A stretch of 64,000 bases of DNA. It comes from a virus. The notes beneath the pieces are model-generated. The model saw nothing but the letters and a program-made list of their open reading frames with translations. It made no database searches and was not told the DNA's origin. The position numbers and the translations under genes were made by a program. Where the stretch lies: positions 128,001-192,000 of IMG/VR virus record IMGVR_UViG_3300012642_000011; one strand, written 5' to 3'. Shown in pieces: positions 1-64,000 of this stretch. Every line of letters begins with the position of its first letter. The first letter of the stretch is position 1.

Positions 1-25
1 TCGAAGCATACATTAGTATGCTTAT

Positions 26-99
26 GGTCCATTGGAGTAGTTGGTTATCTCGCATGGTTCTCAGCCATGAGGTCACGGGTTCGAATCCCGTATGGACTA
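26..99 (+). tRNA. tRNA-Glu (anticodon CUC)
   Basis: hand-folded cloverleaf: acceptor ggtccat/atggact (G:U at 1-72), anticodon stem catgg/ccatg loop ttCTCag, T-arm acggg-ttcgaat-cccgt, discriminator A, no encoded CCA. Confidence 0.75.
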
Positions 100-100
100 C

Positions 101-175
101 GGTGATTGTACTTTAATTGGTTAAATGCCTTGACTGTGAATCAAGGAGATGTGGGTTCGAGTCCCATCAATCACA
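101..175 (+). tRNA. tRNA-His (anticodon GUG)
   Basis: extra 5' G(-1) then acceptor gtgattg/caatcac; anticodon stem cttga/tcaag loop ctGTGaa; T-arm gtggg-ttcgagt-cccat. Confidence 0.75.
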
Positions 176-206
176 CGATAGAGCGAATGGGTCGCTACCG
201 GACGCT

Positions 207-233
207 TGAAAAATCTATTTAGATTTTTTGTTG
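207..233. terminator. bidirectional hairpin terminator candidate
   Basis: perfect 9-bp hairpin aaaaatcta-ttt-tagattttt flanked by A-run and T-run, downstream of tRNA-Glu/His pair. Confidence 0.45.
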
Positions 234-375
234 GGAATCCCCAACGGTGGAAGAAACAAATGATTGACCATAATGGGTTCGATTCCCTACTGGGCGAGAG
301 ATCGCCTGGCGTCAGGTGGTGACTTATGGTGAGACTCACTTCTCTCTTTCTTCACTGCGCTTCAAGCGCTTTCAT

Positions 376-461
376 GCTCGATTGGTGGAATGCAGGTAGA
401 CACGCTGGCTTGAGGGGTCAGTTCACGTAAGTGAATACGGGTTCGAGTCCCGTATCGAGCA
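376..461 (+). tRNA. tRNA-Leu (anticodon GAG), type II
   Basis: acceptor gctcgat/atcgagc; anticodon stem ctggc/gtcag loop ttGAGgg; long variable arm; T-arm acggg-ttcgagt-cccgt. Confidence 0.8.
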
Positions 462-547
462 CAAAGCAAACGCTTTTGACAAGACGATTTGCTTTCAAGA
501 GATGATTGTGGTATAGTAATATTACTGCATGACATTCTTGAATATGC

Positions 548-630
548 GCCGGATTGGTGGAATTGGTAGACACGCTGGTTTTAGGTACCAGTGCCCATAA
601 GGTGTAAGGGTTCGAGTCCCTTATCCGGCA
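548..630 (+). tRNA. tRNA-Leu (anticodon UAG), type II
   Basis: acceptor gccggat/atccggc; anticodon stem ctggt/accag loop ttTAGgt; long variable arm; T-arm aaggg-ttcgagt-ccctt. Confidence 0.8.
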
Positions 631-865
631 CTGATAACAATGAATATTGTTGTCAAAATGGTTGCTATAGAGAACAAGTTTTGATATAGTAATCATGTCT
701 TCTTGATTATATGAATTCCGAGGTCAAGAAGATATTTCCTGCATATCGGGCTTTACTGATGATGAATCAGTAAGAGCAGAATCTGGGATAATAGAAATAT
801 TGTCGGTAGAATGCTGCAAGTACGCTTCGGCGCGAAACGCCGTGGTGAGTACTATTCATCATTAT

Positions 866-939
866 GGTCTTGTAGCTCAGTTGGTTAGAGCATCGTCCTG
901 ATAAGACGGGGGTCGGTGGTTCAAGTCCACTCAAGACCA
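866..939 (+). tRNA. tRNA-Ile (anticodon GAU)
   Basis: acceptor ggtcttg/caagacc; D-arm gctcagttggttagagc; anticodon loop ctGATaa; T-arm ggtgg-ttcaagt-ccact. Confidence 0.85.
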
Positions 940-941
940 CT

Positions 942-1017
942 CGCGGTGTGGGGGAGTTCGGTTGTCCCCGCTGGCCTCATAAGCCAGAGATCGTGGGTTC
1001 AAATCCCACCTCCGCAA
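942..1017 (+). tRNA. tRNA-fMet-like (anticodon CAU), initiator-type C1 opposite A72
   Basis: 5' cgcggtg / 3' ctccgca leaves C1:A72 unpaired as in bacterial initiator tRNA; anticodon stem ctggc/gccag loop ctCATaa; T-arm gtggg-ttcaaat-cccac; starts 3 nt after tRNA-Ile. Confidence 0.75.
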
Positions 1018-1152
1018 CTAAAACATCATACTCATCGAGATTGATGTTTTTCTCACTTGACATCTTCGCTGATGTTTGAGAGCATTGTTCTTGTCATCAA
1101 GGGATACCTCGAAAGACAAGCATCTTGATAACTTCACAGAGATGTTTTTCAT

Positions 1153-1224
1153 GCCTCTATAGCTGAGATGGATTAGCACCTGGCTCTTAACCAGAAGAGG
1201 TAGGATCGTTACCTACTGGGGGCA
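1153..1224 (+). tRNA. tRNA-Lys (anticodon CUU), atypical T-loop
   Basis: acceptor gcctcta/tgggggc (two G:U); D-stem gctg/tagc; anticodon stem cctgg/ccaga (C:A at 27-43) loop ctCTTaa; T-arm gtagg-atcgtta-cctac. Confidence 0.55.
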
Positions 1225-1336
1225 CTGTAGTCATTATTGATTACTACAACGATAAATACTTTTGTAGACCAGATGAAGATGGATGAAGCAAAAAAGTGCC
1301 AAGGCACTTCATCAACCATCTACGAAAGGATACATC

Positions 1337-1765
1337 ATGATCAACAGCAACATCGATACTGTTCTCCTGAATGCTCTTCAGGGGAAGAAAATTGATCGAG
1401 TGGAATCACGAGGTCATCGCAAGAGTACCCTCGTCTTAGACGATGGTACTGAATTGGAACTCTTTGAGTCTGAGCAAGATTGTTGTGCAAGCGCGGCTGG
1501 CAAATGGGAGATCCTTGATCCCTCACAGCTAGAGGCAATGATCACAAATGTGCGACTTGCGTGTTCTTCTTGGGATGATGGGGATTCATATGGAGTAGAG
1601 GGAGTCATTACGATCCTTCACAACCAAAACCCTATCGCCCTTGCAAACCTGCACGCAGACGCTGGAAACGGCGGATATTACTATTCGATCTTAAGCCTTC
1701 GGGTGAAGATTCCGTCAGAGGATATCCGCGATTACAAAGTCATCTCTTCGAGTGACTTCTCGTAA
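1337..1765 (+). CDS. hypothetical protein
   Basis: in-frame part of track ORF 1283..1765; ATG at 1337 preceded by aaagga; no recognisable motif. Confidence 0.5.
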   Translation: MINSNIDTVLLNALQGKKIDRVESRGHRKSTLVLDDGTELELFESEQDCCASAAGKWEILDPSQLEAMITNVRLACSSWDDGDSYGVEGVITILHNQNPIALANLHADAGNGGYYYSILSLRVKIPSEDIRDYKVISSSDFS

Positions 1766-1828
1766 TGTTTCCTTATTCACCCCGAGACAGATTCATGTCT
1801 CTATGACCAGAGTCATCTGGTCACCTTT

Positions 1829-1914
1829 GCCCTTGTGGTGGAATTGGAAGACACGCAAGACTAAGGATCTTGTTTCTGTAAAAGGAAGTGCGAGTTCAAG
1901 TCTCGCCAAGGGCA
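1829..1914 (+). tRNA. tRNA-Leu (anticodon AAG), type II
   Basis: acceptor gcccttg/caagggc; anticodon stem caaga/tcttg loop ctAAGga (U33, G37); 16-nt variable arm; T-arm gcgag-ttcaagt-ctcgc. Confidence 0.6.
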
Positions 1915-2282
1915 CTGCGCATTGTGCGCAACAACCACCTCACGTCATGGCACGAAGGTTAATTAGGCCGCCATGTGTGAAACGATTAACGGAGTATAAC
2001 CCGTTGTGGTTGCTTTCCTTCTATTCCGTAGAGGAAGAATTCTTGGCCCATAAGCCAAAAGGTTTGTCAGTATGCAAGAGGCTAAAGCACAACTTCGAGA
2101 AGAGGTCGCTCTCACGAGTTCGCATGTTCCAAGGTAGCGAGTCACTGTGAAGAGTTTGATTCTCTTTGATTCCAATGTCTCCTGTTTCTGATAGGCTTGT
2201 TCATATCTATGTCAAAGAAAATGCAATTAAAACCTTATTCAACTCCAAGAAAAGGAGCAATAATGGAGAACTTTAACAACAC

Positions 2283-2330
2283 CTCCTGACCTTCTGTTGA
2301 CACTTTATCAACAGAAGGAGGTGAATCCTT
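2283..2330 (+). promoter_or_regulatory. RBS-sequestering hairpin upstream of small ORF
   Basis: 11-bp stem ccttctgttga / tcaacagaagg (loop cacttta); the 3' arm overlaps the aaggagg Shine-Dalgarno of the 2331 ORF. Confidence 0.4.
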
Positions 2331-2522
2331 ATGAAAAATACATCTACGTTCCGTTATAGCGGAAAAGATGTCACACCGTGGGAGGTTGTAGATAGAACTG
2401 GTAAAGTCCTGACCTACGAAAAGGACAAAAAGAAAAAGATTGCGCGCGGTTTTGATGGTTTTAAGACAGCCAATGAGATGGCGCGAGTACTGGGCGGTGT
2501 GGCGAGAAGGTCACGTCGTTGA
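2331..2522 (+). CDS. small basic hypothetical protein (63 aa)
   Basis: track ORF; strong RBS aaggaggtgaatccttATG. Confidence 0.55.
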   Translation: MKNTSTFRYSGKDVTPWEVVDRTGKVLTYEKDKKKKIARGFDGFKTANEMARVLGGVARRSRR

Positions 2523-2578
2523 GGACGTTGTATTTTCTTCGATAGTCACTGACTAACGAAAAAAGAATTCGGAAAAAT

Positions 2579-2647
2579 GGTCTATAGTATTAATGGCAAA
2601 ATACTCACTCTTTAGTGGGAGATCGCGGTTCGAATCCGCGTAGACCT
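2579..2647 (+). tRNA. tRNA-like gene, anticodon arm degenerate (possible pseudo-tRNA)
   Basis: acceptor ggtctat/gtagacc, D-arm agtat-taatggcaaa-atact and T-arm gcgg-ttcgaat-ccgc fold, but only a 3-bp stem with a 6-nt loop where the anticodon arm should be; 68 nt total. Confidence 0.4.
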
Positions 2648-2826
2648 TCGATTAATAATAACGTGAACACTGATACCATGAATTCTTATATTTCATCAAA
2701 CTATAGCGGGGACACAATTATATTATTTATGCGCCATCTTCACCCAAAGCCCCCATCTCTGATATCACGCCGTGGATTATTATGCTAATTGTTATTCCAT
2801 TTGCATCTTAATTTAGAGAAGTCAGA

Positions 2827-3648
2827 ATGGAAAAGTATCACATCACAGACAAGGGTGAAGTCAAGACCTGCACTGCACATGTGCGTAAATGCCCCATCAA
2901 TGATGCCCCTATGCACTTTTCAAACAAAGAGGATGCCTACGAACACATTGCCAACACAGTCAATAATAGTGCAATCTTGACAAAAAAGAATGAAAGCATG
3001 ATCTCTCAGAGAGACAAGAAGAAGAAAATTCAGGCTTTTGTTGAACTAAACAAAATATTGGAGAAGTCATCTCGGGGTTTTGGATACCACGTCAGCAATG
3101 ACGGTCTGGAAGAAATCAACCCTGATAAAAGGACAGAGAACACTGACTTCACCTACCTTGGAGGAGGAATGGTCAGAGATGCTTACTATCACCAGAAGAC
3201 CAATCTTGTCTATAAGGTAAATCGTTTCTTCACAGATGAAGAATCCAGAAAATTTTCGCTTCACGAGAAGAGGGCCTATGACTCCTTGAATCATGAAGAA
3301 CTATGGAAGAAGAAAGTCCGCTATGCTGACACTGACTTCATTGAAACCCCTGATGGACGAATTTTCGTTACACAGGAAGCTATTTTGGCTGAAAATCTAG
3401 GATACCATCCCACCAAGTTCAGCAGCGCCCATGATGAGATGATGTCTCATTCATCAGGAAAAATAGGTGAGATAATGGGATTCTTGAAGGACAATGGGAT
3501 CACTGATCTTCAGATGGGGAATGTGGTCTATGACAAGAATAAAGATGAGATCATTCTCATTGACTGCCTCCCTATTGAAGATGACCTGTTGAAAAAAGTT
3601 CGAAAAGAGAATGACAAGGCGTGGGAGGATTCAGGAATGGATTATTGA
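2827..3648 (+). CDS. protein with shared N-terminal Cys module (KYHI...C...C...HF.NK.DA); C-terminal domain unassigned
   Basis: 273-aa track ORF; N-terminus MEKYHITDKGEVKTCTAHVRKCPINDAPMHFSNKEDAYEHI matches the module seen on 7 other ORFs in this window. Confidence 0.7.
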   Translation: MEKYHITDKGEVKTCTAHVRKCPINDAPMHFSNKEDAYEHIANTVNNSAILTKKNESMISQRDKKKKIQAFVELNKILEKSSRGFGYHVSNDGLEEINPDKRTENTDFTYLGGGMVRDAYYHQKTNLVYKVNRFFTDEESRKFSLHEKRAYDSLNHEELWKKKVRYADTDFIETPDGRIFVTQEAILAENLGYHPTKFSSAHDEMMSHSSGKIGEIMGFLKDNGITDLQMGNVVYDKNKDEIILIDCLPIEDDLLKKVRKENDKAWEDSGMDY

Positions 3649-3694
3649 TTTGATGTCACAGAACAACTCAATGATCCACCTTCAAGCAAGCGAC

Positions 3695-3723
3695 TTGACA
3701 ACAGTGCAAGCATGGTGTAAAAT
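3695..3723 (+). promoter_or_regulatory. sigma70-type promoter (TTGACA-17-TGnTAAAAT) upstream of tRNA-Ser
   Basis: ttgaca at 3695, 17-nt spacer ending tggtg, -10 taaaat at 3718. Confidence 0.5.
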
Positions 3724-3751
3724 AGAAGATGTCAGAAACGATATCAATAAT

Positions 3752-3839
3752 GGATGGTTGTCCGAGCGGCCTATGGAGCTGGTCTTGAAAACCAGTAGGT
3801 GTAACAGCCACGAGGGTTCAAATCCCTCACCATCCGCCA
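3752..3839 (+). tRNA. tRNA-Ser (anticodon UGA), type II, CCA encoded
   Basis: acceptor ggatggt/accatcc; anticodon stem ctggt/accag loop ctTGAaa; long variable arm; T-arm gaggg-ttcaaat-ccctc; discriminator G then cca. Confidence 0.85.
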
Positions 3840-3842
3840 GAG

Positions 3843-3871
3843 TTGACATAGTAATCACAATATGCTATACT
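3843..3871 (+). promoter_or_regulatory. sigma70-type promoter (TTGACA-17-TATACT) upstream of tRNA-Glu(UUC)
   Basis: ttgaca 3843-3848, 17-nt spacer ending atatgc, tatact 3866-3871. Confidence 0.5.
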
Positions 3872-3910
3872 AACTCTACAAACAGCGACAGTTGTGAGAT
3901 TGACGCTTAT

Positions 3911-3983
3911 GCTCCCATCGTCTAGTGGCTTAGGACATCGCCCTTTCACGGCGACGACACGGGTTCGAATCCCGTTGGGAGTA
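3911..3983 (+). tRNA. tRNA-Glu (anticodon UUC)
   Basis: acceptor gctccca/tgggagt (G1:U72); anticodon stem tcgcc/ggcga loop ctTTCac; T-arm acggg-ttcgaat-cccgt. Confidence 0.8.
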
Positions 3984-4007
3984 CGATAAAAATCATCGAC
4001 ATTCCAA

Positions 4008-4045
4008 CAAGACCCCTTTTTGAATTAATTCAAAAAGGGGTCTTG
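4008..4045. terminator. bidirectional rho-independent terminator
   Basis: perfect palindrome caagaccccttttt-gaattaattc-aaaaaggggtcttg. Confidence 0.6.
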
Positions 4046-4230
4046 TTGTAGAATAAAAGTGATAGGTGATAATGGACAAGATGAAAATAGTGACTCTACA
4101 ACAGTCCCACCCATTATCATGACCCCATTGACACCTCTTACTCTCGTTGTAATCAGATTGACTTTACGCTTCAGACATGATAGGTTCAAGACAGATAACT
4201 AATCAGTCAATACGAGAAAGAGGTCTAAAG

Positions 4231-4692
4231 ATGCAGTCGAGAGTCATGGAAATCAACTTGGGTGACCACTATGGAGACGGTCACGGACGTTACGAAACCT
4301 TCAAGGTTACCATCAGTGGTGACGATGTTTCCAATGAGAAACTGAAGTCGTCCTATGACTCCATGTGCAAGAAGATGGGAGTAGATCTCGATTCCATCCT
4401 TTACACCAAGGATGAGAGTTACTACAGTACCTTCATGTCAAAGAGTAGCCTTCAGAATGCCCTTGACAATGGCTTCGATGGAGACATTGACTTCAGTGAT
4501 GATGAGGTGCCCGGAATTTATGTGGATAAGGACTCTGAGAAGAGAACAATTAGTTCCCTTGACCTTCTCATGTTCTATGTTGGCTCAGAAATTGAAAATT
4601 TCTCTTGGAACCTTCACGAAAAGGAGAAGGAGCCAGATCTTCTCAATGTCATCGGAGCCGTCTATGGGTATGAGTTCTACATGCACGTGTGA
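4231..4692 (+). CDS. hypothetical acidic protein
   Basis: in-frame part of track ORF 4177..4692; ATG at 4231 after gagaaagaggtctaaag. Confidence 0.55.
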   Translation: MQSRVMEINLGDHYGDGHGRYETFKVTISGDDVSNEKLKSSYDSMCKKMGVDLDSILYTKDESYYSTFMSKSSLQNALDNGFDGDIDFSDDEVPGIYVDKDSEKRTISSLDLLMFYVGSEIENFSWNLHEKEKEPDLLNVIGAVYGYEFYMHV

Positions 4693-4933
4693 TTTTGGGC
4701 AAAATTGGCTTTTATGAGAGATCTTCAATCTACAAGGCAGATGGGGGTTATTCCTATCTCTTTGGCAGCATATTGGCATCACTAAGATGAAAAATGACAT
4801 TCCTATGATGACTAAGCATTGAGATAAAAATAGAATGTAGTCAAGAGTAATGAGGATAAAATCATTTAATTATGATATTCAGATCATCATATTAATTCAT
4901 TAAAATTCTCTTCATAAAGGATAAAGATGCTCT

Positions 4934-7648
4934 GTGTCAAGGAACCTCAAAGCCAAGAAATTTCCTCCTAAAATTAGTCGTTCTTTTCAATCGGCTCTGA
5001 AGTATGCACAAGCAAACAAAGATGTTGAGAAAGCAGTAGAGAAAGCAACCTGCAACCTTCTTGAAGAGGGATTGACAGTATATGCGGGCAACGTTGCTCA
5101 TACTCACTACCCTCACAAGACAGACGGTGTTGTCACTGTCTCCAATGGACTCTTTGGCGACATGAGTATTCTGGTGGAAGCAAAGAGGGATTCAGGAGAC
5201 CTTTCTCAGCCCAAGTCCCGCGCTGTTGTAATCGCCCAGTCTGTCTTCTACCTCAAGAGGTTCAAGGATGCAGGAGACCTGATACCGTCTGTTCTGGTCT
5301 TTGCTGACATGGATCAGGTCTTTGCTCTCCCCACCTCTTTGGTCATCAACTACCTTGACGGAGTATGGGGTGAGGTCAGTGAGGGATGGAATTGGTCTCT
5401 GTCCCCTTCTGGGGTCTCCAAGCACTCTGTGAGTCTCGTGGAGGCACTATCTACAGACTCCAACCTCAGACCCTTCGTGCGTCCCGTTGATGACTCCTTT
5501 GACGCTGAGGCTTTCATCTCCTCTGTCTATGATATGGCAAGCACAGGAGAACCCATCAAGATCCCTGTGACAGCATTGACATTGGAGAGGCTGTTCTTGA
5601 AGTTCAATCAAAACGTCTTCGGTGGCATCCTCAACGCCAAGACGCAAGGGGACACAGTATCCAATCAAGATCAGATCTCCATCTTCATCGCTTCCCTGAA
5701 GGGTTCTGACTCCACTTACCTTCACCCTAAGCAGCCCAATGTGCTGGTGCATGGAAAGAAGAGTGTGCGCTTGAATTCAGATGCTTATGAAGCCTTCTGG
5801 AATCACTATGACTCAGCATCTTATACTCTGGATGAACTCAAGGCTATCACTGAAATCGCTGACACTCTCATCAACGATGTTGACAGAAGATTCCATGGTG
5901 ACTTTTGGACTCCTGTGATCTGGGTGAATAAGGCTCATGAGATGATCACTGAATCTCTTGGTGAGGATTGGAAGGATAATTATACTGTCTGGGACCCGGC
6001 TTGTGGCTCCAAGAACTTGACTCGTGACTACTATTTCAACAACCTCTACCTCTCCACTTTGCATGAAGAAGAGTTGGAGATCTCCTCTGACTACAACCCT
6101 GAAGCCTCAGGAGAGCATACCTTCGCCTATGATTTTCTCAATGATGATGTTGATGTCATGCATGGTGAGAATGCTTACACAAGAGATCAAATGGAGGCCA
6201 TGAGTGATGAAGAATTGAGCAGGACATTCAAGATGCCTGTGTCTTTGATTCGTGATTTGTTGGCAAAGAAGCCTTTTGTGTTCATTGGCAATCCGCCGTA
6301 TGGATCGGATGGAAATATGCAATCAGTTAACGAGTCAAAAAAATCAATTGCTGATACAAAGATTAGATCACTCATGCTGAAAAATAAAAAGGGTGGTCAT
6401 GCTGCGAGGGAACTTTATACTCAATTTATCTATAGGGTTAAAATAATATCTGATAAATTCAATTACAGCCATGAAGATGAGTTCCACTTCTTCTTCTTCA
6501 ATAAGGGCTTCTTGACATCTCCTAACTTTAGCGAATTTGTTTTTGACTTAACAGCAAAGTTTCACTTTAATAGAGGTTTTATGATCAATGCTGGTGAATT
6601 TAATGGTACATCTTCCTCATGGGGAATTATTTTCTCTCATTGGTCACTATTGGGTTTGAAAAATCAAAATGTTTTTAATTTTAATGTTCTTGAAAATAAA
6701 AAAGGAATTATAAAAGATATAGGGCATTGGTCAGGAGAAATTACTGGCAAATATAATACTATATCTTCATGGCTTTCCGAGGTGGAAATTCCCAAAAATA
6801 AAACTTATGAAAATGTACCTTTGACTAAAAATGGACTAGAAAAGAATACTTCAGCAAATCTTTATTCTAAAATGTCAAATGATTGGATTGGGTATATTGC
6901 TAATCATGCAAACAACGTCCATAAATCAGATAAGTATGTAGGAATGTATTCTATGGGTGCAGGGTCTCAAGTGGGATGGTGTATCACCCCTAACAACCTT
7001 ACCCGCGCCGCAATGACCTTCTCCATCCGCCGTTCAGTCCAAGAAGATATTGCTGAACACAAACTCCTCTGGGTGCGTGATAAAGACATCTTCACTGCCC
7101 CTTCTGAGGAACTTTCTGAAGACAAAGTATTCACTGCTGACTGCATGGTGTATTCACTCTTTGATCGCCAATCCAATCAGACTTCATTGCGCAACTTTGA
7201 ATACAATGGCAATAGTTATCGTATCATCAATGAATTCTTTCCGTTCTCAAGAGACTTCATTAAAGACTTGGCTGTTCAGCACAGGAATCTGAAGGTTCAG
7301 CAAGATGTCAGTGTAGAGACCAAAGAGCGCATTGTCTACAATTGGCTGCAGGAGAACGAAGAATACTTGAGTGATGAAGCAAGGGATCTCTTGAGAATCG
7401 TGAAGAACATCTATGAAGTCTCCTTTGCTTCCCGTGCTGACTATGATCACATGCACCCACGCTACCAAGTGCAATCATGGGATGCAGGATGGATGCAAAT
7501 CAACAGAATGGTCTTTGGCAACGATAGAATCAGTGATGAGTATCTTCACCTCAAGCCTGATTTCATTGCTGCCAGAAAAGTCTTGGGCAAAAAGATTGCT
7601 CAAGCCGCCTATGATGACGGCATCATAGCGGGGATTGAAAAAACTTAG
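4934..7648 (+). CDS. MmeI-like Type IIL/IIG restriction-modification fusion (N-terminal PD-ExK nuclease + gamma-class N6-adenine methyltransferase + TRD)
   Basis: 904-aa ORF, GTG start; nuclease motif GDMSILVEAKRD (D...ExK); MTase motif X GDFWTP, motif I VWDPACGSKNL, motif IV FIGNPPYG; only TAG stop codon in the window. Confidence 0.85.
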   Translation: MSRNLKAKKFPPKISRSFQSALKYAQANKDVEKAVEKATCNLLEEGLTVYAGNVAHTHYPHKTDGVVTVSNGLFGDMSILVEAKRDSGDLSQPKSRAVVIAQSVFYLKRFKDAGDLIPSVLVFADMDQVFALPTSLVINYLDGVWGEVSEGWNWSLSPSGVSKHSVSLVEALSTDSNLRPFVRPVDDSFDAEAFISSVYDMASTGEPIKIPVTALTLERLFLKFNQNVFGGILNAKTQGDTVSNQDQISIFIASLKGSDSTYLHPKQPNVLVHGKKSVRLNSDAYEAFWNHYDSASYTLDELKAITEIADTLINDVDRRFHGDFWTPVIWVNKAHEMITESLGEDWKDNYTVWDPACGSKNLTRDYYFNNLYLSTLHEEELEISSDYNPEASGEHTFAYDFLNDDVDVMHGENAYTRDQMEAMSDEELSRTFKMPVSLIRDLLAKKPFVFIGNPPYGSDGNMQSVNESKKSIADTKIRSLMLKNKKGGHAARELYTQFIYRVKIISDKFNYSHEDEFHFFFFNKGFLTSPNFSEFVFDLTAKFHFNRGFMINAGEFNGTSSSWGIIFSHWSLLGLKNQNVFNFNVLENKKGIIKDIGHWSGEITGKYNTISSWLSEVEIPKNKTYENVPLTKNGLEKNTSANLYSKMSNDWIGYIANHANNVHKSDKYVGMYSMGAGSQVGWCITPNNLTRAAMTFSIRRSVQEDIAEHKLLWVRDKDIFTAPSEELSEDKVFTADCMVYSLFDRQSNQTSLRNFEYNGNSYRIINEFFPFSRDFIKDLAVQHRNLKVQQDVSVETKERIVYNWLQENEEYLSDEARDLLRIVKNIYEVSFASRADYDHMHPRYQVQSWDAGWMQINRMVFGNDRISDEYLHLKPDFIAARKVLGKKIAQAAYDDGIIAGIEKT

Positions 7649-7658
7649 GAGATTGAAA

Positions 7659-8024
7659 ATGACCTATAGTTCAAGCGGAAAAATTTTACTTAATGTGAAT
7701 ACTATATCTGAAAGAGAAATTGAAGATCTTTTTTCTAATGGTGTATCAGAAAGAAGTTGTATAATAATTAGAATCAACAGAGCAAATATTATTATCGATA
7801 AAGTTCATGATAAGTTCAAGCAAGTAGCCTTATCTTTAAGCAAATCAGTTCAAGACAAAGACAAAGAAATTATTATAGATAATTCAAATCTTATGAGTGA
7901 ATTCACGGTTTTTGGTGGAGACGTAATAAGAGACACTGTTTCTTCTGAAGATAGATATCTTTTAGACTACATCAGAGAACAAGGATTTAAAAATTCCAGA
8001 ATTAAAGATATGGATGCAAGATAA
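7659..8024 (+). CDS. hypothetical protein, very AT-rich (122 aa)
   Basis: in-frame ATG of track ORF 7635..8024 preceded by aggag at 7647; composition matches the AT-rich segment inside the upstream RM gene. Confidence 0.5.
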   Translation: MTYSSSGKILLNVNTISEREIEDLFSNGVSERSCIIIRINRANIIIDKVHDKFKQVALSLSKSVQDKDKEIIIDNSNLMSEFTVFGGDVIRDTVSSEDRYLLDYIREQGFKNSRIKDMDAR

Positions 8025-8036
8025 TTATTGAGTCTC

Positions 8037-8108
8037 TAACCGGATTTGAATCGGCGACCTTTCCACTATGAGCGGAACACGTTCTAGCCAACTGAGTTAT
8101 GGAGGCAT
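8037..8108 (-). pseudogene. degenerate tRNA remnant (anticodon-arm CAU) on minus strand
   Basis: minus-strand sequence gcctccataactcagttggctagaacg...ttccg-ctCATag-tggaa...gccgattcaaatccgg: recognisable D-loop, anticodon arm and T-loop, but the D-stem has two mismatches and no 3' acceptor partner for gcctcca. Confidence 0.4.
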
Positions 8109-8109
8109 C

Positions 8110-8160
8110 GCCCACCTGTGATCAAGTGGCACCACTTGATCACAGGTGGGCGCTTTCTTG
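8110..8160 (+). terminator. rho-independent terminator
   Basis: 19-bp perfect hairpin cccacctgtgatcaagtgg-cac-cacttgatcacaggtggg followed by gctttcttg. Confidence 0.6.
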
Positions 8161-8591
8161 TCAAATTCTACCACTTATTAGATGAGATCAAAGATCTTCA
8201 TGAGTAAGATCAATATAATCGAGGTAATCAACTAAATAAAAAGGATGATTGGTCAGCATTGCGCCTTATCGGGAAGATTACTCCCTGCGCACGTGGGTGA
8301 GACTATCAAATAAAAATAGAATACCCACTTGTTAACAATGCGATTATCCTCAACAAATGAGTATTTGTTCTCACCCCACCCTCACCACTATCGTCAGGTG
8401 GGGGTTGTGCTGTCTCCACCCCCTCAACATTGTCGCCACATCAGCAATACAATACTATATAAGGAGTTGCCATATCAGGTATCCCTTGATATACTGATCA
8501 AGCAACTGAAGGATCTACAAACCCCTTAGTCATTATCGATTGACAAGAGGACATTGAAGATAATAGGTGAGAAGAAACCATAGGAGTTTTC

Positions 8592-8849
8592 ATGTTAGGA
8601 TTCAACATCACAGTTTCAGGGGATAGTGGCTCTGTCACCAGAAGTTCATCAGCACAGTGCAAGATTCCGTCATCATGGGTTACACCTGATCCCAGTGTTG
8701 TCACTGTCATCTCCAATGGTGGCTACCCCACCCAATTCAGAGATGTTTTCAGTGATACAAAGGAAGATCTGACTACTGTCTTCAAATCAGAACGTCTTCC
8801 TTTTGAGGAATCAGAAGTTGTCACTGTCACCCTGTGGGATCAATCCTGA
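8592..8849 (+). CDS. hypothetical protein (85 aa)
   Basis: track ORF; RBS aggag 7 nt upstream of ATG. Confidence 0.45.
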   Translation: MLGFNITVSGDSGSVTRSSSAQCKIPSSWVTPDPSVVTVISNGGYPTQFRDVFSDTKEDLTTVFKSERLPFEESEVVTVTLWDQS

Positions 8850-8937
8850 CTATGCTCTGATCTCTCCTCTCGTTTTAGATTTACTCCGACAGAATCTGAA
8901 TTTTTCTGATAATTAGCTAGAGCGAGAAGGAGAGACC

Positions 8938-9432
8938 ATGAAGATCACCAAGGACACATACCGCTACATCGAAGACCTAATCGCCGCTGAAGACATCGAG
9001 TGGGCATGGAAGAGCACACTGAAGACCCATGCCCACCATCAGGGGTTCATCAACATCACAGAATCTGCAGAGTTCAGTGAAGCCACTGTCTTCAATGAGG
9101 ACACCCTTGATGACCTTGGCTACAACGGTGTCGGTGTCCTCTATCAGTATGCCCTTTCCATCTCCAGCAATGCATCCAAGAAGGAGACAGGGGCCTTCTA
9201 CACCCCTGAGGACATCGCTGACATCATGGCAGCACGGGCTTCCAGTGGAATCCATGAGCAGGGAAGATGGACTTCACCTTTGTTGAGGTGGAATTCCTCA
9301 GAGCGTTCAGAACTTCTTGAACACATTGACACCACCCTCAGCATTGCTACCATGACATCAACAACCCAATGTCGCTTGAGACCAAGACCACATTGGAATT
9401 GGATCAAGTTGACTTGCAAGATGTCAACATGA
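8938..9432 (+). pseudogene. N-terminal fragment of a gamma-class N6-adenine DNA methyltransferase
   Basis: 164-aa ORF with RBS aaggagagaccATG; contains MTase motif X (GAFYTPEDIADIM), but no motif I (DPAxGSG) or motif IV (NPPY) follows in any frame. Confidence 0.45.
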
Positions 9433-9476
9433 TATGCTATGATAGACAAGCAACAACAGAATAGAGAACTTCATAT

Positions 9477-9567
9477 GGATGGTTGTCCGAGCGGCCGAAG
9501 GATCTGGTCTTGAAAACCAGTGTGCAGTAACCCTGCACCGTGGGTTCAAATCCCACACCATCCGCCA
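9477..9567 (+). tRNA. tRNA-Ser (anticodon UGA), type II, CCA encoded (second copy)
   Basis: acceptor ggatggt/accatcc; anticodon stem ctggt/accag loop ctTGAaa; variable arm differs from the 3752 copy; T-arm gtggg-ttcaaat-cccac; gcca 3' end. Confidence 0.85.
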
Positions 9568-9743
9568 GAGTGTTCATGTTTGATATACTCTAAAGAAGGC
9601 ACACGAAACGCTCTGTATCAAAAGATATAGTCGCCGTGGTGAGAAAAGTAGCGCTGCTAATCTCACTTCTATGAATTTATCCATAGAATGCAATTGTCCG
9701 TAAAAAGGCAATTTGATAGGTGTAAGATTTTACACCTATCCTC

Positions 9744-9815
9744 GCCTCTTTAGCTCAGCGGCAGAGCACCTGTCTTGTAAACAGGGGGTCGGGGTCTCGG
9801 AATCCCCAAGAGGCT
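9744..9815 (+). tRNA. tRNA-Thr (anticodon UGU)
   Basis: acceptor gcctctt/aagaggc; D-arm gctcagcggcagagc; anticodon stem cctgt/acagg loop ctTGTaa; T-arm gggg-tctcggaa-cccc (atypical loop). Confidence 0.75.
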
Positions 9816-9836
9816 CAACAACAATTTAATACACAC

Positions 9837-9908
9837 GCTTCTGTAGGTTAACGGTAAACCAGATGACTCTAAATCATTGACATGCGGGTTCGACTCCCGT
9901 CAGAAGCA
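9837..9908 (+). tRNA. suppressor-type tRNA (anticodon CUA, reads UAG)
   Basis: acceptor gcttctg/cagaagc; D-stem ggtt/aacc; anticodon stem gatga/tcatt loop ctCTAaa (U33, A37); T-arm gcggg-ttcgact-cccgt; no alternative register gives a 5-bp stem. Confidence 0.7.
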
Positions 9909-10010
9909 CGAAGATAAAGTAAATCTCTTAAGTTGAGTTTACTCTTTCTTCTGTCTACTTGACAACACAAGAAGTATAGTGTACAATAGAAGACAACAAC
10001 AACAAAATAT

Positions 10011-10098
10011 GGAGATGTGGCTGAGCGGCCTAAAGCGGCACCCTGCTAAGGTGTTAGTCGGTAATCCCGGCTCGCAGGTTCAAATCCTGTCATCTCCG
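10011..10098 (+). tRNA. tRNA-Ser (anticodon GCU), type II
   Basis: acceptor ggagatg/catctcc; anticodon stem gcacc/ggtgt (G:U) loop ctGCTaa; long variable arm; T-arm gcagg-ttcaaat-cctgt. Confidence 0.8.
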
Positions 10099-10139
10099 CG
10101 ATCATTGAAAGCACTGCTGGCAATGAGACAATTGAATAT

Positions 10140-10215
10140 AGGGGTGTAGCTCAGTTGGTCAGAGCGGTGGTCTCCAAAACCTCGTCAGTCGCAGGTTCGA
10201 ATCCTGTCACCCCTG
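10140..10215 (+). tRNA. tRNA-Trp (anticodon CCA)
   Basis: acceptor aggggtg/cacccct; D-arm gctcagttggtcagagc; anticodon stem gtggt/acctc (one U:U) loop ctCCAaa; T-arm gcagg-ttcgaat-cctgt. Confidence 0.65.
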
Positions 10216-10231
10216 CTTATAACTTAATCAA

Positions 10232-10305
10232 GGCCCATTGGAGAAACTGGTTATCTCGCCACCCTCTCAAGGTGGAGGCTACGGGTTCGAGTCCCGTATG
10301 GGTCA
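10232..10305 (+). tRNA. tRNA-Glu (anticodon CUC), second copy
   Basis: acceptor ggcccat/atgggtc; anticodon stem ccacc/ggtgg loop ctCTCaa; T-arm acggg-ttcgagt-cccgt; similar D-region to the copy at 26-99. Confidence 0.75.
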
Positions 10306-10689
10306 CAGGAGAGGCAGCGGTAATGATTCCGAGCGCATCAACATGATGAACAATCAAGCGGATGCGAAAAGGAATTATATCTCGTAGTCAAGACTCCACT
10401 AACCCCCGAAACGCTTTGGCGGGTAATTCAAAGCGACATGGGTATAAATTGTTGAATCCATGGACTAGCGGGCAATTCAACGTTGGCTTCCATAAGAAGT
10501 TTTGTCTGCATTACTGCCACCATGTTGGTATGTCATTGGGGGCACCTGACTTATGGCGAAAGGTGCCCGACAACTCAATATGTGATGTAAAGAGTGTTGA
10601 CAAGCATATGAAGATATACGATCATTACATTATATAAGGAATCAAGAGGATTGAAAGATTTCAATCTGATAGCATTCTTCACATAATTA

Positions 10690-10767
10690 TGGTGACTATA
10701 GCTCAATTGGTTAGAGCGCCGGTTTGTGGTACCGGAGGTTGCGAGTTCGAGGCTCGTTAGTCACCCC
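10690..10767 (+). tRNA. tRNA-His (anticodon GUG), G-1 and CCA encoded
   Basis: G(-1)+gtgacta/tagtcac+C73+cca; anticodon stem ccggt/accgg loop ttGTGgt; strongly resembles enterobacterial tRNA-His in overall sequence. Confidence 0.85.
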
Positions 10768-10770
10768 AAC

Positions 10771-10812
10771 TAAAGAGATCAGGGATGTAATCCATCCCTG
10801 ATCTCTTTTCTT
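10771..10812 (+). terminator. rho-independent terminator after tRNA-His
   Basis: hairpin aaagagatcagggatg-taat-ccatccctgatctcttt followed by tcttgttt. Confidence 0.6.
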
Positions 10813-10949
10813 GTTTAGGCAATTTTATGTCAGCAAGAATCATGTTGACATTGCCTTCTTTCTCTCTGTCAGAGAGCAATATGCTATAATCACGAAGAGT
10901 GTAACACAACGGAGAATCATGGTTAGCAAGAAACGAAAGGTAACCCCTC

Positions 10950-11360
10950 ATGAGTGAAGTAGAACTCCATATAGGAAAACTTACTTTGTATCACGATGCA
11001 ATGGCATCATCCAAGACAATGGACGATGCTATCAAGGAGATCCTTGGAGAAACAGTGCATTCTGAAGATTATAATTCATGGTTAGAACGTTTCTACGAAG
11101 TAGAATATAATAAGCCCAACAGGGAGTATATCGTTGATGAGGCCAGAAGCCGAATCTATAAGACAGAAAATAAAGAAGTCTTCCTGCCAGTCAATAAGAG
11201 TTATAATATGAGCAGCAATGCAGATGGAACTATTGACTACGTTGCTTACTTCTACAACGGGGTAACTCATCTTGATGCGGAATTGCAGAACGGATTAAAA
11301 GAGATCAACGATCAAGAAATAAAAACATCTTTTGAAAAAGGAGAATTGTATTCAATATGA
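10950..11360 (+). CDS. hypothetical protein, paralog A of a tandem pair
   Basis: 136-aa track ORF; shares TxDDAIxEiLG and NADGTxxxxxxFYxG motifs with the next ORF; stop overlaps next start (ATGA). Confidence 0.6.
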   Translation: MSEVELHIGKLTLYHDAMASSKTMDDAIKEILGETVHSEDYNSWLERFYEVEYNKPNREYIVDEARSRIYKTENKEVFLPVNKSYNMSSNADGTIDYVAYFYNGVTHLDAELQNGLKEINDQEIKTSFEKGELYSI

Positions 11361-11746
11361 GCGACATACAGACACATAATGCCAAGGTATCAGTATACTT
11401 TGACTCCAACACATCTGAAAAAACTTTAGATGAAGCAATTCAGGAACTCTTAGGAAAGAGCGAACTGCCTGATTACTGCCGTACATGGTCAGAGTATCTG
11501 GATTGGGAAGAATTTGAATTTGAAGATGGTGCGCAATGCCTTGTTGATAAAAACGAGGGGATCATCTACAAGATAAAAACAGAAAAACTAGAAATGGGTG
11601 ATGGCTTCGTCTTCATGAAAAGAAACGCTGATGGAACTGTCAACGTTCTAACTCAATTCTACGATGGTGGAACGAATCTTCAAGAAGTGGTCTCAGAAGG
11701 ACTTGCAGATCTTGGAAGTAAAGATGAGTATTTCAGTACTTTCTGA
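11357..11746 (+). CDS. hypothetical protein, paralog B of a tandem pair
   Basis: 129-aa track ORF; paralogous to 10950..11360. Confidence 0.6.
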   Translation: MSDIQTHNAKVSVYFDSNTSEKTLDEAIQELLGKSELPDYCRTWSEYLDWEEFEFEDGAQCLVDKNEGIIYKIKTEKLEMGDGFVFMKRNADGTVNVLTQFYDGGTNLQEVVSEGLADLGSKDEYFSTF

Positions 11747-11875
11747 ACACTTAATTGTGATCAAGGAAAAATACTAACGCATAAGATTGCAAAGGCACTT
11801 TCAAAGAGGATTCATATTTTAATCATATGCAAGTGTCAGTAGGGAAAGAAGTCTCATCATCTTCCCCTACACCTT

Positions 11876-12016
11876 ACAGGAATAACTCAATGGTAGAGTG
11901 CTCAGAGTTCTGTCCACGAAGGTTCGATTCCTTCTGAAGCCAAGGTGGCATGGTTAACAGGTAACGTTCAAAAGAAGACTCATGAGAAGATGAAGGTTCA
12001 AATCCTTCTTCCTGTA
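11876..12016 (+). ncRNA. composite tRNA-like element (141 nt) with two T-arm hairpins
   Basis: 5' acaggaa (11876-11882) followed by canonical ta-actc-aatggta-gagt D-arm; two T-arm hairpins gaagg-ttcgatt-ccttc (about 11918-11934) and gaagg-ttcaaat-ccttc (about 11992-12008); terminal ttcctgt (12009-12015) is a perfect 7/7 complement of the 5' end; no canonical anticodon arm could be folded. Confidence 0.4.
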
Positions 12017-12148
12017 CACAACAAAGATCACATGATCATGCTTGAAGATCGCATAATAGTGACAATCAGCACATTGAGTAGACAAGAAGCAATAACTTTG
12101 ATATAGTAACCTATAGCAAGACCACAAAGGCATCTTCAGATTCCTTCT

Positions 12149-12222
12149 GGCCCTGTAGCGCAGTTGGTTAGCGCGCCGCCCTGTCACGGCGGAGGTCGCG
12201 GGTTCAAGTCCCGTCAGGGTCG
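12149..12222 (+). tRNA. tRNA-Asp (anticodon GUC)
   Basis: acceptor ggccctg/cagggtc (one G:U); D-arm gcgcagttggttagcgc; anticodon stem ccgcc/ggcgg loop ctGTCac; T-arm gcggg-ttcaagt-cccgt. Confidence 0.85.
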
Positions 12223-12347
12223 CAACTTTTATCGTAGACTCTCTTGAAAAACTGGATACGGTATATTCCTTGAAATCACGAAATCAATTCCACTGGACTA
12301 AAAACTTCCACGAATTGTAAAGATCATGAAAAGCAGAGGTCATAAGG

Positions 12348-13838
12348 ATGAATTTCTTAGAAGCACATCCAGAAGTTTCATCATCATGGTCTGAAAATAA
12401 TGCATTCTCTCCTGACTCAATCTCCAAAGCATCAAGGAAAAAAGTCATCATCATCTGTGATAAACATGGTGACTATGAAATCAGGGCAGATTCTTACCAC
12501 AATGGCAACAGATGCAAACAATGTGCAGCAGAAGTCAAAGCACAGAGCAAGATCACGAAAGCAATTGCTCAACATGGAAGCGGTCTAGAAAAGTACCCCT
12601 CGCTAAAAAAGTATGCAGTAAGAGATTTCCACGCTAAAGATGATCACAAGATACCATTCCGCTGTCCCGATTGCGCACACGAATGGACGCTATCGCCCTA
12701 TAGTCAAATGATTATCAACGGCTGCCCACAATGTGACCCACAGGCAAAGATAAGAATGAAGAATCACATTCCTACTATGAAGTCTTTGACACATGGAAAC
12801 ATAGCAGACCAGAAACCAGAGATAGTTGCACAATGGTCGCCAAAAAATGATCTAACAACAGAACAAGTCAGTTGCGGTTCTGGTTATCGCGCTACATGGA
12901 TATGTGAGATCAATCCGAACCATGAATGGGAATCCTTTGTTTACCAGAGAGCAGGAAAGAAGGAAACAGGATGCCCACAATGCAATATATCTGGAATAGA
13001 ATCAGAAATTGGTCAACTCCTATCCGATCACCATGTTGACTTCATTCGTTCCAATCGAAAAATTATTGCACCCTATGAACTGGACATATACATTCCAGAG
13101 AAAAATGTAGCCATAGAAGCCAATGGTGTCTATTGGCATACAGAAAAACAAGGAAAAGATAGGAACTATCACTACAACAAGTGGAAACAATGCCATGATC
13201 AAGGAATCCAACTGATCACCATCTGGGAAGATGACTGGATGATGAAAAAAGAACTCATTAAAAAGATGATTCTTCACAAGATTGGACTATCCCATCAGAA
13301 AAGTATCTACGCACGTACATGTTCAGTCAAAGATGTTCCCACTATAGAATCCAATAGATTCTTGAATACTTACCATATTCAAGGAGAAGCAAGAGGAAGT
13401 GTGAAGATTGGACTTCACCATGAAGGAGAACTGGTTGCTATCTCCGTATGGAAGAAACTTAAAGAAGATGAATGGGAATTATCTCGCTATGCAACAAGCA
13501 TGAACGTTGTTGGTGGAGCAAGCAAAGTCATCAAAGCATTCATTCGTCAACACTCGCCAAGCAAGATTGTCACATTCGCTGACCATGAAGTATCTGATGG
13601 TGGACTATATGAAAAATTAGGGTTCACTGCCGACAAGGAGATCAAGCCTGATTACAAGTATGTTATAGACAACAAAAGAATACACAAGTTTAATTATAGA
13701 TTGAAGAGGTTCAAGAGCGATCCCACACTCATCTACGAAGAAGGATTGAGTGAATCACAGTTGGCTCAACTGAATAACATTGATAGAGCATGGGATTGCG
13801 GTAAAACACGATATATTCTGCAGTTACCCTTGATTTGA
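12348..13838 (+). CDS. putative freestanding homing endonuclease: N-terminal zinc-ribbon repeats + C-terminal DUF559/Vsr-like PD-(D/E)xK nuclease (paralog 1)
   Basis: 496-aa ORF, RBS aagga; repeated xxCxxC...HEW...GCPQC units; nuclease core ELDIYIPEKNVAIEANGVYWH; conserved tail RAWDCGKTRY shared with 15917 and 20738 ORFs. Confidence 0.75.
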   Translation: MNFLEAHPEVSSSWSENNAFSPDSISKASRKKVIIICDKHGDYEIRADSYHNGNRCKQCAAEVKAQSKITKAIAQHGSGLEKYPSLKKYAVRDFHAKDDHKIPFRCPDCAHEWTLSPYSQMIINGCPQCDPQAKIRMKNHIPTMKSLTHGNIADQKPEIVAQWSPKNDLTTEQVSCGSGYRATWICEINPNHEWESFVYQRAGKKETGCPQCNISGIESEIGQLLSDHHVDFIRSNRKIIAPYELDIYIPEKNVAIEANGVYWHTEKQGKDRNYHYNKWKQCHDQGIQLITIWEDDWMMKKELIKKMILHKIGLSHQKSIYARTCSVKDVPTIESNRFLNTYHIQGEARGSVKIGLHHEGELVAISVWKKLKEDEWELSRYATSMNVVGGASKVIKAFIRQHSPSKIVTFADHEVSDGGLYEKLGFTADKEIKPDYKYVIDNKRIHKFNYRLKRFKSDPTLIYEEGLSESQLAQLNNIDRAWDCGKTRYILQLPLI

Positions 13839-13948
13839 ACTCTGAGTTGACAAAACAACCACGATGCTATAAGATACGAGTATCGTTTCATATGAAGAAT
13901 ACAGACCAACTTCTACGAATAAGTGATTCAAGTCTCTTGTTAACTGAG

Positions 13949-13977
13949 TTGACATGGTAATCTTGATATGCTATGAT
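13949..13977 (+). promoter_or_regulatory. sigma70-type promoter (TTGACA-17-TGcTATGAT)
   Basis: ttgaca 13949-13954, spacer ending atatgc, tatgat 13972-13977. Confidence 0.5.
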
Positions 13978-14049
13978 AGTAACATCAACCAAGGGAAACC
14001 GAGGAAGATACAACAACTGAAGAAGTTCTAAGAAAACTTGGAAAACGAG

Positions 14050-14078
14050 TTGACATCGAGAACAAGATGTGTTAGAAT
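14050..14078 (+). promoter_or_regulatory. sigma70-type promoter (TTGACA-17-TAGAAT) upstream of the tRNA-Gly/Ala run
   Basis: ttgaca 14050-14055, 17-nt spacer, tagaat 14073-14078. Confidence 0.5.
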
Positions 14079-14132
14079 AGATTCATCGCCTCAGGGCAAC
14101 AGATACTTGATAACAGAATAGTGGACAAACTT

Positions 14133-14206
14133 GCGGGTGTAGTGTTCAACGGTTAGCACATCAGTCTTCCAAACTGAGAGTAGGAGTTCGAATCTCCTTA
14201 TCCGCT
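14133..14206 (+). tRNA. tRNA-Gly (anticodon UCC)
   Basis: acceptor gcgggtg/tatccgc (G:U pairs); anticodon stem tcagt/actga loop ctTCCaa; T-arm aggag-ttcgaat-ctcct. Confidence 0.8.
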
Positions 14207-14323
14207 CAAGTCGAACAAAGACATGGTTTCATTGTGAACATGCTTTGGTAGACTCCAACTGTACGCTAGTGAAATAGTGTTACAGCGAACAATGACGATG
14301 ATTGCTTATCAGTCATTGACCAT

Positions 14324-14396
14324 GGGGGATTAGCTCAATGGGTAGAGCGTCTGCTTTGCAAGCAGAAGGTAAGGGGATCGTAGCCCCTATCCTCCA
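14324..14396 (+). tRNA. tRNA-Ala (anticodon UGC) with G3:U70
   Basis: acceptor gggggat/atcctcc with G3:U70 wobble and A73; anticodon stem tctgc/gcaga loop ttTGCaa; T-arm agggg-atcgtag-cccct. Confidence 0.8.
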
Positions 14397-14663
14397 CGTA
14401 GGGCAGGTTTCCAGACCTGTAATTGTTTCCCGTCGTGACCAGTATTACTGGTCACGTAAGAAGATTCACTTTCCCTACACATAGTGTTTCTTCGCCGCGA
14501 TTTCTACATTGCTGGAACAGTGTGCGGTAGGAGTTTATAGTTGCAATCAGAACAAAGGAAATCAACTGTGAGCAACGCCAGACTTGTTTTCATGTGGTCT
14601 CTTCAGCAGTCACATGAGGACAAGATTAGCCCTCCGGTCTTCAGGGAAGTAAAGAGGGCATAT

Positions 14664-14737
14664 GCGGAAGTAACTCAGTTGGCTAGAGTTCCTGCCTTCC
14701 AAGCAGGCTGTCGCGGGTTCGAGTCCCGTCTTCCGCT
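14664..14737 (+). tRNA. tRNA-Gly (anticodon UCC), second copy
   Basis: acceptor gcggaag/cttccgc; D-arm actcagttggctagagt; anticodon stem cctgc/gcagg loop ctTCCaa; T-arm gcggg-ttcgagt-cccgt. Confidence 0.8.
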
Positions 14738-14963
14738 CTCAAGCCAAAGGCAACAGTATTGCCAATGGTAAGAATTGATGTCATGTTCACTCAATGTTGA
14801 AAACATTGGCAGTGGCATCTTGTTCACAGTAAAGTAAGGCTTAATAGTCTCCCCTGTGAACCAACGAACAATACAGTGGCAAGACTTTCTCACAATGTGA
14901 AGAATGTTTTCGCTATTATACAGTGGTCATCATGCTTACACAGTGTGTTGAGGTGATGACTAT

Positions 14964-15034
14964 GCGGATATAGTTTAATGGTAAAACTCGTCCTTGCCAT
15001 GGACGTAATGGGAGTTCGATTCTCCCTATCCGCT
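14964..15034 (+). tRNA. tRNA-Gly (anticodon GCC)
   Basis: acceptor gcggata/tatccgc; anticodon stem cgtcc/ggacg loop ttGCCat; T-arm ggagt-tcgattc-tccc. Confidence 0.8.
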
Positions 15035-15208
15035 CTGTGTTTTCACTGAAAGCATTGTCTTGAGGTGTTAACGCTCCATTTACGATCTGAGATTGCCCGG
15101 CCATGGAATCGGGATGAGTCTGCACAGCCAAAGAGGTAGATTAGGTGCCATTGCCTATCAGATCATGGACAATGGAAGTCATGCTGTGCGCACAGTATGG
15201 CGTTTTAA

Positions 15209-15283
15209 CAGGCGGTAGGGAAGTTTGGTCATCCCGCCTTCCTTGGGAGAAGGAGATCGGTGGTTCGAATCCACCTCGCTTGA
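15209..15283 (+). tRNA. tRNA-Pro (anticodon UGG)
   Basis: acceptor caggcgg/tcgcttg (two G:U); D-stem ggga/tccc; anticodon stem ccttc/gaagg loop ctTGGga; T-arm ggtgg-ttcgaat-ccacc. Confidence 0.7.
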
Positions 15284-15320
15284 CTGATTGCTTATTGATA
15301 CTCTCAATAAGTAATATTGA

Positions 15321-15369
15321 GGGGGCGGTTACGTAACCCTTAGAACTGGCTCGATACCAGTTGCCTCCA
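15321..15369 (+). ncRNA. tRNA-like minihelix MH1 (acceptor stem + mini-hairpin + T-arm, no anticodon arm) with Ala-type G3:U70/A73
   Basis: gggggcg-gttacgtaac-ccttagaa-ctgg-ctcgata-ccag-t-tgcctcc-a: 7-bp acceptor (G1-C72, G2-C71, G3:U70, G4-C69, G5-C68), palindromic mini-hairpin, T-arm-like hairpin, discriminator A. Confidence 0.5.
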
Positions 15370-15423
15370 CTGTTGTCCACTATTCTGACAATGAAGATTC
15401 TTGAAGAAATTTGAGATGATGAG

Positions 15424-15452
15424 TTGACAATAAGTTATCAGTATGCTATGAT
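15424..15452 (+). promoter_or_regulatory. sigma70-type promoter (TTGACA-17-TGcTATGAT) driving minihelix MH2
   Basis: ttgaca 15424-15429, spacer ending gtatgc, tatgat 15447-15452; MH2 begins about 20 nt downstream. Confidence 0.5.
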
Positions 15453-15471
15453 GGTAACATCAATTGAATAT

Positions 15472-15519
15472 GGGGGTAGTCACGTGACTCATGAATTGGT
15501 TCGATACCAGTTACCTCCA
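15472..15519 (+). ncRNA. tRNA-like minihelix MH2, paralog of MH1, Ala-type G3:U70/A73
   Basis: gggggta-gtcacgtgac-tcatgaa-ttgg-ttcgata-ccag-t-tacctcc-a: same architecture and the same first five acceptor pairs as MH1 and as tRNA-Ala at 14324. Confidence 0.5.
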
Positions 15520-15707
15520 CGATGAAAACTACGATTAGTATTCGCATTCTATAGTAGTGAGTAATTACTGAAAACTCAATATAGTTCGTGCCGAGTACTC
15601 TGACTCATAATCAGAGGAAGCCTACAGGGCCTGCTTAGGCAGGTACACTGAGCGCGTTATGCGTGGATTGAGGCAATGCGAAAAGAGAACATTGGGTTTT
15701 CTTTTAT

Positions 15708-15782
15708 CGGGATATAGGAAAGTTTGGCTAATCCGCCTGCTTTGGGAGCAGGAGACCGACAGTTCAAATCTGTCTATCCCGA
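15708..15782 (+). tRNA. tRNA-Pro (anticodon UGG), second copy
   Basis: acceptor cgggata/tatcccg; anticodon stem cctgc/gcagg loop ttTGGga; T-arm gacag-ttcaaat-ctgtc. Confidence 0.8.
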
Positions 15783-15916
15783 CAGTGTATGAAATAGACC
15801 AGTAAATTACTGGTCTATTTTTGTTTTTGATGGTCGTTTTTATCTTACTTCTCACCATACTTGTATACTTCTCCCAAATGGTGTGCTCTAAGCATAGATC
15901 TTGTTATCATATATGT

Positions 15917-17665
15917 ATGAAGCCCCAACTGTATGAGTATTTTTTAGATCATCCCGAAATGAAAGCAATGTGGTCACGTCGCAATAGTGACGAACTGTTG
16001 TCTAAAACGGCTGGAAGCAATGTGAAGGCACTATGGTCTTGCTCTACTTGTGGGCAAGAATCATTAATCCCTATTTACCGCAAGGTCAACAATCCTCTTA
16101 CATGTTCTACATGCAATGGGAGCAAGGTGGTTCAAGGGGTGAATGATTTGGAAACAATGTATCCCGAAATAGCGTCTGAATGGTCGTCGAGGAATGAGAA
16201 GAAACCTTCAGAAGTAAAATATAGTTCTGCAATCACTGCTGAATGGGATTGTAAAAATGGGCACTCTTTTACTATGTATCTTCCTGAAAGGACGAGATCG
16301 ACCAGGAAATCTCGGGGGTGCCCTGAGTGTAGAAGACAAGAAATCCAGGAAGACAAAGAGAATAACCCTAATAAGCGCTCTATTGCATCGGGAAATGGAT
16401 CAGCGGAGATGCAGCAGATGTTTGTGGAATCATTAGGAAAGATCAAATTTCCAGGAGCGAGGTCAGGCACACTTTGCTTATGGAGATGCTCGAAGGGGCA
16501 TGAATGGAGGCAAGTTCCTAAGAGATTTAATGGATGTGAAATCTGCGATCCGCCCCAGTATATTCTACCGCAGTCCAGGAACAAAAACATTTTAAAGGTA
16601 TCCAATTCGATCCTCCACACTCATCCTCATGCTATAGAATTATGGAATGATTCAAGAAGTCCAGAATCAGTAACTAAAGGATCATCCTATCGCGCTCAAT
16701 GGAAGTGTGCTAAAAACCATCAATGGGAACAATCTGTCTACACAGTGCTCCGGTCCCTCGACAAAGGTCACAAAGCATGCCCTCATTGCTCTTCCATGAT
16801 TTCTGCTGCTGAAAAGAAAATCTCTGAGATTGTAAAGGAGGCAATGAATCCATTGGGTTTAACTGTCCTCACTTCCCATCGTAAATTGATTCCTCCCTAT
16901 GAAGTAGACATTTATGTTCCTGAGAAGAAGATTGCTATTGAATACAATGGTCTCTACTGGCATAGTGATGCTAATCGAAAGGGTAAAGACAGGAATTATC
17001 ACTACAACAAGTGGAAGAAATGCAAAGATCAAGGTGTCCAATTGATCACCGTGTGGGAGGATGATTGGCGTGACCATGAGGACATTGTGACATCAATGTT
17101 GTTGACCAAGTTGGGTGTTTCTGATGCTCAGAAAGTCAATGCTCGTGATTGTGTGATCGTAGAATCTTCTTATACCGATTCTTCTGCATTTCTTGATGCT
17201 CACCATATTCAAGGTTCAGCAAGAGGGAGTTTCTATCTTTCCTTATTGCATGATGGTGTCATGGTGGCAACTTCGGTGTGGGTGAAGAGGGGGTCAGACC
17301 TTGTTCTTGAGCGCTACGCAACCTCTGTGAGCGTTCGTGGTGGCATGGGTAAACTGTTGAAGGCTGGGTGCATAGAAGGCCGTCAGAGGGGCGCACAGCG
17401 CGTTGTGACTTTTGCTGATCATGGTGTTTCTGATGGTGGATTGTATGAGCGCCTTGGTTTCGTTGCTGACAAGGTGTTGAAGCCTGATTATGCGTATGTT
17501 GTAGATGGTGATAGGAAGCATAAGTTCAATTACAGGTTGAAGAGGTTCAAGAATGATCCAGTATTGAGATATGTGGACGGTTTATCTGAATCCCAGTTGG
17601 CTGAGTTGAATGAGATTCCTCGTGTATGGGATTGTGGGAAGACGCGGTATGTGATGGGTCTTTGA
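15917..17665 (+). CDS. putative homing endonuclease: zinc-ribbon repeats (DUF4379-like) + DUF559/Vsr-like nuclease (paralog 2)
   Basis: track ORF 15821..17665 starts over the preceding tRNA; first ATG at 15917 (MKPQLYEYF); repeats GVNDLETMYPEIASEWSSRN...GCPEC; nuclease EVDIYVPEKKIAIEYNGLYWH; tail RVWDCGKTRY. Confidence 0.75.
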   Translation: MKPQLYEYFLDHPEMKAMWSRRNSDELLSKTAGSNVKALWSCSTCGQESLIPIYRKVNNPLTCSTCNGSKVVQGVNDLETMYPEIASEWSSRNEKKPSEVKYSSAITAEWDCKNGHSFTMYLPERTRSTRKSRGCPECRRQEIQEDKENNPNKRSIASGNGSAEMQQMFVESLGKIKFPGARSGTLCLWRCSKGHEWRQVPKRFNGCEICDPPQYILPQSRNKNILKVSNSILHTHPHAIELWNDSRSPESVTKGSSYRAQWKCAKNHQWEQSVYTVLRSLDKGHKACPHCSSMISAAEKKISEIVKEAMNPLGLTVLTSHRKLIPPYEVDIYVPEKKIAIEYNGLYWHSDANRKGKDRNYHYNKWKKCKDQGVQLITVWEDDWRDHEDIVTSMLLTKLGVSDAQKVNARDCVIVESSYTDSSAFLDAHHIQGSARGSFYLSLLHDGVMVATSVWVKRGSDLVLERYATSVSVRGGMGKLLKAGCIEGRQRGAQRVVTFADHGVSDGGLYERLGFVADKVLKPDYAYVVDGDRKHKFNYRLKRFKNDPVLRYVDGLSESQLAELNEIPRVWDCGKTRYVMGL

Positions 17666-17734
17666 TTGATTTTAATGATACCTCCTTCTATAGAGAATTC
17701 TTCATAATATTCTTGTTAAGAAGGAGGCATCATA

Positions 17735-18793
17735 ATGTCGGCTAAGTATGCTTTAAACACGGCAACAGGTGAAATCACGCTTTGTCGTAGCACTGGTCAA
17801 CGTCCTTGCCCACATGCCTCTGCAGATCATTACTCTTCGAAAGATGAAGCCCAGAATGCTTTTGAATCACTCATGAAAAAACAAGAAACGTTGTCATTGC
17901 AGAGAAAAAGCACAACATCACCATCTTATGACAATCTTCCATGGTTATCTCATGTAGGCGATCATTTTGATCAGATTGATGCTCACTATGAGATCACGGA
18001 TAGGTTTGAACACAATGGTCAAGGAATGGTTCTTCTACACAGTGACAAATCACCCTATAGCAATAGAGACATCTCGGCGTTCACAGAAGATGGCGCTGAA
18101 GTTAGCACCAGTGAAGTCAGGGATGAGGAAACAGGTGAGAGAATAGGGTTCTTGAAGACAGTCCAGTACTCTGATGCTGCTTTAGAAGCATCCTTTGGGA
18201 AAGAGGATGATTACATGACATATTTAAAATATGGTGAACGGTATCATTCTCTGTTCTATGATTTTGACGATGATCCAAAAGAGAGCATAGAGAACATGAA
18301 AAAATTGTGGAAGTCTGTGGCATCCTCTTCTGTCGTTAGATCCCATCCCCAGTACAGTGTCACATCTATGGGAATGAAACATAGACATGCAAATGGTAGA
18401 AGTCTTAATCCGCCTGAAAGCATGGAAGAGATAGAATCTGACCTTAAAGAGTCATCTAAATTCTTCCAAGAGGAATATATGAAACGATTTGATCCCTCCA
18501 CGAGATCATATGCTTTCATTGAATACTCCGAAATCAATGAAAGCCATAGAGGAACAGGGCTTGGCAAAAAGATGTACCTATCATCTGCGCGTGCTTTAGG
18601 AGCAAGGGGCCGTATTCTTGCGTCTTCAACCTTACAAACAGACAATGCTCAAGGTCTATGGAAATCATTGCTGAAAGACGACAATGACCACATTAGAATC
18701 CACTCCTATGACTATAAGGGAGAAAAGAAAAACAATTACTTGCTTGATTATAGAGATAAGAGTATTGATCAAGTCAAGGATGGTGAAGAATAA
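17735..18793 (+). CDS. N-module protein (shared Cys module) with possible GNAT-like C-terminus, paralog A
   Basis: 352-aa ORF, RBS aaggaggcatcataATG; N-term YALNTATGEITLCRSTGQRPCPHASADHYSSKDEAQNAFE; C-term HRGTGLGKKMY resembles acetyltransferase motif A. Confidence 0.7.
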   Translation: MSAKYALNTATGEITLCRSTGQRPCPHASADHYSSKDEAQNAFESLMKKQETLSLQRKSTTSPSYDNLPWLSHVGDHFDQIDAHYEITDRFEHNGQGMVLLHSDKSPYSNRDISAFTEDGAEVSTSEVRDEETGERIGFLKTVQYSDAALEASFGKEDDYMTYLKYGERYHSLFYDFDDDPKESIENMKKLWKSVASSSVVRSHPQYSVTSMGMKHRHANGRSLNPPESMEEIESDLKESSKFFQEEYMKRFDPSTRSYAFIEYSEINESHRGTGLGKKMYLSSARALGARGRILASSTLQTDNAQGLWKSLLKDDNDHIRIHSYDYKGEKKNNYLLDYRDKSIDQVKDGEE

Positions 18794-19821
18794 TGCCTCA
18801 ATACGCTTTGAACACGCAAACAGGTGAGATCACGCTTTGTCGTAGCACTGGTCAGCGTCCTTGTCCACATGCTGACAATGATCACTATGCATCCAAAGAT
18901 GATGCTCAGAAATCTTTTGAGAGCATGAATGAGAACAATCAGATTGCCACATTGTCCAAGGCAAAAAAGGCACCAGAGGAATCATCCCTGCCCTTTCCTT
19001 CATGGGCAGAAGAACACAAGAAAGCAGTGGAAGCAGTAGGCGGAGAGTACAGTATTGTCAATAGGATCATACATCAAGGGAAGCCTATGGTCATCACACA
19101 TTCTACATTGTCTTCTCGTGATCACGATAAATTCGTCCAAGAGAAAAGCGGAATGAACATCTCAGAGACGATTGTTCATGATGAGGAAACAGGAGAAAAG
19201 ATTGGTTTCATCAATGTATGCTTTGTCAATGATGAGTCAGTGAGAAGATGCTTTGGTGATGAAGATGACTACATGACTCCTATCAGGTATGCCAAAAGGT
19301 ACATATCTTCAATTCAAGGCGCGAAGATGAAGGTCAATGAAGACCCTCGTGGCAATGATAAAAAGATGAGGGAATTGTGGCTTGATGTGATGAATGTTGA
19401 TTCATCTCATATAAGGGATTTCAAAGTTCCCTCTGGTGCCAAGATGAGCGGATGGTCATGGACAGCAGATGATGTTCCTGAAGACCCTAAGGCAGTAGAA
19501 AAGGATATCGAGTCACTATCTGGTCAATTCAAGGAACAACTCAGAGAGTTCAAGAGATCTTTTAGCGTTCCTTTTGTTGAATTTGCTGAAATAGAAGATG
19601 AGTACAAGGGAACAGGTTTAGGCAAGAAGATGTATGTGGAAGCAGCCAAGGCAATGGGAAAGCGTGGTATGGTAATCAGATCATCAGCAATTCAATCTGA
19701 AGATGCAGAAAGGCTATGGTCATCATTACGTAAAGATGAGAATATTGTTGTCAAAGAAGGTAATCTAGCCGTCAAGGGAGACACATACGATTACCTCTAT
19801 CTTGACTACAGGGATCAATGA
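18793..19821 (+). CDS. N-module protein, paralog B of 17735..18793
   Basis: 342-aa ORF; start overlaps upstream stop (ATAATG); N-term YALNTQTGEITLCRSTGQRPCPHADNDHYASKDDAQKSFE; C-term KGTGLGKKMY. Confidence 0.7.
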   Translation: MPQYALNTQTGEITLCRSTGQRPCPHADNDHYASKDDAQKSFESMNENNQIATLSKAKKAPEESSLPFPSWAEEHKKAVEAVGGEYSIVNRIIHQGKPMVITHSTLSSRDHDKFVQEKSGMNISETIVHDEETGEKIGFINVCFVNDESVRRCFGDEDDYMTPIRYAKRYISSIQGAKMKVNEDPRGNDKKMRELWLDVMNVDSSHIRDFKVPSGAKMSGWSWTADDVPEDPKAVEKDIESLSGQFKEQLREFKRSFSVPFVEFAEIEDEYKGTGLGKKMYVEAAKAMGKRGMVIRSSAIQSEDAERLWSSLRKDENIVVKEGNLAVKGDTYDYLYLDYRDQ

Positions 19822-20008
19822 TACTAAGATTTGGCCTGCCCTTATGATAGTTGAAACGGGTATCAGTGCGTACATTCGTCCACATTGGTGATCGATACTG
19901 AATTTTCTTCTGATCGATTTGCATACAAGATCATCATATGCTATACTATGAAGAGTTGATCAGGAGATCACACAAGATAAAAATTGAAAACTAAAGAGCA
20001 ATCTGAAG

Positions 20009-20037
20009 TTGACAACGAAGAATCCATGTGATAGAAT
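20009..20037 (+). promoter_or_regulatory. sigma70-type promoter (TTGACA-17-TAGAAT)
   Basis: ttgaca 20009-20014, tagaat 20032-20037; one of three tandem promoters upstream of tRNA-Gln. Confidence 0.45.
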
Positions 20038-20102
20038 GATGGACATCAAGTGGTTACGAGAGTGATCACGAGAACAACAGAAAAACATGCAGGGATTAGA
20101 AC

Positions 20103-20131
20103 TTGACAAGAGAGCAAGTACCTGATATACT
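20103..20131 (+). promoter_or_regulatory. sigma70-type promoter (TTGACA-17-TATACT)
   Basis: ttgaca 20103-20108, tatact 20126-20131, about 20 nt before tRNA-Gln(UUG). Confidence 0.5.
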
Positions 20132-20150
20132 GGATGTAGCAATTGAATAT

Positions 20151-20221
20151 TGGGCCATGGTGTAATGGCAGCACGGGGGTCTTTGGAACCTTCGGTCCCG
20201 GTTCGAATCCGTGTGGCCCAG
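20151..20221 (+). tRNA. tRNA-Gln (anticodon UUG)
   Basis: acceptor tgggcca/tggccca with U1-A72 as in bacterial tRNA-Gln; anticodon stem ggggt/acctt (two G:U) loop ctTTGga; T-arm cccgg-ttcgaat-ccgtg. Confidence 0.7.
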
Positions 20222-20408
20222 CGAGATCGGAAGTGAGAGATATGAGTTTCTTCAAAAAGAAAAATCGATACATCTGTCACTTTTGTGATCAACTTGTTGA
20301 CTTAGATCGTATGCGTATGCATCAGTTAGGACATGATCTAAGCGAGGAGAGAAGGTACATCGTATTTCCTCGGCATACAAGAACAAAACAATAGAATAGT
20401 GTACTCAT

Positions 20409-20480
20409 TGGGATATAGTTTAATGGCAAAACGTTCGGCTCTGACCCGAGTAATCTTGGTTCGAATCCAGGTATCCCAGC
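20409..20480 (+). tRNA. tRNA-Gln (anticodon CUG)
   Basis: acceptor tgggata/tatccca (U1-A72); anticodon stem ttcgg/ccgag loop ctCTGac; T-arm cttgg-ttcgaat-ccagg. Confidence 0.75.
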
Positions 20481-20593
20481 GATAGCGACAATCAAGCCTC
20501 TTCCGTCAGGAATGCTCAAATGCATTGGAGTCACTGAGAAGAGAAGACGTTCTTTGATCACACTTGTCCTCTTATGAGGATTCGCTTATTTAA

Positions 20594-20667
20594 CGGGATG
20601 TAGCTCAGTTTGGTAGAGCGCTTGTCTGGGGGACAAGTGGCCGCTGGTTCAAATCCAGTCATTCCGA
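20594..20667 (+). tRNA. tRNA-Pro (anticodon GGG)
   Basis: acceptor cgggatg/cattccg (G:U); D-arm gctcagtttggtagagc; anticodon stem cttgt/acaag loop ctGGGgg; T-arm gctgg-ttcaaat-ccagt. Confidence 0.75.
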
Positions 20668-20737
20668 CAGATTTTTGTTATAATACATCAGTAGAGTAAA
20701 CGCTGACAACAGTATTATAACCATAGGACAGATCATT

Positions 20738-22675
20738 ATGAAACTCTGTGATAAGTATCCCCAGCTTAAAAATAAGTATTCACAACTTAATAATACTATT
20801 TTTGAGGAAAAAGAGTATCGATACGATGAGTATCTTTTTTGGGATTGTCCTCAAGGGCATCATATTTATAAGCCTGCTAGAGAAATCAATAGATATCAAA
20901 ATTGCAATTCCTGTGAAAACATCAAAAAGACTGGGATTGAGTTCTTTGAAAGCTTGGAATACCTCTATCCCTCTATCGTAGAAAAATATAGTGTCAAAAA
21001 TATTCTTTCTGCAAACAGTGTTCGACCAGACTCACTTTTTAATGCAATCTGGGAAGATCGAGATGAGAAAATAAAAATATACGATAGGGTTCTGGAAGAA
21101 ATATCTTCAGGAAATGTGAAAAGAAATCATGTAACGAAGAGAAACGTAAAAAATAGAAAAAAGAAAGACAATGTTTCTGCGGAAAGTATATCCAAGCCGC
21201 AAGAAAAAGAGGATTCACCTCTTTTAAAAGATGCCTACCCAGACCTTTATGAAATGCGATTAAACGATTGTGAAGATCTTAATATTTGGTCTAATAAAAA
21301 ACTTTTGTGGAAGTGCGACAAAGGGCATGAGTTCACTTCAAGTATACGAAACCTCATTAAAAGATCAACTAAGTGCAATGTCTGTAGTGGAGTTGCCTTG
21401 CAAAAGGGAGTCAATGATATTTCGACCCTGGCTCCTGACCTTGCCTCATGCATTGTATCTCCTGACCCTTCAGAAATTACATTAGCATATAATAAACCTA
21501 TCACTTTTAAATGTTTCACTTGCATGCATCAGTGGGTTTCAAATTTGGATAAAAGAAAAGACAGATCTTTAAGATGTCCTGGATGCAGCGGAAAAACTGT
21601 AATTCATGGATTCAATGACATTGAAACTATTATGCCGCACATCAAAAATTCATGGGCAAAGAATAATAAATACATGCCTTCTGAAATGACAACAAAAAGC
21701 GAAAAAGAAGTATACCTTTATTGTTCGAATGGAATATCGCATGATCTGGTTAAGACTTATGCATATGTAATTTCTCGAACACCTAATAGGAGAACTTATT
21801 TATGTAATCACTGTTCTGGATCTGCTGGTGAAATCGATATGGCAAATTTCATTGCTTCGCTCGGATTTACCACAATCAGAAAAGACAGGAAAATTATAAG
21901 GCCAAAAGAACTGGATGTATATCTTCCTGATCTCAAGGTGGCTTTTGAATACAATGGTCTCTATTGGCATTCAGATAAGGCAGGCAAATCCGACACCTAC
22001 CATTACGACAAGTGGAAGCGCTGTGCTGACAAGGGTATCCAGTTGATCTCTATCTGGGAGGATGATTGGAACTATCGTGAGGACATTGTCAAGAGGATGA
22101 TTGCTCACAAGTTGGGCGTCAGCAATGATCGCAAAGTCTACGCTCGGCAAACCGATGTCGTCATTGTAGACAAGGATGATGCCCGAGCGTTCTGCAATGC
22201 CCACCACATTCAAGGCTATGTATCTGGTAGCGTCTACTATGGTCTCAAAGATCGCAGGACGGATTCTTTGGTGGCTGTGAGCGTCTGGAAGCGTTCAGGT
22301 GACCAATTGCGCCTTGAGAGGTATTGCACGTCTGAGAACGTGATTGGTGGCATGGGAAAGATGTTGAAAGCGGGAGTCCAGTATGCCAAGGACAATGGGT
22401 TGAGCAAGATCGTCACTTTCTCTGATCATGATGTCTCTGATGGTGGACTGTATCGAAGACTTGGATTCATTCCTGACAAGGAGTTGAAGCCTGATTACAA
22501 GTATATCGTCGGCGGTACCAGGGTTCATAAATTCAACTATCGCATCAAGAGGTTCAGGGATGATCCGAACTTGAAGTATGCTGATGGTCTCACTGAATCC
22601 GAGTTGGCGCAGTTGAACAGTCTTCCTCGTGTTTACGATGCCGGCAAGACGCGTTGGGCGATCAATGTATCCTAA
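20738..22675 (+). CDS. putative homing endonuclease: zinc-ribbon repeats + DUF559/Vsr-like nuclease (paralog 3)
   Basis: 645-aa ORF; repeats LQKGVNDISTLAPDLAS..., HGFNDIETIMPHIKNSWAKNN...; nuclease ELDVYLPDLKVAFEYNGLYWH; tail RVYDAGKTRW. Confidence 0.75.
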   Translation: MKLCDKYPQLKNKYSQLNNTIFEEKEYRYDEYLFWDCPQGHHIYKPAREINRYQNCNSCENIKKTGIEFFESLEYLYPSIVEKYSVKNILSANSVRPDSLFNAIWEDRDEKIKIYDRVLEEISSGNVKRNHVTKRNVKNRKKKDNVSAESISKPQEKEDSPLLKDAYPDLYEMRLNDCEDLNIWSNKKLLWKCDKGHEFTSSIRNLIKRSTKCNVCSGVALQKGVNDISTLAPDLASCIVSPDPSEITLAYNKPITFKCFTCMHQWVSNLDKRKDRSLRCPGCSGKTVIHGFNDIETIMPHIKNSWAKNNKYMPSEMTTKSEKEVYLYCSNGISHDLVKTYAYVISRTPNRRTYLCNHCSGSAGEIDMANFIASLGFTTIRKDRKIIRPKELDVYLPDLKVAFEYNGLYWHSDKAGKSDTYHYDKWKRCADKGIQLISIWEDDWNYREDIVKRMIAHKLGVSNDRKVYARQTDVVIVDKDDARAFCNAHHIQGYVSGSVYYGLKDRRTDSLVAVSVWKRSGDQLRLERYCTSENVIGGMGKMLKAGVQYAKDNGLSKIVTFSDHDVSDGGLYRRLGFIPDKELKPDYKYIVGGTRVHKFNYRIKRFRDDPNLKYADGLTESELAQLNSLPRVYDAGKTRWAINVS

Positions 22676-22745
22676 GTCATATTGATTTTCTCTTTCTCTT
22701 ATGTTAGAGTAAGAATGTCAAGATCAAAAGACAAGGAGAAATGAT

Positions 22746-22889
22746 ATGGGTTATCTTTCAGATTACTACGCAGCAAAAGACGCCGAGAACGAGCGCGGAG
22801 AGGTTGACTGGTCTCAGGTTCCCGCTCGCAATGGTGGATACTTGATCACGGACCATCCTGAAGATACCGAGTGGTGGAATGGTGAAGAC
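22746..22889 (+). CDS. small hypothetical protein (47 aa, MGYLSDYYAAKDAENERGEVDW...)
   Basis: not in track (<60 aa); RBS acaaggagaaatgatATG; plausible but unsupported by homology. Confidence 0.3.
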
Positions 22890-22968
22890 TGATTTTTAAG
22901 CAATATGGCATTTTTGCTTATGTTTTCCATCACGTTTCAGAACTACTCTTTTGATAGAATAGAAGAGA

Positions 22969-23310
22969 ATGAAATCAAAGAAAGGTATCAATGTGAGCAA
23001 TCAAGATTTTCTTCGCATGAACAAGGATGATGCTATCAAGTCATTGATCCATAGTGATAACCTGGAAGAGAGAGTTTTCAATGCTCTTGACTATGCGTAC
23101 TGTTACTCAGGGATTGATGGAGGACATCATAAGGAATGGGTTATCGATACGATGGTCAAATCTCTTTTGGGAGAGGATGCTTACAAAAAACTCGTTGAGC
23201 ATTATGAAGTTCCTAGAGACAAAGATGACAACATGGTTTCTGAAGGTGACGACGCCTACGACAGTGGTGACTATTACGAATGCGAATGGGGTAAAGGCAT
23301 TGCTCCGTGA
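22969..23310 (+). CDS. hypothetical protein (113 aa)
   Basis: track ORF; no recognisable motif. Confidence 0.5.
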   Translation: MKSKKGINVSNQDFLRMNKDDAIKSLIHSDNLEERVFNALDYAYCYSGIDGGHHKEWVIDTMVKSLLGEDAYKKLVEHYEVPRDKDDNMVSEGDDAYDSGDYYECEWGKGIAP

Positions 23311-23497
23311 GCGATCAAGGTCTGACACATAATCTTACACAAGAGAACACACTTGTCGCCTGAGAAAAACTCAAATGTTAATACTCATGATGAAATGATT
23401 GAATATCCCTAAAAACGATAGTGATCAATTCAATCCTCTATAAACATGTTAGAAAAGTGTTCATACATGTTTTCAAACAATACTATAGAGGTACATC

Positions 23498-25360
23498 ATG
23501 AGTAAGATGCATATTTCAGAAGATGGCAACGCAAGGCCATGTCATGCTTCAACCCCAGAGAAATGTACGTTAAAACCAAACCCAAATGACATCTACGGTA
23601 TCACAGGCAGGCACTTCGATTCTCAAGAAGAAGTAGAGAAGTTCTATGAGAGTATCCATAATGGTGGACTTGCATCCTTGAATAAGGAAAAAGAAAAGAA
23701 AGATCATATTCACCAATCAGACTCTCATGGAACATCTTCTCATCAACAAGAAACGTCAGACAACAGTGCTACAAGTCAGGACGACGATTCAGAAGAAAAT
23801 CATGCTTTCAATCCTACATATACCATTAACCCAGATGATTTAGACAAATTCAAGAAGAAGATTGACAAGGCCAACCAAAGGCTCAAGGACAATGGTATCG
23901 ATGACGAATTCACATATGATGTTGAGTATGAGGAAAGAAAGAAGAAAATTGGTCCAAACCTCTATGCTTATGAGCAATTTGCCAAAGTTACACTGAATAA
24001 ACCTGTCATCAAGCAAGAAGGATACACCTTTGAAGCGTCCGTGACCCAAGAAGAGGGCGGTATGCTGGTCAGGGGAACAAGAGAATCAGACCTTGAGGGC
24101 TGGCGTCCTTCTGACATGAGTTGTGAACACTGTGGTCAGAACAGGGACAGAAAGAAGGTCTATATCCTCAAAGATGAGGAAGGTAAAAAACATCAGGTAG
24201 GTTCCTCTTGTGTATCTGATTACTTGGGCGTCAAGCCTGAAGGATTGTGGGCACTTGATGTAGACCACGAAACATTTGCCCCCAGTGACAAAACACCTAG
24301 GTTCAAACCTATGTATGAACCTAAAACTCTTGCTGCTGTAGCAATGGCATTGAGTGATAGTGGAGAGAATTATATTGGTTCACAATCTCAAGGGGTTTCC
24401 ACTGCTTCTGAAGTCGATGCTTACTTCAATCCTCCTTCTCCTCAAGGAAGAGGCTACGAGGCTAGACGAAAAGCCCAAGAAGAAAACGAGAGACGAGCAC
24501 AAAAGGTAGAAAAATACTTGGCTGATCCTGAGAACACTAAGAAAATAGATGATGCCATGAATGCTGTAAAAAACATGAATAGGGGTGACTATGCTGAAAA
24601 CATGAAGACCATTTTTAATTCTTCTAAAGTCAGTGGAAAGTCCTTCAACTATGCCGTTTCTGCAGCAGCTGTTTACAATAGGGCGCAAAGAGATGCCCAA
24701 AGGACGCAACAGTGGGCAGAGGAGAAGAAATCAAGAGAAGAGAAGAGGGCACAAGAAGTAAAACAGTACGCCACTGGCTATTTAGGTAATGAAGGTGATT
24801 CTGTCAAAGGAACTTCAGCTACTTTTGTAGGCATGAGGAATACAAGCATGACAGATATGCGTGGTAACCCTGTGAAAGCAATCACGATGAAGAGCGCAGA
24901 TAATAAACAGGTGGTCTGGTTCACTGCTACTCCTGATAATGATTTTAAAGAAGGCGATGAGATTGAGATCACAGCGGGCAGTGTCAAGAGGCAGGGGCAT
25001 TACAACGGCATTGACCAAACTATCATCACCAGAGCAAAGATTACTGATAAGCATACATTGAACACATCTAATAATGTTCGTGAAGCAATGAAGAAGTCTA
25101 GGTTGACGAAGAACTTCAAAAATGGTCGTGGACAGAATGACAAGGATTACGTCATCACTCCTGCAAGTACTGAAGATGGATATGCAATGAGTTTCTCAAA
25201 GAACAAGGAGACTGGCGAATTCTCTATTCTCAAGTACCACATTCATGATAAGTTTGATAATGGATTAGTATTCAAAGGCAGCGAATCAGATGGCTATGAT
25301 TTCATGAAAAATGCTATCAAAAACAACGAATCAGTGTCTAACATGAAATCTATTGATTGA
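23498..25360 (+). CDS. N-module protein, 620 aa, C-terminal part unassigned (contains CEHCGQ...CVSDY zinc-ribbon-like segment)
   Basis: track ORF; N-term MSKMHISEDGNARPCHASTPEKCTLK...HFDSQEEVEKFYE fits the shared module. Confidence 0.7.
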   Translation: MSKMHISEDGNARPCHASTPEKCTLKPNPNDIYGITGRHFDSQEEVEKFYESIHNGGLASLNKEKEKKDHIHQSDSHGTSSHQQETSDNSATSQDDDSEENHAFNPTYTINPDDLDKFKKKIDKANQRLKDNGIDDEFTYDVEYEERKKKIGPNLYAYEQFAKVTLNKPVIKQEGYTFEASVTQEEGGMLVRGTRESDLEGWRPSDMSCEHCGQNRDRKKVYILKDEEGKKHQVGSSCVSDYLGVKPEGLWALDVDHETFAPSDKTPRFKPMYEPKTLAAVAMALSDSGENYIGSQSQGVSTASEVDAYFNPPSPQGRGYEARRKAQEENERRAQKVEKYLADPENTKKIDDAMNAVKNMNRGDYAENMKTIFNSSKVSGKSFNYAVSAAAVYNRAQRDAQRTQQWAEEKKSREEKRAQEVKQYATGYLGNEGDSVKGTSATFVGMRNTSMTDMRGNPVKAITMKSADNKQVVWFTATPDNDFKEGDEIEITAGSVKRQGHYNGIDQTIITRAKITDKHTLNTSNNVREAMKKSRLTKNFKNGRGQNDKDYVITPASTEDGYAMSFSKNKETGEFSILKYHIHDKFDNGLVFKGSESDGYDFMKNAIKNNESVSNMKSID

Positions 25361-25386
25361 TCCATATATCTGTTTTAAAAATAAAC

Positions 25387-25427
25387 ACCTTTCTTTTAGA
25401 AGATTAGTTCTACAACAAAAGAAAGGT
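25387..25427. terminator. bidirectional terminator between convergent genes
   Basis: inverted repeat acctttctttt-N19-aaaagaaaggt; near-identical motif recurs at 30902-30942. Confidence 0.55.
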
Positions 25428-25485
25428 ATTTATAAAAGGTGAGTAAATCGTAGAGAATGAAAACCTCGACGTAGTTCACTTAGGA

Positions 25486-26787
25486 TTACTCGTCATCGAT
25501 ATCAAAATGTAAATCCAGATCTTTCAAGATCTCTTCATCTGTCTTCTTTTTTAGCGGATTTTCACCTGTCTGTTTCTCGACAAACTCAGCAAAGCCAGGA
25601 ATCATTTTGGCTATGCGGGCAGTATAATCTACTCTTGAGGCGTTTCTTGCAAGAGTTTGATCGTCCTTCAGCCTTCCCTCCTGTGCTTCCTTCATGAAAA
25701 ACGCCAAGTTTTTGGCGGCACGAGTATAATCCTTGTGCTCACTTTCGTCATAGAAACTTTCCTTGTGATCTCCTGAATATGGTAATCCCTCACCATCCCA
25801 GTTCTGCTTTCCGTTGATGACGATACTGTCTTTATTCCTGTGCTCATAGACGACAAAAGTTCTCGTGGAAGCATCAGGAGCCATGACCGTATAAGTAAGA
25901 CCGTTCTCTCTGCCGTTCTCCATGAAAGAGACGAATACATTGCCAATTCCTTGTTTGTCCATCTCTTCCTTTAGTTCCTTATGAGGAAAGCCGAAAGCAA
26001 GATATGCCTGTTGATTATCCTTTGTTTCTGCGACGATGCGATCTCGTGGCTGTAGATAAAAGATGCTTTCATAATGTTCTCCATTATCCATTCCTTCTGG
26101 GTGCATCTGATAATCATCATTCTCACCATTGACAATTCTCCCAATGGATTCCTGTACATATTTTTTCTCTTCGAGTTCTTTAACCTTCTTCTCCCCAAAG
26201 CCATAAGAGAAGAACTTTTCTACCGCTGCATCTGTTGAATGATCGAATCCAACCAATTTTTCATTCTTTTCGTATTCTGAAGAAAATCGTTGTGGAGTAT
26301 GGGATTTTCCCCATTGGGACATGATTTCCGTGCCAGCAATGTCTTTAATCTCTCGACTTCTTACACCAGGATCAGATGAACGCCAACTGTGTTGCCGAAT
26401 AGGAGGCTTCTGTTCAATTTGATTGTATTCCTTAATTGCTGTATCAAGGTCGCCTTTTCTTGCTGCTAGTACTGACTTTTCTGCGCGGAGAAGAGCAGCA
26501 TTGTCAAAAGAATCCCATTTCGTTGGATCTTTTTCAATATACTTCTTTTTAAAGTAGTGCATATCTGGGTTATCGCTTCCTTGTGGACGATCCAGAATCC
26601 TATTGAGAACCCTTTCTCTTGCGTTTTCGCTTAGTGCCTCCACCTCTTGCTTGAATTCAAAGTGTTCGCGTGCTTCCTCTTTTGAATCAAAATGATCTTT
26701 TTCCATGTCACCCATTCTACACTTACGCTTTGCAGGGCATTTTACTGCTGTTCCTTTGGCTGAAATATGGTATCTTTCTTTTTCCAT
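25486..26787 (-). CDS. N-module protein, 433 aa (minus strand)
   Basis: track ORF; N-term MEKERYHISAKGTAVKCPAKRKCRMGDMEKDHFDSKEEAREHFE fits the shared module; rest unassigned. Confidence 0.7.
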   Translation of the reverse strand: MEKERYHISAKGTAVKCPAKRKCRMGDMEKDHFDSKEEAREHFEFKQEVEALSENARERVLNRILDRPQGSDNPDMHYFKKKYIEKDPTKWDSFDNAALLRAEKSVLAARKGDLDTAIKEYNQIEQKPPIRQHSWRSSDPGVRSREIKDIAGTEIMSQWGKSHTPQRFSSEYEKNEKLVGFDHSTDAAVEKFFSYGFGEKKVKELEEKKYVQESIGRIVNGENDDYQMHPEGMDNGEHYESIFYLQPRDRIVAETKDNQQAYLAFGFPHKELKEEMDKQGIGNVFVSFMENGRENGLTYTVMAPDASTRTFVVYEHRNKDSIVINGKQNWDGEGLPYSGDHKESFYDESEHKDYTRAAKNLAFFMKEAQEGRLKDDQTLARNASRVDYTARIAKMIPGFAEFVEKQTGENPLKKKTDEEILKDLDLHFDIDDE

Positions 26788-26851
26788 CTTGCTCTCCTAT
26801 GTGAGTTCATATAGATACATTTCTCTCTATAAACATAATGGTAAGATATAC

Positions 26852-26881
26852 TTGACATCCTCATCATCGACGTGCTATGAT
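26852..26881 (+). promoter_or_regulatory. sigma70-type promoter (TTGACA-18-TGcTATGAT) upstream of tRNA-Thr
   Basis: ttgaca 26852-26857, tatgat 26876-26881. Confidence 0.5.
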
Positions 26882-26914
26882 GGTCATATCACGTCAACAC
26901 GAATGATGAAACAA

Positions 26915-26987
26915 GCCCGCATAGTTCAGTTGGTAGAACACTTTCTTGGTAAGAAAGAGGTCGTCGGTTCAATCCCGACTGCGGGAC
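26915..26987 (+). tRNA. tRNA-Thr (anticodon GGU)
   Basis: acceptor gcccgca/tgcggg(a) (position 1-72 G opposite A); anticodon stem ctttc/gaaag loop ttGGTaa; T-arm gtcgg-ttcaatc-ccgac; cca follows. Confidence 0.75.
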
Positions 26988-27020
26988 CAAAAGATATCTG
27001 ATCAACTTTGAGAGGTTATA

Positions 27021-27383
27021 ATGCGCGATTCACAGGAACCGTTGATGTCAGATGGGTGGAAGACCGCTTCACGAAAGAAAAAGAACACAAAGAAATGGTG
27101 CAAGGGCAAGGTCGGCGTAGAACATAAGCCAGTAGTAAAGATCAACGAAAAGATCCTTCTTGGCCGTCGCTCAAACTGCGAGTTCTTTGTAGACAACGAT
27201 TACGTGCAGAGCTTCTTAGATTGTGATCACCACGTTGTCTGTGAGGTGTGCAACAAGGAGTTGCAATGGCATCCTGATGTCTGCCCGATTACACAGAAGC
27301 CAATTTCAAATGAAATCACCGATCACAAGGAAAGACTTCTAACTCAAGGGATATCTAAAGTTCTCCACTATAGAGAAGTTTAA
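27021..27383 (+). CDS. Cys/His-rich hypothetical protein (possible zinc-binding, 120 aa)
   Basis: track ORF; cluster NCEFF...CDHHVVCEVC...CPI. Confidence 0.5.
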   Translation: MRDSQEPLMSDGWKTASRKKKNTKKWCKGKVGVEHKPVVKINEKILLGRRSNCEFFVDNDYVQSFLDCDHHVVCEVCNKELQWHPDVCPITQKPISNEITDHKERLLTQGISKVLHYREV

Positions 27384-27527
27384 GTACTAAACAATAAGAT
27401 CATCAGTTCAAATCTAGTCACCCTGCTATCGTTCTCATAAGATACAAGTGTCATCTCTACATTGATTAACCTATTACGATGGTAATTTTTAGAGAAGAGT
27501 GATGAGAAAACAGCAGGTGATAAGAAC

Positions 27528-28541
27528 ATGAAATACCATATTGATGATAATGGGACACCAAAAGTATGTGATGCTTCTTATGATAACTGTCCTTATGGGG
27601 CTGATGCTCCACACTTTGACAATAAGGCAGATGCTCACCAATACTATGAGAAGATCAATACGTCAGAGGAGATTCCTTCTGGACTGTCAAAGAAAAAGTC
27701 AAAGTCTCCTATGATGGTCTCTGTTTACAGAGCAGGCAGAATGAGTCCAGCCAGTGCTGAAGAGAGTTTTGAAGATCTAGAAAGGGTCAAGAAACTCTTT
27801 GATGATCGTGCCCCAGAAGGGAGGCAGAAAAGATCAGGAGCACTTTTCGCCAGTCCTGATTTAAAATCACATTCCAGATGGGTCGGCAGTTCTGGCCCTG
27901 CATCATTGACCAGTCATGAGTTTAAAGTAGATGCGAATAATGTATATATTTACAATGTCAATCTTTACGAGAATGCGTCTTATACGGATGAATCGGAAAG
28001 CATTGAAACTGTAAATAAAATGATTGATGATTATTGGAATTCTGGAATGACTCTTGCCCAATGGCATCAGATGTCCGAAGAGGAAAAGGGTGATTATGGC
28101 TCATGGGAGATTCTTCTTCCTTCAGATCGGGAATACAAAACTAAGAAAGTTCCTAATAAAACAGTAATCACTGAATCTGATCCTTCCCTATCAAATCAAC
28201 TCAATTGGTCTTTAGAGAGAAAACGAGCCAGAAATGGACTTATATGGAGAAAATCTCACCTATCAGAAGATGATTATCAGCAGGTAAAACAATCTCTTTC
28301 ATCAGAGAATATTGATGAAGAATTCATTGAAGACATGGAGAGCATTCATAGATCAAATGCTTACAGGGTTGAGGATTTGTATTCCGCAAGAATGGAAATC
28401 TACAACAAGTACAAGAACATCAGAAAGAAAAAAGATGACATAATACCCAATTACAGTCAGATCAATGACGGACAGAAGGAGGAGTTCTTCAATAAGGTTG
28501 AGGTCTATTTCAAGAAAACTGATGATTTTTCACATACATGA
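27528..28541 (+). CDS. N-module protein, 337 aa
   Basis: track ORF; N-term MKYHIDDNGTPKVCDASYDNCPYGADAPHFDNKADAHQYYE; its last 13 codons are duplicated downstream at 30724-30765. Confidence 0.7.
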   Translation: MKYHIDDNGTPKVCDASYDNCPYGADAPHFDNKADAHQYYEKINTSEEIPSGLSKKKSKSPMMVSVYRAGRMSPASAEESFEDLERVKKLFDDRAPEGRQKRSGALFASPDLKSHSRWVGSSGPASLTSHEFKVDANNVYIYNVNLYENASYTDESESIETVNKMIDDYWNSGMTLAQWHQMSEEEKGDYGSWEILLPSDREYKTKKVPNKTVITESDPSLSNQLNWSLERKRARNGLIWRKSHLSEDDYQQVKQSLSSENIDEEFIEDMESIHRSNAYRVEDLYSARMEIYNKYKNIRKKKDDIIPNYSQINDGQKEEFFNKVEVYFKKTDDFSHT

Positions 28542-28542
28542 G
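28501..28542 (+). repeat. left copy of 42-bp direct repeat flanking the surface-protein cassette
   Basis: aggtctatttcaagaaaactgatgatttttcacatacatgag; 41/42 identical to 30724-30765. Confidence 0.7.
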
Positions 28543-28641
28543 TAAGAATTATCGGATTATATTAAATCTTTTTATTTCATATAATCCAATAGCCTCCGAT
28601 ATTCCTTAATGCCATCTTAGTTTATCATAGGAGAATATGAT

Positions 28642-30567
28642 ATGAAAAACATAAAACTCAAAAAGATATCTGCTGCTGTAGTAATCTCATTTGCATCAGC
28701 AGGATTTTTGACTACTGCCAACGCCCCTGGCGCTTTCGCTCTTCCTGATTCTCAAGACAATGTTAATTCCAGCAATATCGTTGATACTGGTGGTCACGTT
28801 GATGTCACAGGAATCAACGCTACAGTTAACGACAATGATACTGTAACATATAAGTATCAAGTTTCTGTTCTTCCTATGATGTCTTCAGATCATGGTCAGA
28901 CTTCATCTGTTTTCAAGATGAGTGTCCCCCAATTTGTAGAGCAAGATCAGGTGAAGTTCACTCTGGTCGGAACATATGACTCTTCTGTTCACATTGACAA
29001 TGTAGATGGAATTAGTGTGCCTGCTACGGAAATCACAAGAGTCAACAGACCTCTTGATGTCTTCAGCGATCGTAATCTACTTTCCTACTATGATGATAAA
29101 ACTGGTAGTAGTAAAGCTAGTCATCAAATCCCCACTACTGATCAAATTCAACTTGAACTCGATAGTGGTTTAACGTCCATGCCGAATGCTGTCTTCTACA
29201 CACCTGCTGGCATTTTATATGAATCTTCAGAGGGACCAACTGAACCAACAGATAGCATGAACCGTTACTATATAGCAAGCAGCTTCGTTAAGCCAGTTGT
29301 CATGGAAGTAGAGATTACTGTTCCTCTAGATGCCGCTCAAACATATAAGACCGTCCCACTTCGAGTAGAGAATTTTACTAGGGCTTTTGAAACAGGCAGC
29401 GCAGAGACTGCCGAAGGAGCACAAAGATTCGATATCGCTCCATATCGATTCTGGGATGACTCAATTAAACAACTGGTCGAAGATTTCCCTGACCAATATG
29501 CAAATCTCCCCTATGTTGATGACTGGATGAGTCCTTTAACCCATCCTGAATTGATTGATGCTGCTTCTGTTCTTCCATCAGGGCTGATGGGAGTCTCTAC
29601 GTGTACTCCTACTAAACCATCTGCGTTCGGTACTATCGGCTATGACATTGCTGCCAGTGCATTCAGCTATGTTAATACCTTCGCCCTTGAAACACATCCA
29701 TATGCTAGTTTTTTGACCACTAAGAATGAAGACATGTGTGATCAGGATGCTATCATAAGCACCCAACTGTTCACTCCTGAAGCCACTGATGATTCATCAA
29801 CTGCTCCACAGGGTCAGTCTGTTGATATAGATGTTCTTAGCAATGACACTCCATCAAATGTAGACCTTGATCCTACTACTCTCAAATTGGTAGATGCAAA
29901 TGATGACCCTGTAGATACCTTGGTTGTTGATGGAGAAGGAACATGGACAGTCGTAGATGGTCGTTTGAATTTTACTCCACTCGCTGATTTCACAGGAGAA
30001 ACTACACCTGTTTCATACATTGTGAAAGATATGAACGGAAATTCAACTACTGCTAACGTTATGGTTACTGTAACTCCTGCGGTAACACCAGAGCCAACTC
30101 CAACACCAGAACCTACAAATCCTGTAGTAACACCAGAGCCAACTCCAACACCAGAACCAACAAATCCTGTAGTAACACCAGAACCAACACCCACACCAGA
30201 ACCAACAGACCCTGTAGTAACACCAGAACCAACACCAACACCAGAACCAACAAATCCTGTAGTAACACCAGAACCAACACCCACACCAGAACCAACAAAT
30301 CCTGTAGTAACACCAGAACCAACACCCACACCAGAACCAACAGACCCTGTAGTAACACCTACCACATCGGTAGTGGTATCAGATCCTACTACAGAGCCTG
30401 TGAAAACAGAAACTCCTCAGTCTGACAGCGTTCTGATTAAGACCGGAGAATCTGTAAAGAACGATAATCAGAATCTTCTTATGGCTGGTGTTCTTTCAGG
30501 TCTGGGAGTTTTGGGATTTATTGGATCTACTCTCGGAATCAGTCGTTTCAGGAAGAATAAGGCATGA
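28642..30567 (+). CDS. secreted cell-wall-anchored surface protein (signal peptide, PT-rich tandem repeats, LPxTG-like LIKTG sorting signal)
   Basis: 641-aa ORF; N-term [33 protein letters not shown]; seven ([15 protein letters not shown]) repeats; C-term LIKTGE + hydrophobic 24 aa + RFRKNKA. Confidence 0.75.
30079..30360 (+). repeat. 45-bp tandem repeat x about 6.5 (encodes the PT linker)
   Basis: unit acaccagaaccaacacc(c/a)acaccagaaccaaca(a/g)a(t/c)cctgtagta repeated head-to-tail; the minus-strand GVG-repeat ORFs in the track are its artefact. Confidence 0.8.
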
Positions 30568-30723
30568 AATAATCGATTATTTAGTTCTTAATCCTGAATA
30601 ATTAGAACAACTGGTGGTAGCAGAAGATCAATTTGTTACCACCAGTTGTTTTTCATCAAGTACTTTGTAAATATTTGATCTCTTGAATACAGTACTTGAC
30701 ATCGATGAAAAGAAAAGATCTTT

Positions 30724-30765
30724 AGGTCTATTTCAAGAAAAATGATGATTTTTCACATACATGAA
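30724..30765 (+). repeat. right copy of 42-bp direct repeat flanking the surface-protein cassette
   Basis: aggtctatttcaagaaaaatgatgatttttcacatacatgaag. Confidence 0.7.
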
Positions 30766-30901
30766 GTGATTTTACTTAATATGGAATCTATCGATTTTTA
30801 GTTCACCAAATATGGCAAGGATGCTCCATGCTGAAGCACGGAGCAGGATGTCAACCAACAATTTCCAACAACTTGTTTTAACTGTTGCTACCAGTATAAA
30901 A

Positions 30902-30942
30902 ACCTTTCTTTTGATAGATTAGTTCTATGACAAAAGAAAGGT
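30902..30942. terminator. hairpin terminator, same motif as 25387-25427
   Basis: acctttctttt-gatagattagttctatgac-aaaagaaaggt. Confidence 0.5.
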
Positions 30943-30948
30943 GTTCTC

Positions 30949-31662
30949 ATGCGTGTAGTCCATGGCCTCTGTGAAGCAAGGTATTCAGGAAGAGGAGACA
31001 CTGTTCTTCCGCTTTTTGAGAGAATGATTCTTTTAAAACAAGATGGAACTGTTGCTATTCATAGTAATACCAGTCTCAAGCCATTGAATTACATGAACGG
31101 TGGTGCCAAAGGCAGCATGGTGGAAACAATGGATGCTTTTGGCAGAAAAGTATGGATCTTTGAGAACTCTAAAGAAAACTTGACTATTACTTTTGACAGA
31201 ATTTTTTCTGACATGAGCATGGACATTCCTGAAGGAGACCCTGGCCTTGAGTATGATGGCACAGAAGATCAGATTCAAGAATTTTTGAGCAATAACATTA
31301 ATATTCTTAATGAAAACTTCGATTTTGTCCAACGTGAATACAGGACAGACAACGGCCCTGTTGACTTGCTTGCTTTCGATAGGGCAACTGGCAAGCATGT
31401 TCTCATTGAAGTCAAAAGAGTTGCCACTATGTCTGCACTTCATCAATTGAAGAGATATTGTGATGGTGTGACGGATTTTGAAGAGTTTGATTCTCTGTTG
31501 GTTGCTTTAGATGTTAGGCCAAAGACTAGAGAGAAAGCACTGAAGATGGGAACACCATGGATACAGTTGAGAAAAGACGATGTTCATATTGGTTGCTTCA
31601 TTGTTGATGAGACATCAGAAGACAGTATGAATGTAGAAGATAATCCCACTTTGCCATTATGA
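30949..31662 (+). CDS. NucS/EndoMS-like endonuclease
   Basis: 237-aa ORF; N-term MRVVHGLCEARYSGRGDTVLPLFERMILLKQDGTVAIHS and C-terminal PD-(D/E)xK core PVDLLAFDRATGKHVLIEVKR match the NucS pattern. Confidence 0.6.
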   Translation: MRVVHGLCEARYSGRGDTVLPLFERMILLKQDGTVAIHSNTSLKPLNYMNGGAKGSMVETMDAFGRKVWIFENSKENLTITFDRIFSDMSMDIPEGDPGLEYDGTEDQIQEFLSNNINILNENFDFVQREYRTDNGPVDLLAFDRATGKHVLIEVKRVATMSALHQLKRYCDGVTDFEEFDSLLVALDVRPKTREKALKMGTPWIQLRKDDVHIGCFIVDETSEDSMNVEDNPTLPL

Positions 31663-31735
31663 AGACTGATTGATGCAGAGTAACTCTCCAATACCCTCAT
31701 CTTTGCTATGATCTCATCAGAGCATATAAAGCCAA

Positions 31736-32170
31736 ATGATCAGGAAGAAAACAATGATTCAGAACTCCTTAAGGTATATTTCAAACAACGCCAACTATGA
31801 TCCCCCTGTTATCACACCTGTGACGATTTCTGAATTGACTCATGGAAAACTGAATAGGTCCAAAGAAGGAATAAATGTCATCTGCAAGGACATTAACACA
31901 GACATCTTATGTAACTCTGTAGAAGCATACAAAGCACACGTATCAAGGAAAGCAAAAGGGATGAAACCAAGAAACCTCTACAATGTTGGAGGTCAGCCGG
32001 GCATTAAATTGATTTTTGACATCGATGTAGATTCTGTTCACTCCTTTGCGAATGACTTTGATCTGATAGACAGGTTGACTGATTTCTTTGAAACGGCATA
32101 CTATTACTCTATCGAACAGTTTTTCCATCCTCCTAACTGTCGATGTTTTTTCTTATCTTTTTTGATATAA
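31736..32170 (+). CDS. 5' part of an archaeo-eukaryotic-primase-like gene interrupted by an IS607-family element
   Basis: 144-aa ORF with IKLIFDIDVD (hhFDIDxD catalytic motif); reading frame runs into the IS left end. Confidence 0.4.
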   Translation: MIRKKTMIQNSLRYISNNANYDPPVITPVTISELTHGKLNRSKEGINVICKDINTDILCNSVEAYKAHVSRKAKGMKPRNLYNVGGQPGIKLIFDIDVDSVHSFANDFDLIDRLTDFFETAYYYSIEQFFHPPNCRCFFLSFLI

Positions 32171-32174
32171 TATA

Positions 32175-32801
32175 ATGATACAAGAGGGAGTTGAAATGAT
32201 GAGTCAGAGAATGCGTATTGGTGAAGCGTGTGAGTACTTGGGTATTCACCAGCAAACTATGAGAAAATATGTAAAACAGGGAAAAATTCCCTGCTCCTAC
32301 AATGACGCAGGACAAAGAATCTTCCTTCTTGAAGACCTCAAAAAATTCATTGGCGAACCCGTATCGCAAGAAAAATACTCCCCAATCTTCTATGTTCGAT
32401 CATCAGACGGAGACAAAAAACTCATCCAAAAACAGATCGAACTTCTCACCGAAAAATATGGTGAGCACCCCGTCATCAAAGACACGGGATCAGGACTCAA
32501 CGAAAAAAGACAAGGACTACAAAGACTCATAAAACTCGCCAAGAAAAGAGAAATATCCCACATCTACATCACCCACCAAGACCGACTCACCCGATTCGGA
32601 TTCACCTACCTACAAGAACTCTTCACAGCATACGGAGTAGAAATCCACACTCTCAACCCAAAGAAAAACAACACACCACACGAAGAACTCATGCAAGACT
32701 TCATGAGCCTCATCGCAAGTTTCAGCGGACGCTTCTACAGAATGAGAAGCAAAGAAAACCAAAGAAAACTCCTTGAAAAAGCAGCAAAAGAGGTCGCATG
32801 A
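32175..32801 (+). CDS. tnpA: IS607-type transposase TnpA (MerR-like HTH + serine recombinase catalytic domain)
   Basis: 208 aa; HTH MRIGEACEYLGIHQQTMRKYVKQGKIP; catalytic IFYVRSSDGD and THQDRLTRFG. Confidence 0.8.
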   Translation: MIQEGVEMMSQRMRIGEACEYLGIHQQTMRKYVKQGKIPCSYNDAGQRIFLLEDLKKFIGEPVSQEKYSPIFYVRSSDGDKKLIQKQIELLTEKYGEHPVIKDTGSGLNEKRQGLQRLIKLAKKREISHIYITHQDRLTRFGFTYLQELFTAYGVEIHTLNPKKNNTPHEELMQDFMSLIASFSGRFYRMRSKENQRKLLEKAAKEVA

Positions 32802-34372
32802 AAAACAGCATCTATCGTGGACTCACCCTACCCCTCCAAGAATACTACCGAATTATAAGAGGGAAGAAAAACTCGGAGTACTCACCTGTCAACAATCAAG
32901 AAGTCATGGACAAGATCGGTAAAACCATAACGATTGTAAAAGACTGCGTAAAATGGGGGATCAACACCCCACAAAATGCAGAATACTACAAAGCCATCAA
33001 CAGCGGAGCACACCCAGAAACCGGCGAACAATTACCCACTAACCTCAATGAGCAAGCCCGCATTCTCAATCATAAGTACCAAGAATACTTACCGGAAGAA
33101 ATGAAAGGGAAATCCATTGTTGAACGTATGATCGGTCACAATCTTCTCGAACTTGAAAGCGCCTTTGGGAAGAAACTCAAAGCAATACATGGAGAAGAAT
33201 ACATTTCTCAAGGATGGGCGCGAACCATCAATAGCGTACTCCCACAACCCAGCGCAAAAATTAACATTGGTAGCACGAACAATGTCTACTCTTCCCAAAA
33301 AGTCGAGGAAAATAAAATTATTCTCGACATGATCTGCTACGATAACTGGTATCGACTTATTTTTACAATTCCTGAGAATTATCAAAAGACCGACTACAGT
33401 AAGATCTCAAAACCGTTGATTACGCTGAACGATCAAGGCGAGATGAAGTTCTATTTCAGTTTTGAATATGATCGTTATTATCCTGAAATCAGCGATCAGT
33501 ATGTTATTGGTGTTGATGTGGGCGTTGTAAAACCAATTGTTCTTAGCGTTATTGAGATCAAAACTGGAAGAATCGTTGCTTCTCATGAATCAACGCCACT
33601 GATTGATTCTCTGGTTCACGATATCAAGCAGACTCAGGAGCAGATCACGAACCTCTACAAAAAGGTTGAGAAATATATTAAAAATGGCGATTACCCTGCT
33701 TATGATAGAGCAATGACCGAAATCCAGCAGGAGCGTTTGGGATTGTCTCGTAAGAGGAAGGAGATGGCGAAGCGTATTGGTCAGTTTGTATCGGATATTG
33801 CTTGTGCTTGGGGCGATCCTGTGATTGCTGTTGAGGATCTTGGTTGGGTTCGCAATACGATGCAGAATGGTCGTTGGAATCGTGGTGAGATTGTGAATTG
33901 GGTGGAGCATTATGCGAATCTTGACGGGAGACTGTGTTATCGTGTGAATGCTGCTCATACTTCATCCACGTGTTGTCTTTGTGGTAGTAAGGGTTATTTT
34001 TCATCTGGTCGGGTTTTCAATTGTTCTTCTTGCGGTGAGAGAATCGATAGAGATGAAAATGCTGCGGCAAATATTGGCAAAAGAGTGATCAATAGCGCCC
34101 TGAAATCAAGCAAAACGAGAAAGAAAAGAAGGAAAGAAAAATGCATTACTGAACAATCTAAGCGTAGGTCACCAGTGAATAGGGGCGCTAAGAATCGCCC
34201 CACTCCTGTTCGTCCTGCTAAGAAGAAAAAGAAAACAGTTCTGAAAAGACAAGAAAAAGTAAAAGATTTTGGTTCCTGTACTAAGGGTAGTATGGGGTTC
34301 GAGAGAGCAGATTCTTCAAAGAACACCCTCACGGGTAACCACAACAATCTTACCATTACTCAAAAAGAGTAA
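32798..34372 (+). CDS. tnpB: TnpB (OrfB, RuvC-like nuclease with C-terminal zinc finger)
   Basis: 524 aa; C-terminus CCLCGSKGYFSSGRVFNCSSCGERIDRDENAAANIG is the TnpB/Cas12-like zinc finger + RuvC-III motif. Confidence 0.85.
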   Translation: MKNSIYRGLTLPLQEYYRIIRGKKNSEYSPVNNQEVMDKIGKTITIVKDCVKWGINTPQNAEYYKAINSGAHPETGEQLPTNLNEQARILNHKYQEYLPEEMKGKSIVERMIGHNLLELESAFGKKLKAIHGEEYISQGWARTINSVLPQPSAKINIGSTNNVYSSQKVEENKIILDMICYDNWYRLIFTIPENYQKTDYSKISKPLITLNDQGEMKFYFSFEYDRYYPEISDQYVIGVDVGVVKPIVLSVIEIKTGRIVASHESTPLIDSLVHDIKQTQEQITNLYKKVEKYIKNGDYPAYDRAMTEIQQERLGLSRKRKEMAKRIGQFVSDIACAWGDPVIAVEDLGWVRNTMQNGRWNRGEIVNWVEHYANLDGRLCYRVNAAHTSSTCCLCGSKGYFSSGRVFNCSSCGERIDRDENAAANIGKRVINSALKSSKTRKKRRKEKCITEQSKRRSPVNRGAKNRPTPVRPAKKKKKTVLKRQEKVKDFGSCTKGSMGFERADSSKNTLTGNHNNLTITQKE

Positions 34373-34709
34373 AGAAAAGATTGACCCTATAAGTTTCACC
34401 TTTGGAGAGAATCAAGATGGAAGCCCTGTTCATATTGTGACCACATCTTTCAACACTTATAGTGGTCCTTCTAGGATCAGGAAGAACAATGCGTTTTTCA
34501 ACGTCAATACTGGTGATTCTGATAATGACGATTCCCCTTTGAATCGCAAAGATATCGCTATAGAAGAATTGCTGATCTGGATCAAGCAGGGAAATCACAA
34601 GAAGGCAAAGAATGATTGCACAGAGAATGACTTCAAGATGATCCCGTGGTAATCACACATCTACGTAAGATGCTTCTCAAGAGATTCTTGAACTCAACAG
34701 GGAAGCAAG

Positions 34710-34738
34710 TTGACATGATGGCATACATCTGATATGAT
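34710..34738 (+). promoter_or_regulatory. sigma70-type promoter (TTGACA-17-TATGAT)
   Basis: ttgaca 34710-34715, tatgat 34733-34738; drives the tRNA-like gene at 34822. Confidence 0.5.
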
Positions 34739-34821
34739 GATGTCATCAACACGTTCAGAACGTATTTGATGTTTGATAACTTAATTGCCGATCTTTCTTA
34801 CACATTATTGTAAGAAACACT

Positions 34822-34896
34822 TAGGGTATGGAATTAATGGTATTTCGTCGTACTCAAGGTTATTACGAAGATACGGGTTCGATTCCCGTTACTCTA
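34822..34896 (+). tRNA. tRNA-like gene with 11-nt anticodon loop (non-canonical)
   Basis: acceptor tagggta/tactcta (7/7 with one G:U), D-stem gaat/attt, T-arm acggg-ttcgatt-cccgt, 75 nt; the only stem in the anticodon region is tcgta/tacga enclosing ctcaaggttat (11 nt). Confidence 0.4.
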
Positions 34897-35031
34897 TCTC
34901 GTCCCGATGCCTCTGGTCTCTTTGGAGATTATGCACACTTCGTGGTCACTGGTGGCACTTGATCAATGCTGTCAAACCTGATCTATGAGTAGTCATAGGT
35001 TGGACTTCAACTTGTTCATTAGAAGGTATTC

Positions 35032-35060
35032 TTGACATGGTGAAAACTGTGTGGTATACT
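35032..35060 (+). promoter_or_regulatory. sigma70-type promoter (TTGACA-17-TGgTATACT)
   Basis: ttgaca 35032-35037, tatact 35055-35060; transcript enters a hairpin-rich leader then the Sec-like tRNA. Confidence 0.5.
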
Positions 35061-35137
35061 TGATGATGTACAGTGGTTGTCCCGCTCTCCATGTGAGATG
35101 TCGGGCATCTTGGTACCTATGAAAACATGGGTACCAC

Positions 35138-35220
35138 GTGCGCTTGCTGAGTAGATGGTTCTGCTGGCGGTCTGCAAAACCGTTGCGAAAGCCGAAGGGG
35201 TTCGATTCTCCCAAGCGCGT
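35138..35220 (+). tRNA. tRNA-Sec-like / allo-tRNA-type fold carrying a Cys GCA anticodon
   Basis: 9-bp acceptor gtgcgcttg/caagcgcgt (two G:U); 6-bp D-stem agtaga/tctgct with 4-nt loop tggt; 6-bp anticodon stem ggcggt/accgtt loop ctGCAaa; 12-nt V-arm gcgaaagccgaa; 4-bp T-stem gggg/ctcc with ttcgatt. Confidence 0.55.
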
Positions 35221-35266
35221 CGAGATTGTAGTACATTGAGTGGTCTTGATGTACTACAATTATAAT

Positions 35267-35340
35267 GGCACTGTGGCTGAATGGTTTTAGGCAACAGATT
35301 GCAAACCTGTTTTATGTGGGTTCAAATCCCATCGGTGCCT
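35267..35340 (+). tRNA. tRNA-Cys (anticodon GCA), canonical 7/5 fold
   Basis: acceptor ggcactg/cggtgcc (one U:G); anticodon stem acaga/cctgt (A31 opposite C39) with enterobacterial-type loop ttGCAaa; T-arm gtggg-ttcaaat-cccat; preceded by 12-bp inverted repeat attgtagtacat/atgtactacaat. Confidence 0.75.
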
Positions 35341-35372
35341 CAAGAATAGAAAAGCGAACAAAGGTGATTACA

Positions 35373-35702
35373 GTGGCTATCTGCTATGCTTGCAAAAGAG
35401 AACTCAAGCCTGAGAATGAAAACATGACTACTGATTATCAGTTCGACAATGCTCTATGGATTGGTCTCTTTGGCGGTTATGGCATGTTCATTGAGTCAAA
35501 GTCATTCAATCAGTACTCTGACAAAGATCATGTAATCAAAGCAGACATGGAAGCAGTGCTATGTCATGATTGCGCTCATGAGGCTTGCGAGAAACTCCCA
35601 TGGCTTGAGAGCCTCATTGACACTCACAACGCTCATTCGCACACGATTGAATATATGAAGGAAAACCCTGACCACTATGGTTGGGATTATGATGAAGATT
35701 GA
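35373..35702 (+). CDS. small zinc-ribbon protein (CYAC...CHDC)
   Basis: in-frame part of track ORF 35265..35702 downstream of tRNA-Cys; GTG at 35373 after aaggtg; alternative ATG at 35424. Confidence 0.45.
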   Translation: MAICYACKRELKPENENMTTDYQFDNALWIGLFGGYGMFIESKSFNQYSDKDHVIKADMEAVLCHDCAHEACEKLPWLESLIDTHNAHSHTIEYMKENPDHYGWDYDED

Positions 35703-35869
35703 TTTTGTCACCCTCGAACAGCACACCCGTCCTTAAGGATTGCTCCACGGTCATTATCATATAGATATCTTGAGAATGTCTTTTGGCATGATGGTATCAT
35801 AAATGAAATGGGATCAATTCTGTACACGGTCTTGCATGTCTAGTCAACTATGGACACAATGATCACATC

Positions 35870-36373
35870 ATGAACAACTTATTGAAAGGTACTTCCATGA
35901 AAGTCATGATCTATACAGGCTACTTTGACTACGAGACCTTTGCGGATGGGAATAATAACATCTTCAAGGACAGGGCAAGAGTCTTTGATATCTCCACTGA
36001 TGAAAAGTTTAGAGCAGCAAAAGTTTTCTTCATCAAGCAGGAACTCCTCCAGTGGGATTACTATTTTGCCTACAGTGACATCAATTTAGATAAGCCTGAG
36101 GAACCTTCATTCACAATGAAAGAGATGAAGGATACTGACTTGGTGGCAGAGAGAACTAAAGAGTATGAACTTGCTATGGAAGAATACGAAGCAAGTCAGA
36201 GAAAGTACCGTGAGCGTGTATCGTTTTTCTCAAGGCTACAAAATGATGATGTGCATGAGAATGATGATCATATCATCGATGAGGTCTTTGACATGATCAT
36301 GGAAAAAGATAAGAATCAGGATTCTCATTACCCTGCAGTGTACTTCAAAGACCTTGAAGATCTGTCACTTTGA
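35870..36373 (+). CDS. hypothetical acidic protein
   Basis: 167-aa track ORF (alternative ATG at 35897). Confidence 0.5.
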   Translation: MNNLLKGTSMKVMIYTGYFDYETFADGNNNIFKDRARVFDISTDEKFRAAKVFFIKQELLQWDYYFAYSDINLDKPEEPSFTMKEMKDTDLVAERTKEYELAMEEYEASQRKYRERVSFFSRLQNDDVHENDDHIIDEVFDMIMEKDKNQDSHYPAVYFKDLEDLSL

Positions 36374-36471
36374 TTACAAGAGACCTAGAACGATGTTAAC
36401 AATGTCATCGTTCTAGGTCTCTTGTTTCTTTAGAGATTATTCTATTGAATAAGAAGTTATGAGGTACCATC

Positions 36472-37536
36472 ATGAAGAAATACCACATCAATCTCAAAGG
36501 TAATGTGATGCCATGCGAGGCTGATGTCAAGCCTTGCAAATTCGGATCTGCAGATCACTTTGAAAGCAAAAAGGCAGCACAACAATCATTTGAAGATGCT
36601 GCAGAGAAAACGCCTTTAAAGAATAGAGAAAAATTCAAAGATCAATCAGATTATTTTGCCTCTATAGCCCAAGATTCCCTTGATTCTGAATATGTGATGG
36701 TAGGAGATAAAAATCGTGATGTTTTGAGTTTCTCATCTGCTGAACTTGCTAAAGGGAACAGTAAGATCGTGGCTGATTATATGAAATGGTATACAGAGCC
36801 ATATGAAGGAGATCATGATGATGACTATGATGACTATACACCTCCTCAAGAACTCTCTGTGACATGCTACAATCCCCGTGGACCACACTTCTCTGACGAT
36901 CACTATGCTAACTACTACATTGATGACAATGGGCAGAAGATCATTGTGGATTATGGATTCTCAGAGTTCGATGAAAATGAGAATCAACCTTATGTTGGTA
37001 CAGAAGATCAGTGGAAACGTGATATCAAGCATCATGCTTACATGGGTTCTGTGTTGTCAGAAAGAACTATAAAACTGCAACGTCGATCAGGTACTCTTCC
37101 TGTATTTCCTGCAGGAGAAAAGAACCCTCTTTTAGATAAGACTGTCTTGGAAGAGCCAGAAGGAAGAAATCCATTCAAGGGTCCAAAGGACAATTATCCT
37201 CACACACGCTTTCTTTCTGTTGATGGCATAAGAGTAGCGGCTGTTCAATATGGTCTTGACGAGGATGGCAAAACACCAAAGATTTGGTCTGCAGAGACAA
37301 GGAAAGAGTACAGAAATCAAGGTTACATGACCAAACTGTATAATATGCTTGCAGAGGATTACAACGTTCCTCATGTGACATCAGGAGGATCATACACTCC
37401 CGATGGTTATGCTTATATGAAGAGATATCACGATGCTCACGGTCAGACAGAGGGGAAAATCAACTTCCCCTACTATCAAGGAGAAAATAAGTTTTCCTTT
37501 ATACACGATTGGGTTGATAGAGGAGAATTTAATTGA
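36472..37536 (+). CDS. N-module protein, 354 aa, possible acetyltransferase-like C-terminus
   Basis: N-term MKKYHINLKGNVMPCEADVKPCKFGSADHFESKKAAQQSFE; C-term YRNQGYMTKLYNMLAE resembles the C-termini of 17735/18793. Confidence 0.7.
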   Translation: MKKYHINLKGNVMPCEADVKPCKFGSADHFESKKAAQQSFEDAAEKTPLKNREKFKDQSDYFASIAQDSLDSEYVMVGDKNRDVLSFSSAELAKGNSKIVADYMKWYTEPYEGDHDDDYDDYTPPQELSVTCYNPRGPHFSDDHYANYYIDDNGQKIIVDYGFSEFDENENQPYVGTEDQWKRDIKHHAYMGSVLSERTIKLQRRSGTLPVFPAGEKNPLLDKTVLEEPEGRNPFKGPKDNYPHTRFLSVDGIRVAAVQYGLDEDGKTPKIWSAETRKEYRNQGYMTKLYNMLAEDYNVPHVTSGGSYTPDGYAYMKRYHDAHGQTEGKINFPYYQGENKFSFIHDWVDRGEFN

Positions 37537-37642
37537 TCATAAGGAAAGTGCTTTGAATTCTTGTAGAGAAAAGGTTGACCCATGATGGCGGATCTGTTAT
37601 CATGGTTATGAGCAAGAACACCACGAGAAAGAAAGGCATCCC

Positions 37643-38035
37643 ATGATTAACACGAAAGTCATGACACGCATCAATGTCCCTATGTTTGCAGGAAGAGATT
37701 GTGTCGAAGGTATTCTCCCAAAGAACATGAATGATGTCTCCATGCCTGTGTACGTTGACTTCCTTAATACTATGGAGGCAAATGAGGCATTCATAGTAGA
37801 GTTGGCTTTTCAGTTGAAGATGGGACTGAATGAGAACATTGATATTGTCACACTTGCAGGAGATGAGCATGGAAAGATGCTCTTGGCCGAAATGGCTAGA
37901 ATCAACGCTAAGAACAAGTTGTCTTCATTGACCCATACGGAGATCACGAGGAAAGAGCATGATCTCGTGATGCAGTCTTTTGAAAACAAGGGGATGGTAT
38001 CAAAGGAAACAACGTCTTCTTCATGGTTGCATTGA
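37643..38035 (+). CDS. hypothetical protein (130 aa)
   Basis: track ORF; no motif. Confidence 0.45.
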   Translation: MINTKVMTRINVPMFAGRDCVEGILPKNMNDVSMPVYVDFLNTMEANEAFIVELAFQLKMGLNENIDIVTLAGDEHGKMLLAEMARINAKNKLSSLTHTEITRKEHDLVMQSFENKGMVSKETTSSSWLH

Positions 38036-38159
38036 TTTTCATAAACTATGCAACCTCCAAGGATCAATATGCTATAGAGTTAATATTGAATTAACTCACT
38101 TAAATAAGCACAAAAGTATGCTCATTAGCCAAAACACAAATATGAGCATACATATCTTC

Positions 38160-38188
38160 TTGACATCCTTAGACTAAGATGATATACT
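38160..38188 (+). promoter_or_regulatory. sigma70-type promoter (TTGACA-17-TATACT) upstream of tRNA-Val
   Basis: ttgaca 38160-38165, tatact 38183-38188. Confidence 0.5.
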
Positions 38189-38202
38189 TATCATTGCAAC
38201 AT

Positions 38203-38277
38203 GGTCGCATGGCTCAATCTGGTTAGAGCGCTTCCCTGACTCGGAAGAGGTTGTGGGTTCAAATCCCGCTGCGACTA
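38203..38277 (+). tRNA. tRNA-Val (anticodon GAC)
   Basis: acceptor ggtcgca/tgcgact (G1:U72); D-arm gctcaatctggttagagc; anticodon stem cttcc/ggaag loop ctGACtc; T-arm gtggg-ttcaaat-cccgc. Confidence 0.8.
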
Positions 38278-38548
38278 CTACAGCAAACATGCTGAACAAG
38301 TGTCACGGAGTTAGAATGTGCGCAACGGGTCAGGGGCGGAAGTCAGCATCCCACGCACATAATGGCTGGTGTGATAACCAAGAGACCACTGAAAAGTGGT
38401 CTCTTGTGTTTTGAATCTTTCTTTTCATTCAGTAAACAGAATCATCACCTTCCCGAGATGTGTACAAAAGTATACACCAAAAAGCATAAAACAATGCAGT
38501 TACGTTGATAACATAGTAATGATAAGCAAATACAATAGGAGTATAAAA

Positions 38549-39043
38549 ATGATTTCAACAGGTTTTCTGGATGGATTGAGGGTGTGGATTGATGGATTGG
38601 ACGCGATATTGCAATGGTTAGGGATCTTGTTGATCTCTACCATTCCTTACGTTGAATCATATTTTGGATCATTCATTGGGACAGGTCTTGGCATCAATGT
38701 TTTCATTGCCATCATTTCTGCTATTATTGGAAACATCATCTCCATGCTTGTTTTTGTCTTTTTTGGAGAGAAAATTGGAATGCTAAGAGATGAGTCAAAA
38801 ATCTCTGAGAAGAAGAGAATGAAAAGACAAAAGTTAAGAGATAGGTTCGATAAGTATGGAATTATTGGTGTTTCATTAATGGGTCAAATTTTCTTGCCAA
38901 GTCAGATCACGTCATCTGTCATGGTAGGTTTTGGATTGAACAGAAACAAAGTGATATTCTGGCAAATCATTTCCATTATTCTATGGGGTATTGCTTTTGG
39001 AATCATCGGAATGTTTGCTTTCAGCGGACTTCATTTCAACTAA
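38549..39043 (+). CDS. small polytopic membrane protein (about 4 TM helices)
   Basis: in-frame ATG after ataggagtataaaa; hydrophobic segments LGILLISTIPYV, VFIAIISAIIGNIISMLVFVFF, IIGVSLMGQIFL, IISIILWGIAFGIIGMFAF. Confidence 0.6.
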   Translation: MISTGFLDGLRVWIDGLDAILQWLGILLISTIPYVESYFGSFIGTGLGINVFIAIISAIIGNIISMLVFVFFGEKIGMLRDESKISEKKRMKRQKLRDRFDKYGIIGVSLMGQIFLPSQITSSVMVGFGLNRNKVIFWQIISIILWGIAFGIIGMFAFSGLHFN

Positions 39044-39061
39044 TACGTTATTGTCAATAAT

Positions 39062-39102
39062 GTGGTTAACAAAATATCATTGTTAACCACGTTATCTATT
39101 TT
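39062..39102 (+). terminator. rho-independent terminator
   Basis: hairpin gtggttaaca-aaatatcat-tgttaaccac followed by gttatctatttt. Confidence 0.6.
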
Positions 39103-39249
39103 AATAATTATAATAAACATAAAAGATTTAAATAGCATTAGAATACAAATGACAAATCTATTTCCGCTTGACAATTCCGTTGAAGCATGCTATCTTTGAC
39201 ACCATGAGATCATGACAATGAATCATAGACAACTACATAGAGGAACCTT

Positions 39250-39299
39250 GTCTGCAACTCAATTAGGGAAAACAAATGGTTCGATTCCATTTGCAGACA
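39250..39299 (+). ncRNA. tRNA-like minihelix MH3 (acceptor stem + T-arm, no anticodon arm)
   Basis: gtctgca-actcaattagggaaaacaa-atgg-ttcgatt-ccat-t-tgcagac-a: perfect 7-bp acceptor pairing, T-arm-like hairpin, discriminator A; followed by about 260 nt of GC-richer, hairpin-rich non-coding sequence. Confidence 0.45.
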
Positions 39300-39727
39300 C
39301 TGGAAGCAAGCGCTGGATGCTGTCGCGGTGCATTGGAAACAATGGCTGAGGAACTTCCGAGCTACACAACCTTACCTTGCAGGAGAGGGAAACCTCGTTT
39401 TTACTGGGAAGCCACAACTTAAAAAGCAGAGGCGGCGGGAGTAACAACGCAAACAGAACAGAGAGTGGAGTTGCTCGTTGACGTTCGGGTATGCGGCTTA
39501 GACAGATGACAAGCAGCAATCAAAAGATTGTAACAGAACTCGGGGTATGAGGCGCTTGCTTCCTTCTCTCATAGAATATGATTTTTGGAACAGATAAATT
39601 TATCTGGCATATAAATCAATCTCAATATTGATAACATAGAACACAACGTTATCTCATAGTTGCTTCTGTACGATAACTTAACTATGAGAGTATTCTCTTA
39701 TCAACGATAAACAGAAAGGTGATAATC

Positions 39728-40540
39728 ATGATGCCAAAAAATCTCGTCTTTGTCCGTCATGGCGAATCGGATGGAAACATTGCTGTAGAGAGGTCCAAAG
39801 TAGGAGACTACAGGCACTATACTGACGATTTTGTTAACATTCCCGGTAGCCAATGGCGACTTTCACCCAAGGGAATTGAGCAAGCGCAGACAACAGGCAC
39901 ATGGTTGAAGGATGTCTACAAACAGTTCCATCGACAGATTGTTTCTCCTTATGTGCGAACAAAGGAAACGGCAGGACACCTCGGAATGGGTGGGAACTGG
40001 ATGATGAACCGCGCCGTCCGTGAAAGGGATTGGGGCGACATTGGATCTGTTCTTCGAAAGGACTTCCAGACAGAGTATCCCCGTAACTTTACAATGAAGT
40101 CTATCGACCCATTGTACTGGCGTCCTCCGGGCGGAGAATCCATTGTTGACGTTTCAGAGAACCGAGTCAGAAACCTTCTGGACACTTTGCACAGAGAATG
40201 TGAAGGTGATGATGTCCTTGTTGTTTCTCATGGTGAGTTCATGTGGGCTTCTCGTCTCGTCCTAGAGAGGTGGAGTGATACTGAATTCATCAACAGGGAT
40301 TCTGATAAGAATGAGAAGATCCATAATGCTCAGGCCATCTGCTACACCAGAGTGAATCCGCACACTAATGAACTGGCAAAGCGTTTAGAATGGGTTCGCG
40401 TGGCTACGCCTGTGATCGATGATAACGGAGTGTGGTCAATGAATGTCAGCAAGTGGCAGAAGTTTGGAAGAGAACTCCTCACTGATGAGATGCTTCTTGA
40501 AGAAGTCAACAAGATTCCTCATTCCATTTCTTACGATTGA
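39728..40540 (+). CDS. histidine phosphatase superfamily protein (phosphoglycerate-mutase-like)
   Basis: catalytic motif VFVRHGESDGN near the N-terminus; ATG at 39728 after aaaggtga. Confidence 0.7.
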   Translation: MMPKNLVFVRHGESDGNIAVERSKVGDYRHYTDDFVNIPGSQWRLSPKGIEQAQTTGTWLKDVYKQFHRQIVSPYVRTKETAGHLGMGGNWMMNRAVRERDWGDIGSVLRKDFQTEYPRNFTMKSIDPLYWRPPGGESIVDVSENRVRNLLDTLHRECEGDDVLVVSHGEFMWASRLVLERWSDTEFINRDSDKNEKIHNAQAICYTRVNPHTNELAKRLEWVRVATPVIDDNGVWSMNVSKWQKFGRELLTDEMLLEEVNKIPHSISYD

Positions 40541-40548
40541 GAATCATC

Positions 40549-40577
40549 TTGACAAAAATGATCTCACCTGTTATCAT
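40549..40577 (+). promoter_or_regulatory. sigma70-type promoter (TTGACA-17-TATCAT) upstream of tRNA-Thr/Ser pair
   Basis: ttgaca 40549-40554, tatcat 40572-40577; spacer contains 12-bp inverted repeat tctcacctgtta/taacaggtgaga. Confidence 0.45.
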
Positions 40578-40607
40578 TGTAGTATCACTTGGTAACAGGT
40601 GAGACAT

Positions 40608-40680
40608 GCATCCATAGCTTAGTTGGTAGAGCATTCCTCTCGTAAAGGAAAGGTCGTCGGTTCGATCCCGACTGGATGCC
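40608..40680 (+). tRNA. tRNA-Thr (anticodon CGU)
   Basis: acceptor gcatcca/tggatgc; anticodon stem ttcct/aggaa loop ctCGTaa; T-arm gtcgg-ttcgatc-ccgac. Confidence 0.85.
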
Positions 40681-40708
40681 CCATATTGATTTCATCAATA
40701 ACACCAAT

Positions 40709-40796
40709 GGAAGATTGACAGAGTGGTAATGTGTCTGCCTCGAAAGCAGTAGCCATCCGTAAAACGGGTGCAGGAGTTCGATTCTCCTATCTTCCG
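40709..40796 (+). tRNA. tRNA-Ser (anticodon CGA), type II
   Basis: acceptor ggaagat/atcttcc; anticodon stem tctgc/gcagt (U opposite U at 27-43) loop ctCGAaa; long variable arm; T-arm aggag-ttcgatt-ctcct. Confidence 0.75.
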
Positions 40797-40906
40797 CTTC
40801 ACGTTGAATCAGTAACTTCTGTGAGTTCTTGAGTGAATTCATAGGAATCTCCATGCTAAAGCATAGAGAGGATGTCAAACGAGTATATAATTATTCTTTA
40901 ATCCTA

Positions 40907-41236
40907 TTACGATGAGACGCTCCAACAACCACTATTGTCAAATCTACTTCTGTATGCTTTATCGCCTCGTATAGCGCAATCAGATCTCCAAGCTTGAGTG
41001 CCAACACATATAGTATCACGATTCTGCATTAACGCTTGGCCATAATTAGTCACGCATCTAGCGGTATCCGCACCAACACCATACAAGGCAGTAGTGATCC
41101 AACCCACAATCGCAATTGCAGCAATAGCAAAACCAGCAACAATAATTATCATCTGGACGAGATCGCCACGATCTTTACCCTCAGCCTCTTGACTATTCAA
41201 GAAAACATCATGAATATTCTTCAAAAATCCTTTCAT
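40907..41236 (-). CDS. small signal-anchored Cys-rich protein, array member 1 of 4
   Basis: 109 aa; MKGFLKNIH...DRGDLVQMIIIVAGFAIAAIAIVGWITTALYGVGA then a variable 4-Cys C-terminal domain. Confidence 0.65.
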   Translation of the reverse strand: MKGFLKNIHDVFLNSQEAEGKDRGDLVQMIIIVAGFAIAAIAIVGWITTALYGVGADTARCVTNYGQALMQNRDTICVGTQAWRSDCAIRGDKAYRSRFDNSGCWSVSS

Positions 41237-41467
41237 TAGTTAGTACTCCTGTGTATAAGATTATGATCACATTGCGTGATAACTCTTTAATTTATATCAA
41301 ACAATTTCTAATAATAATATCAAAGAAAGGTTATTTATTTACGATAAACTAACAGGGTGATAGTGCTTTTCTTCTTAAAAACACTATCACCCTGTTAAGT
41401 GTGCGTAAGATCTAAATCCTTTGATCTTCCGACTTATATGAATGTATAATTACTCTTCAATGCTATT

Positions 41468-41803
41468 TTATACATAAACTTGTGACCAATAACAACCATT
41501 CTTATCAAATCTACTTTTGTATGCACTATCGCCTCGTATATCACACTCAGATTTCCAAGCATGCTCATCATAACATAGAGTATCACGATTCTGCATTAAC
41601 CCTTGACCATAATTAGTCATGCATCTAGCAGTATTAGCGCCAACACCATACAGAGCTGTAGTGATCCAGCCCACTATTGCTATTGCGGCAATAGCAAAGC
41701 CAGCAACAATGATTATCATCTGGACAAGATCTCCACGATCCTTGTCCTCAGTCTCTTGATTATTCAAGATAACAGCGTGAATATTCTTTAAAAACCCTTT
41801 CAT
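41468..41803 (-). CDS. small signal-anchored Cys-rich protein, array member 2 of 4
   Basis: 111 aa; same N-terminal 60 aa, divergent C-terminus LCYDEHAWKSECDIRGDSAYKSRFDKNGCYW. Confidence 0.65.
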   Translation of the reverse strand: MKGFLKNIHAVILNNQETEDKDRGDLVQMIIIVAGFAIAAIAIVGWITTALYGVGANTARCMTNYGQGLMQNRDTLCYDEHAWKSECDIRGDSAYKSRFDKNGCYWSQVYV

Positions 41804-42023
41804 ATTGATTGGTGCTCCAGTGTATAAGATCAGTAATCACATAGTGTGATAACTTTTTAATTTATATCAAATAATTTCTAATACTAACATCAAAGAAAGG
41901 GTATTAATTGATGATAAATTAACAGAGTGATAGTGCTTTTATTCTTAAAAACACTATCACCCTGTTAAGTGTGCGTAAGATCTAAATCCTTTGATCTTCC
42001 GCCTCATACAAATCTATAAACTA

Positions 42024-42356
42024 TTACGAGGGCAAAGCAAGCAGACAACCATTATCATCAAATCTACTACTGTATGCTTTATCGCTTCGTATAGCACACT
42101 CAGAATCCAAAGCGTGATCATTATAACACGCAGTATCACGATTCTGCATTAAGCCTTCACCATAAGTAGTCAAGCATCTAGCACTATCAGCACCAACACC
42201 ATACAAGGCAGTAGTGATCCAACCTACAATTGCGATTGCAGCAATGGCAAAACCAGCAACAATGATTACCATCTGGACAAGATCTCCACGATCCCTGTCT
42301 TCAATCTCTTGATTATTCAAGATAACAGCATGAATATTCTTTAAAAATCCTTTCAT
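42024..42356 (-). CDS. small signal-anchored Cys-rich protein, array member 3 of 4
   Basis: 110 aa; C-terminus ACYNDHALDSECAIRSDKAYSSRFDDNGC. Confidence 0.65.
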   Translation of the reverse strand: MKGFLKNIHAVILNNQEIEDRDRGDLVQMVIIVAGFAIAAIAIVGWITTALYGVGADSARCLTTYGEGLMQNRDTACYNDHALDSECAIRSDKAYSSRFDDNGCLLALPS

Positions 42357-42403
42357 TGTTTGGTGTTCCCTGTGTTGATTGAGTGAAAACTTTTTAACCT
42401 ATA

Positions 42404-42751
42404 TCAAGTAAGAACTTCCCCCACCCAATCATCATTCCAACAACTATCAGTATCAAATCTACTTTTGTATGCTTTATCGTCTTGTATAGCGCAATCAGAT
42501 TGGAAAGCATGACTGTCATAACACCAAGCATCATGATTCTGCATTAACCCTTGACCATAAGTAGTCAAGCATCTAGCACTATCAGCACCAACACCATACA
42601 AAGCAGTAGTGATCCAACCCACAATCGCAATTGCAGCAATGGCAAAACCAGCAACAATGATTACCATCTGGACAAGATCTCCACGATCCTTGTCCTCAAT
42701 CTCTTGACTATTCAAGAGAACAGCATGAATATTCTTTAAAAATCCTTTCAT
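42404..42751 (-). CDS. small signal-anchored Cys-rich protein, array member 4 of 4
   Basis: track ORF 42404..42766 trimmed to the conserved MKGFLK start; C-terminus WCYDSHAFQSDCAIQDDKAYKSRFDTDSCWNDDW. Confidence 0.6.
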   Translation of the reverse strand: MKGFLKNIHAVLLNSQEIEDKDRGDLVQMVIIVAGFAIAAIAIVGWITTALYGVGADSARCLTTYGQGLMQNHDAWCYDSHAFQSDCAIQDDKAYKSRFDTDSCWNDDWVGEVLT

Positions 42752-42856
42752 TAGTTGGTGCTCCATTGTATAAGATAGTGATCACATTATGTGAAAACTT
42801 TTTAATTTATATCAAAGAATTCTAATACTAATATCTTATTCATTTATAATCTTTTC

Positions 42857-42885
42857 TTGACTTTCTTCCTCTATTGTGATATACT
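42857..42885 (+). promoter_or_regulatory. sigma70-type promoter (TTGACT-17-TGaTATACT) upstream of tRNA-Thr
   Basis: ttgact 42857-42862, tatact 42880-42885. Confidence 0.5.
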
Positions 42886-42939
42886 TAGAATGTAAAATTA
42901 AAGACATTAAGAATATGTTCGAAGATACTTACGATACAT

Positions 42940-43011
42940 GCCTGCATAGCTCAGTGGTAGAGCACTTTCTTGGTAAGAAAGAGGTCGTCGGATCAATCCC
43001 GACTGTAGGCT
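42940..43011 (+). tRNA. tRNA-Thr (anticodon GGU), second copy
   Basis: acceptor gcctgca/tgtaggc (G:U); anticodon stem ctttc/gaaag loop ttGGTaa; T-arm gtcgg-atcaatc-ccgac; near-identical body to 26915 copy. Confidence 0.8.
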
Positions 43012-43233
43012 CCGCTTCAAGGTGGCTATGATTACCCATAGTCACCTTTTTATTTCATTAGAAGAATCGTCTATCACACTAGGAAACATATCCGTTCTAA
43101 TCGGTGACGTAAATGTGAAGAAATAGTGAGGATAGGCACGCTCAAGAACTGTTTGCTATTGCTCTCCTTATGTGGTACAATTTCTCTGTCACGTCATATC
43201 ATGATTCACACACTAAGAGGAAGAGCATAAACA

Positions 43234-43734
43234 ATGGACATCAAAGACAACAATGATTGCTGCTGTGGTAAAATCCACCATAGTGGCTTCAAGTTGTCCA
43301 AAGATGACAATGGATACTACTCTTTTATTGCTCGAAAGAAGTTTGACAGTGGAATGACAGGGGAAATTTCCTTTGACCTCTATCAGATGTCAGAAGGAAG
43401 TCATGATGTCCTTGTAGATATCTCATTTGTTGTCTATAGAAAGCGCAAGAGCGCATGGGGCGTGCCTAACGAAATCACAGGTCGTGATGGCGCTGCAACC
43501 CTTGTGTGGGCAAATGAGCAAATCAATGCTTTCAGCGAATTCGTTTGGAATAAGACTATAGCCAATGAAGTCACACTGGTTATTGGTTGGACGGATAAAA
43601 AGCGAGGGGATCTGTATAAGAAGGTTCTGACGCAACGTGGATTCTCTATTGTCAGAGATGAAGGAGAAATCGTCCTCAAAAAGAAAATCCATCGAATTCC
43701 CCTAAAGGATCGAAAGTATCAGTTTTCACGATAA
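43234..43734 (+). CDS. hypothetical protein (166 aa)
   Basis: track ORF; N-terminal CCCGKIHH cluster; no confident family. Confidence 0.5.
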   Translation: MDIKDNNDCCCGKIHHSGFKLSKDDNGYYSFIARKKFDSGMTGEISFDLYQMSEGSHDVLVDISFVVYRKRKSAWGVPNEITGRDGAATLVWANEQINAFSEFVWNKTIANEVTLVIGWTDKKRGDLYKKVLTQRGFSIVRDEGEIVLKKKIHRIPLKDRKYQFSR

Positions 43735-43744
43735 GAAAACACAA

Positions 43745-43800
43745 GAAAACGCGTTGTGCAGTTAGTGGTTTTAATCCCATGTTGCACAACGCGTTTTCTT
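43745..43800. terminator. bidirectional terminator between convergent genes
   Basis: inverted repeat gaaaacgcgttgtgca-N22-tgcacaacgcgttttc. Confidence 0.6.
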
Positions 43801-44947
43801 ATCGGGAAATCAAAGCATCGACTGCATTCATAGCCTGATTCAATCTACTGTAGTAGTTTCCAGAGATCACTTGATATTTCACACCTTGACTATCAAGCAG
43901 TGCTTTCAGTCTTTGAGATGACCTTTCTCTGACCTCTTGATCCCCAAACACGCGTGTACCATCATCCACCCATTCCACGTCGGGATCAAGGAACAACCAC
44001 AAATCAAACTTCTGAGACTTGGCAATAGCCTCAACAAGCGGTTGCTCAACATCTTCCCCTTCATACTCTACGCTGAAGTTCTGTGTCACATATGCTTCTG
44101 TGTCAACAAAAAGGATCTTGTTCGCTTCCTTTTGCTTTTTATAAACTTCATGCGCATGCTCAACAGCAATCTGTGAGAAGTCTTCAGGAAGAGTATTGTA
44201 GTCATTCATTTTCTCATAGAATGTTCTGCCGATTTCCTCCACATAACATGTTCCATACAGGGAAGCAAGATTCCTCACCATCGTGCTTTTCCCATTGGAT
44301 TCTGTGCCAACAATGACCACCTTCTTGACGAAATGCTCCCTGACTACAGAAGGAATCATATCCCAATGTTTAAGAACCCCATCCTGCCTTATTTTGGTAC
44401 CACTGATGTTGAACCTTGATCGCTGATGATCAATGATCACATGTGTTGCCTCTGGGTACAAACGCGCAAAGATGGAATCATACTCATATTCTGAAGAGAA
44501 AACCGCATCAATAGGCTTCCCGATAACATTTTTAATCCCATCAGCGCCCTTTTGCCAATCCTCAATATGACCAGTCTGTTCCTCGTAAACAGCGTGAACA
44601 TGAACATGAGGCATATCTTTAGTGATCTGTTTCCACCACCTGACTCTAAGTTTGTAATTGACCTTACTCACCTTGTTGTCTGCATACAGAGAATCTTCAT
44701 ATTTTTCATCATAAGAAACAATGATATGCAACTCTTTACACATAGTAGACGCCTGAATCATGGCATATAGGTGACCATTATGAGGGATGATGAATTTACC
44801 ACCATAGAATCCAACATCGAACTGATTTTCAATGACTTTGGACATTCCTGCATTTGTATCTTCTGTGATAACAATGGTCTCTGGTCTCAATTGGTTCTTA
44901 TCTTTCATCACTATTTCCTTTTCCAATTCAAGAGTGTTAGCAATCAT
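43799..44947 (-). CDS. nadR: NadR-type bifunctional NMN adenylyltransferase / ribosylnicotinamide kinase
   Basis: nucleotidyltransferase motif GGKFIIPHNGH and P-loop GTESNGKST; ATG at 44947 overlaps the pnuC stop (ATGA); track ORF extends further upstream. Confidence 0.75.
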   Translation of the reverse strand: MIANTLELEKEIVMKDKNQLRPETIVITEDTNAGMSKVIENQFDVGFYGGKFIIPHNGHLYAMIQASTMCKELHIIVSYDEKYEDSLYADNKVSKVNYKLRVRWWKQITKDMPHVHVHAVYEEQTGHIEDWQKGADGIKNVIGKPIDAVFSSEYEYDSIFARLYPEATHVIIDHQRSRFNISGTKIRQDGVLKHWDMIPSVVREHFVKKVVIVGTESNGKSTMVRNLASLYGTCYVEEIGRTFYEKMNDYNTLPEDFSQIAVEHAHEVYKKQKEANKILFVDTEAYVTQNFSVEYEGEDVEQPLVEAIAKSQKFDLWLFLDPDVEWVDDGTRVFGDQEVRERSSQRLKALLDSQGVKYQVISGNYYSRLNQAMNAVDALISR

Positions 44948-45708
44948 CACAAAACCTCTTCCTTCTGGTTTCCTGCGATCTTTCTCCAATTGATGTAGCC
45001 ATACACGCTGTTGACCAAGAAAGCAATCCACATCACAAGGATGGAAAGGTTGTTTCCTCCTTGCTCAATCATTGTCATGATCCACATGGTGATAGTCAAA
45101 ATATTAATCACAATCCATACAAGCCACTGCTCCACGAACCTATTGATCATAAGGATTTGTGCAACAATGCTGAGAACAGTGGTCACACTATCAAGGCCAA
45201 TGGATCTTCCACCAATAGTAGAAAGGAAGAAGGCATAGACCACACTGAGAGCAATAGTGGACGCCACGAGGATTGCCCACTTCTTGAGATCCATTTTCTT
45301 AGCAATGACCTGTTCTCCTACTACACTCTCTTTGCTCTTTACGGCATTCTTCCTCCACAGATAGAACCCGATAAACTGCATGGGGATGTAGAAGAGCCAG
45401 TTAAGCATTACTTCACCGTAAATGGCATATGTATAAGAGATGTAGCCATACAAGGCTGCTTGAATAAAGCCGAAGAAGTAATTACTGATTTTACCCTTGG
45501 CGACCAGAACTACACAGATCATTCCTGCCATGGCAGCAATCAGACTGATTACTGTTCCATCTGTGAACAGAAATACAGCAAGGTTGACCAAGAAAAAGAT
45601 GGTTATCCATACTCTTTCAAATATAGTCCATTCAGAAAGAGATCCAAAAATAGATCTCAAAACATTCTTTGTAGTGAATCGAGGTGTAGTAACTGTAGCA
45701 GTACTCAT
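44947..45708 (-). CDS. pnuC: PnuC-family nicotinamide riboside transporter
   Basis: polytopic membrane protein with PnuC-like W-rich helices; start MSTATVTT with RBS aaggag; track ORF 44947..45765 trimmed. Confidence 0.7.
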   Translation of the reverse strand: MSTATVTTPRFTTKNVLRSIFGSLSEWTIFERVWITIFFLVNLAVFLFTDGTVISLIAAMAGMICVVLVAKGKISNYFFGFIQAALYGYISYTYAIYGEVMLNWLFYIPMQFIGFYLWRKNAVKSKESVVGEQVIAKKMDLKKWAILVASTIALSVVYAFFLSTIGGRSIGLDSVTTVLSIVAQILMINRFVEQWLVWIVINILTITMWIMTMIEQGGNNLSILVMWIAFLVNSVYGYINWRKIAGNQKEEVL

Positions 45709-46103
45709 TTCTTTCTCCTTTGTTTTTGTTCTGCTGGCGATGGAGACCAAAACCCAGCAAGGCATTCATAACCAAGTTTTCTTGATCAACACTAATATAT
45801 CAAAGTGACTACTAAGAAATCGACTAAAGTGACAATCACCACAATATCTTGGTTTTTAGTGATATCAAACCGACAATTCCTTTTGATATGATTATGTATC
45901 AGTTTTTGTATCCAAAAAGAAAGGGGAAATAAAATGGATAATCTCCCTATGACAGATACCGAAGAGTGGGGAATCGAAGTCGCAAAGGAAATAGATGCCA
46001 TGATTCGAGTGCAATCCTCATTCAATATGTAATTGAGCCTCTCGACAACCTCTTATACTTTGCCATCTTCTTTAGAGAAAAAGACATCCATCAAGGAGGA
46101 ATA

Positions 46104-47558
46104 ATGGCAAAGAAATACCACATTAGCGACAATGGAGAAGTCGTAGAATGCAGAGCAAACAAGATCCCCTGCAAAAAACAGAACTTCAACTCACAACAAG
46201 AAGCAGAAGAGCATCTTGAATCTACTTTGGCTTCACCATTGTCAAAGTTCTCTCCATCAGGAAGCAGACAAAACGCACACCTGTCAAAAATGAGAGACAA
46301 GTATGGCACAGACCATATTCACTCCTATACTATGTCTTCTATTGACAAGCCAACCAATGAGTTGCTGTCTTCATTGTCCTCTGTAGGAAGCCCTCTCATT
46401 GTTGGTGGATCAGTCAGGGATTCTTTGGTAGGGTCAGAATCTAAAGACATAGACATAGAAGTACACAAAACATCCATGAATGCGTTGATTAAACACCTGA
46501 AATCATCTGGATATAACGTTAACGAAGTTGGGAAACAATTCGGTGTGCTCAAAGTTACAGGACATGGCTTAGAAGAAACAGATATCTCTGTTCCCCGTAA
46601 AGAAAATAAGGTAGGTTCAGGACATAGGTCATTCAATACTTCATTTGATCCCGAGATGAGCATTACAGAGGCTGCAGAGCGAAGAGATTTCACTTTCAAT
46701 GCCATCATGTACGATCATCAGAACAATGTCCTCATTGATCCAACTGGAGGTAAAGAAGACCTTGAAAACAAAGTTATGAGACATGTTTCTGACAAGTTCA
46801 CTGAAGATCCCTTACGAGTTCTCAGGGGAGCGCAATTTGCAACACGATTCAATATGTCTTATCACCCCGATACAGCAAAGATCTCAAAACAGATCAGGCA
46901 TGAGTACAATGATCTCTCCAAAGAGAGGTTGCGAGAAGAATGGGGTAAATTCCTAGAAAAAGGAAAAAATCCTCGATCTGGAATAAAAGCGCTTCAAGAT
47001 TCTGGGTGGGATGACATGACTACTGGATTGAAAGAATCCCTCTCATCTGAGCATACTCAACAATCTCTTGAGAGAGTTACAGAACAACCTAAAGAATACA
47101 GAGCATTGCTAGGATCTGCTGCTATCATGACAAACATGGAGAAGAAGAACAGAGAAAAATTCTCCACAACTTCTTTAATGTCTAAATCAGATGAAAAAGT
47201 CGCCATGGCCCTTTGTGATCTTCAAGATTCCCAATGGGAGAGCACCTATGATAGAAAAGTTGCAGCGAAGTCATTCCCCAAAGGAGTCGATTTTGAACTT
47301 GTACACAGGTATGCAACTGTGACAGACAACAGCGTTCTCAAAGATCACAGCCGGAAAGCAATTAGTGAAGGACTAGGGAAAGAGCCTGAGAAGGACTTGA
47401 TAACAGGATCAGACATCATGATGAAGACAGATCGCACACCTGGGCCTTGGATGGCACAACTTCTCAATGAGATCAGAGACAACCAGTACAAGAATAACTG
47501 GACTGACAGAAAAGATGCTTTAAACTACATGAACAAGAGACTGGAACAGATGACATAA
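46104..47558 (+). CDS. cca: CCA-adding tRNA nucleotidyltransferase fused to the shared N-terminal Cys module
   Basis: head-domain motifs LIVGGSVRDSLVGSESKDIDIEV, RRDFTFNAIMYD, DPLRVLRGAQFATRF; N-term MAKKYHISDNGEVVECRANKIPCKKQNFNSQQEAEEHLE; RBS ggagg; track ORF 45966.. trimmed to this ATG. Confidence 0.8.
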   Translation: MAKKYHISDNGEVVECRANKIPCKKQNFNSQQEAEEHLESTLASPLSKFSPSGSRQNAHLSKMRDKYGTDHIHSYTMSSIDKPTNELLSSLSSVGSPLIVGGSVRDSLVGSESKDIDIEVHKTSMNALIKHLKSSGYNVNEVGKQFGVLKVTGHGLEETDISVPRKENKVGSGHRSFNTSFDPEMSITEAAERRDFTFNAIMYDHQNNVLIDPTGGKEDLENKVMRHVSDKFTEDPLRVLRGAQFATRFNMSYHPDTAKISKQIRHEYNDLSKERLREEWGKFLEKGKNPRSGIKALQDSGWDDMTTGLKESLSSEHTQQSLERVTEQPKEYRALLGSAAIMTNMEKKNREKFSTTSLMSKSDEKVAMALCDLQDSQWESTYDRKVAAKSFPKGVDFELVHRYATVTDNSVLKDHSRKAISEGLGKEPEKDLITGSDIMMKTDRTPGPWMAQLLNEIRDNQYKNNWTDRKDALNYMNKRLEQMT

Positions 47559-47707
47559 CGATAAACGTTTGGTACAATAAGTACAGAGAGTTACTCTTGC
47601 GGTAGCATTGTTGACCACGGATTGAGAACGTGAAGTTGACACGCTACCGCTTTTGTAGTAACTTAAGAACTATCACAACACGAAGAAGAAAAAGGAGACG
47701 ATTTACT

Positions 47708-47974
47708 ATGGCAAACATGCCTCGCAACAAGAACAAGAGTACTAAGCGACTGACCATCAAGCAGAAGGGCGGAAGCAACTTCCTCATTTCTTACGATCTC
47801 GAATCTGGATCTACTCTTCCTGTAGGAAAATGGGACAATAAGGATATTGATGTCTCCAAGGGCGTAGGCAAGAGTCTTATGCTGGAAATTGGCAAGATGG
47901 TCAAGGATGGATTCATTCCGTCAGTACTTGTTTCAAGTAATGAAGGTTTTGTTATTTCCATCGCGGAGATCTGA
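47708..47974 (+). CDS. small basic hypothetical protein (88 aa)
   Basis: ATG after aaaaggagacg; in-frame part of track ORF 47630..47974. Confidence 0.5.
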   Translation: MANMPRNKNKSTKRLTIKQKGGSNFLISYDLESGSTLPVGKWDNKDIDVSKGVGKSLMLEIGKMVKDGFIPSVLVSSNEGFVISIAEI

Positions 47975-47977
47975 TCC

Positions 47978-48493
47978 ATGTCCAAACGAGATGATTATAG
48001 GACTTGGGATGACACATTCGTAGGAATGTCATTTGTCATCGCCGGAAGATCCAAAGATCCTCGAACTCAGGTAGGGGCAATCATTGTATCTGATGAGAAC
48101 AAAGTTCTCTCTGTAGGATACAATGGTGCCCCTCCTGGGCTATCTGATGACGATATGTATTGGGGTTCTTCAAGAGAATTCAATGACCCCCTGCAGACAA
48201 AGTATCCCTATGTCATCCATGCAGAAGAGAATGCTATCAGCAGTTATAAAGGCTACAAGAGAGATCTAGAAGGCGGGACAATCTACACTACTCATTTTCC
48301 CTGCAATGAATGCGCTAAAGACATTACCAAAGCGGGCATCAGAGAAGTTGTCTATGTCCACGATTATGAGTACCCCCTGAAACCTGCTGCTTATACTATC
48401 TTTACAAGCGCAAATGTACTTGTCAGAAAGATAGAAGAATACACAGGTCACACTATTCCCGCCTTGAATACAGGAGAAAAGGAAGTATCATGA
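47978..48493 (+). CDS. dCMP deaminase (cytidine/deoxycytidylate deaminase family)
   Basis: zinc-binding motifs HAEENAI and PCNECAKDI. Confidence 0.8.
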   Translation: MSKRDDYRTWDDTFVGMSFVIAGRSKDPRTQVGAIIVSDENKVLSVGYNGAPPGLSDDDMYWGSSREFNDPLQTKYPYVIHAEENAISSYKGYKRDLEGGTIYTTHFPCNECAKDITKAGIREVVYVHDYEYPLKPAAYTIFTSANVLVRKIEEYTGHTIPALNTGEKEVS

Positions 48494-48792
48494 TCCCAAT
48501 TATTATCATGTTGGCGTTCTTTGCAGGAATTGGAATCGGTGTTTATATTCCTTCCTTAATGGGGAAAAACACAGTTAAGCCTAATAACACTATTCAACTC
48601 AATGCACAGCAACGAGAAGCACTAGCATCCCTGTCAGAACACAAGGCAAGGCTGCTGGAAGAAGAGTCTGAAACTCTTTATGGAACAGGTATCATCTCAA
48701 CGGATATGCATACCTCCCATTCAAATGAGATTCAAACCTATAAAACACTGTCAAAAACTCTTCGCACGAGGAAAAGCATCTCCTCAAATTGA
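48490..48792 (+). CDS. small membrane protein (100 aa, one N-terminal TM)
   Basis: track ORF overlapping upstream stop (ATGA); MIPIIIMLAFFAGIGIGVYI. Confidence 0.5.
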   Translation: MIPIIIMLAFFAGIGIGVYIPSLMGKNTVKPNNTIQLNAQQREALASLSEHKARLLEEESETLYGTGIISTDMHTSHSNEIQTYKTLSKTLRTRKSISSN

Positions 48793-48914
48793 GAGACAAT
48801 TTGATATTTTCCTGTAAAAGAGAAGCCTTTTTGCTCTTATTGGTTGACAGCAAGAAACATATATGCCATACTGTCAACCAATAAGAGCAAAAAACGATCT
48901 TTAAGGAGAGTATC

Positions 48915-49994
48915 ATGGAATTTATCAAGTTGTGGTGGATGGCTTTTTGGAGACTGTCCTTTGTCAGCATCATCTTTTCTGAACATGGAAACGGTAGCGC
49001 ACCGTTTTTCCTTTCTCTTCTTTTTGCCACCATCATGATTGTTGGGTTCAAGAAGAGTCTTCACACATTCCCTGTTCTCAAGGCAACTAGAGGAGAGAAC
49101 CCTCTTATCAACCTTGAACTTGCTCCCACCATGCCCAATTCCCTGCCTGCCATCACCAACCTTCGCAATGATTACATGGCTAAGGAAGACATTGCTGTTG
49201 ATCACAACAATGATTTCTCTTACTCTCCTGTCTCAAACCTTCGAGACGACATCCGCCATCAGGACGAGATGACTTCCCCTGAGTATTCTGTTGAGAAAAA
49301 TTCTGCTGTCCGTGTACAGAGGTCATCCAATAAGGGTAGAATGACGGGATATGAGCCTTATCACATGGATAATACTCCTATCCCTTCATCTTCCAAGATG
49401 GTTGGCACACCGGGTGAGTCTCTTTCTTCTTCTTCCAGAATCTCTGAGAAGAACAAGGAAATGGGAACCAAGGGTGAGATGAATTTTGCCAAGGCTCTTA
49501 AGTCTACAGGAATCCTTGACGAAGTATACACCTTCTGGTCTGTTCCTATGCCTTCTGAGAGTCATCTTGACACCCCTGACAACAGACTGAATACAGACAT
49601 TGACTGCATCGTTGTCAGCAATGGTGCAATGTTCCTGATTGATTTGAAGTTTTATCGTTCAGGTGATGTCACCTACAAGAACGCAGGTGATAACAAGATT
49701 CACGCTGTAGACAATGTGACTGGCAACATTGTTGGTGATGATTACACCATGAGCAAGAACATGGAAATCGCTAAGGAGAGATTCTCTAACTTCTTCGGAA
49801 AGGCTATCGCTGTCAAGTCTGCTGTTGTCTTGATGCCCAACAACGATGGTGAGCCTATGGTAGCCAAGGATACACTCTGGACTGGTGACATTCCTGTTTA
49901 TAATCTCACTACGATGCTCAAGATGTTGAAGCATCAGAAGGGTGATACTGCACCTGAGGTTGTCCTTAATCCCCTCCGCGCTTTAAAGTGGTGA
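48915..49994 (+). CDS. membrane-anchored NERD-like nuclease-domain protein
   Basis: N-terminal TM helices; C-terminal DIDCIVVSNGAMFLIDLKFYRSGDV resembles the NERD core. Confidence 0.5.
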   Translation: MEFIKLWWMAFWRLSFVSIIFSEHGNGSAPFFLSLLFATIMIVGFKKSLHTFPVLKATRGENPLINLELAPTMPNSLPAITNLRNDYMAKEDIAVDHNNDFSYSPVSNLRDDIRHQDEMTSPEYSVEKNSAVRVQRSSNKGRMTGYEPYHMDNTPIPSSSKMVGTPGESLSSSSRISEKNKEMGTKGEMNFAKALKSTGILDEVYTFWSVPMPSESHLDTPDNRLNTDIDCIVVSNGAMFLIDLKFYRSGDVTYKNAGDNKIHAVDNVTGNIVGDDYTMSKNMEIAKERFSNFFGKAIAVKSAVVLMPNNDGEPMVAKDTLWTGDIPVYNLTTMLKMLKHQKGDTAPEVVLNPLRALKW

Positions 49995-50042
49995 CAATTT
50001 GTTAGAATACTCCATGTCAAACATCAACAGAAGGAGACAAAC

Positions 50043-50657
50043 ATGGAGAAAGATTCTTTCAAGGAAAAGGTCTCTAAAGACGCAGATCATGTCATCAATG
50101 AGGTTAAGGACGGATTGGACTCCCCTAAAGTGAGAAGCCTTTCTGAAAAGGTAATCCCTAACCAGAAGAAGACAGACAATGAAAAGGTTCAGGAGTTCTA
50201 TCGATCCTTCAACCAGCATGAATTCATGGGAACAAAACCATCTCTTGAAGACATGACAGAGGACCGCATCCACTTAAAGATGAAACTCATTCTTGAGGAG
50301 TTCGTTGAATTGGTGGAGGCTGTCTACAATAAGGAAAGTGCTGACATTATTCAGGAAGCATGGGATAGAATTCATTCCGAAGAAACCTATCAGCCTATGA
50401 TTAAAGACACCATTGAGATGGCAGATGCCACTGCCGACCTGAAGTATGTCATTGAAGGATTTAACATAGAAGCAGGCATCCCTGCTGACGAGATCTTTGA
50501 TGAAGTTCACAGATCAAACATGTCAAAACTAGATGAGAACGGAAACCCCATCATTTCTGATGGAAGCGTTTACCCTCTTGGAAAGATCCTTAAGAGCGAA
50601 AGATACTTTGCTCCTGATATCCTCGGTATCATCAACGAACATAAAAGGAATGCGTGA
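50043..50657 (+). CDS. MazG-like all-alpha NTP pyrophosphohydrolase (tentative)
   Basis: LILEEFVELVEAVYN...EMADATADLKYVIEG...EIFDEVHRSNMSKL pattern of MazG/HisE-type NTP-PPases. Confidence 0.45.
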   Translation: MEKDSFKEKVSKDADHVINEVKDGLDSPKVRSLSEKVIPNQKKTDNEKVQEFYRSFNQHEFMGTKPSLEDMTEDRIHLKMKLILEEFVELVEAVYNKESADIIQEAWDRIHSEETYQPMIKDTIEMADATADLKYVIEGFNIEAGIPADEIFDEVHRSNMSKLDENGNPIISDGSVYPLGKILKSERYFAPDILGIINEHKRNA

Positions 50658-50664
50658 TAATAGC

Positions 50665-51336
50665 ATGAAGAAAAAGTCTATCACATCAGCAGTAGTCCTC
50701 ATGGGGTCTCTTCTTCTTTCTGGGTGTTCATCATCTGGCTCAGAGCCAATTGACATGAATGATGCACAAACAGGGATCACTACTTTTTACAATAACTACG
50801 CTGAAAAGATCTCATCTGAAGATTTCAATACTGCCCCAGTGAATGATTTCCTCAAATCTAAAATTGACCACAAGGAATCAAAGGATTACTCTGCAACTGT
50901 AGTAAAAGAGATCTCTAAGATGAGCAAGAGTGATCTTGATTCCCTCAATGAGAACATCAACAAGACCATCAATCTGGATGATTTCGTTGAAGAGGAAGAA
51001 TTAAATACAAAGCAGAAAGCAATCCTTGGGTACATGCTGGTTGCAGATTCTTCACGATTGGCATCTTTGAATGTTTCTCCTGAAATCAAGATGGCAGATG
51101 ATGCCATTGCTTTGACTGGTGATAACAAGATTACTATCAAGACAGATGCAGGAGACAGGGTAATCAAAGAGGAAAAGGGGTATGTCAAAGCATACTCTGA
51201 TTCCATCACTGATGCTGCTGGTACGCCTGTTGACATCATGAACCTTGATGTGATATACTTTGATAAGAATTCTGATGGAAACTGGAAGATCAGTGGAAAA
51301 GAAACCATTGATATGATGGAATCTATCAGTAAATAA
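50665..51336 (+). CDS. lipoprotein (lipobox LLSGC)
   Basis: ATG at 50665 after aagga; MKKKSITSAVVLMGSLLLSGCSSSG signal peptidase II signature. Confidence 0.65.
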   Translation: MKKKSITSAVVLMGSLLLSGCSSSGSEPIDMNDAQTGITTFYNNYAEKISSEDFNTAPVNDFLKSKIDHKESKDYSATVVKEISKMSKSDLDSLNENINKTINLDDFVEEEELNTKQKAILGYMLVADSSRLASLNVSPEIKMADDAIALTGDNKITIKTDAGDRVIKEEKGYVKAYSDSITDAAGTPVDIMNLDVIYFDKNSDGNWKISGKETIDMMESISK

Positions 51337-51636
51337 TGATGTTACACAACTGAATATGTAATCCATCAGCAGCCTTGAGAAAGGCTGCTGACATGGGCTT
51401 GACAGGTTTCGATTGGCAACGAAAAAAGTCAGATGCAAGTCACCTTTGGGTAAGAGGTGTAAAAAAGATCCAAAAAAATAATTGCAAACTCTGCAAAGAA
51501 CGATTTCGCCCTAGCTGCGTGATCCATCAGTGTGGTAACTCTGGTTTCTGGTCCACACTGGTGTCGCTTTAAGAAACCACCATCATTCCTTCGCCATAGG
51601 GGAATGAAATGGTACAATATGGCAACATCTATGAAA

Positions 51637-51738
51637 GGGTCTGCCATCGCTTTCATAGATTACTCAATGGCAGTAAACTTGTGAACGAATCTTTCTTTGG
51701 AAATTGTCAAGACCCCGGTTCGATTCCGGGCAGGTCCA
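51637..51738 (+). ncRNA. over-long tRNA-like element (about 102 nt)
   Basis: 5' gggtctg pairs 7/7 (one G:U) with 3' caggtcc after a canonical T-arm cccgg-ttcgatt-ccggg; contains a D-arm-like tact-caatggc-agta; no canonical anticodon arm; about 28 nt longer than a type I tRNA. Confidence 0.35.
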
Positions 51739-51768
51739 CTCTCAATTTAAGGTATTGGTGATGAAAAG

Positions 51769-52851
51769 ATGCGGAAAGACTCTGCGTGGAAATCTTCGAT
51801 TGTACAAACATTAAAAGAAAACGCTAATCTTATCACTGCATTCACTGCTCTTGTAGTGTTGTTCAGTGGAATTGCCATCGTCAACAATCCTTCTCAATGG
51901 TGGGTGCCACTTATAGGTATATCATCCATCTTCCTTATAATTTTCTTGATGATGAACGCTAGAGTCATCATCAAGTCTACTGTAGCATTCATTGCTATCA
52001 TCTTACTTGCTTCCTTTGGGTTACAATTAGGATTCTTCTATGACCCCCTTGGCTCTGCAGGATTCTCATGGATGTCAATAACTATTGCTATCCCTCTTGC
52101 ACTCTTAGGAATCAGTTATCTCTTCCCCAGAGGAAGGAGTAGGTGGGGATCTCTTACCGCATCATCAATTGCTGGTTTCTTCACCACATATATCCTCTTA
52201 TTTGCACCATTGAATATTTATATTAACATTCTGATCGGTGCATTGGTCAACATAGCATTCTTCCTTGTCCCCTACTATGTCTTTGGCAAAACCAGATACA
52301 AAAAAGACATCATGCCTCAGAATGGTCTAACCAAAAATGCTTTGAATAGCATTACAACTGGTCTAATGAATGATGGATGGAACGTATCAGTTCTCAATTA
52401 TGATGAAGAATCAAATGAGGGTCAGGTATTGACATGGAAGGACAATAAAGCATTCCTTCTAGTGCCTTCTGTGTTAGACAATGAACTGACTCTTATTGGA
52501 AGCGCTAAAAAGCCTTCGCTTGGTTACAATGGAAAATCAATAAATCCATGGTTACTCAATATAATTTATAACAAGATCCCTTCATTGAGGTCAAAAAACG
52601 CCCCAATCACAGCTGTGATCTTGGATATGAGAAGTTCCAATGGAAATAATGCAAGATCTATTGGCGCATCTCTTCCTGACACAAAGAAAAGAATCCCCGT
52701 CGTGATTTCACCTGCTCTCAATGCAATCCAAAACAATAGAAAAATGGCTGATGTCATGGACATGATTGTACGTGAATCATCTGAATATTCCCATGATCTC
52801 AAGCCAAAACACCTGAAGGCGCTCGACAAGTTCTCTCGTCTATCTCTTTGA
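51769..52851 (+). CDS. polytopic membrane protein with C-terminal soluble domain
   Basis: 360-aa track ORF; N-terminal 190 aa almost entirely hydrophobic helices. Confidence 0.55.
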   Translation: MRKDSAWKSSIVQTLKENANLITAFTALVVLFSGIAIVNNPSQWWVPLIGISSIFLIIFLMMNARVIIKSTVAFIAIILLASFGLQLGFFYDPLGSAGFSWMSITIAIPLALLGISYLFPRGRSRWGSLTASSIAGFFTTYILLFAPLNIYINILIGALVNIAFFLVPYYVFGKTRYKKDIMPQNGLTKNALNSITTGLMNDGWNVSVLNYDEESNEGQVLTWKDNKAFLLVPSVLDNELTLIGSAKKPSLGYNGKSINPWLLNIIYNKIPSLRSKNAPITAVILDMRSSNGNNARSIGASLPDTKKRIPVVISPALNAIQNNRKMADVMDMIVRESSEYSHDLKPKHLKALDKFSRLSL

Positions 52852-52915
52852 TAGAATAGAAGAACAAGAACCGGATCAAGAAAATATTCTGATCCAATGA
52901 AACATTGGAGTGCAT

Positions 52916-54397
52916 ATGAGTAACTACGACTTCGCGCACCTTCATGTTCACTCACACGGGTCTTTGTTGGATGGATTTTCCAAGCCTGAAGAGTATATTG
53001 AAGCTGCCTTGAAAAACGGACAGAAAAGCCTTGGGTTGACAGACCACGGAAACAACTTCCTCACCTATGAGTTCATCAAATTAGCAAATGACAAAGGCAT
53101 TCGACCCATTCCAGGATGTGAGTTCTATGTTGCTCCGCAAAACCCTGAGGGAGCATTCTGTCAAGAGAGAGTATTCTATGGCACACCATCTCAGAAAAAA
53201 GATGATGTTTCTGCCAATGGCGCATATCTTCACCTGACTGTATGGGCTATAAATAATACAGGATTGAACAATCTCTTCAAACTTTCTACTCTTTCCTATG
53301 ACCCGAATAGACAGTTCATGAACACCAAGAAGCCCAGAATTGATTTCGATCTTCTTGCTGAGTACTCTGAAGGTCTCGTTGTCTCTACAGGATGCCCCTC
53401 ATCTGAGGTATCTACACGACTTCGACTTGGACAAGAAAAAGAGGCATATGAGTATGCTTCACGTCTAAAAGATGTGTTTGGTGACAGACTCTTCGTTGAA
53501 ATCATGGATCACAAGATGACTATTGATCTTGAAAAATCACTTCTTCCTCAGCAAATGGAACTTTCTCGTAAACTAGGCATACCTCTTCTTGCCACCAATG
53601 ACGCACACTATGCATACAAAGAAAATGCTAAACCTCACGAAGAAATGCTTGCTCTACAAACAGGAAGTAAGATGAGTGAACTTCCTTATGATGAAGATGG
53701 TGGAACTCGTTTTGCCTTCAATGGCAGCGGTTACTACCTTAAGTCATCGGAGGAAATGTATCACCTCTTCCCTGACCATGATTTCCCAAATGCCAACAAG
53801 AACACTCTACTCATTGCGGAGATGGCGTCAGACATCAAGTTGCAATACAACCCGCATTTGAAACCCACGCCTTTCATTCCTGAAGGATTTGATAGTAGTT
53901 ATTCCTACTATCGACACCTCATTAAAAAGGGATTGAAAGAAAGGTATGGCAATCATCCTGCACACATCAAAGAAGAAGCAATGAGAAGAGCAAAGTACGA
54001 GATGGAAGTTATTTACTCTTCTGATTTTGTGGATTACATGCTAGTTGTAGAATCTTATTTGAACTGGAGTAAGGAAAAATTCTCTACTAGAAATTCAGAA
54101 GGAAAGATTATGGCATCTAGTATCGGAGCGGGAAGAGGATCTGTGGGTGGATCAATCCATGCTTACTGCCTCGGAATCTCAGAAGTTGATCCTATTCGCT
54201 TTGGATTGTTCTTTGAAAGGTTCTTGTCAGCAGGACGTGGACCTGAATACATGATTGAATTTAATGATGGAAGCCTTGAAAAACACGTTGCTTCCAACTC
54301 TTTCCTTGCTCAAAGAAACAAGGAAGAGCGTGAAAAAATGTACGTTCACCAGTTAAACGTTGGGGACACAGTATACTACGAACAGGAGCATTGCTGA
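52916..54397 (+). CDS. dnaE: DNA polymerase III alpha (DnaE) N-terminal piece: PHP domain + first palm segment
   Basis: FAHLHVHSHGSLLDG PHP motif; ends ...GRGSVGGSIHAYCLGISEVDPIRFGLFFERFL just before where the catalytic PDxDxDF motif should follow; ATG at 52916 (track uses GTG 52910). Confidence 0.8.
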   Translation: MSNYDFAHLHVHSHGSLLDGFSKPEEYIEAALKNGQKSLGLTDHGNNFLTYEFIKLANDKGIRPIPGCEFYVAPQNPEGAFCQERVFYGTPSQKKDDVSANGAYLHLTVWAINNTGLNNLFKLSTLSYDPNRQFMNTKKPRIDFDLLAEYSEGLVVSTGCPSSEVSTRLRLGQEKEAYEYASRLKDVFGDRLFVEIMDHKMTIDLEKSLLPQQMELSRKLGIPLLATNDAHYAYKENAKPHEEMLALQTGSKMSELPYDEDGGTRFAFNGSGYYLKSSEEMYHLFPDHDFPNANKNTLLIAEMASDIKLQYNPHLKPTPFIPEGFDSSYSYYRHLIKKGLKERYGNHPAHIKEEAMRRAKYEMEVIYSSDFVDYMLVVESYLNWSKEKFSTRNSEGKIMASSIGAGRGSVGGSIHAYCLGISEVDPIRFGLFFERFLSAGRGPEYMIEFNDGSLEKHVASNSFLAQRNKEEREKMYVHQLNVGDTVYYEQEHC

Positions 54398-54398
54398 G

Positions 54399-55487
54399 AT
54401 GAGCGATAACTACATGGAAATCTACAAGAAATACCGCCCTAATCGTTGGGAAGATGTTATTGGTCAGGACAAGACTGTTAAAAGCCTGAAGGTATCTCTT
54501 CTCAAAGACAGCCTTCCTACAGGATACGGCTTCTTCGGAAAAAGAGGAACGGGAAAGACCACTCTTGCACTCTTGTTAGCAAAAGCGGTCAACTGTGAGA
54601 AGATGTCTTCTACAGGCAACCCTTGTAATGAATGTTCTTCATGTGTCAGCATTGACTTTAACAATAACCCAGATGTGGTTTATGAGTCCATGGCTAACAA
54701 TGGTGGCGTAGAAGACGTAAGAAAGATGGTGGAAAAGGCAAACTTTGCACCTCTTTATAAGAAAAGAGTATTCATCTTTGATGAGGTTCATAATCTTTCG
54801 AAGGCTGCATTTGAATCTCTTCTGATTCCCCTTGAATCCCCCACGACAAAAGCCCTTTTCATCCTTTGCTCAACCGATCCCCAGAAGATCCCTGAGACAA
54901 TTTTCTCTCGTATCAAGAAGAGGAATCTCATGCTAGTAAGCAATGAGACTATGAGAAAGAAAGTCGAGGAGATTCTTGAGAAAGAGGGAGAGAGTCTTTC
55001 TGACGATCAAATTGATTCCATTGTCCGACAGGGAAAAGGATCTGTCAGAGATACTTTGAACATTCTTGAATCAGAACTCATTGATGTAAATGATGATGAC
55101 GATGATGAAGAAGAAGTAGACTTTTATAGTCTGTTGATTCACTCTGTCAGTGAACATGACATCAGTAAGACTTATAGGACAATTGCAGAAGCAACTGCTG
55201 CTGGTGTCTCAGGAGATGACCTTGCAGAACAGTTGTTCTCGGATGTGCGAGATCTGATGATCATTGCATCAGGGGGAGATAGGGAATTGACTCCTAACCT
55301 TCCAGAAGCAGACTATACGGCAGTGATTAAGGGCATGATGGGATTGGGAGGATTGAATATGGTGGCACAGAGCATTGGCGAAGCCATCAGCAAAATGGGA
55401 ATGAATGTAGATTCAAGAATCATGCTAGAAGTTGCTCTAGGCAACTCTATCAGAAAACTTAAAGCGGCTAAAGCAAAGAGGGGATGA
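54399..55487 (+). CDS. dnaX: DNA polymerase III gamma/tau-like clamp-loader ATPase (DnaX)
   Basis: YKKYRPNRWEDVIGQ, Walker A FGKRGTGKTT, Zn module CNECSSC, Walker B FIFDEVH, sensor SRI; sits between the two dnaE pieces. Confidence 0.8.
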   Translation: MSDNYMEIYKKYRPNRWEDVIGQDKTVKSLKVSLLKDSLPTGYGFFGKRGTGKTTLALLLAKAVNCEKMSSTGNPCNECSSCVSIDFNNNPDVVYESMANNGGVEDVRKMVEKANFAPLYKKRVFIFDEVHNLSKAAFESLLIPLESPTTKALFILCSTDPQKIPETIFSRIKKRNLMLVSNETMRKKVEEILEKEGESLSDDQIDSIVRQGKGSVRDTLNILESELIDVNDDDDDEEEVDFYSLLIHSVSEHDISKTYRTIAEATAAGVSGDDLAEQLFSDVRDLMIIASGGDRELTPNLPEADYTAVIKGMMGLGGLNMVAQSIGEAISKMGMNVDSRIMLEVALGNSIRKLKAAKAKRG

Positions 55488-55495
55488 GATAATCA

Positions 55496-58183
55496 ATGAC
55501 TACAAACAATACCAAGACGATTACTAAGATCATTCCTCTTAGCCCTGGCTCTCCCCCTGACATTGATTCCGATTTCTCTCAAAAGAGTAGGGATCATGCT
55601 ATTCATCATGTTACTGAGAAATATGGAAGAGATAAAGTGTGCAGCATTGTCACCTTTGGAACCTTGAAGTCTAAGGGTGCTTTCAAATCCATGTGTACAA
55701 TTTATGATATCCCCTTCTCTACAGCCAACAAAATCACATCATTGATCCCAAATCCGCAAGAAGGTGTGCAGTTCGATCTAAGAGACGCATATAATCCCGA
55801 TGCGGATAGGTATGCCGAGGCGGAAGACTTCCGAAACGCTCTTGCTGACGACGATAGAATGAAGGATATTTTTGATGGTGCAGTCCAGATTGAAGGTAGG
55901 AACAGGACAACAGGAATCCATGCTGCTGGTATTGTCATTTCCCAGCAGCCTTTGATTGACTCAATCCCCCTTCAAGTTGTCAAGAAGGAAGACAAAGTAG
56001 TAAGCCAATGGGTTTATAAAGATCTTGAAAAAATGGGATTGATCAAGATGGACTTCCTTGGCCTTGAAACTATTGACATTATCCAAAGAGCAGTTGAGTA
56101 TGTTTTGAAGAATAACAAGGACATCATTTCCATGATTGATCTTATTCATGGTCCTATGGATGATCCTAAGGTTTATGATCTTTTCCAGAAAGGCAACACT
56201 ATCGGAATTTTCCAGTTTGGATCATCCATGGTGATAGACCTTCTGAAGAAAATCATGCCTACAAAGTTTGAGCATCTTTCCGCTACCACTGCTATCGCAA
56301 GACCTGGCCCTATGGGAATGGATTCTCATAACAAGTATGCTGCTCGAAAGAATGGGTTTGAGGAGATTGACTTCATCCACCCTGACTTCGATAATAGCCC
56401 CCTAGAAAAGATTCTAGGGGAGACTTATGGCCTCTTGGTGTATCAGGAGCAGGTCATGCAGATCGCCTCTGAGATCGCAGGTATGACGCTTCAGCAAGGT
56501 GATGATCTTCGAAGCGCCATGGGCAAGAAGAAGATTGCTGTTATGGAGAGCATGAAGCCTCTCTTCTTTGAAGGATCAATCAAAAATGGGTATTCTGAGG
56601 AAGCAGTTTCTCTTCTTTGGGATATCATTGCAGAAATGGCTAAGTACGGGTTCAATAAAGCGCACTCTGTATCCTACGCTATGAACTCATACCAATCTGC
56701 TTACTTGAAAGTCCATTATCCTGTTGAATTCATGGCTTCCTTGATCACACAGGCTACATCTAACAATGCTAAGAAGGATAAAGTTCTTGAGTATTTGAAA
56801 GAATGCAATCGCATGGGGATCAAGGTATTGACTGCAGATGTCAACTCATCTGATGTCTTTGTCTCCCCAGATTTTGCCAACGGCGGAAACAACATCATCT
56901 TCGGCTTGTCTGCATTAAGAGATGTTTCAGAAACCAATGCTGAAATCATTGTCAATGAAAGAGAGAAAAATGGTAAGTACACTTCACCTCAAGACTTCAT
57001 CAATAGATGCCACGCTCTTGGGATAAGAACAGCAAAAGTGTATGAATCTATTGCGTTATCTGGCGGATTTGATGGTTTTGGAATGTCACGAAAAGGAATT
57101 GTCGAAGCAATTCCAGCCATGATTAATTCTGCAAAGAAAAAGAATTCTTCTGGCGATTCTCTATTTGATATCTTTGAGGATCTAAATGAGATTGGAAATA
57201 TAAATATATCCGATGAAGAATATGATTTTGTTGAAAAATTAAAACTTGAGGCAAATACTGTTGGTCTATACTTGACAGGTCATCCACTGGAAAAGGTTGG
57301 CATTTCTTCAAGACTCAACACAATTGATTCCATCTTCAAACGGAACAAAAAGGATTCATACAATATTCTTTCCTCCATCACCAGTATTGAAGTCAAGCAA
57401 TCACGAGGTGGCGGAAACAAGGGCATCATCGTTGGTCTTGATGATGGCACTGGATACATGAACGCACGACTATCTAAGGAAGCAGTTAAATCAATCGAGA
57501 AATGGGAGGCAAGAGAAAAGCTAAAGAGTCTTTATTGCAAAGGAAGCAATGCTATCCCCGACTATCTTAAAGTACAAATCCTTAATCAGCATGTTCCTGC
57601 TAGACCGCCACTGGAAGTCAATGCTACGTACATTGCTAAAGTGTCCTATAACAGAGGATGGGGCGATGATGATTACAGGGCAACAATTGAATGGATCTTC
57701 CCTCTCAGGCTTTCCAAAGATGGAGAACTACCATTGAGGATGAGGTTTGAAATCAATAAAGACAACCATGAGAAAATGAAGAAAGCCTATGCTGGTCTTC
57801 CCAAAGTTATCTCTGGGAAGATAGAAGGCAATTCTCCAATCTTTAAGGCTGTTCACAAAGGCATTGACAATATTCCTGTATCTTCAGGTGACCTGCCCTA
57901 TTTCCAGGCACTTCAAGATACTAAGAGATTGTATATGGAGAATAAGACAACCACAGATCCACGAGTATGGCCTCCACAGGAGATCAGCGACAGGGTGAAA
58001 GATATTGTCAAAAAAGGAACAGTCTACTTTGAGGACCAAGAGGAAGCAATCGAATCACTTGAATATAAAGATTCAGGATATTCCACTGAGAAGTCACAAA
58101 GAGTAGAGATGGGGATTGAAAAATATCTTGGTCATAACTCTTATGATTTTGGTGTTCCGAAAACTTTCTTAAGAGAAGAGTAA
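55496..58183 (+). CDS. dnaE: DNA polymerase III alpha (DnaE) C-terminal piece: catalytic palm/fingers/beta-binding/OB
   Basis: begins ...SPPDIDSDF...VTEKYGRDKVCSIVTFGT; RTTGIHAAGIVI; MDFLGLETI; KYGFNKAHSVSYA, all collinear with bacterial DnaE after the FERFL segment. Confidence 0.85.
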   Translation: MTTNNTKTITKIIPLSPGSPPDIDSDFSQKSRDHAIHHVTEKYGRDKVCSIVTFGTLKSKGAFKSMCTIYDIPFSTANKITSLIPNPQEGVQFDLRDAYNPDADRYAEAEDFRNALADDDRMKDIFDGAVQIEGRNRTTGIHAAGIVISQQPLIDSIPLQVVKKEDKVVSQWVYKDLEKMGLIKMDFLGLETIDIIQRAVEYVLKNNKDIISMIDLIHGPMDDPKVYDLFQKGNTIGIFQFGSSMVIDLLKKIMPTKFEHLSATTAIARPGPMGMDSHNKYAARKNGFEEIDFIHPDFDNSPLEKILGETYGLLVYQEQVMQIASEIAGMTLQQGDDLRSAMGKKKIAVMESMKPLFFEGSIKNGYSEEAVSLLWDIIAEMAKYGFNKAHSVSYAMNSYQSAYLKVHYPVEFMASLITQATSNNAKKDKVLEYLKECNRMGIKVLTADVNSSDVFVSPDFANGGNNIIFGLSALRDVSETNAEIIVNEREKNGKYTSPQDFINRCHALGIRTAKVYESIALSGGFDGFGMSRKGIVEAIPAMINSAKKKNSSGDSLFDIFEDLNEIGNINISDEEYDFVEKLKLEANTVGLYLTGHPLEKVGISSRLNTIDSIFKRNKKDSYNILSSITSIEVKQSRGGGNKGIIVGLDDGTGYMNARLSKEAVKSIEKWEAREKLKSLYCKGSNAIPDYLKVQILNQHVPARPPLEVNATYIAKVSYNRGWGDDDYRATIEWIFPLRLSKDGELPLRMRFEINKDNHEKMKKAYAGLPKVISGKIEGNSPIFKAVHKGIDNIPVSSGDLPYFQALQDTKRLYMENKTTTDPRVWPPQEISDRVKDIVKKGTVYFEDQEEAIESLEYKDSGYSTEKSQRVEMGIEKYLGHNSYDFGVPKTFLREE

Positions 58184-58186
58184 GAT

Positions 58187-59536
58187 ATGTCTCCATTGCC
58201 AAAAAGACCGCAGAAGCCTGAAGGGTATGATTTCCCTCCTTCATCACCTCAAAGGGAGGAGTCGTACCCTGGGCAAAGCGAAATTGACCTTGATTCCCTC
58301 ATGACAAGTCCAGATTTTTGGGAAGATGATTCAGATGATCTTCCTGATCTTCCAAACGATGTAGAAGATGAGACTTCTGATGATAATGTTGATGAAGAAT
58401 TCAATGACAGCATGGAAACGCACACCCATCCACTCGACTTGTCAAACGATGAATTCTACGAAGATGACATTGACGAAAGTCAGTATTATGATGATGAAGA
58501 CAATGAAGAAAATCAAGAAGAATTCTCATTTGACAGTTCAGAATTCTCCTTCATGAATGAAGATTCTGATGATGAATATTCCAATGAAGGCTACGGATTA
58601 CTTGAAGGCAATGATAGTCACGAAACGTTTGAATCTCACGAATTCTCTGATTCCAAAGACGATCCAGAACCAGAAAACCCCTACTCTGCAATTGACATCA
58701 ATGGCGAAGGCTTGGAATGGGAAAGAAATGAGGATGGTTTTGAGAATTCTTCAGATCCATTTTCCACTATGGAAAACACAGATGAGGAAGACTGGACTGA
58801 AGAAGATGATACAGACCTAAGCATCCTTGACGACGAAATAGAAGACGAAGATGAAATGGAAGATACATCTGCTATTAAGTCTCTGTCTAAATCAAAGAAT
58901 AAAAAGAAATCAGATCAAGAAAAGCCTAAAACACGAGGATCTTCTTCAAGTGAGAAAGATTCTAATCCTCTCAGTATGAAGATTTCAAAGATCCCTGTTA
59001 TTGGATGGGTTTACTCTTTCGTCAAGAACCTATACTTCAAACTCGTAGATCTCTCCTTCTCTCTGATCATAGGGATTCTTGGCATCTTATCTCGTATCCC
59101 ATTTATTGGAAAGTTCTTTGGGGCTGCAAAGAGTGCTGTAAACATTGTTCGCAAGATTGCATCTCTCTTCCCACTTGTTTTCTTAATTCTGTTACTTGTA
59201 TTCTTGAACTGGAAGTCTGTTGATTCAAATACCACCTCTCAACTTCCAGATGAAGCAAAATTCTCAATTTCCCAAGGAGAATTCAACAAAGACAACGGAA
59301 CGGCATCAGCGAAAGTTGAAAACATCTCTGATGTTTCAATGGGAGCAGATGTCACCATGACTGTATATTCATGGCAGCCCTCCCTTAACCCCGTAACATG
59401 GGTACTACACCAAGAAGATATTACGTGTGATCCTACATTTGTTGAATTACAGTCAGGAGAATCCAAAGAAATAGATTTCACATGTCAAGGAGAATTGCAC
59501 GGAATGTTCGCAAGAGTAAGCGGTGATGCTAAATGA
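58187..59536 (+). CDS. highly acidic protein with C-terminal transmembrane segments
   Basis: 449 aa; N-terminal 260 aa D/E-rich; then hydrophobic helices IPVIGWVYSFV..., SLFPLVFLILLLVFL. Confidence 0.55.
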   Translation: MSPLPKRPQKPEGYDFPPSSPQREESYPGQSEIDLDSLMTSPDFWEDDSDDLPDLPNDVEDETSDDNVDEEFNDSMETHTHPLDLSNDEFYEDDIDESQYYDDEDNEENQEEFSFDSSEFSFMNEDSDDEYSNEGYGLLEGNDSHETFESHEFSDSKDDPEPENPYSAIDINGEGLEWERNEDGFENSSDPFSTMENTDEEDWTEEDDTDLSILDDEIEDEDEMEDTSAIKSLSKSKNKKKSDQEKPKTRGSSSSEKDSNPLSMKISKIPVIGWVYSFVKNLYFKLVDLSFSLIIGILGILSRIPFIGKFFGAAKSAVNIVRKIASLFPLVFLILLLVFLNWKSVDSNTTSQLPDEAKFSISQGEFNKDNGTASAKVENISDVSMGADVTMTVYSWQPSLNPVTWVLHQEDITCDPTFVELQSGESKEIDFTCQGELHGMFARVSGDAK

Positions 59537-60324
59537 CAAATATAAATATTGAAAAACCCAATAGTTCCATTGAAGGCGTAAACTCCAAAGTGGCACAGGG
59601 AATCTACAGTATGCTCAAAGATAAAGGGAGAAGAAGATTTGGTGTATCAGGAAGTTATATGATGCACCAGTCTGGTTCTGAAGAGTATAAAATTAAAGGC
59701 GTCAAACGTACTATTGCAAAAGAATTCCTCCAAGCAGAAAATGATCTATCAAAATTTCTTTTGGGTTGGGTGAAAGACAAGCCCAATGCTGTCCTGATTG
59801 AATCAGCCCGTGTGCCTGGTGCGGAAAACTCAGAGCCATCTGAAGTTGATGAAGAAAAAGGAATCATTGATGGCATTGACACTGACCACATTGTGATCAT
59901 TGGGGATGAAGTCATACTCATAGACACGACAGCATGGCCTAAAAAGAAGACTTATACCATTGGTGACGAAGGTGAAGTCTTGATGACCAAGAAAACTTTC
60001 GCTTTCTCTGATGTCCCTATGAAAAAGAACATCTACCAATGGTATCATTACCTTGATGAATCTGCATCCTTAATAGGAATTGTATGCATCAACTCCCCTG
60101 AAACCACTGTCATCAGAAACAAGAACTGGTATTTACAAGACTTTAGAGTAGTGGAATTCGGAAGATTTGAAGAGTTATTGAACAAAAAATACGATGAGAT
60201 TGATGATGATGACAGAAACAAAATCAACAGTACATTGGTTGCTCAATGCGTAGTCAGATGCATCAAGCCTTATGATGAGAGAACTAAAGTCATTAACTCC
60301 CGTGGACTATCGGAGTTGAGATGA
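59533..60324 (+). CDS. NERD-like nuclease-domain protein, tandem paralog A
   Basis: 263 aa; core GIDTDHIVIIGDEVILIDTTAWPKK; start overlaps upstream stop. Confidence 0.5.
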   Translation: MTNINIEKPNSSIEGVNSKVAQGIYSMLKDKGRRRFGVSGSYMMHQSGSEEYKIKGVKRTIAKEFLQAENDLSKFLLGWVKDKPNAVLIESARVPGAENSEPSEVDEEKGIIDGIDTDHIVIIGDEVILIDTTAWPKKKTYTIGDEGEVLMTKKTFAFSDVPMKKNIYQWYHYLDESASLIGIVCINSPETTVIRNKNWYLQDFRVVEFGRFEELLNKKYDEIDDDDRNKINSTLVAQCVVRCIKPYDERTKVINSRGLSELR

Positions 60325-61085
60325 CAGATATAATACAACCTGACAATGAAATCTATGGTGTTAATCCACAAGTAGCAGAAAAAATCCAAGAGATGCTTCA
60401 TAAAGGTAGAAGATACTTCGGGTCTGCAGGTGCATCTCTCACACATCATGTCAACAACCCTGAACACGAATCAGACTTCAGACTTCCTTTAGTGAGAAGC
60501 GGTATGGAAGGAGAAAGATCAACATCTTACTCCATCAGAAAATGGATGGAAGATAAAGATGATGTTGTCCTTATTGATTCAGTTCACATCAAGGGGATGG
60601 GAAAAGAGTACATTGATGAAGAAACTGGTGTTGCTGAAGGCGGAGACACTGATCACGTTCTAATCATAGGAAACAATGTAATCATCATTGATACAAAAAG
60701 ATGGAAATCAAAGAGAAAATACTCTATCAGTAATAAAAACACCGTACTGAGACAGGGCAGATCCTTCGGCGGCGGAAACGTCAGCACAAGAGAGGCAAAG
60801 CACTTATGGAGACAGTATGTTGGAAAGAAAGTGGGAGTATCTGGAATTGTTGTCATCAACCAAGAAAAAATCTTTGTTGTCTATGACAATAACTGGAAGA
60901 AAGCACCATTCCGATTGGTAACGATTGAAAACCTTTATGAAACCCTTGATTTTCAATATGAGCGAATTCAACATAAAGGATTCATTAATTCATCATTGGT
61001 CTCTCAAGTTGTCGTCTGTGCCATCAAGCCATATGACTCAATGAAGAGGGTTTTCGATATGGAGAAAATTAAAGACTTCAAATGA
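60321..61085 (+). CDS. NERD-like nuclease-domain protein, tandem paralog B
   Basis: 254 aa; core GGDTDHVLIIGNNVIIIDTKRWKSKRKY; ATGA overlap with paralog A. Confidence 0.5.
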   Translation: MTDIIQPDNEIYGVNPQVAEKIQEMLHKGRRYFGSAGASLTHHVNNPEHESDFRLPLVRSGMEGERSTSYSIRKWMEDKDDVVLIDSVHIKGMGKEYIDEETGVAEGGDTDHVLIIGNNVIIIDTKRWKSKRKYSISNKNTVLRQGRSFGGGNVSTREAKHLWRQYVGKKVGVSGIVVINQEKIFVVYDNNWKKAPFRLVTIENLYETLDFQYERIQHKGFINSSLVSQVVVCAIKPYDSMKRVFDMEKIKDFK

Positions 61086-61146
61086 TGTCCCACTATATTT
61101 TCTGATATGAAAAGTAGGACAAAAAACTTAAAGAACGGAGATAAAT

Positions 61147-61755
61147 ATGAGCAAGAAGTACATTGCTAAGAGTGAAGATCTTGAGAACAGACTTGGCGAC
61201 AAATTGAAAGGGACAATCTTCAAGGATGTAGACACATTCATTGAAAATTACAACCTTGAGATCATCAACAAGAATTCCCCCTCTGTTAAAGAAATTGCTG
61301 AAGACATTCTCTCTACATACAAGAATGTCACACAACCCAAGAGAGGCGTTCTCTCCGTATTATCCAGTAGAGAAATCATGATCTCTGACACCATCGACAA
61401 ACTCAAGTCATGGGTTATGGTCACAAAATTGAAGAGAATTCTTTCTGAGAAAATTGATCTTGGTTTGATCACACCTGATGACTATGTTGCCTTCAGTTCA
61501 GAGGTCAAGAATCCCGGCATTGTCAGAGTAGAAGAGCATGAAGACGAAAACGGAAACGAAGTTAAAACCGGAGTGATCGAAGAGATCAATGAAGAGAAGA
61601 TCCCAGTAGATGAAAGCACTATCACCGCATTGTCTTCCATCAGAGGAACAGATGTGCCATTTACAGATGAGGTTGACGCTCACGTTCTACAGGTGAAAGA
61701 GATTCTTGAGTTTGATGATGCATTCATTGAATCCATACATGATCTCGTAAAGTGA
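61147..61755 (+). CDS. hypothetical acidic protein (202 aa)
   Basis: track ORF; RBS ggag. Confidence 0.5.
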   Translation: MSKKYIAKSEDLENRLGDKLKGTIFKDVDTFIENYNLEIINKNSPSVKEIAEDILSTYKNVTQPKRGVLSVLSSREIMISDTIDKLKSWVMVTKLKRILSEKIDLGLITPDDYVAFSSEVKNPGIVRVEEHEDENGNEVKTGVIEEINEEKIPVDESTITALSSIRGTDVPFTDEVDAHVLQVKEILEFDDAFIESIHDLVK

Positions 61756-61849
61756 CTATTTAGAATAAGAACACGGGAGAGCAATTGATATCGTTGCTCT
61801 CCCTTTTCACTCAACACAATAATCGTGAAATCCGAAGAGGTGTTAACCA

Positions 61850-62905
61850 TTGAAAATTAAAAGAATGAAAGAAGTCACTCCAACAATGTCTCGTTGTATT
61901 GAGGTTGACTCTGCCAACAGGTTGTTTGCATCTGGTGGAGAAGACGCAGTATCTTTCGTTACACACAACTCTGTGGTGCAGAGGAACATTATTTTTGGTG
62001 CTATCTTGAGACCAGATAGGTGGAGATTCCTTGGCATTGACCTTAAACGTGTAGAACTTTCAGCTTTCCGTGCTTATTCAAATGTTGTCCTTGGAATTGC
62101 CACAACGATTGAAGATGCACTCATTGTTCTAAGATTTGCCCAACAGACCATGATGAAAAGATACACAGAAATGGAAGAGTTGGGAATTAACAACTTCCTT
62201 GATCTACCAGAAGCAGGTCAGGCACTTATGGTCATGGTAGACGAGATGGGTGAGTTACTCGGTGATTCAGGAAAAGCAGTCACTGATGAGCAAAAAGAAG
62301 AAGCACTACTTAAAGGAGAAGCATCTGCCATTATTGGATCTATTGCCCGTTTGGGAAGAGCAGCAGGTGTTCATTTAGTGGATGCAACACAGAGACCTGA
62401 CGCTACCATCATTGCTGGTGAAACTAAAGAGAATCACCCCGTGAGAATCAACTGTGGCAGAACTAGATCAACAGCATCCAGCATGATTCTTGACAGCAGT
62501 GAAGGAACCAGAGTAAAGGCAAACCCACGTGGACGACTCTATCTTCAGATTCACGGAAACGGAAACCACGGACAAGGATTCTTTGCAGAACCTTCATGGA
62601 TAGATGAATATCTCGCCAGTGTCGGAAAGAACCCTGACGGATCACCGTTGTCTGAAAGAAAACCAAAGGTTCAGAACATCACCAATATATCTGAATTTGA
62701 AAATGCAGACCTTGATGCCAAAGAAGGAATTGATAACAGCAGTATCATTAACAAGATGAGAGAAGAAGATGAAATAGCAGCACAAGAATCTTCTGAATCT
62801 CTTGTAAGGCCGGAACTTGGTGGAGGAATAGGAAAAGATAAGTTCCATCGCCCAGAGGATGATTGGGATGATGAACTTGATGCCTTGATCAATGAAAACA
62901 ACTAA
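61850..62905 (+). CDS. FtsK/SpoIIIE-family ATPase domain protein with degenerate Walker A
   Basis: FLGIDLKRVELSAF, Walker B MVMVDEMGEL and IARLGRAAGVHLVDATQRP match FtsK; but where GxxGSGKS should be the sequence reads SFVTHNS; start codon uncertain (TTG in track; ATGs at about 61865 and 61889). Confidence 0.55.
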   Translation: MKIKRMKEVTPTMSRCIEVDSANRLFASGGEDAVSFVTHNSVVQRNIIFGAILRPDRWRFLGIDLKRVELSAFRAYSNVVLGIATTIEDALIVLRFAQQTMMKRYTEMEELGINNFLDLPEAGQALMVMVDEMGELLGDSGKAVTDEQKEEALLKGEASAIIGSIARLGRAAGVHLVDATQRPDATIIAGETKENHPVRINCGRTRSTASSMILDSSEGTRVKANPRGRLYLQIHGNGNHGQGFFAEPSWIDEYLASVGKNPDGSPLSERKPKVQNITNISEFENADLDAKEGIDNSSIINKMREEDEIAAQESSESLVRPELGGGIGKDKFHRPEDDWDDELDALINENN

Positions 62906-62923
62906 AGCAATAAGGAAAATGAC

Positions 62924-63136
62924 ATGATTAATTCAAGCAATAAATTAGAAGAACTCAGAAATGCCTATAAAGAGATGTATCGTAGATACTCATCTAAGAA
63001 AGTCAACCCGTCCCCAAACATCATTGTAAACGTTGATAAGAATTGGATTCTTTCTGATCAAAGCACTGGAGAGGTGAAAGCGTTATATGTCGCTATTGAT
63101 CGTTTGGGAAGATCAGCAGGCGTCTTTGTGAAATAA
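62924..63136 (+). CDS. small protein echoing the FtsK motif region (70 aa)
   Basis: RBS aagga; ALYVAIDRLGRSAGVFVK resembles IARLGRAAGVHLV of the upstream ORF. Confidence 0.4.
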   Translation: MINSSNKLEELRNAYKEMYRRYSSKKVNPSPNIIVNVDKNWILSDQSTGEVKALYVAIDRLGRSAGVFVK

Positions 63137-63248
63137 AATGATATATAAATAAGAATGCTAAATAAAGATTGCGCTGTTCAGTCAAATGCTGACTAAGACA
63201 CAGCGTAATCTTTTTGCTAACAACCAACGTACAGAAGAAGAGGGAAAA

Positions 63249-64000
63249 ATGGAACAGAACATGAAAGTCATCAAAGAAGACGATGAAAATATCTATGTAA
63301 AAGTAAAGAACATCAAAGGGAGAAGAAAGGCTCTAGGATTCCTCTCTCCTTTGACAGTCATGGCGTTTACAATTGTGTTCTCAATAGTCGCATCACTCTT
63401 ACTCATTGTATTCCCATCTGCCACACTTCTGATTTTGTTGATTGTCACCTCATTGTCAATGTTCGCAACTATGATTTTCGGACTTTGGTTCACTGACGAT
63501 ACGAAAAACTATAAGGAACTATTAAGATTCAGACTTCCCAATAAGAAGAAGTGGTATTTCATAGCGCCGATTGCCGGAATTCTCTTCTTCGCTGGACTAC
63601 AAGGTGCTGCATGGCTGATGGGGCAAATGGGACTCAGCGTTGAATCAAGTGATACATCAACTTCAGTTTCACAAGCACCAGGAGTAGTAGGAATTATTCT
63701 CATGGCTGTCTTTGTCCCAATCCTTGTCCCCATAATGGAAGAAATATTCTACCGTGGATATATTCTCTCCACTTTTGAACATTCCACAGAGAACAAGAAT
63801 ACAGGTTTAAAACTCGGTATCATCATGTCATCTGTCTTCTTCGGACTTGCTCACATTCAATTTACTGGAACAGCAACTGATTTCTTTATCCCGCTGTGGA
63901 CAGGTCTACTAGGTCTTGCCAATGCACTCTTGGTTGTGAAATCAAACTCCATCATCCCACCTATTCTTTTTCATGTGTTTTACAATGGAATCACTGTGTT
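63249..64000 (+). CDS. CPBP/CAAX-family intramembrane metalloprotease (Abi-like), 3' partial
   Basis: open to window end so absent from track; RBS agagggaaaaATG; motifs EEIFYRGYIL, FFGLAHI, HVFYN; multiple TM helices. Confidence 0.7.
   Translation, partial: MEQNMKVIKEDDENIYVKVKNIKGRRKALGFLSPLTVMAFTIVFSIVASLLLIVFPSATLLILLIVTSLSMFATMIFGLWFTDDTKNYKELLRFRLPNKKKWYFIAPIAGILFFAGLQGAAWLMGQMGLSVESSDTSTSVSQAPGVVGIILMAVFVPILVPIMEEIFYRGYILSTFEHSTENKNTGLKLGIIMSSVFFGLAHIQFTGTATDFFIPLWTGLLGLANALLVVKSNSIIPPILFHVFYNGITV

Follow-up and report, generated by a model that had tools for sequence, protein, structure and literature searches.

The stretch of viral DNA analysed here (the window; 64,000 nucleotides, positions 128,001 to 192,000 of IMG/VR record IMGVR_UViG_3300012642_000011) carries a 2,257-bp insertion sequence of the IS607 family at 32132-34388. 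The element lies without target-site duplication inside a gene of a huge phage and in the same orientation as that gene. All features with coordinates given below are on the + strand, and the phage contigs that hold this locus are 332-437 kb long.

Genes of the element and the interrupted host gene

The first gene of the element, tnpA (32196-32801), encodes an IS607-type serine recombinase in which a MerR-like helix-turn-helix at the N terminus precedes the catalytic domain. Pfam matches to HTH_17/MerR and Resolvase span residues 13-59 and 71-198 (8e-21 for Resolvase), and the protein matches PHROG 6620 at 2e-42. The reading frame can also be entered from an ATG at 32175; the ATG at 32196, which is accompanied by a ribosome-binding site, is the better start. 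The second gene, tnpB (32798-34372), encodes a 524-residue homologue of RNA-guided nucleases with a RuvC domain and a zinc finger. Its catalytic residues are intact, and D240, E346 and D419 as well as C392/C395/C409 are invariant in an alignment of 15 homologues (alignment A1). TnpB matched Pfam Cas12f1-like_TNB (PF07282) at 1e-14, the PHROG 506 transposase family at 3e-24 and the NCBIfam model guided_TnpB at 4e-24 (85.5 bits, under the cut-off of 100), and scored 30 bits with IS607_TnpB. Searching IMG/VR with the single protein found no relatives, and an alignment-based search of the same database found only a distant family with 33-37% identity. The initial annotation had assigned the element to the IS607 family, with tnpA and tnpB in that order and overlapping by ATGA. 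Both statements hold: TnpA scores 144 bits against the NCBIfam equivalog transpos_IS607 (cut-off 110), the RuvC triad and zinc finger of TnpB are preserved, and the overlap is found at 32798-32801.

We compared the flanks with a related metagenomic contig, L001, on which an uninterrupted homologue of the host gene, P0003 (219 residues), spans both sides of the insertion. The 5' part in the window (31736-32131, codons 1-132 of 219) is colinear with P0003 over 1613-2008 of L001, and the 3' part (34389-34652, codons 133-219 and the stop), which lost its start codon through the insertion, matches the last 87 codons of P0003 without a single difference, in DNA as in protein (100% identity). The insertion point is thus codon 132/133, and removal of 32132-34388 in silico restored a colinear open reading frame of 219 codons (660 nt). 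This comparison supported the proposal that a gene had been split by the insertion, and the alignment to an uninterrupted homologue suggested in the initial annotation, carried out with L001, placed the element at 32132-34388. The 144-residue open reading frame at 31736-32170 does read into the element, as had been noticed, and its last 12 codons (PNCRCFFLSFLI) come from the element and not from the host gene. Coding sequence after tnpB indeed continues in a reading frame to 34652, but it resumes at 34389 and not, as first placed, at 34380. The insertion truncates the host gene, which now encodes 132 native residues followed by 12 from the element. The downstream fragment shows no decay, and the host gene appears to be dispensable.

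The nature of the host gene bears on two other interpretations of the locus. It had been described as AEP-like on account of a primase-type motif, and in the window a hydrophobic run with DIDVD (residues 91-99) and a later SPVH give a superficial likeness to motifs I and II of archaeo-eukaryotic primases (AEP/PrimPol). However, neither P0003 nor the fragments matched any entry of Pfam, PHROG, NCBIfam or PDB at E<=10, and among 1.84 billion representatives no homologue was found besides its own truncated form and near-identical ones, leaving no distant homologues to point to a primase. Searches of phages with the two gene fragments (tblastn) returned chance-level matches or none; the C-terminal 87-residue query returned no match although it is contained in P0003, which reflects a word-index limit and not absence. 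The central Asp of DIDVD is moreover Asn in the intact P0003 (DLNVD), and a single-sequence AlphaFold2 model of the host protein (mean pLDDT 31.9) was unusable for assigning a fold. We therefore consider a primase very unlikely and do not retain this part of the annotation. The other interpretation is that the flanking reading frames are unrelated or naturally separate, so that the element sits in an intergenic gap and splits no gene. This would agree with the homologous frame on contig L002, which stops with ...FFHR* exactly at the insertion position; after another 25 nt, unrelated in sequence, the contig ends. That junction, which was not found in the window or the genome contigs, has the appearance of either another insertion at this site or a break in the assembly there. 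Against separate genes are the single 219-residue frame of P0003 through both parts, the return of the same frame and length on deletion of the element, and the finding that the last 12 codons of the 144-residue frame belong to sequence common to other copies of the element. We regard it as almost certainly wrong.

Ends of the element and its copies elsewhere

Homology between the window and L001 ends at 32131 and restarts at 34384-34389. The right end could be fixed at exactly 34388 from the point where homology ends with two independent copies, L003 (99.5% identity) and L004 (76.5%). The left junction reads TTTTTCCATCCT|CCTAACTG, the right junction TTGACCCT|ATAAG and the empty site of L001 TTTTTCCACCCTATAAG. 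Occupied and empty sites differ by the 2,257-bp insert and have three nucleotides, CCT, in common, so that the boundary is ambiguous by 3 nt, the left copy of this CCT being 32129-32131. CC(T) is present at both junctions and the empty site, and also in other independent insertions wherever the respective junction was available: right ends all read CCCT followed by variable flank, with a fixed T after the crossover in seven of seven independent right junctions, and left junctions all read CCT. The crossover dinucleotide is probably the CC at 32129-32130 on the tnpB sense strand, with CT as a possible alternative. We also considered a boundary at A^CCCT, giving an insertion sequence TCCT...TTGA, under which L001 would be a perfect empty site free of SNPs. 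Serine-recombinase chemistry needs a 2-nt core common to both junctions, and this boundary was rejected because its left and right junctions would have no such core.

No long terminal inverted repeats were found. The best inverted repeat between the two ends (I1) has 24 nt and 75% complementarity; its pyrimidine-rich arm at 32139-32162 is an imperfect inversion of 34362-34385, and the low complexity of the repeat limits its weight. The left-end subterminal region (32134-32176) has motifs in common with the left ends of L004, L126 and L131, among them the conserved TAACTGT at 32134-32140. A conserved TGATATAAT at 32163-32171 may be an extended -10 element for tnpA, while a promoter and terminator scan found nothing above chance within the element. 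The ends are close to the genes on both sides, with the tnpA start only ~43-64 nt from the left end and the right end 16 nt past the tnpB stop codon.

Copies of the element at other loci were informative about its mobility. L003, identical at 99.5% over 2,219 bp, lies at a different locus, with a right flank of DUF723 and RNR small-subunit genes that differs from that of the window, and shares its sample of origin with the empty-site contig L001. A copy at another locus in the sample that holds the empty site indicates that the element moved recently, and L003 is the one copy that supports current activity. L004/L005 (76.5%) are further copies, and a relative with 47% identity occupies three insertion sites. 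Twenty contigs, drawn from many samples, hold the occupied allele, and all 20 with the exact TnpB appear to have it at this one site. BLAST and tblastn searches with the element detected no second copy in the rest of the window, and megablast of 31000-36000 against GenBank phages gave no match. Scans of viral contigs for the 14-mer AAAAGATTGACCCT, and of viral and metagenome contigs for GGTTCCTGNNNTNAGGGTA, returned chance matches only, and no tested match encodes TnpB. Comparison of the window with L001 revealed divergence in a patch (31873-32122) whose end coincides exactly with the insertion site, and a right flank that is ~100% identical. The only empty allele seen, that of L001, has C for T, a synonymous SNP, at the nucleotide by which target and right end differ.

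The predicted guide RNA and its target

The expectation that an omega-RNA should lie at the right end of the element is supported by a predicted structured RNA at this position. We predict an omega-RNA (reRNA) scaffold of ~127 nt at 34262-34388, almost wholly within the 3' end of tnpB and terminating at the right end as ...AAGAUUGAC-CCU. This segment folds with a minimum free energy of -34.7 kcal/mol (z = -3.08), and none of 200 shuffled sequences folded as well, while a control segment inside tnpB gave z = +0.41. L004 and L126 are predicted to adopt this architecture as well, and L346 most of it, with compensatory changes. We built a covariance model (R2) from five copies, and it found the homologous site in L131, a relative with 38% identity that had been left out of the model, with 28.9 bits and E = 3e-4; the window-type RNA alignment comprises only about four effectively different sequences. 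A second model (R1), built from a distant, well-sampled family, gave no match with default filters, and with the filters off its best match fell where expected, without reaching significance (5.6 bits, E = 0.26). Searching 31500-34900 against Rfam (E<=10) gave nothing but a tRNA and three matches at chance level, none of them to RAGATH-18. The fold, the architecture common to the relatives and the R2 match fit a TnpB guide-RNA scaffold at 34262-34388.

In the ISXfa1 model of IS607 elements the reRNA runs past the right end, and on this basis the predicted guide segment, and with it the TnpB target, begins at 34389 in the flank directly 3' of the right end (34389-34408, ATAAGTTTCACCTTTGGAGA). 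Left flanks read A-T-CC-T in the window and L004 or A-G-CC-T in the 47% relative, whereas every right end reads A-C-CC-T. A candidate target-adjacent motif can be drawn from two window-type left flanks, both CATCCT, and three of the 47% relative, AGCCT. RNA expression, the target-adjacent motif and DNA cleavage are predictions.

Mechanism, alternatives and relation to known systems

Taken together, these results suggest that an autonomous IS607-family insertion sequence split a 219-codon gene of a huge phage, and that it relies on TnpA for mobility and on guide-RNA-directed TnpB for its maintenance, as in the published mechanism; we assign this a probability of about 0.85. By analogy with that mechanism, TnpA would excise the element as a double-stranded circle, with a predicted junction AAGATTGAC-CC-TCCTAACTG, leaving an empty donor site predicted as TTTTTCCAT-CC-TATAAGTTTC. 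The circle would integrate through a crossover at matching dinucleotides, for which CC, read on the tnpB sense strand, is the most likely candidate here. The tnpB mRNA would be processed to a guide RNA of ~127 nt with the scaffold 34262-34388 and its fixed CCU, the guide being the adjoining flank from 34389 onward. After excision, the TnpB-RNA complex could cut the vacated site (ATCCT, then ATAAGTTTCACC...), and recombinational repair from an occupied copy of the genome would bring the element back. The occupied site would escape cutting, because the right end reads ACCCT and the vacant target ATCCT.

We weighed this reading against two others in which the element has a different relation to its host. 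An IStron, a chimera of a group I intron and an IS605- or IS607-type element, would be removed from the host mRNA and leave the host gene functional, and the sense orientation of the element and the undecayed downstream fragment would be in keeping with this. The element likewise resembles IStrons in carrying TnpB inside a gene. A group I intron 3' splice site requires a G, and no candidate 3' boundary (34385-34388) ends in G; the ~43-64 nt between the left end and the tnpA start leave no room for an intron core, and no group I intron was matched in Rfam at E<=10. IStrons of the IS607 type are known from the literature (bioRxiv 10.1101/2023.11.20.567912). As no group I intron was found, we conclude that the element is not an IStron, which leaves that reading extremely unlikely. 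It is also conceivable, if improbable, that the element is fixed and effectively immobile and that TnpB is kept for another role, such as cutting the empty-site allele of competing phages in a co-infection, where it would serve as a homing or exclusion weapon instead of maintaining the transposon. The occurrence of the exact TnpB in 20 contigs, at this locus in all places shown, would suit such a role, as would the patch at 31873-32122, which resembles co-conversion beside a homing site, and the C instead of T in the only empty allele seen. However, tnpA is complete and its product scores above the IS607 equivalog cut-off, and the 99.5% copy is found at another locus. Mosaic patches are frequent in phage genomes, and a single coincident breakpoint together with a single synonymous SNP carries little weight. 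A broader proposal is speculative and unlikely: unusually large (~520-residue) IS607 TnpBs, whose guide RNA is compact and lies within the coding sequence and whose target-adjacent motif is of the pyrimidine type (TCC/GCC), would form a phage-restricted clade, and the patch and the T-to-C change could be natural footprints of TnpB-driven homing and escape between co-infecting huge phages.

Within the reading of an autonomous, TnpA-mobilised element, its closest points of comparison are other IS607-type systems. IS607 of Helicobacter pylori is the prototype of the family in ISfinder, and the window element is similar to it in the serine recombinase with its helix-turn-helix of the MerR type placed first, the overlap of tnpA and tnpB, and the absence of target duplications and long terminal inverted repeats; it differs in residing in a huge phage and not in a bacterial chromosome, and in a TnpB that is only distantly related (30 bits with IS607_TnpB). 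ISXfa1 of Xylella fastidiosa is an IS607-family element with a characterised TnpB and reRNA, in which crossover occurs at a dinucleotide, a reRNA of ~150 nt reaches beyond the right end and the scaffold includes a fixed nucleotide of the flank (Yoon et al., NAR 2023, PMC10711439). The window element likewise has a serine-recombinase tnpA ahead of tnpB, no target duplication, a probable crossover at a matching dinucleotide followed by a fixed nucleotide (T) and, as predicted, a guide RNA at the right end that extends into the flank. Unlike ISXfa1, it has a TnpB of 524 residues, a predicted scaffold almost entirely inside the coding sequence, and a CC(T) junction on the tnpB sense strand in place of the GG seen in ISXfa1 and IS607; the predicted motif is therefore of the pyrimidine type (TCC/GCC) and not GGG.

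The IS607 TnpBs associated with RAGATH-18, e.g., ISFba1, are 330-433 residues long, have AGGAG/GAGGG motifs, and use a reRNA encoded entirely downstream of the coding sequence, with the RAGATH-18 motif in it (Cell Res 2024, PMC11061315). They and the window protein are both IS607 TnpBs with the RuvC D-E-D triad and a guide RNA at the right end (predicted in the window), while the window element has no Rfam match, a right end only 16 nt past the stop codon and the longer, 524-residue protein. The elements of IMG/VR huge-phage contigs that carry tnpB only, whose TnpB is 33-37% identical to the window protein, have a structured right-end RNA with 19 covarying pairs, and in these as in the window a terminal hairpin is followed by RAC and then the flank. 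These elements are GC-rich and have a longer RNA, they mostly lack tnpA (a full-length match at 1 of 67 loci), and they occur in many copies per genome (at least eight in one 252-kb contig), in contrast to the single autonomous copy of the window.

The insertion event itself is routine, an ordinary but cleanly documented case. An occupied site, an empty site and a second near-identical copy together fix the ends of a divergent IS607 element to the nucleotide, and an unsupported 'primase' annotation is removed from a gene without detectable relatives. The TnpB lineage, which is common in huge phages, departs from characterised IS607 TnpBs in its size, in its junction sequence and, as predicted, in the placement of its RNA, and these data provide a testable guide, scaffold and candidate motif for it.

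The IS607-family element and the gene it interrupts

Every ORF listed in the initial annotation was found in the window sequence, namely an upstream ORF of 144 aa (31736-32170), tnpA (32175-32801), tnpB (32798-34372, 524 aa) and a downstream open frame ending at 34652. The reported ATGA overlap was also present, with tnpB starting at 32798 and tnpA ending at 32801. An alternative ATG at 32196, with AGAGGGAG just 5' of it, is more likely to be the tnpA start than 32175. Pfam analysis of TnpA placed an HTH_17/MerR domain at the N-terminus (residues 13-59) and a Resolvase catalytic domain after it (71-198), and the protein scored 144 bits against the NCBIfam equivalog transpos_IS607 (cut-off 110) and matched PHROG 6620 ('transposase') at 2e-42. 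TnpB matched Pfam Cas12f1-like_TNB (1e-14), PHROG 506 (3e-24) and NCBIfam guided_TnpB (4e-24), the last at 85.5 bits, where the curated cut-off is 100. Alignment of the protein with 14 homologues showed no variation at the RuvC positions D240, E346 and D419 or at the cysteines of the zinc finger. A TnpA above the transpos_IS607 cut-off and a tnpB encoding RuvC and a zinc finger bear out the proposed assignment to the IS607 family.

The element had also been proposed to split a phage gene. A search of 5.8 billion clustered proteins returned just three relatives for the 144-aa ORF. P0003, a 219-aa protein encoded on the related metagenomic contig L001, reads ...YYYSIEQFFHP followed directly by ISFTFGENQDGSPVHIV..., which corresponds to the upstream ORF of the window fused to the downstream frame. 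L001 aligned with window positions 30117-32131 and 34384-35854 and has the same neighbours, NucS upstream and a 145-aa ORF downstream. Comparison of the empty site in L001 (TTTTTCCACCCTATAAGTTTCACC) with the left junction (TTTTTCCATCCT followed by CCTAACTG) and the right junction (AAGATTGACCCT followed by ATAAGTTTCACC) of the window therefore defined an insert of 2,257 bp (32132-34388); its position is ambiguous by 3 nt (CCT), and the target is not duplicated. In-silico removal of 32132-34388 restored a 660-nt ORF colinear with P0003; the final 12 codons of the 144-aa ORF are element-derived. The uninterrupted homologue, spanning both flanks, and the restored ORF confirmed that the gene is split, and L001 ruled out two separate genes. 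A boundary shifted 4 nt to the left would erase the lone SNP between L001 (CAC) and the window (CAT), a synonymous third-position change in a His codon, and was rejected because the junctions would then have no dinucleotide in common. At least 20 contigs, drawn from many samples, carry the occupied allele, indicating that it is not an assembly artefact, and the truncated host gene appears to be tolerated.

In another related contig, L002, the host gene ends ...FFHR-stop at precisely the site of insertion (L002 4650-4680, the counterpart of window 32127). The sequence from there to the contig end (GTTAATCTAAATAGTAGTAAATAGATTA) is unrelated and was not found in the window or the genome contigs. 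This junction may represent a different element inserted at the same site, or a contig or assembly break.

Related copies, the junction core and a divergent patch

Contig L003, from the same sample as L001, carries a copy of the element with 99.5 % identity across 2,219 bp. Similarity to the window ceases exactly at 34388, and different genes (DUF723, ribonucleotide reductase small subunit) lie beyond. An element that is 76.5 % identical (TnpB 80 %) on L004/L005 likewise ends ...AAAAGATTGACCCT, an element with a 47 %-identical TnpB occupies three distinct sites (L126, L127-129 and L130), and a further relative, L346, supplied one more right junction. CCCT followed by variable sequence was seen at 7/7 independent right junctions, while 5/5 independent left junctions showed A-N-CCT and then a left end with TAACTGT; N is G in the 47 % relative, whereas the window and L004 have T. 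This pattern is expected for a serine recombinase crossing over at a short core that is the same in both ends and in the target. IS607 and ISXfa1 are reported to cross over at GG, with a fixed nucleotide past the right end (PMC10711439), whereas the shared core here, on the tnpB sense strand, is CC or possibly CT, and the nucleotide after it is invariably T.

Over 30923-31872 the window is ~99.5 % identical to L001, and to the right of the site (34389-35229) the identity is ~100 %, with 0/88 codons differing. The ~250 nt at 31873-32122 form a divergent patch, in which 40-48 of every 50 nt match and which stops exactly at the insertion site. L002 is window-like inside the patch and less similar upstream of it. 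The breakpoint offers a lead towards homing stimulated by a nuclease, of which it would be a co-conversion footprint; ordinary phage mosaicism could also have placed it there once by chance.

A more distant tnpB family was found at 67 loci in IMG/VR huge-phage contigs, encoding TnpB proteins 33-37 % identical to that of the window, mostly without tnpA. These contigs are GC-rich and contain many such elements per genome, as in IMGVR_UViG_3300006259_000192 (252 kb), with at least 8 copies in one contig.

The host gene and its genomic context

The initial annotation had assigned the interrupted gene to the AEP/primase group, an identity that failed every test that could be run and is unsupported. 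Neither the fragments nor intact P0003 matched Pfam, PHROG or NCBIfam, P0003 returned nothing from the PDB at E<=10, and HMMER, run exhaustively on 1.84 billion representatives, recovered only a truncated form of the host protein itself. The AlphaFold model was unusable (pLDDT 31.9). The DIDVD motif that had suggested a primase is DLNVD in P0003, and either possible DxD pair therefore loses one Asp. A word-indexed search queried with the C-terminal 87 residues came back empty, though P0003 has them at 100 % identity; 'no homologue' from such a search is therefore unreliable for short queries. Between the window and L001, codons of the N-terminal part differ synonymously in 15 cases and non-synonymously in another 15. 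For the host gene, the best description is one of unknown function without detectable relatives. A NucS-like endonuclease gene (NucS_N and NucS_C; 30949-31662) lies directly upstream and is kept in all related contigs.

The window contains 36 tRNA genes, a tmRNA, a CCA-adding enzyme and DNA polymerase III alpha, and the identical region recurs in contigs 332 kb and up to 437 kb long, which together fit a huge phage. The region gave zero nucleotide matches to GenBank phages. DNA polymerase III alpha is encoded as two separate ORFs (52910-54397, 54360-55487, 55496-58183 region), divided into PHP with the first part of the NTPase domain and the remainder with fingers and HHH, with a clamp-loader-like AAA+ gene (DNA_pol3_delta2) between them. 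The full-length tmRNA (51395-51741) has the tag ANSAKNDFALAA, and a bacterial small SRP RNA match (38297-38383), unusual for a phage if real, is borderline at 40.4 bits (cut-off 40).

A tRNA with anticodon CTA (9837-9909), labelled 'Pyl' by ARAGORN, is an amber suppressor, and 54 plus-strand ORFs of at least 100 aa end in TAG (2), TGA (37) or TAA (15). There are hints that TAG is partly reassigned; TAG reassignment occurs in some huge phages. Two tRNA-like genes have irregular loops, one with a 2-base anticodon 'tt' (2578-2649) and one with a 4-base anticodon 'caag' (34822-34898), possibly of the frameshift-suppressor type, which lies just 3' of the split gene after a near-consensus promoter (34710-34738). 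A tRNA-Cys(GCA) with a long extra arm (35139-35221) scored 48.9 against the Rfam tRNA-Sec threshold of 47, and another, ordinary tRNA-Cys comes after it (35267-35341). DUF4379 treble-clef zinc fingers occur in three large paralogues (12348-13838, 15821-17665 and 20738-22675); these are encoded among the tRNA genes and may be homing-endonuclease-like selfish genes. A secreted 641-aa protein (28642-30567) combines a CshA/Big_9 adhesin domain with a long (PEPTPT...) repeat and a sortase-anchor-like C-terminus (IKTGE, then a hydrophobic and basic tail); its gene is missing entirely from L002 (indel 28577-30721).

The right-end RNA and the standing of the element

The terminal 127 nt of the element (34262-34388) have a predicted folding energy of -34.7 kcal/mol (z = -3.08), and 0/200 shuffles were as stable. 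Counterparts in L004 (z = -3.13) and L126 (z = -2.68) behaved similarly, that in L346 reached only z = -0.95 (38/200 shuffles as stable), and a tnpB-internal control segment gave z = +0.41. Independent folds of the window, L004 and L126, and largely L346, showed a single architecture. An outer stem, in which GGUU pairs with AACC or the terminal RACC, encloses hairpin 1 (CCUGUACUA/UAGUAUGGG in the window, CCUGCGAUA/UAUUGUGGG in L126), hairpin 2 and, in the window and L004, a third hairpin. A long terminal hairpin (AAUCUU/AAGAUU in the window, AUUGUUU/AAACAAU in L126) lies 3' of this stem, and the RNA ends RAC-CCU before the flank. RNAalifold detected 9 pairs with compensatory changes across five sequences, in a MAFFT alignment that is imperfect in its 3' half. 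R2, a covariance model built from these five window-type sequences with L131 left out, matched the corresponding site in L131 (TnpB 38 % identical) end to end, at 28.9 bits (E = 3e-4 in 164 kb), stopping 4 nt past the tnpB stop.

The right-end RNA of the distant family is strongly conserved and covarying (43 predicted pairs, 19 with compensatory changes), ends ...TTGATAC followed by N-(C/G)-T, and shares the terminal hairpin and RAC design of the window RNA. R1, the covariance model from this far better sampled family, had its best match within 31500-35000 at 34256-34390, aligned end to end and not significant (5.6 bits, E = 0.26).

The window's subfamily thus has a well-supported conserved, structured RNA at its right end, where an omega-RNA had been anticipated, and the position and family of this RNA make it a putative TnpB guide RNA. 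The predicted guide runs from 34389 onward, and discrimination between vacant and occupied sites is predicted to rest on the nucleotide 5' of CC, where targets have T or G and right ends always C. The sole empty allele seen, that of L001, has C at this position, which is suggestive and could easily be chance.

A scan of the element region against Rfam gave zero family matches even at E<=10, indicating that RAGATH-18 and a group I intron are both absent. An IStron was excluded: an intron core was undetected, the space before tnpA is too small, and G is absent from all possible 3' boundaries. Characterised RAGATH-18-associated IS607 TnpBs are 330-433 aa long, in contrast to 524 aa here. With its RNA within coding sequence, a right end only 16 nt past the tnpB stop, a CC-type junction and a huge phage as host, the element joins the known IS607 family as a new and rather divergent member.

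Follow-up and report, generated by a model that had tools for sequence, protein, structure and literature searches.

A tRNA(GCA) with a favoured 8/4 fold, beside a canonical tRNA-Cys, in the tRNA cluster of a huge phage

The 13-bp acceptor branch of tRNA-Sec is divided 8/5 between acceptor and T stems in bacteria and 9/4 in archaea and eukaryotes, and rare exceptions to its UCA anticodon are known. tRNA-Sec excludes EF-Tu through its pairs C7-G66, G49-U65 and C50-G64, and G73 is its strongest element for SerRS (PMC9976931). For serine, the chief identity element is a long variable arm; for CysRS, the major determinants are U73 and the GCA anticodon (PMC9976931). One described type, the selC* tRNA-Cys, is cysteinylated and translationally active (Mukai et al., Nucleic Acids Res 2017, PMC5389517). 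tRNA-Ser and tRNA-His with an 8/4 branch occur within phage tRNA clusters (PMC5389517). A phage-borne 8/4 tRNA-Cys was not reported in the literature searched, the supplements of Mukai et al. lying outside it.

The tRNA(GCA) gene described here belongs to an uncultivated huge phage of ~332 kb. DNA of the window (the whole 64-kb stretch that was analysed) also turns up among public metagenome assemblies, where the longest contig (k141_11150 of ERZ27289831) measures 332,269 bp, and exact-protein look-ups recovered identical DNA of the same phage from several metagenomes. Samples with this phage are ERZ27289831, JGI 3300012313 and 3300012292, and SRR1647107. A megablast search of positions 34000-37000 against GenBank phages gave no match, as did an IMG/VR search for loci related through the neighbouring 354-aa protein; no phage record is more than 38% identical to the DnaE fragment. 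The window has a G+C content of ~41%, and its RNA genes (36 for tRNA or tRNA-like RNAs, one for tmRNA and one for a small SRP RNA) are all encoded on the + strand. Its protein genes include a split DnaE, a clamp-loader-like ATPase, three DUF4379 proteins, a CCA-adding enzyme and an IS607-type pair. On the 3' side of the non-canonical tRNA(GCA) lie a hairpin, a canonical tRNA-Cys and a gene for a 109-aa CxxC protein with no Pfam match. The features are as follows.

32175-32801: tnpA (resolvase-type) of the IS607-type pair
32798-34372: tnpB of the IS607-type pair
35032-35060, + strand: sigma-70-type promoter-like site (pattern match, 11/12 matches), with TTGACA at 35032-35037, a 17-nt spacer, TG at 35052-35053 and TATACT at 35055-35060
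35075-35136, + strand: leader of ~70 nt with two hairpins
~35075-35110: leader hairpin 1, imperfect
35111-35121 with 35126-35136: leader hairpin 2, 11 bp, loop AAAA, 2 nt before the tRNA
35139-35220, + strand: non-canonical tRNA(GCA) in its favoured 8/4 register (from fold, Rfam and relatives)
35139-35146 with 35212-35219: acceptor stem in the 8/4 register, first pair U-G
35147-35149: connector CUG
35150-35155 with 35160-35165: D stem, 6 bp, AGUAGA/UCUGCU (one U-G)
35156-35159: D loop UGGU
35166-35171 with 35179-35184: anticodon stem, 6 bp, GGCGGU/ACCGUU (two G-U)
35174-35176: anticodon GCA, in the anticodon loop CUGCAAA
35185-35196: variable region GCGAAAGCCGAA, 12 nt
35197-35200 with 35208-35211: T stem, 4 bp, GGGG/CUCC (one G-U)
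35201-35207: T loop UUCGAUU
35220: discriminator U in the 8/4 register; a ninth wobble pair through G35138 is optional
35225-35260, + strand: inter-tRNA hairpin, arms 35225-35236 and 35249-35260 (12/12 complementary), 12-nt loop
35267-35340, + strand: canonical 7/5 tRNA-Cys(GCA), 54.6 bits, discriminator U at 35340
45966-47558: CCA-adding enzyme

An earlier note, made from the letters alone, had read the first tRNA as a Sec-like molecule that could not be folded as a normal tRNA. The tRNA at 35138-35221 is indeed unable to form a 7/5 cloverleaf. Such a fold requires an A35196-C35212 mismatch and a 4-nt connector, the form drawn by ARAGORN (which calls a tRNA with a GCA anticodon at 35139-35221), and at -25.4 kcal/mol it is 2.5 kcal/mol worse than the 8/4 fold (-27.9 kcal/mol). 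The unconstrained MFE fold retains the extended acceptor helix together with D and T arms of 6 and 4 bp. A preferred 7/5 fold had been named as the result that would count against the Sec-like call; energy evaluation and MFE folding both disfavour it. Most of the anatomy proposed in the note also holds: the 6-bp D stem with its 4-nt loop, the 6-bp anticodon stem, the 12-nt variable region, the 4-bp T stem and the cysteine anticodon are all present at the positions listed. The long variable arm is not. The region is only 12 nt with a possible 2-bp stem and a GAAA cap (GCGAAAGC), too short for a Ser- or Sec-like arm.

The likeness to tRNA-Sec and allo-tRNA that had been pointed out is borne out by the Rfam tRNA-Sec model (RF01852), which aligns end to end with 35138-35220 at 48.9 bits, above its gathering score of 47 (E 8.8e-7 over the whole window). 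Among the 36 window tRNA genes, this is the only one for which tRNA-Sec is the best model of the Rfam tRNA clan. All four helices are intact, G18 G19 and the consensus bases of the T loop and anticodon loop are present, and the pairs at the acceptor/T junction are G-C, G-C and G-C. Since an 8/4 split combines eight acceptor pairs with four T-stem pairs, it keeps the usual 12-bp acceptor branch.

Scans for a pattern of anticodon stem-loop and T arm separated by a long spacer brought up tRNA(GCA) genes of three kinds. The first is a large metagenomic set whose branch is 8/5 (13 bp) and whose variable arm measures 22-26 nt, with U73 and encoded CCA; these genes agree with the published description of selC* tRNA-Cys and are probably of that type. 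The second comprises many large-phage tRNA(GCA) genes in which the branch is the normal 7/5 but the variable arm is extended. The third is a small group with an 8/4 branch, 6-bp D and anticodon stems, a variable region of 8-14 nt and a T after the acceptor. Its 8/4 members are at loci L071, L151, L159, L171, L175, L253 and L226, and L239 is a 9/3 version. L071 sits on a 142-kb viral contig and L151 on a 125-kb viral contig. Two further loci, L148 and L237, were taken as 8/4 in a first scoring and then rejected, since they can fold as 7/5 just as well and L216 and L149, close relatives of theirs, are 7/5; L132, L140, L167 and L208 were left out for irregular T stems.

The discriminator is T in 7/7 of the 8/4 relatives, followed by encoded CCA in L071 and L226, and the variable region is often without a stem and as short as 8-9 nt. 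Dense tRNA arrays surround L239 and the 8/4 members with enough flank (L071, L151, L171, L253 and L226). In the four larger loci (L071, L226, L239 and L253), the non-canonical gene is the sole tRNA(GCA) within the available locus DNA. tRNA-Sec is the best Rfam model for the window gene and for L071, L171, L175, L226 and L239 (44.9-55.6 bits); neither L151 nor L159 matched the Sec model at E up to 1e-4. One genome per species (185,579 species) was also searched with the short-arm pattern; the single match lies in the tRNA array of a MAG, and on manual reading a 7/5 fold is available to it too. The window gene is 59-71% identical to the third kind, 65-68% to some of the second and 51-58% to the first. 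Its identity to the canonical tRNA-Cys next to it is only 53%, and it is thus not a recent copy of that gene.

A MAFFT alignment of full tRNAs misaligned L226 and shifted the window gene by one register, so we used instead a covariance model that omits the window and an ungapped alignment anchored on the loops. The model, built from six genes of the third kind, finds 35140-35219 at 56.1 bits (E 9e-14), and the next-best window tRNA is the canonical tRNA-Cys at 35 bits. Outside members L226 and L239 score 50-62 bits, the window gene 56 and the six training members 79-99, this last range matching the model by construction. The ungapped alignment (A4) holds the window gene and seven relatives (n = 8), cut at positions fixed by the three loops. 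Fitted as it is to the structure, and with just eight sequences, several of them closely related, it has 99.5% of its cells forming a standard pair under 8/4, against ~45% once the 3' partners are displaced by one to three columns. Both sides vary in 18/24 pairs, a figure reached by 0/500 shuffles, and the D stem covaries at 5/6 pairs across the group. The eighth acceptor pair occurs in 8/8 sequences (GC in seven, UG in one, the window gene being counted in its 8/4 register), and the rival fifth T-stem pair (49:65) in 1/8. The window gene thus belongs, on this comparison, to a small lineage of 8/4 tRNA(GCA) genes from large-phage tRNA arrays, a predicted scaffold that recurs in unrelated phage arrays.

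Each of the known systems matches the window gene in part. Like selC* tRNA-Cys, the gene (read in its 8/4 register) has a Sec-like cloverleaf, an 8-bp acceptor, longer D and anticodon stems, U73 and GCA; the U73 likeness fails under 7/4 or 9/4. The selC* genes occur in anaerobic bacteria with full Sec machinery, often by selB* and cysS*, whereas the window gene lies in a phage tRNA cluster with neither a sel nor a cysS gene nearby. The 8/4 selC* of delta-proteobacteria has a bulged A51a, absent from the window gene, and in some cases UCA. The variable arm also differs, at 22-26 nt in the metagenomic 8/5 genes that are probably of selC* type and 12 nt here. The (8/4) allo-tRNAs and the phage tRNA-Ser and tRNA-His share with the window gene the 12-bp 8/4 branch, the long D stem with a tetraloop and an occurrence in phage clusters. 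They have Ser or His identity, or odd anticodons with a long arm; the window gene has Cys elements and a short region. The gene would act like selC* (Cys identity on a Sec-like body) while looking like a phage 8/4 tRNA or allo-tRNA.

The 7/5 long-arm tRNA-Cys(GCA) genes (L120, L145, L146, L245 and others) are 65-68% identical to the window gene and resemble it in the anticodon stem-loop, U73 and their location in phage arrays; L145, L146 and L245 also share the GAAA-capped mini-hairpin of the variable region. They differ in having a normal branch, a D stem of 3-4 bp and the general tRNA model as their best Rfam match.

The non-canonical gene appears to be part of a two-tRNA transcription unit. 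The consensus promoter claimed for it matches the promoter-like site at 35032-35060, and at least 13 further tRNA or tmRNA genes of the window have the same kind of site ahead of them. The distance between the -10 element and the tRNA is ~79 nt, compared with 15-55 nt for most other leaders in the window. The leader is hairpin-rich, as described before, with two hairpins ahead of the tRNA. We considered whether the leader duplicates the start of the downstream ORF and dropped the idea, as there are only short matches (the best is 18/20 nt, 34914-34933 against 35462-35481). The 279-nt precursor folds far better than shuffled sequences (z = -4.35).

Between the tRNAs, the earlier reading of a 12-bp perfect palindrome stands as to its complementarity (12/12); the two arms form an inverted repeat with a 12-nt spacer, i.e. 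a hairpin, which reaches ~17 bp in the precursor fold. ARAGORN calls the canonical tRNA-Cys(GCA) at 35267-35341; the gene begins 46 nt downstream of the non-canonical one, and no terminator-like site lies between the two. The normal partner tRNA-Cys that had been proposed is therefore present, but its anticodon loop is UUGCAAA and not, as had been stated, the same as the CUGCAAA of its neighbour. It is probably co-transcribed with the 8/4 gene.

Two strains (L280 and L281) that are ~98% identical to the window differ from it at 16-18 sites in the region. None falls in either tRNA, a weak sign of conservation (~2.4 changes are expected by chance in 158 nt, and zero has P ~0.09). The only leader changes, at 35122 and 35123, are inside a hairpin loop. 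Within the inter-tRNA hairpin, both strains carry 35236 T>C with 35249 A>G, a compensatory change from T-A to C-G, and L281 has in addition 35254 C>T, which turns G-C into G-U. The compensatory change shows selection on the hairpin as a structure, with a likely role in precursor folding or processing. For a 96%-identical relative, the contig ends 600 nt before the tRNA is reached. Other tRNA arrays contain more distant homologues of the downstream protein, with no Cys tRNA there.

How far the acceptor stem extends decides which base is the discriminator. The helix has seven Watson-Crick pairs (G35140-C35218 to G35146-C35212) and two optional terminal wobbles, an eighth (U35139-G35219) and a ninth (G35138-U35220). 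The fold energies are -27.9 kcal/mol for 7/4, -27.9 for 8/4 and -26.1 for 9/4. The 9-bp acceptor stem of the earlier note thus comprises seven Watson-Crick pairs and both wobbles, with a penalty of +1.8 kcal/mol for the ninth pair, and the relatives have the 8/4 split. The ninth pair is needed by 0/7 of the relatives classed as 8/4 and is impossible in L071, where T stands opposite T and CCA is encoded. Of the three possible registers, 9/4 is the least supported and is unlikely.

The flanks are split between the other two. Among the other 34 window tRNAs, T is at -1 in 25/34 and G at +1 in 26/34, so the 5' context fits a start at G35140 (7/4). Directly after the discriminator, C occurs in 34/34 of the canonical window tRNAs, a pattern that only U35220 followed by C35221 fits (8/4); under 7/4, position 74 would be T, seen in 0/34 of the others. 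Rough likelihoods from the flank pattern are 0.008 for 7/4, 0.005 for 8/4 and 0.001 for 9/4. Only 4/34 window tRNAs encode the full CCA, consistent with the phage's own CCA-adding enzyme.

A 7/4 register with discriminator G is the main alternative, and it suits a reading of the gene as a decaying or non-functional paralogue: an 8/4 ancestor would have lost its eighth pair, the product would be charged poorly or never, and the canonical tRNA-Cys would do the work. Several observations agree with decay. The family model places the window gene in the G35140 register, with seven pairs, a deletion opposite an orphan C35147 and G35219 in the discriminator column, and T35139/G35140 agree with the phage's usual -1/+1 context. 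The two folds are equal in energy, the gene scores below the model's own six sequences, and it is irregular in its U1-G72 first pair and 3-nt connector, where the relatives have G1-C72 and 2 nt. Against decay, all four helices and the consensus bases are kept, the promoter-like site is strong and of the same type as those of working tRNA genes, the two diverged strains have zero substitutions in the gene, and position 74 would be the otherwise unseen T. Set beside the acceptor of L151 and L159 (GCGCTTAG...CTAAGTGC T), that of the window gene (T GCGCTTG C...CAAGCGC G T) seems to have lost one internal pair, with a new top U-G pair restoring both the 12 bp and the U discriminator, which resembles compensation more than decay. 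We regard decay as unlikely. If the gene is functional, 8/4 is likely its mature form.

In the 8/4 register the gene carries the bacterial tRNA-Cys identity set, the GCA anticodon being certain and U73 depending on that register. We think it somewhat probable that the product is an elongator tRNA that accepts cysteine and has an 8/4 body, in a small phage lineage. In the four larger relative loci, the available DNA has no second tRNA(GCA) beside the non-canonical one, which points to decoding of cysteine in the ordinary way.

The similarity to tRNA-Sec raises the possibility of a true Sec-type adaptor, a 9/4 molecule with a 13-bp branch that would be serylated, converted to Sec-tRNA and delivered by a SelB-like factor to Cys codons. 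The gene shares with bacterial tRNA-Sec its D and anticodon stems of 6 bp, its D loop of 4 nt, a lengthened acceptor stem and an extra arm, and the Rfam model aligns it as 9/4 with zero mismatched pairs. It differs in its anticodon (GCA, not UCA), in its discriminator (U, or C in 9/4, not G) and, in the favoured 8/4 register, in its branch (12 bp, not 13). A 13-bp branch could form as 9/4 only with the two terminal wobble pairs; the ninth is unfavourable in energy and is absent or impossible in the 8/4 relatives. The variable arm is short, and the G-C, G-C, G-C junction lacks the three EF-Tu-rejecting pairs.

Sec-pathway genes, which the earlier note had suggested looking for, were not found nearby: Pfam searches of window ORFs of at least 330 aa gave no match to the SelA, SelB, SelD, CysRS or SerRS families. 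TGA is the main stop codon, ending 25/34 window ORFs, and a GCA anticodon is unable to read UGA. With these three observations, the Sec route is without support, and we consider a Sec adaptor extremely improbable. The gene at 35139-35220 should not be annotated as a selenocysteine tRNA.

A serine-accepting allo-tRNA would be charged by SerRS through the extra arm, and UGC and UGU would then be read partly as serine. The D arm is allo- or Sec-like, SerRS tolerates 8/4 and 9/3 scaffolds, and most allo-tRNAs, presumed to accept serine, carry G73 or U73 (PMC5389517). The 12-nt region with its 2-bp stem and GAAA loop argues the other way, as do the relatives, in which the region is down to 8-9 nt and stemless. 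GCA with U73 is the full CysRS identity set, and as the sole tRNA(GCA) of an array, a serine-charged molecule would mistranslate every Cys codon that it read. Serine charging is accordingly very improbable. The Sec or Ser miscoding at UGC/UGU put forward earlier would in either form require serylation, against which the short variable arm counts; the discriminator in keeping with the family is U and not G, and neither a Sec-pathway gene nor a synthetase gene was found in the ORFs searched.

The following steps would account for a cysteine tRNA at this locus. The promoter would give one precursor with both Cys tRNAs, and RNase P and 3' trimming would release each tRNA, with the structured leader and the inter-tRNA hairpin probably assisting folding or processing. 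CCA would be added, perhaps by the phage enzyme encoded at 45966-47558. Host CysRS would charge the tRNA through U73 and GCA. EF-Tu would then deliver the Cys-tRNA to UGC and UGU codons, as expected because the branch is 12 bp and the anti-EF-Tu pairs of tRNA-Sec are absent.

At 1.1%, the content of Cys codons is ordinary and does not account for two tRNA-Cys genes, and the non-canonical copy could be redundant given a canonical tRNA-Cys 46 nt downstream. As to why phages keep the scaffold, our guess is that the non-canonical body evades some host factor directed at canonical tRNA-Cys, or that phages have inherited the lineage and tolerate it. A special-purpose Cys-tRNA might be a nuclease-resistant back-up, or an adaptor for a phage enzyme that uses Cys-tRNA outside translation. 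The pairing of non-canonical and canonical copies in one transcription unit is in keeping with this, as are the recurrence of the scaffold across unrelated phage arrays and the outcome of the 185,579-genome search (one short-arm match, in a tRNA array, with 7/5 available). However, neither a defence or counter-defence gene nor an enzyme that uses Cys-tRNA was identified adjoining the locus, and no nuclease targeting tRNA-Cys was found in the literature searched. A special purpose would also give a reason for keeping the scaffold and not a separate mechanism. We hold it to be improbable, and nothing points to the non-translational use that the earlier note had raised.

The match between the Sec model and the window gene has consequences for annotation. 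Huge-phage papers have inferred selenoprotein synthesis from tRNA-SeC calls (e.g. PMC10747093). Covariance-model pipelines can label genes such as this one tRNA-SeC, which calls for caution in huge-phage annotation; a Sec-model match in a phage may instead mark a tRNA for cysteine built as 8/4. Two of the relatives escaped ARAGORN altogether, suggesting that counts of phage tRNAs are too low.

Genetic code expansion makes use of allo-type scaffolds, and a compact natural 8/4 tRNA with Cys identity elements is a candidate engineering part. A bolder idea, to which we give little credence, is that large phages keep a dedicated 8/4 (and 9/3) tRNA(GCA) lineage whose body is functionally distinct from host tRNA-Cys. 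If so, the tRNA may resist a host defence directed at tRNAs, may be reserved for a phage factor or, charged with Ser or Sec, may re-read Cys codons during infection, and its pairing with a canonical tRNA-Cys in one transcript would be a designed two-adaptor system. On the preferred reading, as an 8/4 cysteine elongator, the gene would extend the phage 8/4 tRNAs from Ser and His to Cys. An 8/4 and a 7/5 tRNA-Cys in one operon would also provide a simple natural pair for asking why phages keep non-canonical tRNA bodies.

We identified non-canonical tRNA genes in tRNA arrays outside the window, which was itself excluded from the six-relative 8/4 Cys family covariance model (8-bp acceptor stem, 4-bp T-stem) used here.

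L239 (contig Ga0114918_10010796), 4621-4703: 9/3 tRNA(GCA) (9-bp acceptor stem, 3-bp T-stem), CCA encoded; Rfam tRNA-Sec, 49.7 bits
L239, 3169-3254: tRNA-Ser(GCT); best Rfam model tRNA-Sec, 43.7 bits
L287 (phage array of 18 tRNAs), 4377-4458: tRNA-Gly(TCC), 82 nt; 37.6 bits with the 8/4 Cys family model
L137 (viral contig, 178 kb), 10518-10951: GOLLD RNA, 176 bits

The two L239 genes share one 14-tRNA array, and the tRNA-Ser(GCT) is probably an 8/4 tRNA-Ser. The L287 gene is longer than is usual for a tRNA-Gly. ARAGORN made no call at the 8/4 tRNA(GCA) genes of two further loci (L151, 535-616; L226, 519-596); such genes therefore escape a standard tRNA finder. The GOLLD RNA of L137 adjoins a phage tRNA array.

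On many large-phage contigs there is a 7/5 tRNA-Cys(GCA) whose variable arm is long, at 11-18 nt, and often a clear stem-loop (loci L120, L123, L137, L145-L150, L165, L190, L201 and L216; L120 has about 18 further identical copies in IMG/VR 3300045988, on contigs of 94-192 kb). This shape is class-II-like and unusual in tRNA-Cys.

The neighborhood of the tRNA-Cys pair and the rest of the window contain two further odd tRNA-like genes and several other features.

2578-2649: tRNA-like gene, six-membered anticodon loop; ARAGORN anticodon 'tt', type unknown
32175-34372: IS607-type element, tnpA and TnpB
34710-34738: promoter-like site (TTGACA-17-TATGAT pattern) of the next gene
34822-34898: tRNA-like gene, over-long anticodon loop; Rfam tRNA, 44.1 bits
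35373-35702: small CxxC-motif protein, 109 aa
38297-38383: small SRP RNA, 40.4 bits, at the gathering score
51395-51741: tmRNA, 107 bits; tag ANSAKNDFALAA
52910-58183: DnaE-type polymerase, two split ORFs
54360-55487: clamp-loader-like AAA+ gene, between the DnaE ORFs

For the tRNA-like gene at 34822-34898, ARAGORN reports a four-base anticodon (caag); by eye, a 5-bp anticodon stem (TCGTA/TACGA) encloses 11 nt. With its own promoter-like site and a leader of 84 nt, this gene is laid out like the adjoining 8/4 tRNA-Cys. Approximately 450 nt upstream of this non-canonical cluster lies the IS607-type element, whose tnpA encodes a serine recombinase (resolvase plus MerR-type HTH) and overlaps the gene for TnpB, a protein with a Cas12f1-like TNB domain.

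Directly 3′ of the tRNA-Cys pair, the CxxC protein has no match in Pfam and 36 homologues in the database. The two homologues examined on large contigs (L286, 3001-3309; L287, 3001-3318) both lie within phage tRNA arrays. Farther downstream, the first DnaE ORF (52910-54397) carries the PHP domain and the beginning of the NTPase domain, and the second (55496-58183) the remainder of the NTPase domain and the fingers.

The window's canonical tRNA genes and its stop codons were also surveyed, together with two associated genes.

9837-9909: amber-suppressor tRNA, anticodon CTA; labelled 'Pyl' by ARAGORN
45966-47558: CCA-adding enzyme gene

A C directly follows the discriminator in all 34 canonical tRNA genes, only four of which encode the full CCA, and T occupies position -1 in 25 of the 34. 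Among 34 large ORFs, TGA is the stop codon in 25, TAA in 8 and TAG in only 1. The phage may read TAG as an amino acid.
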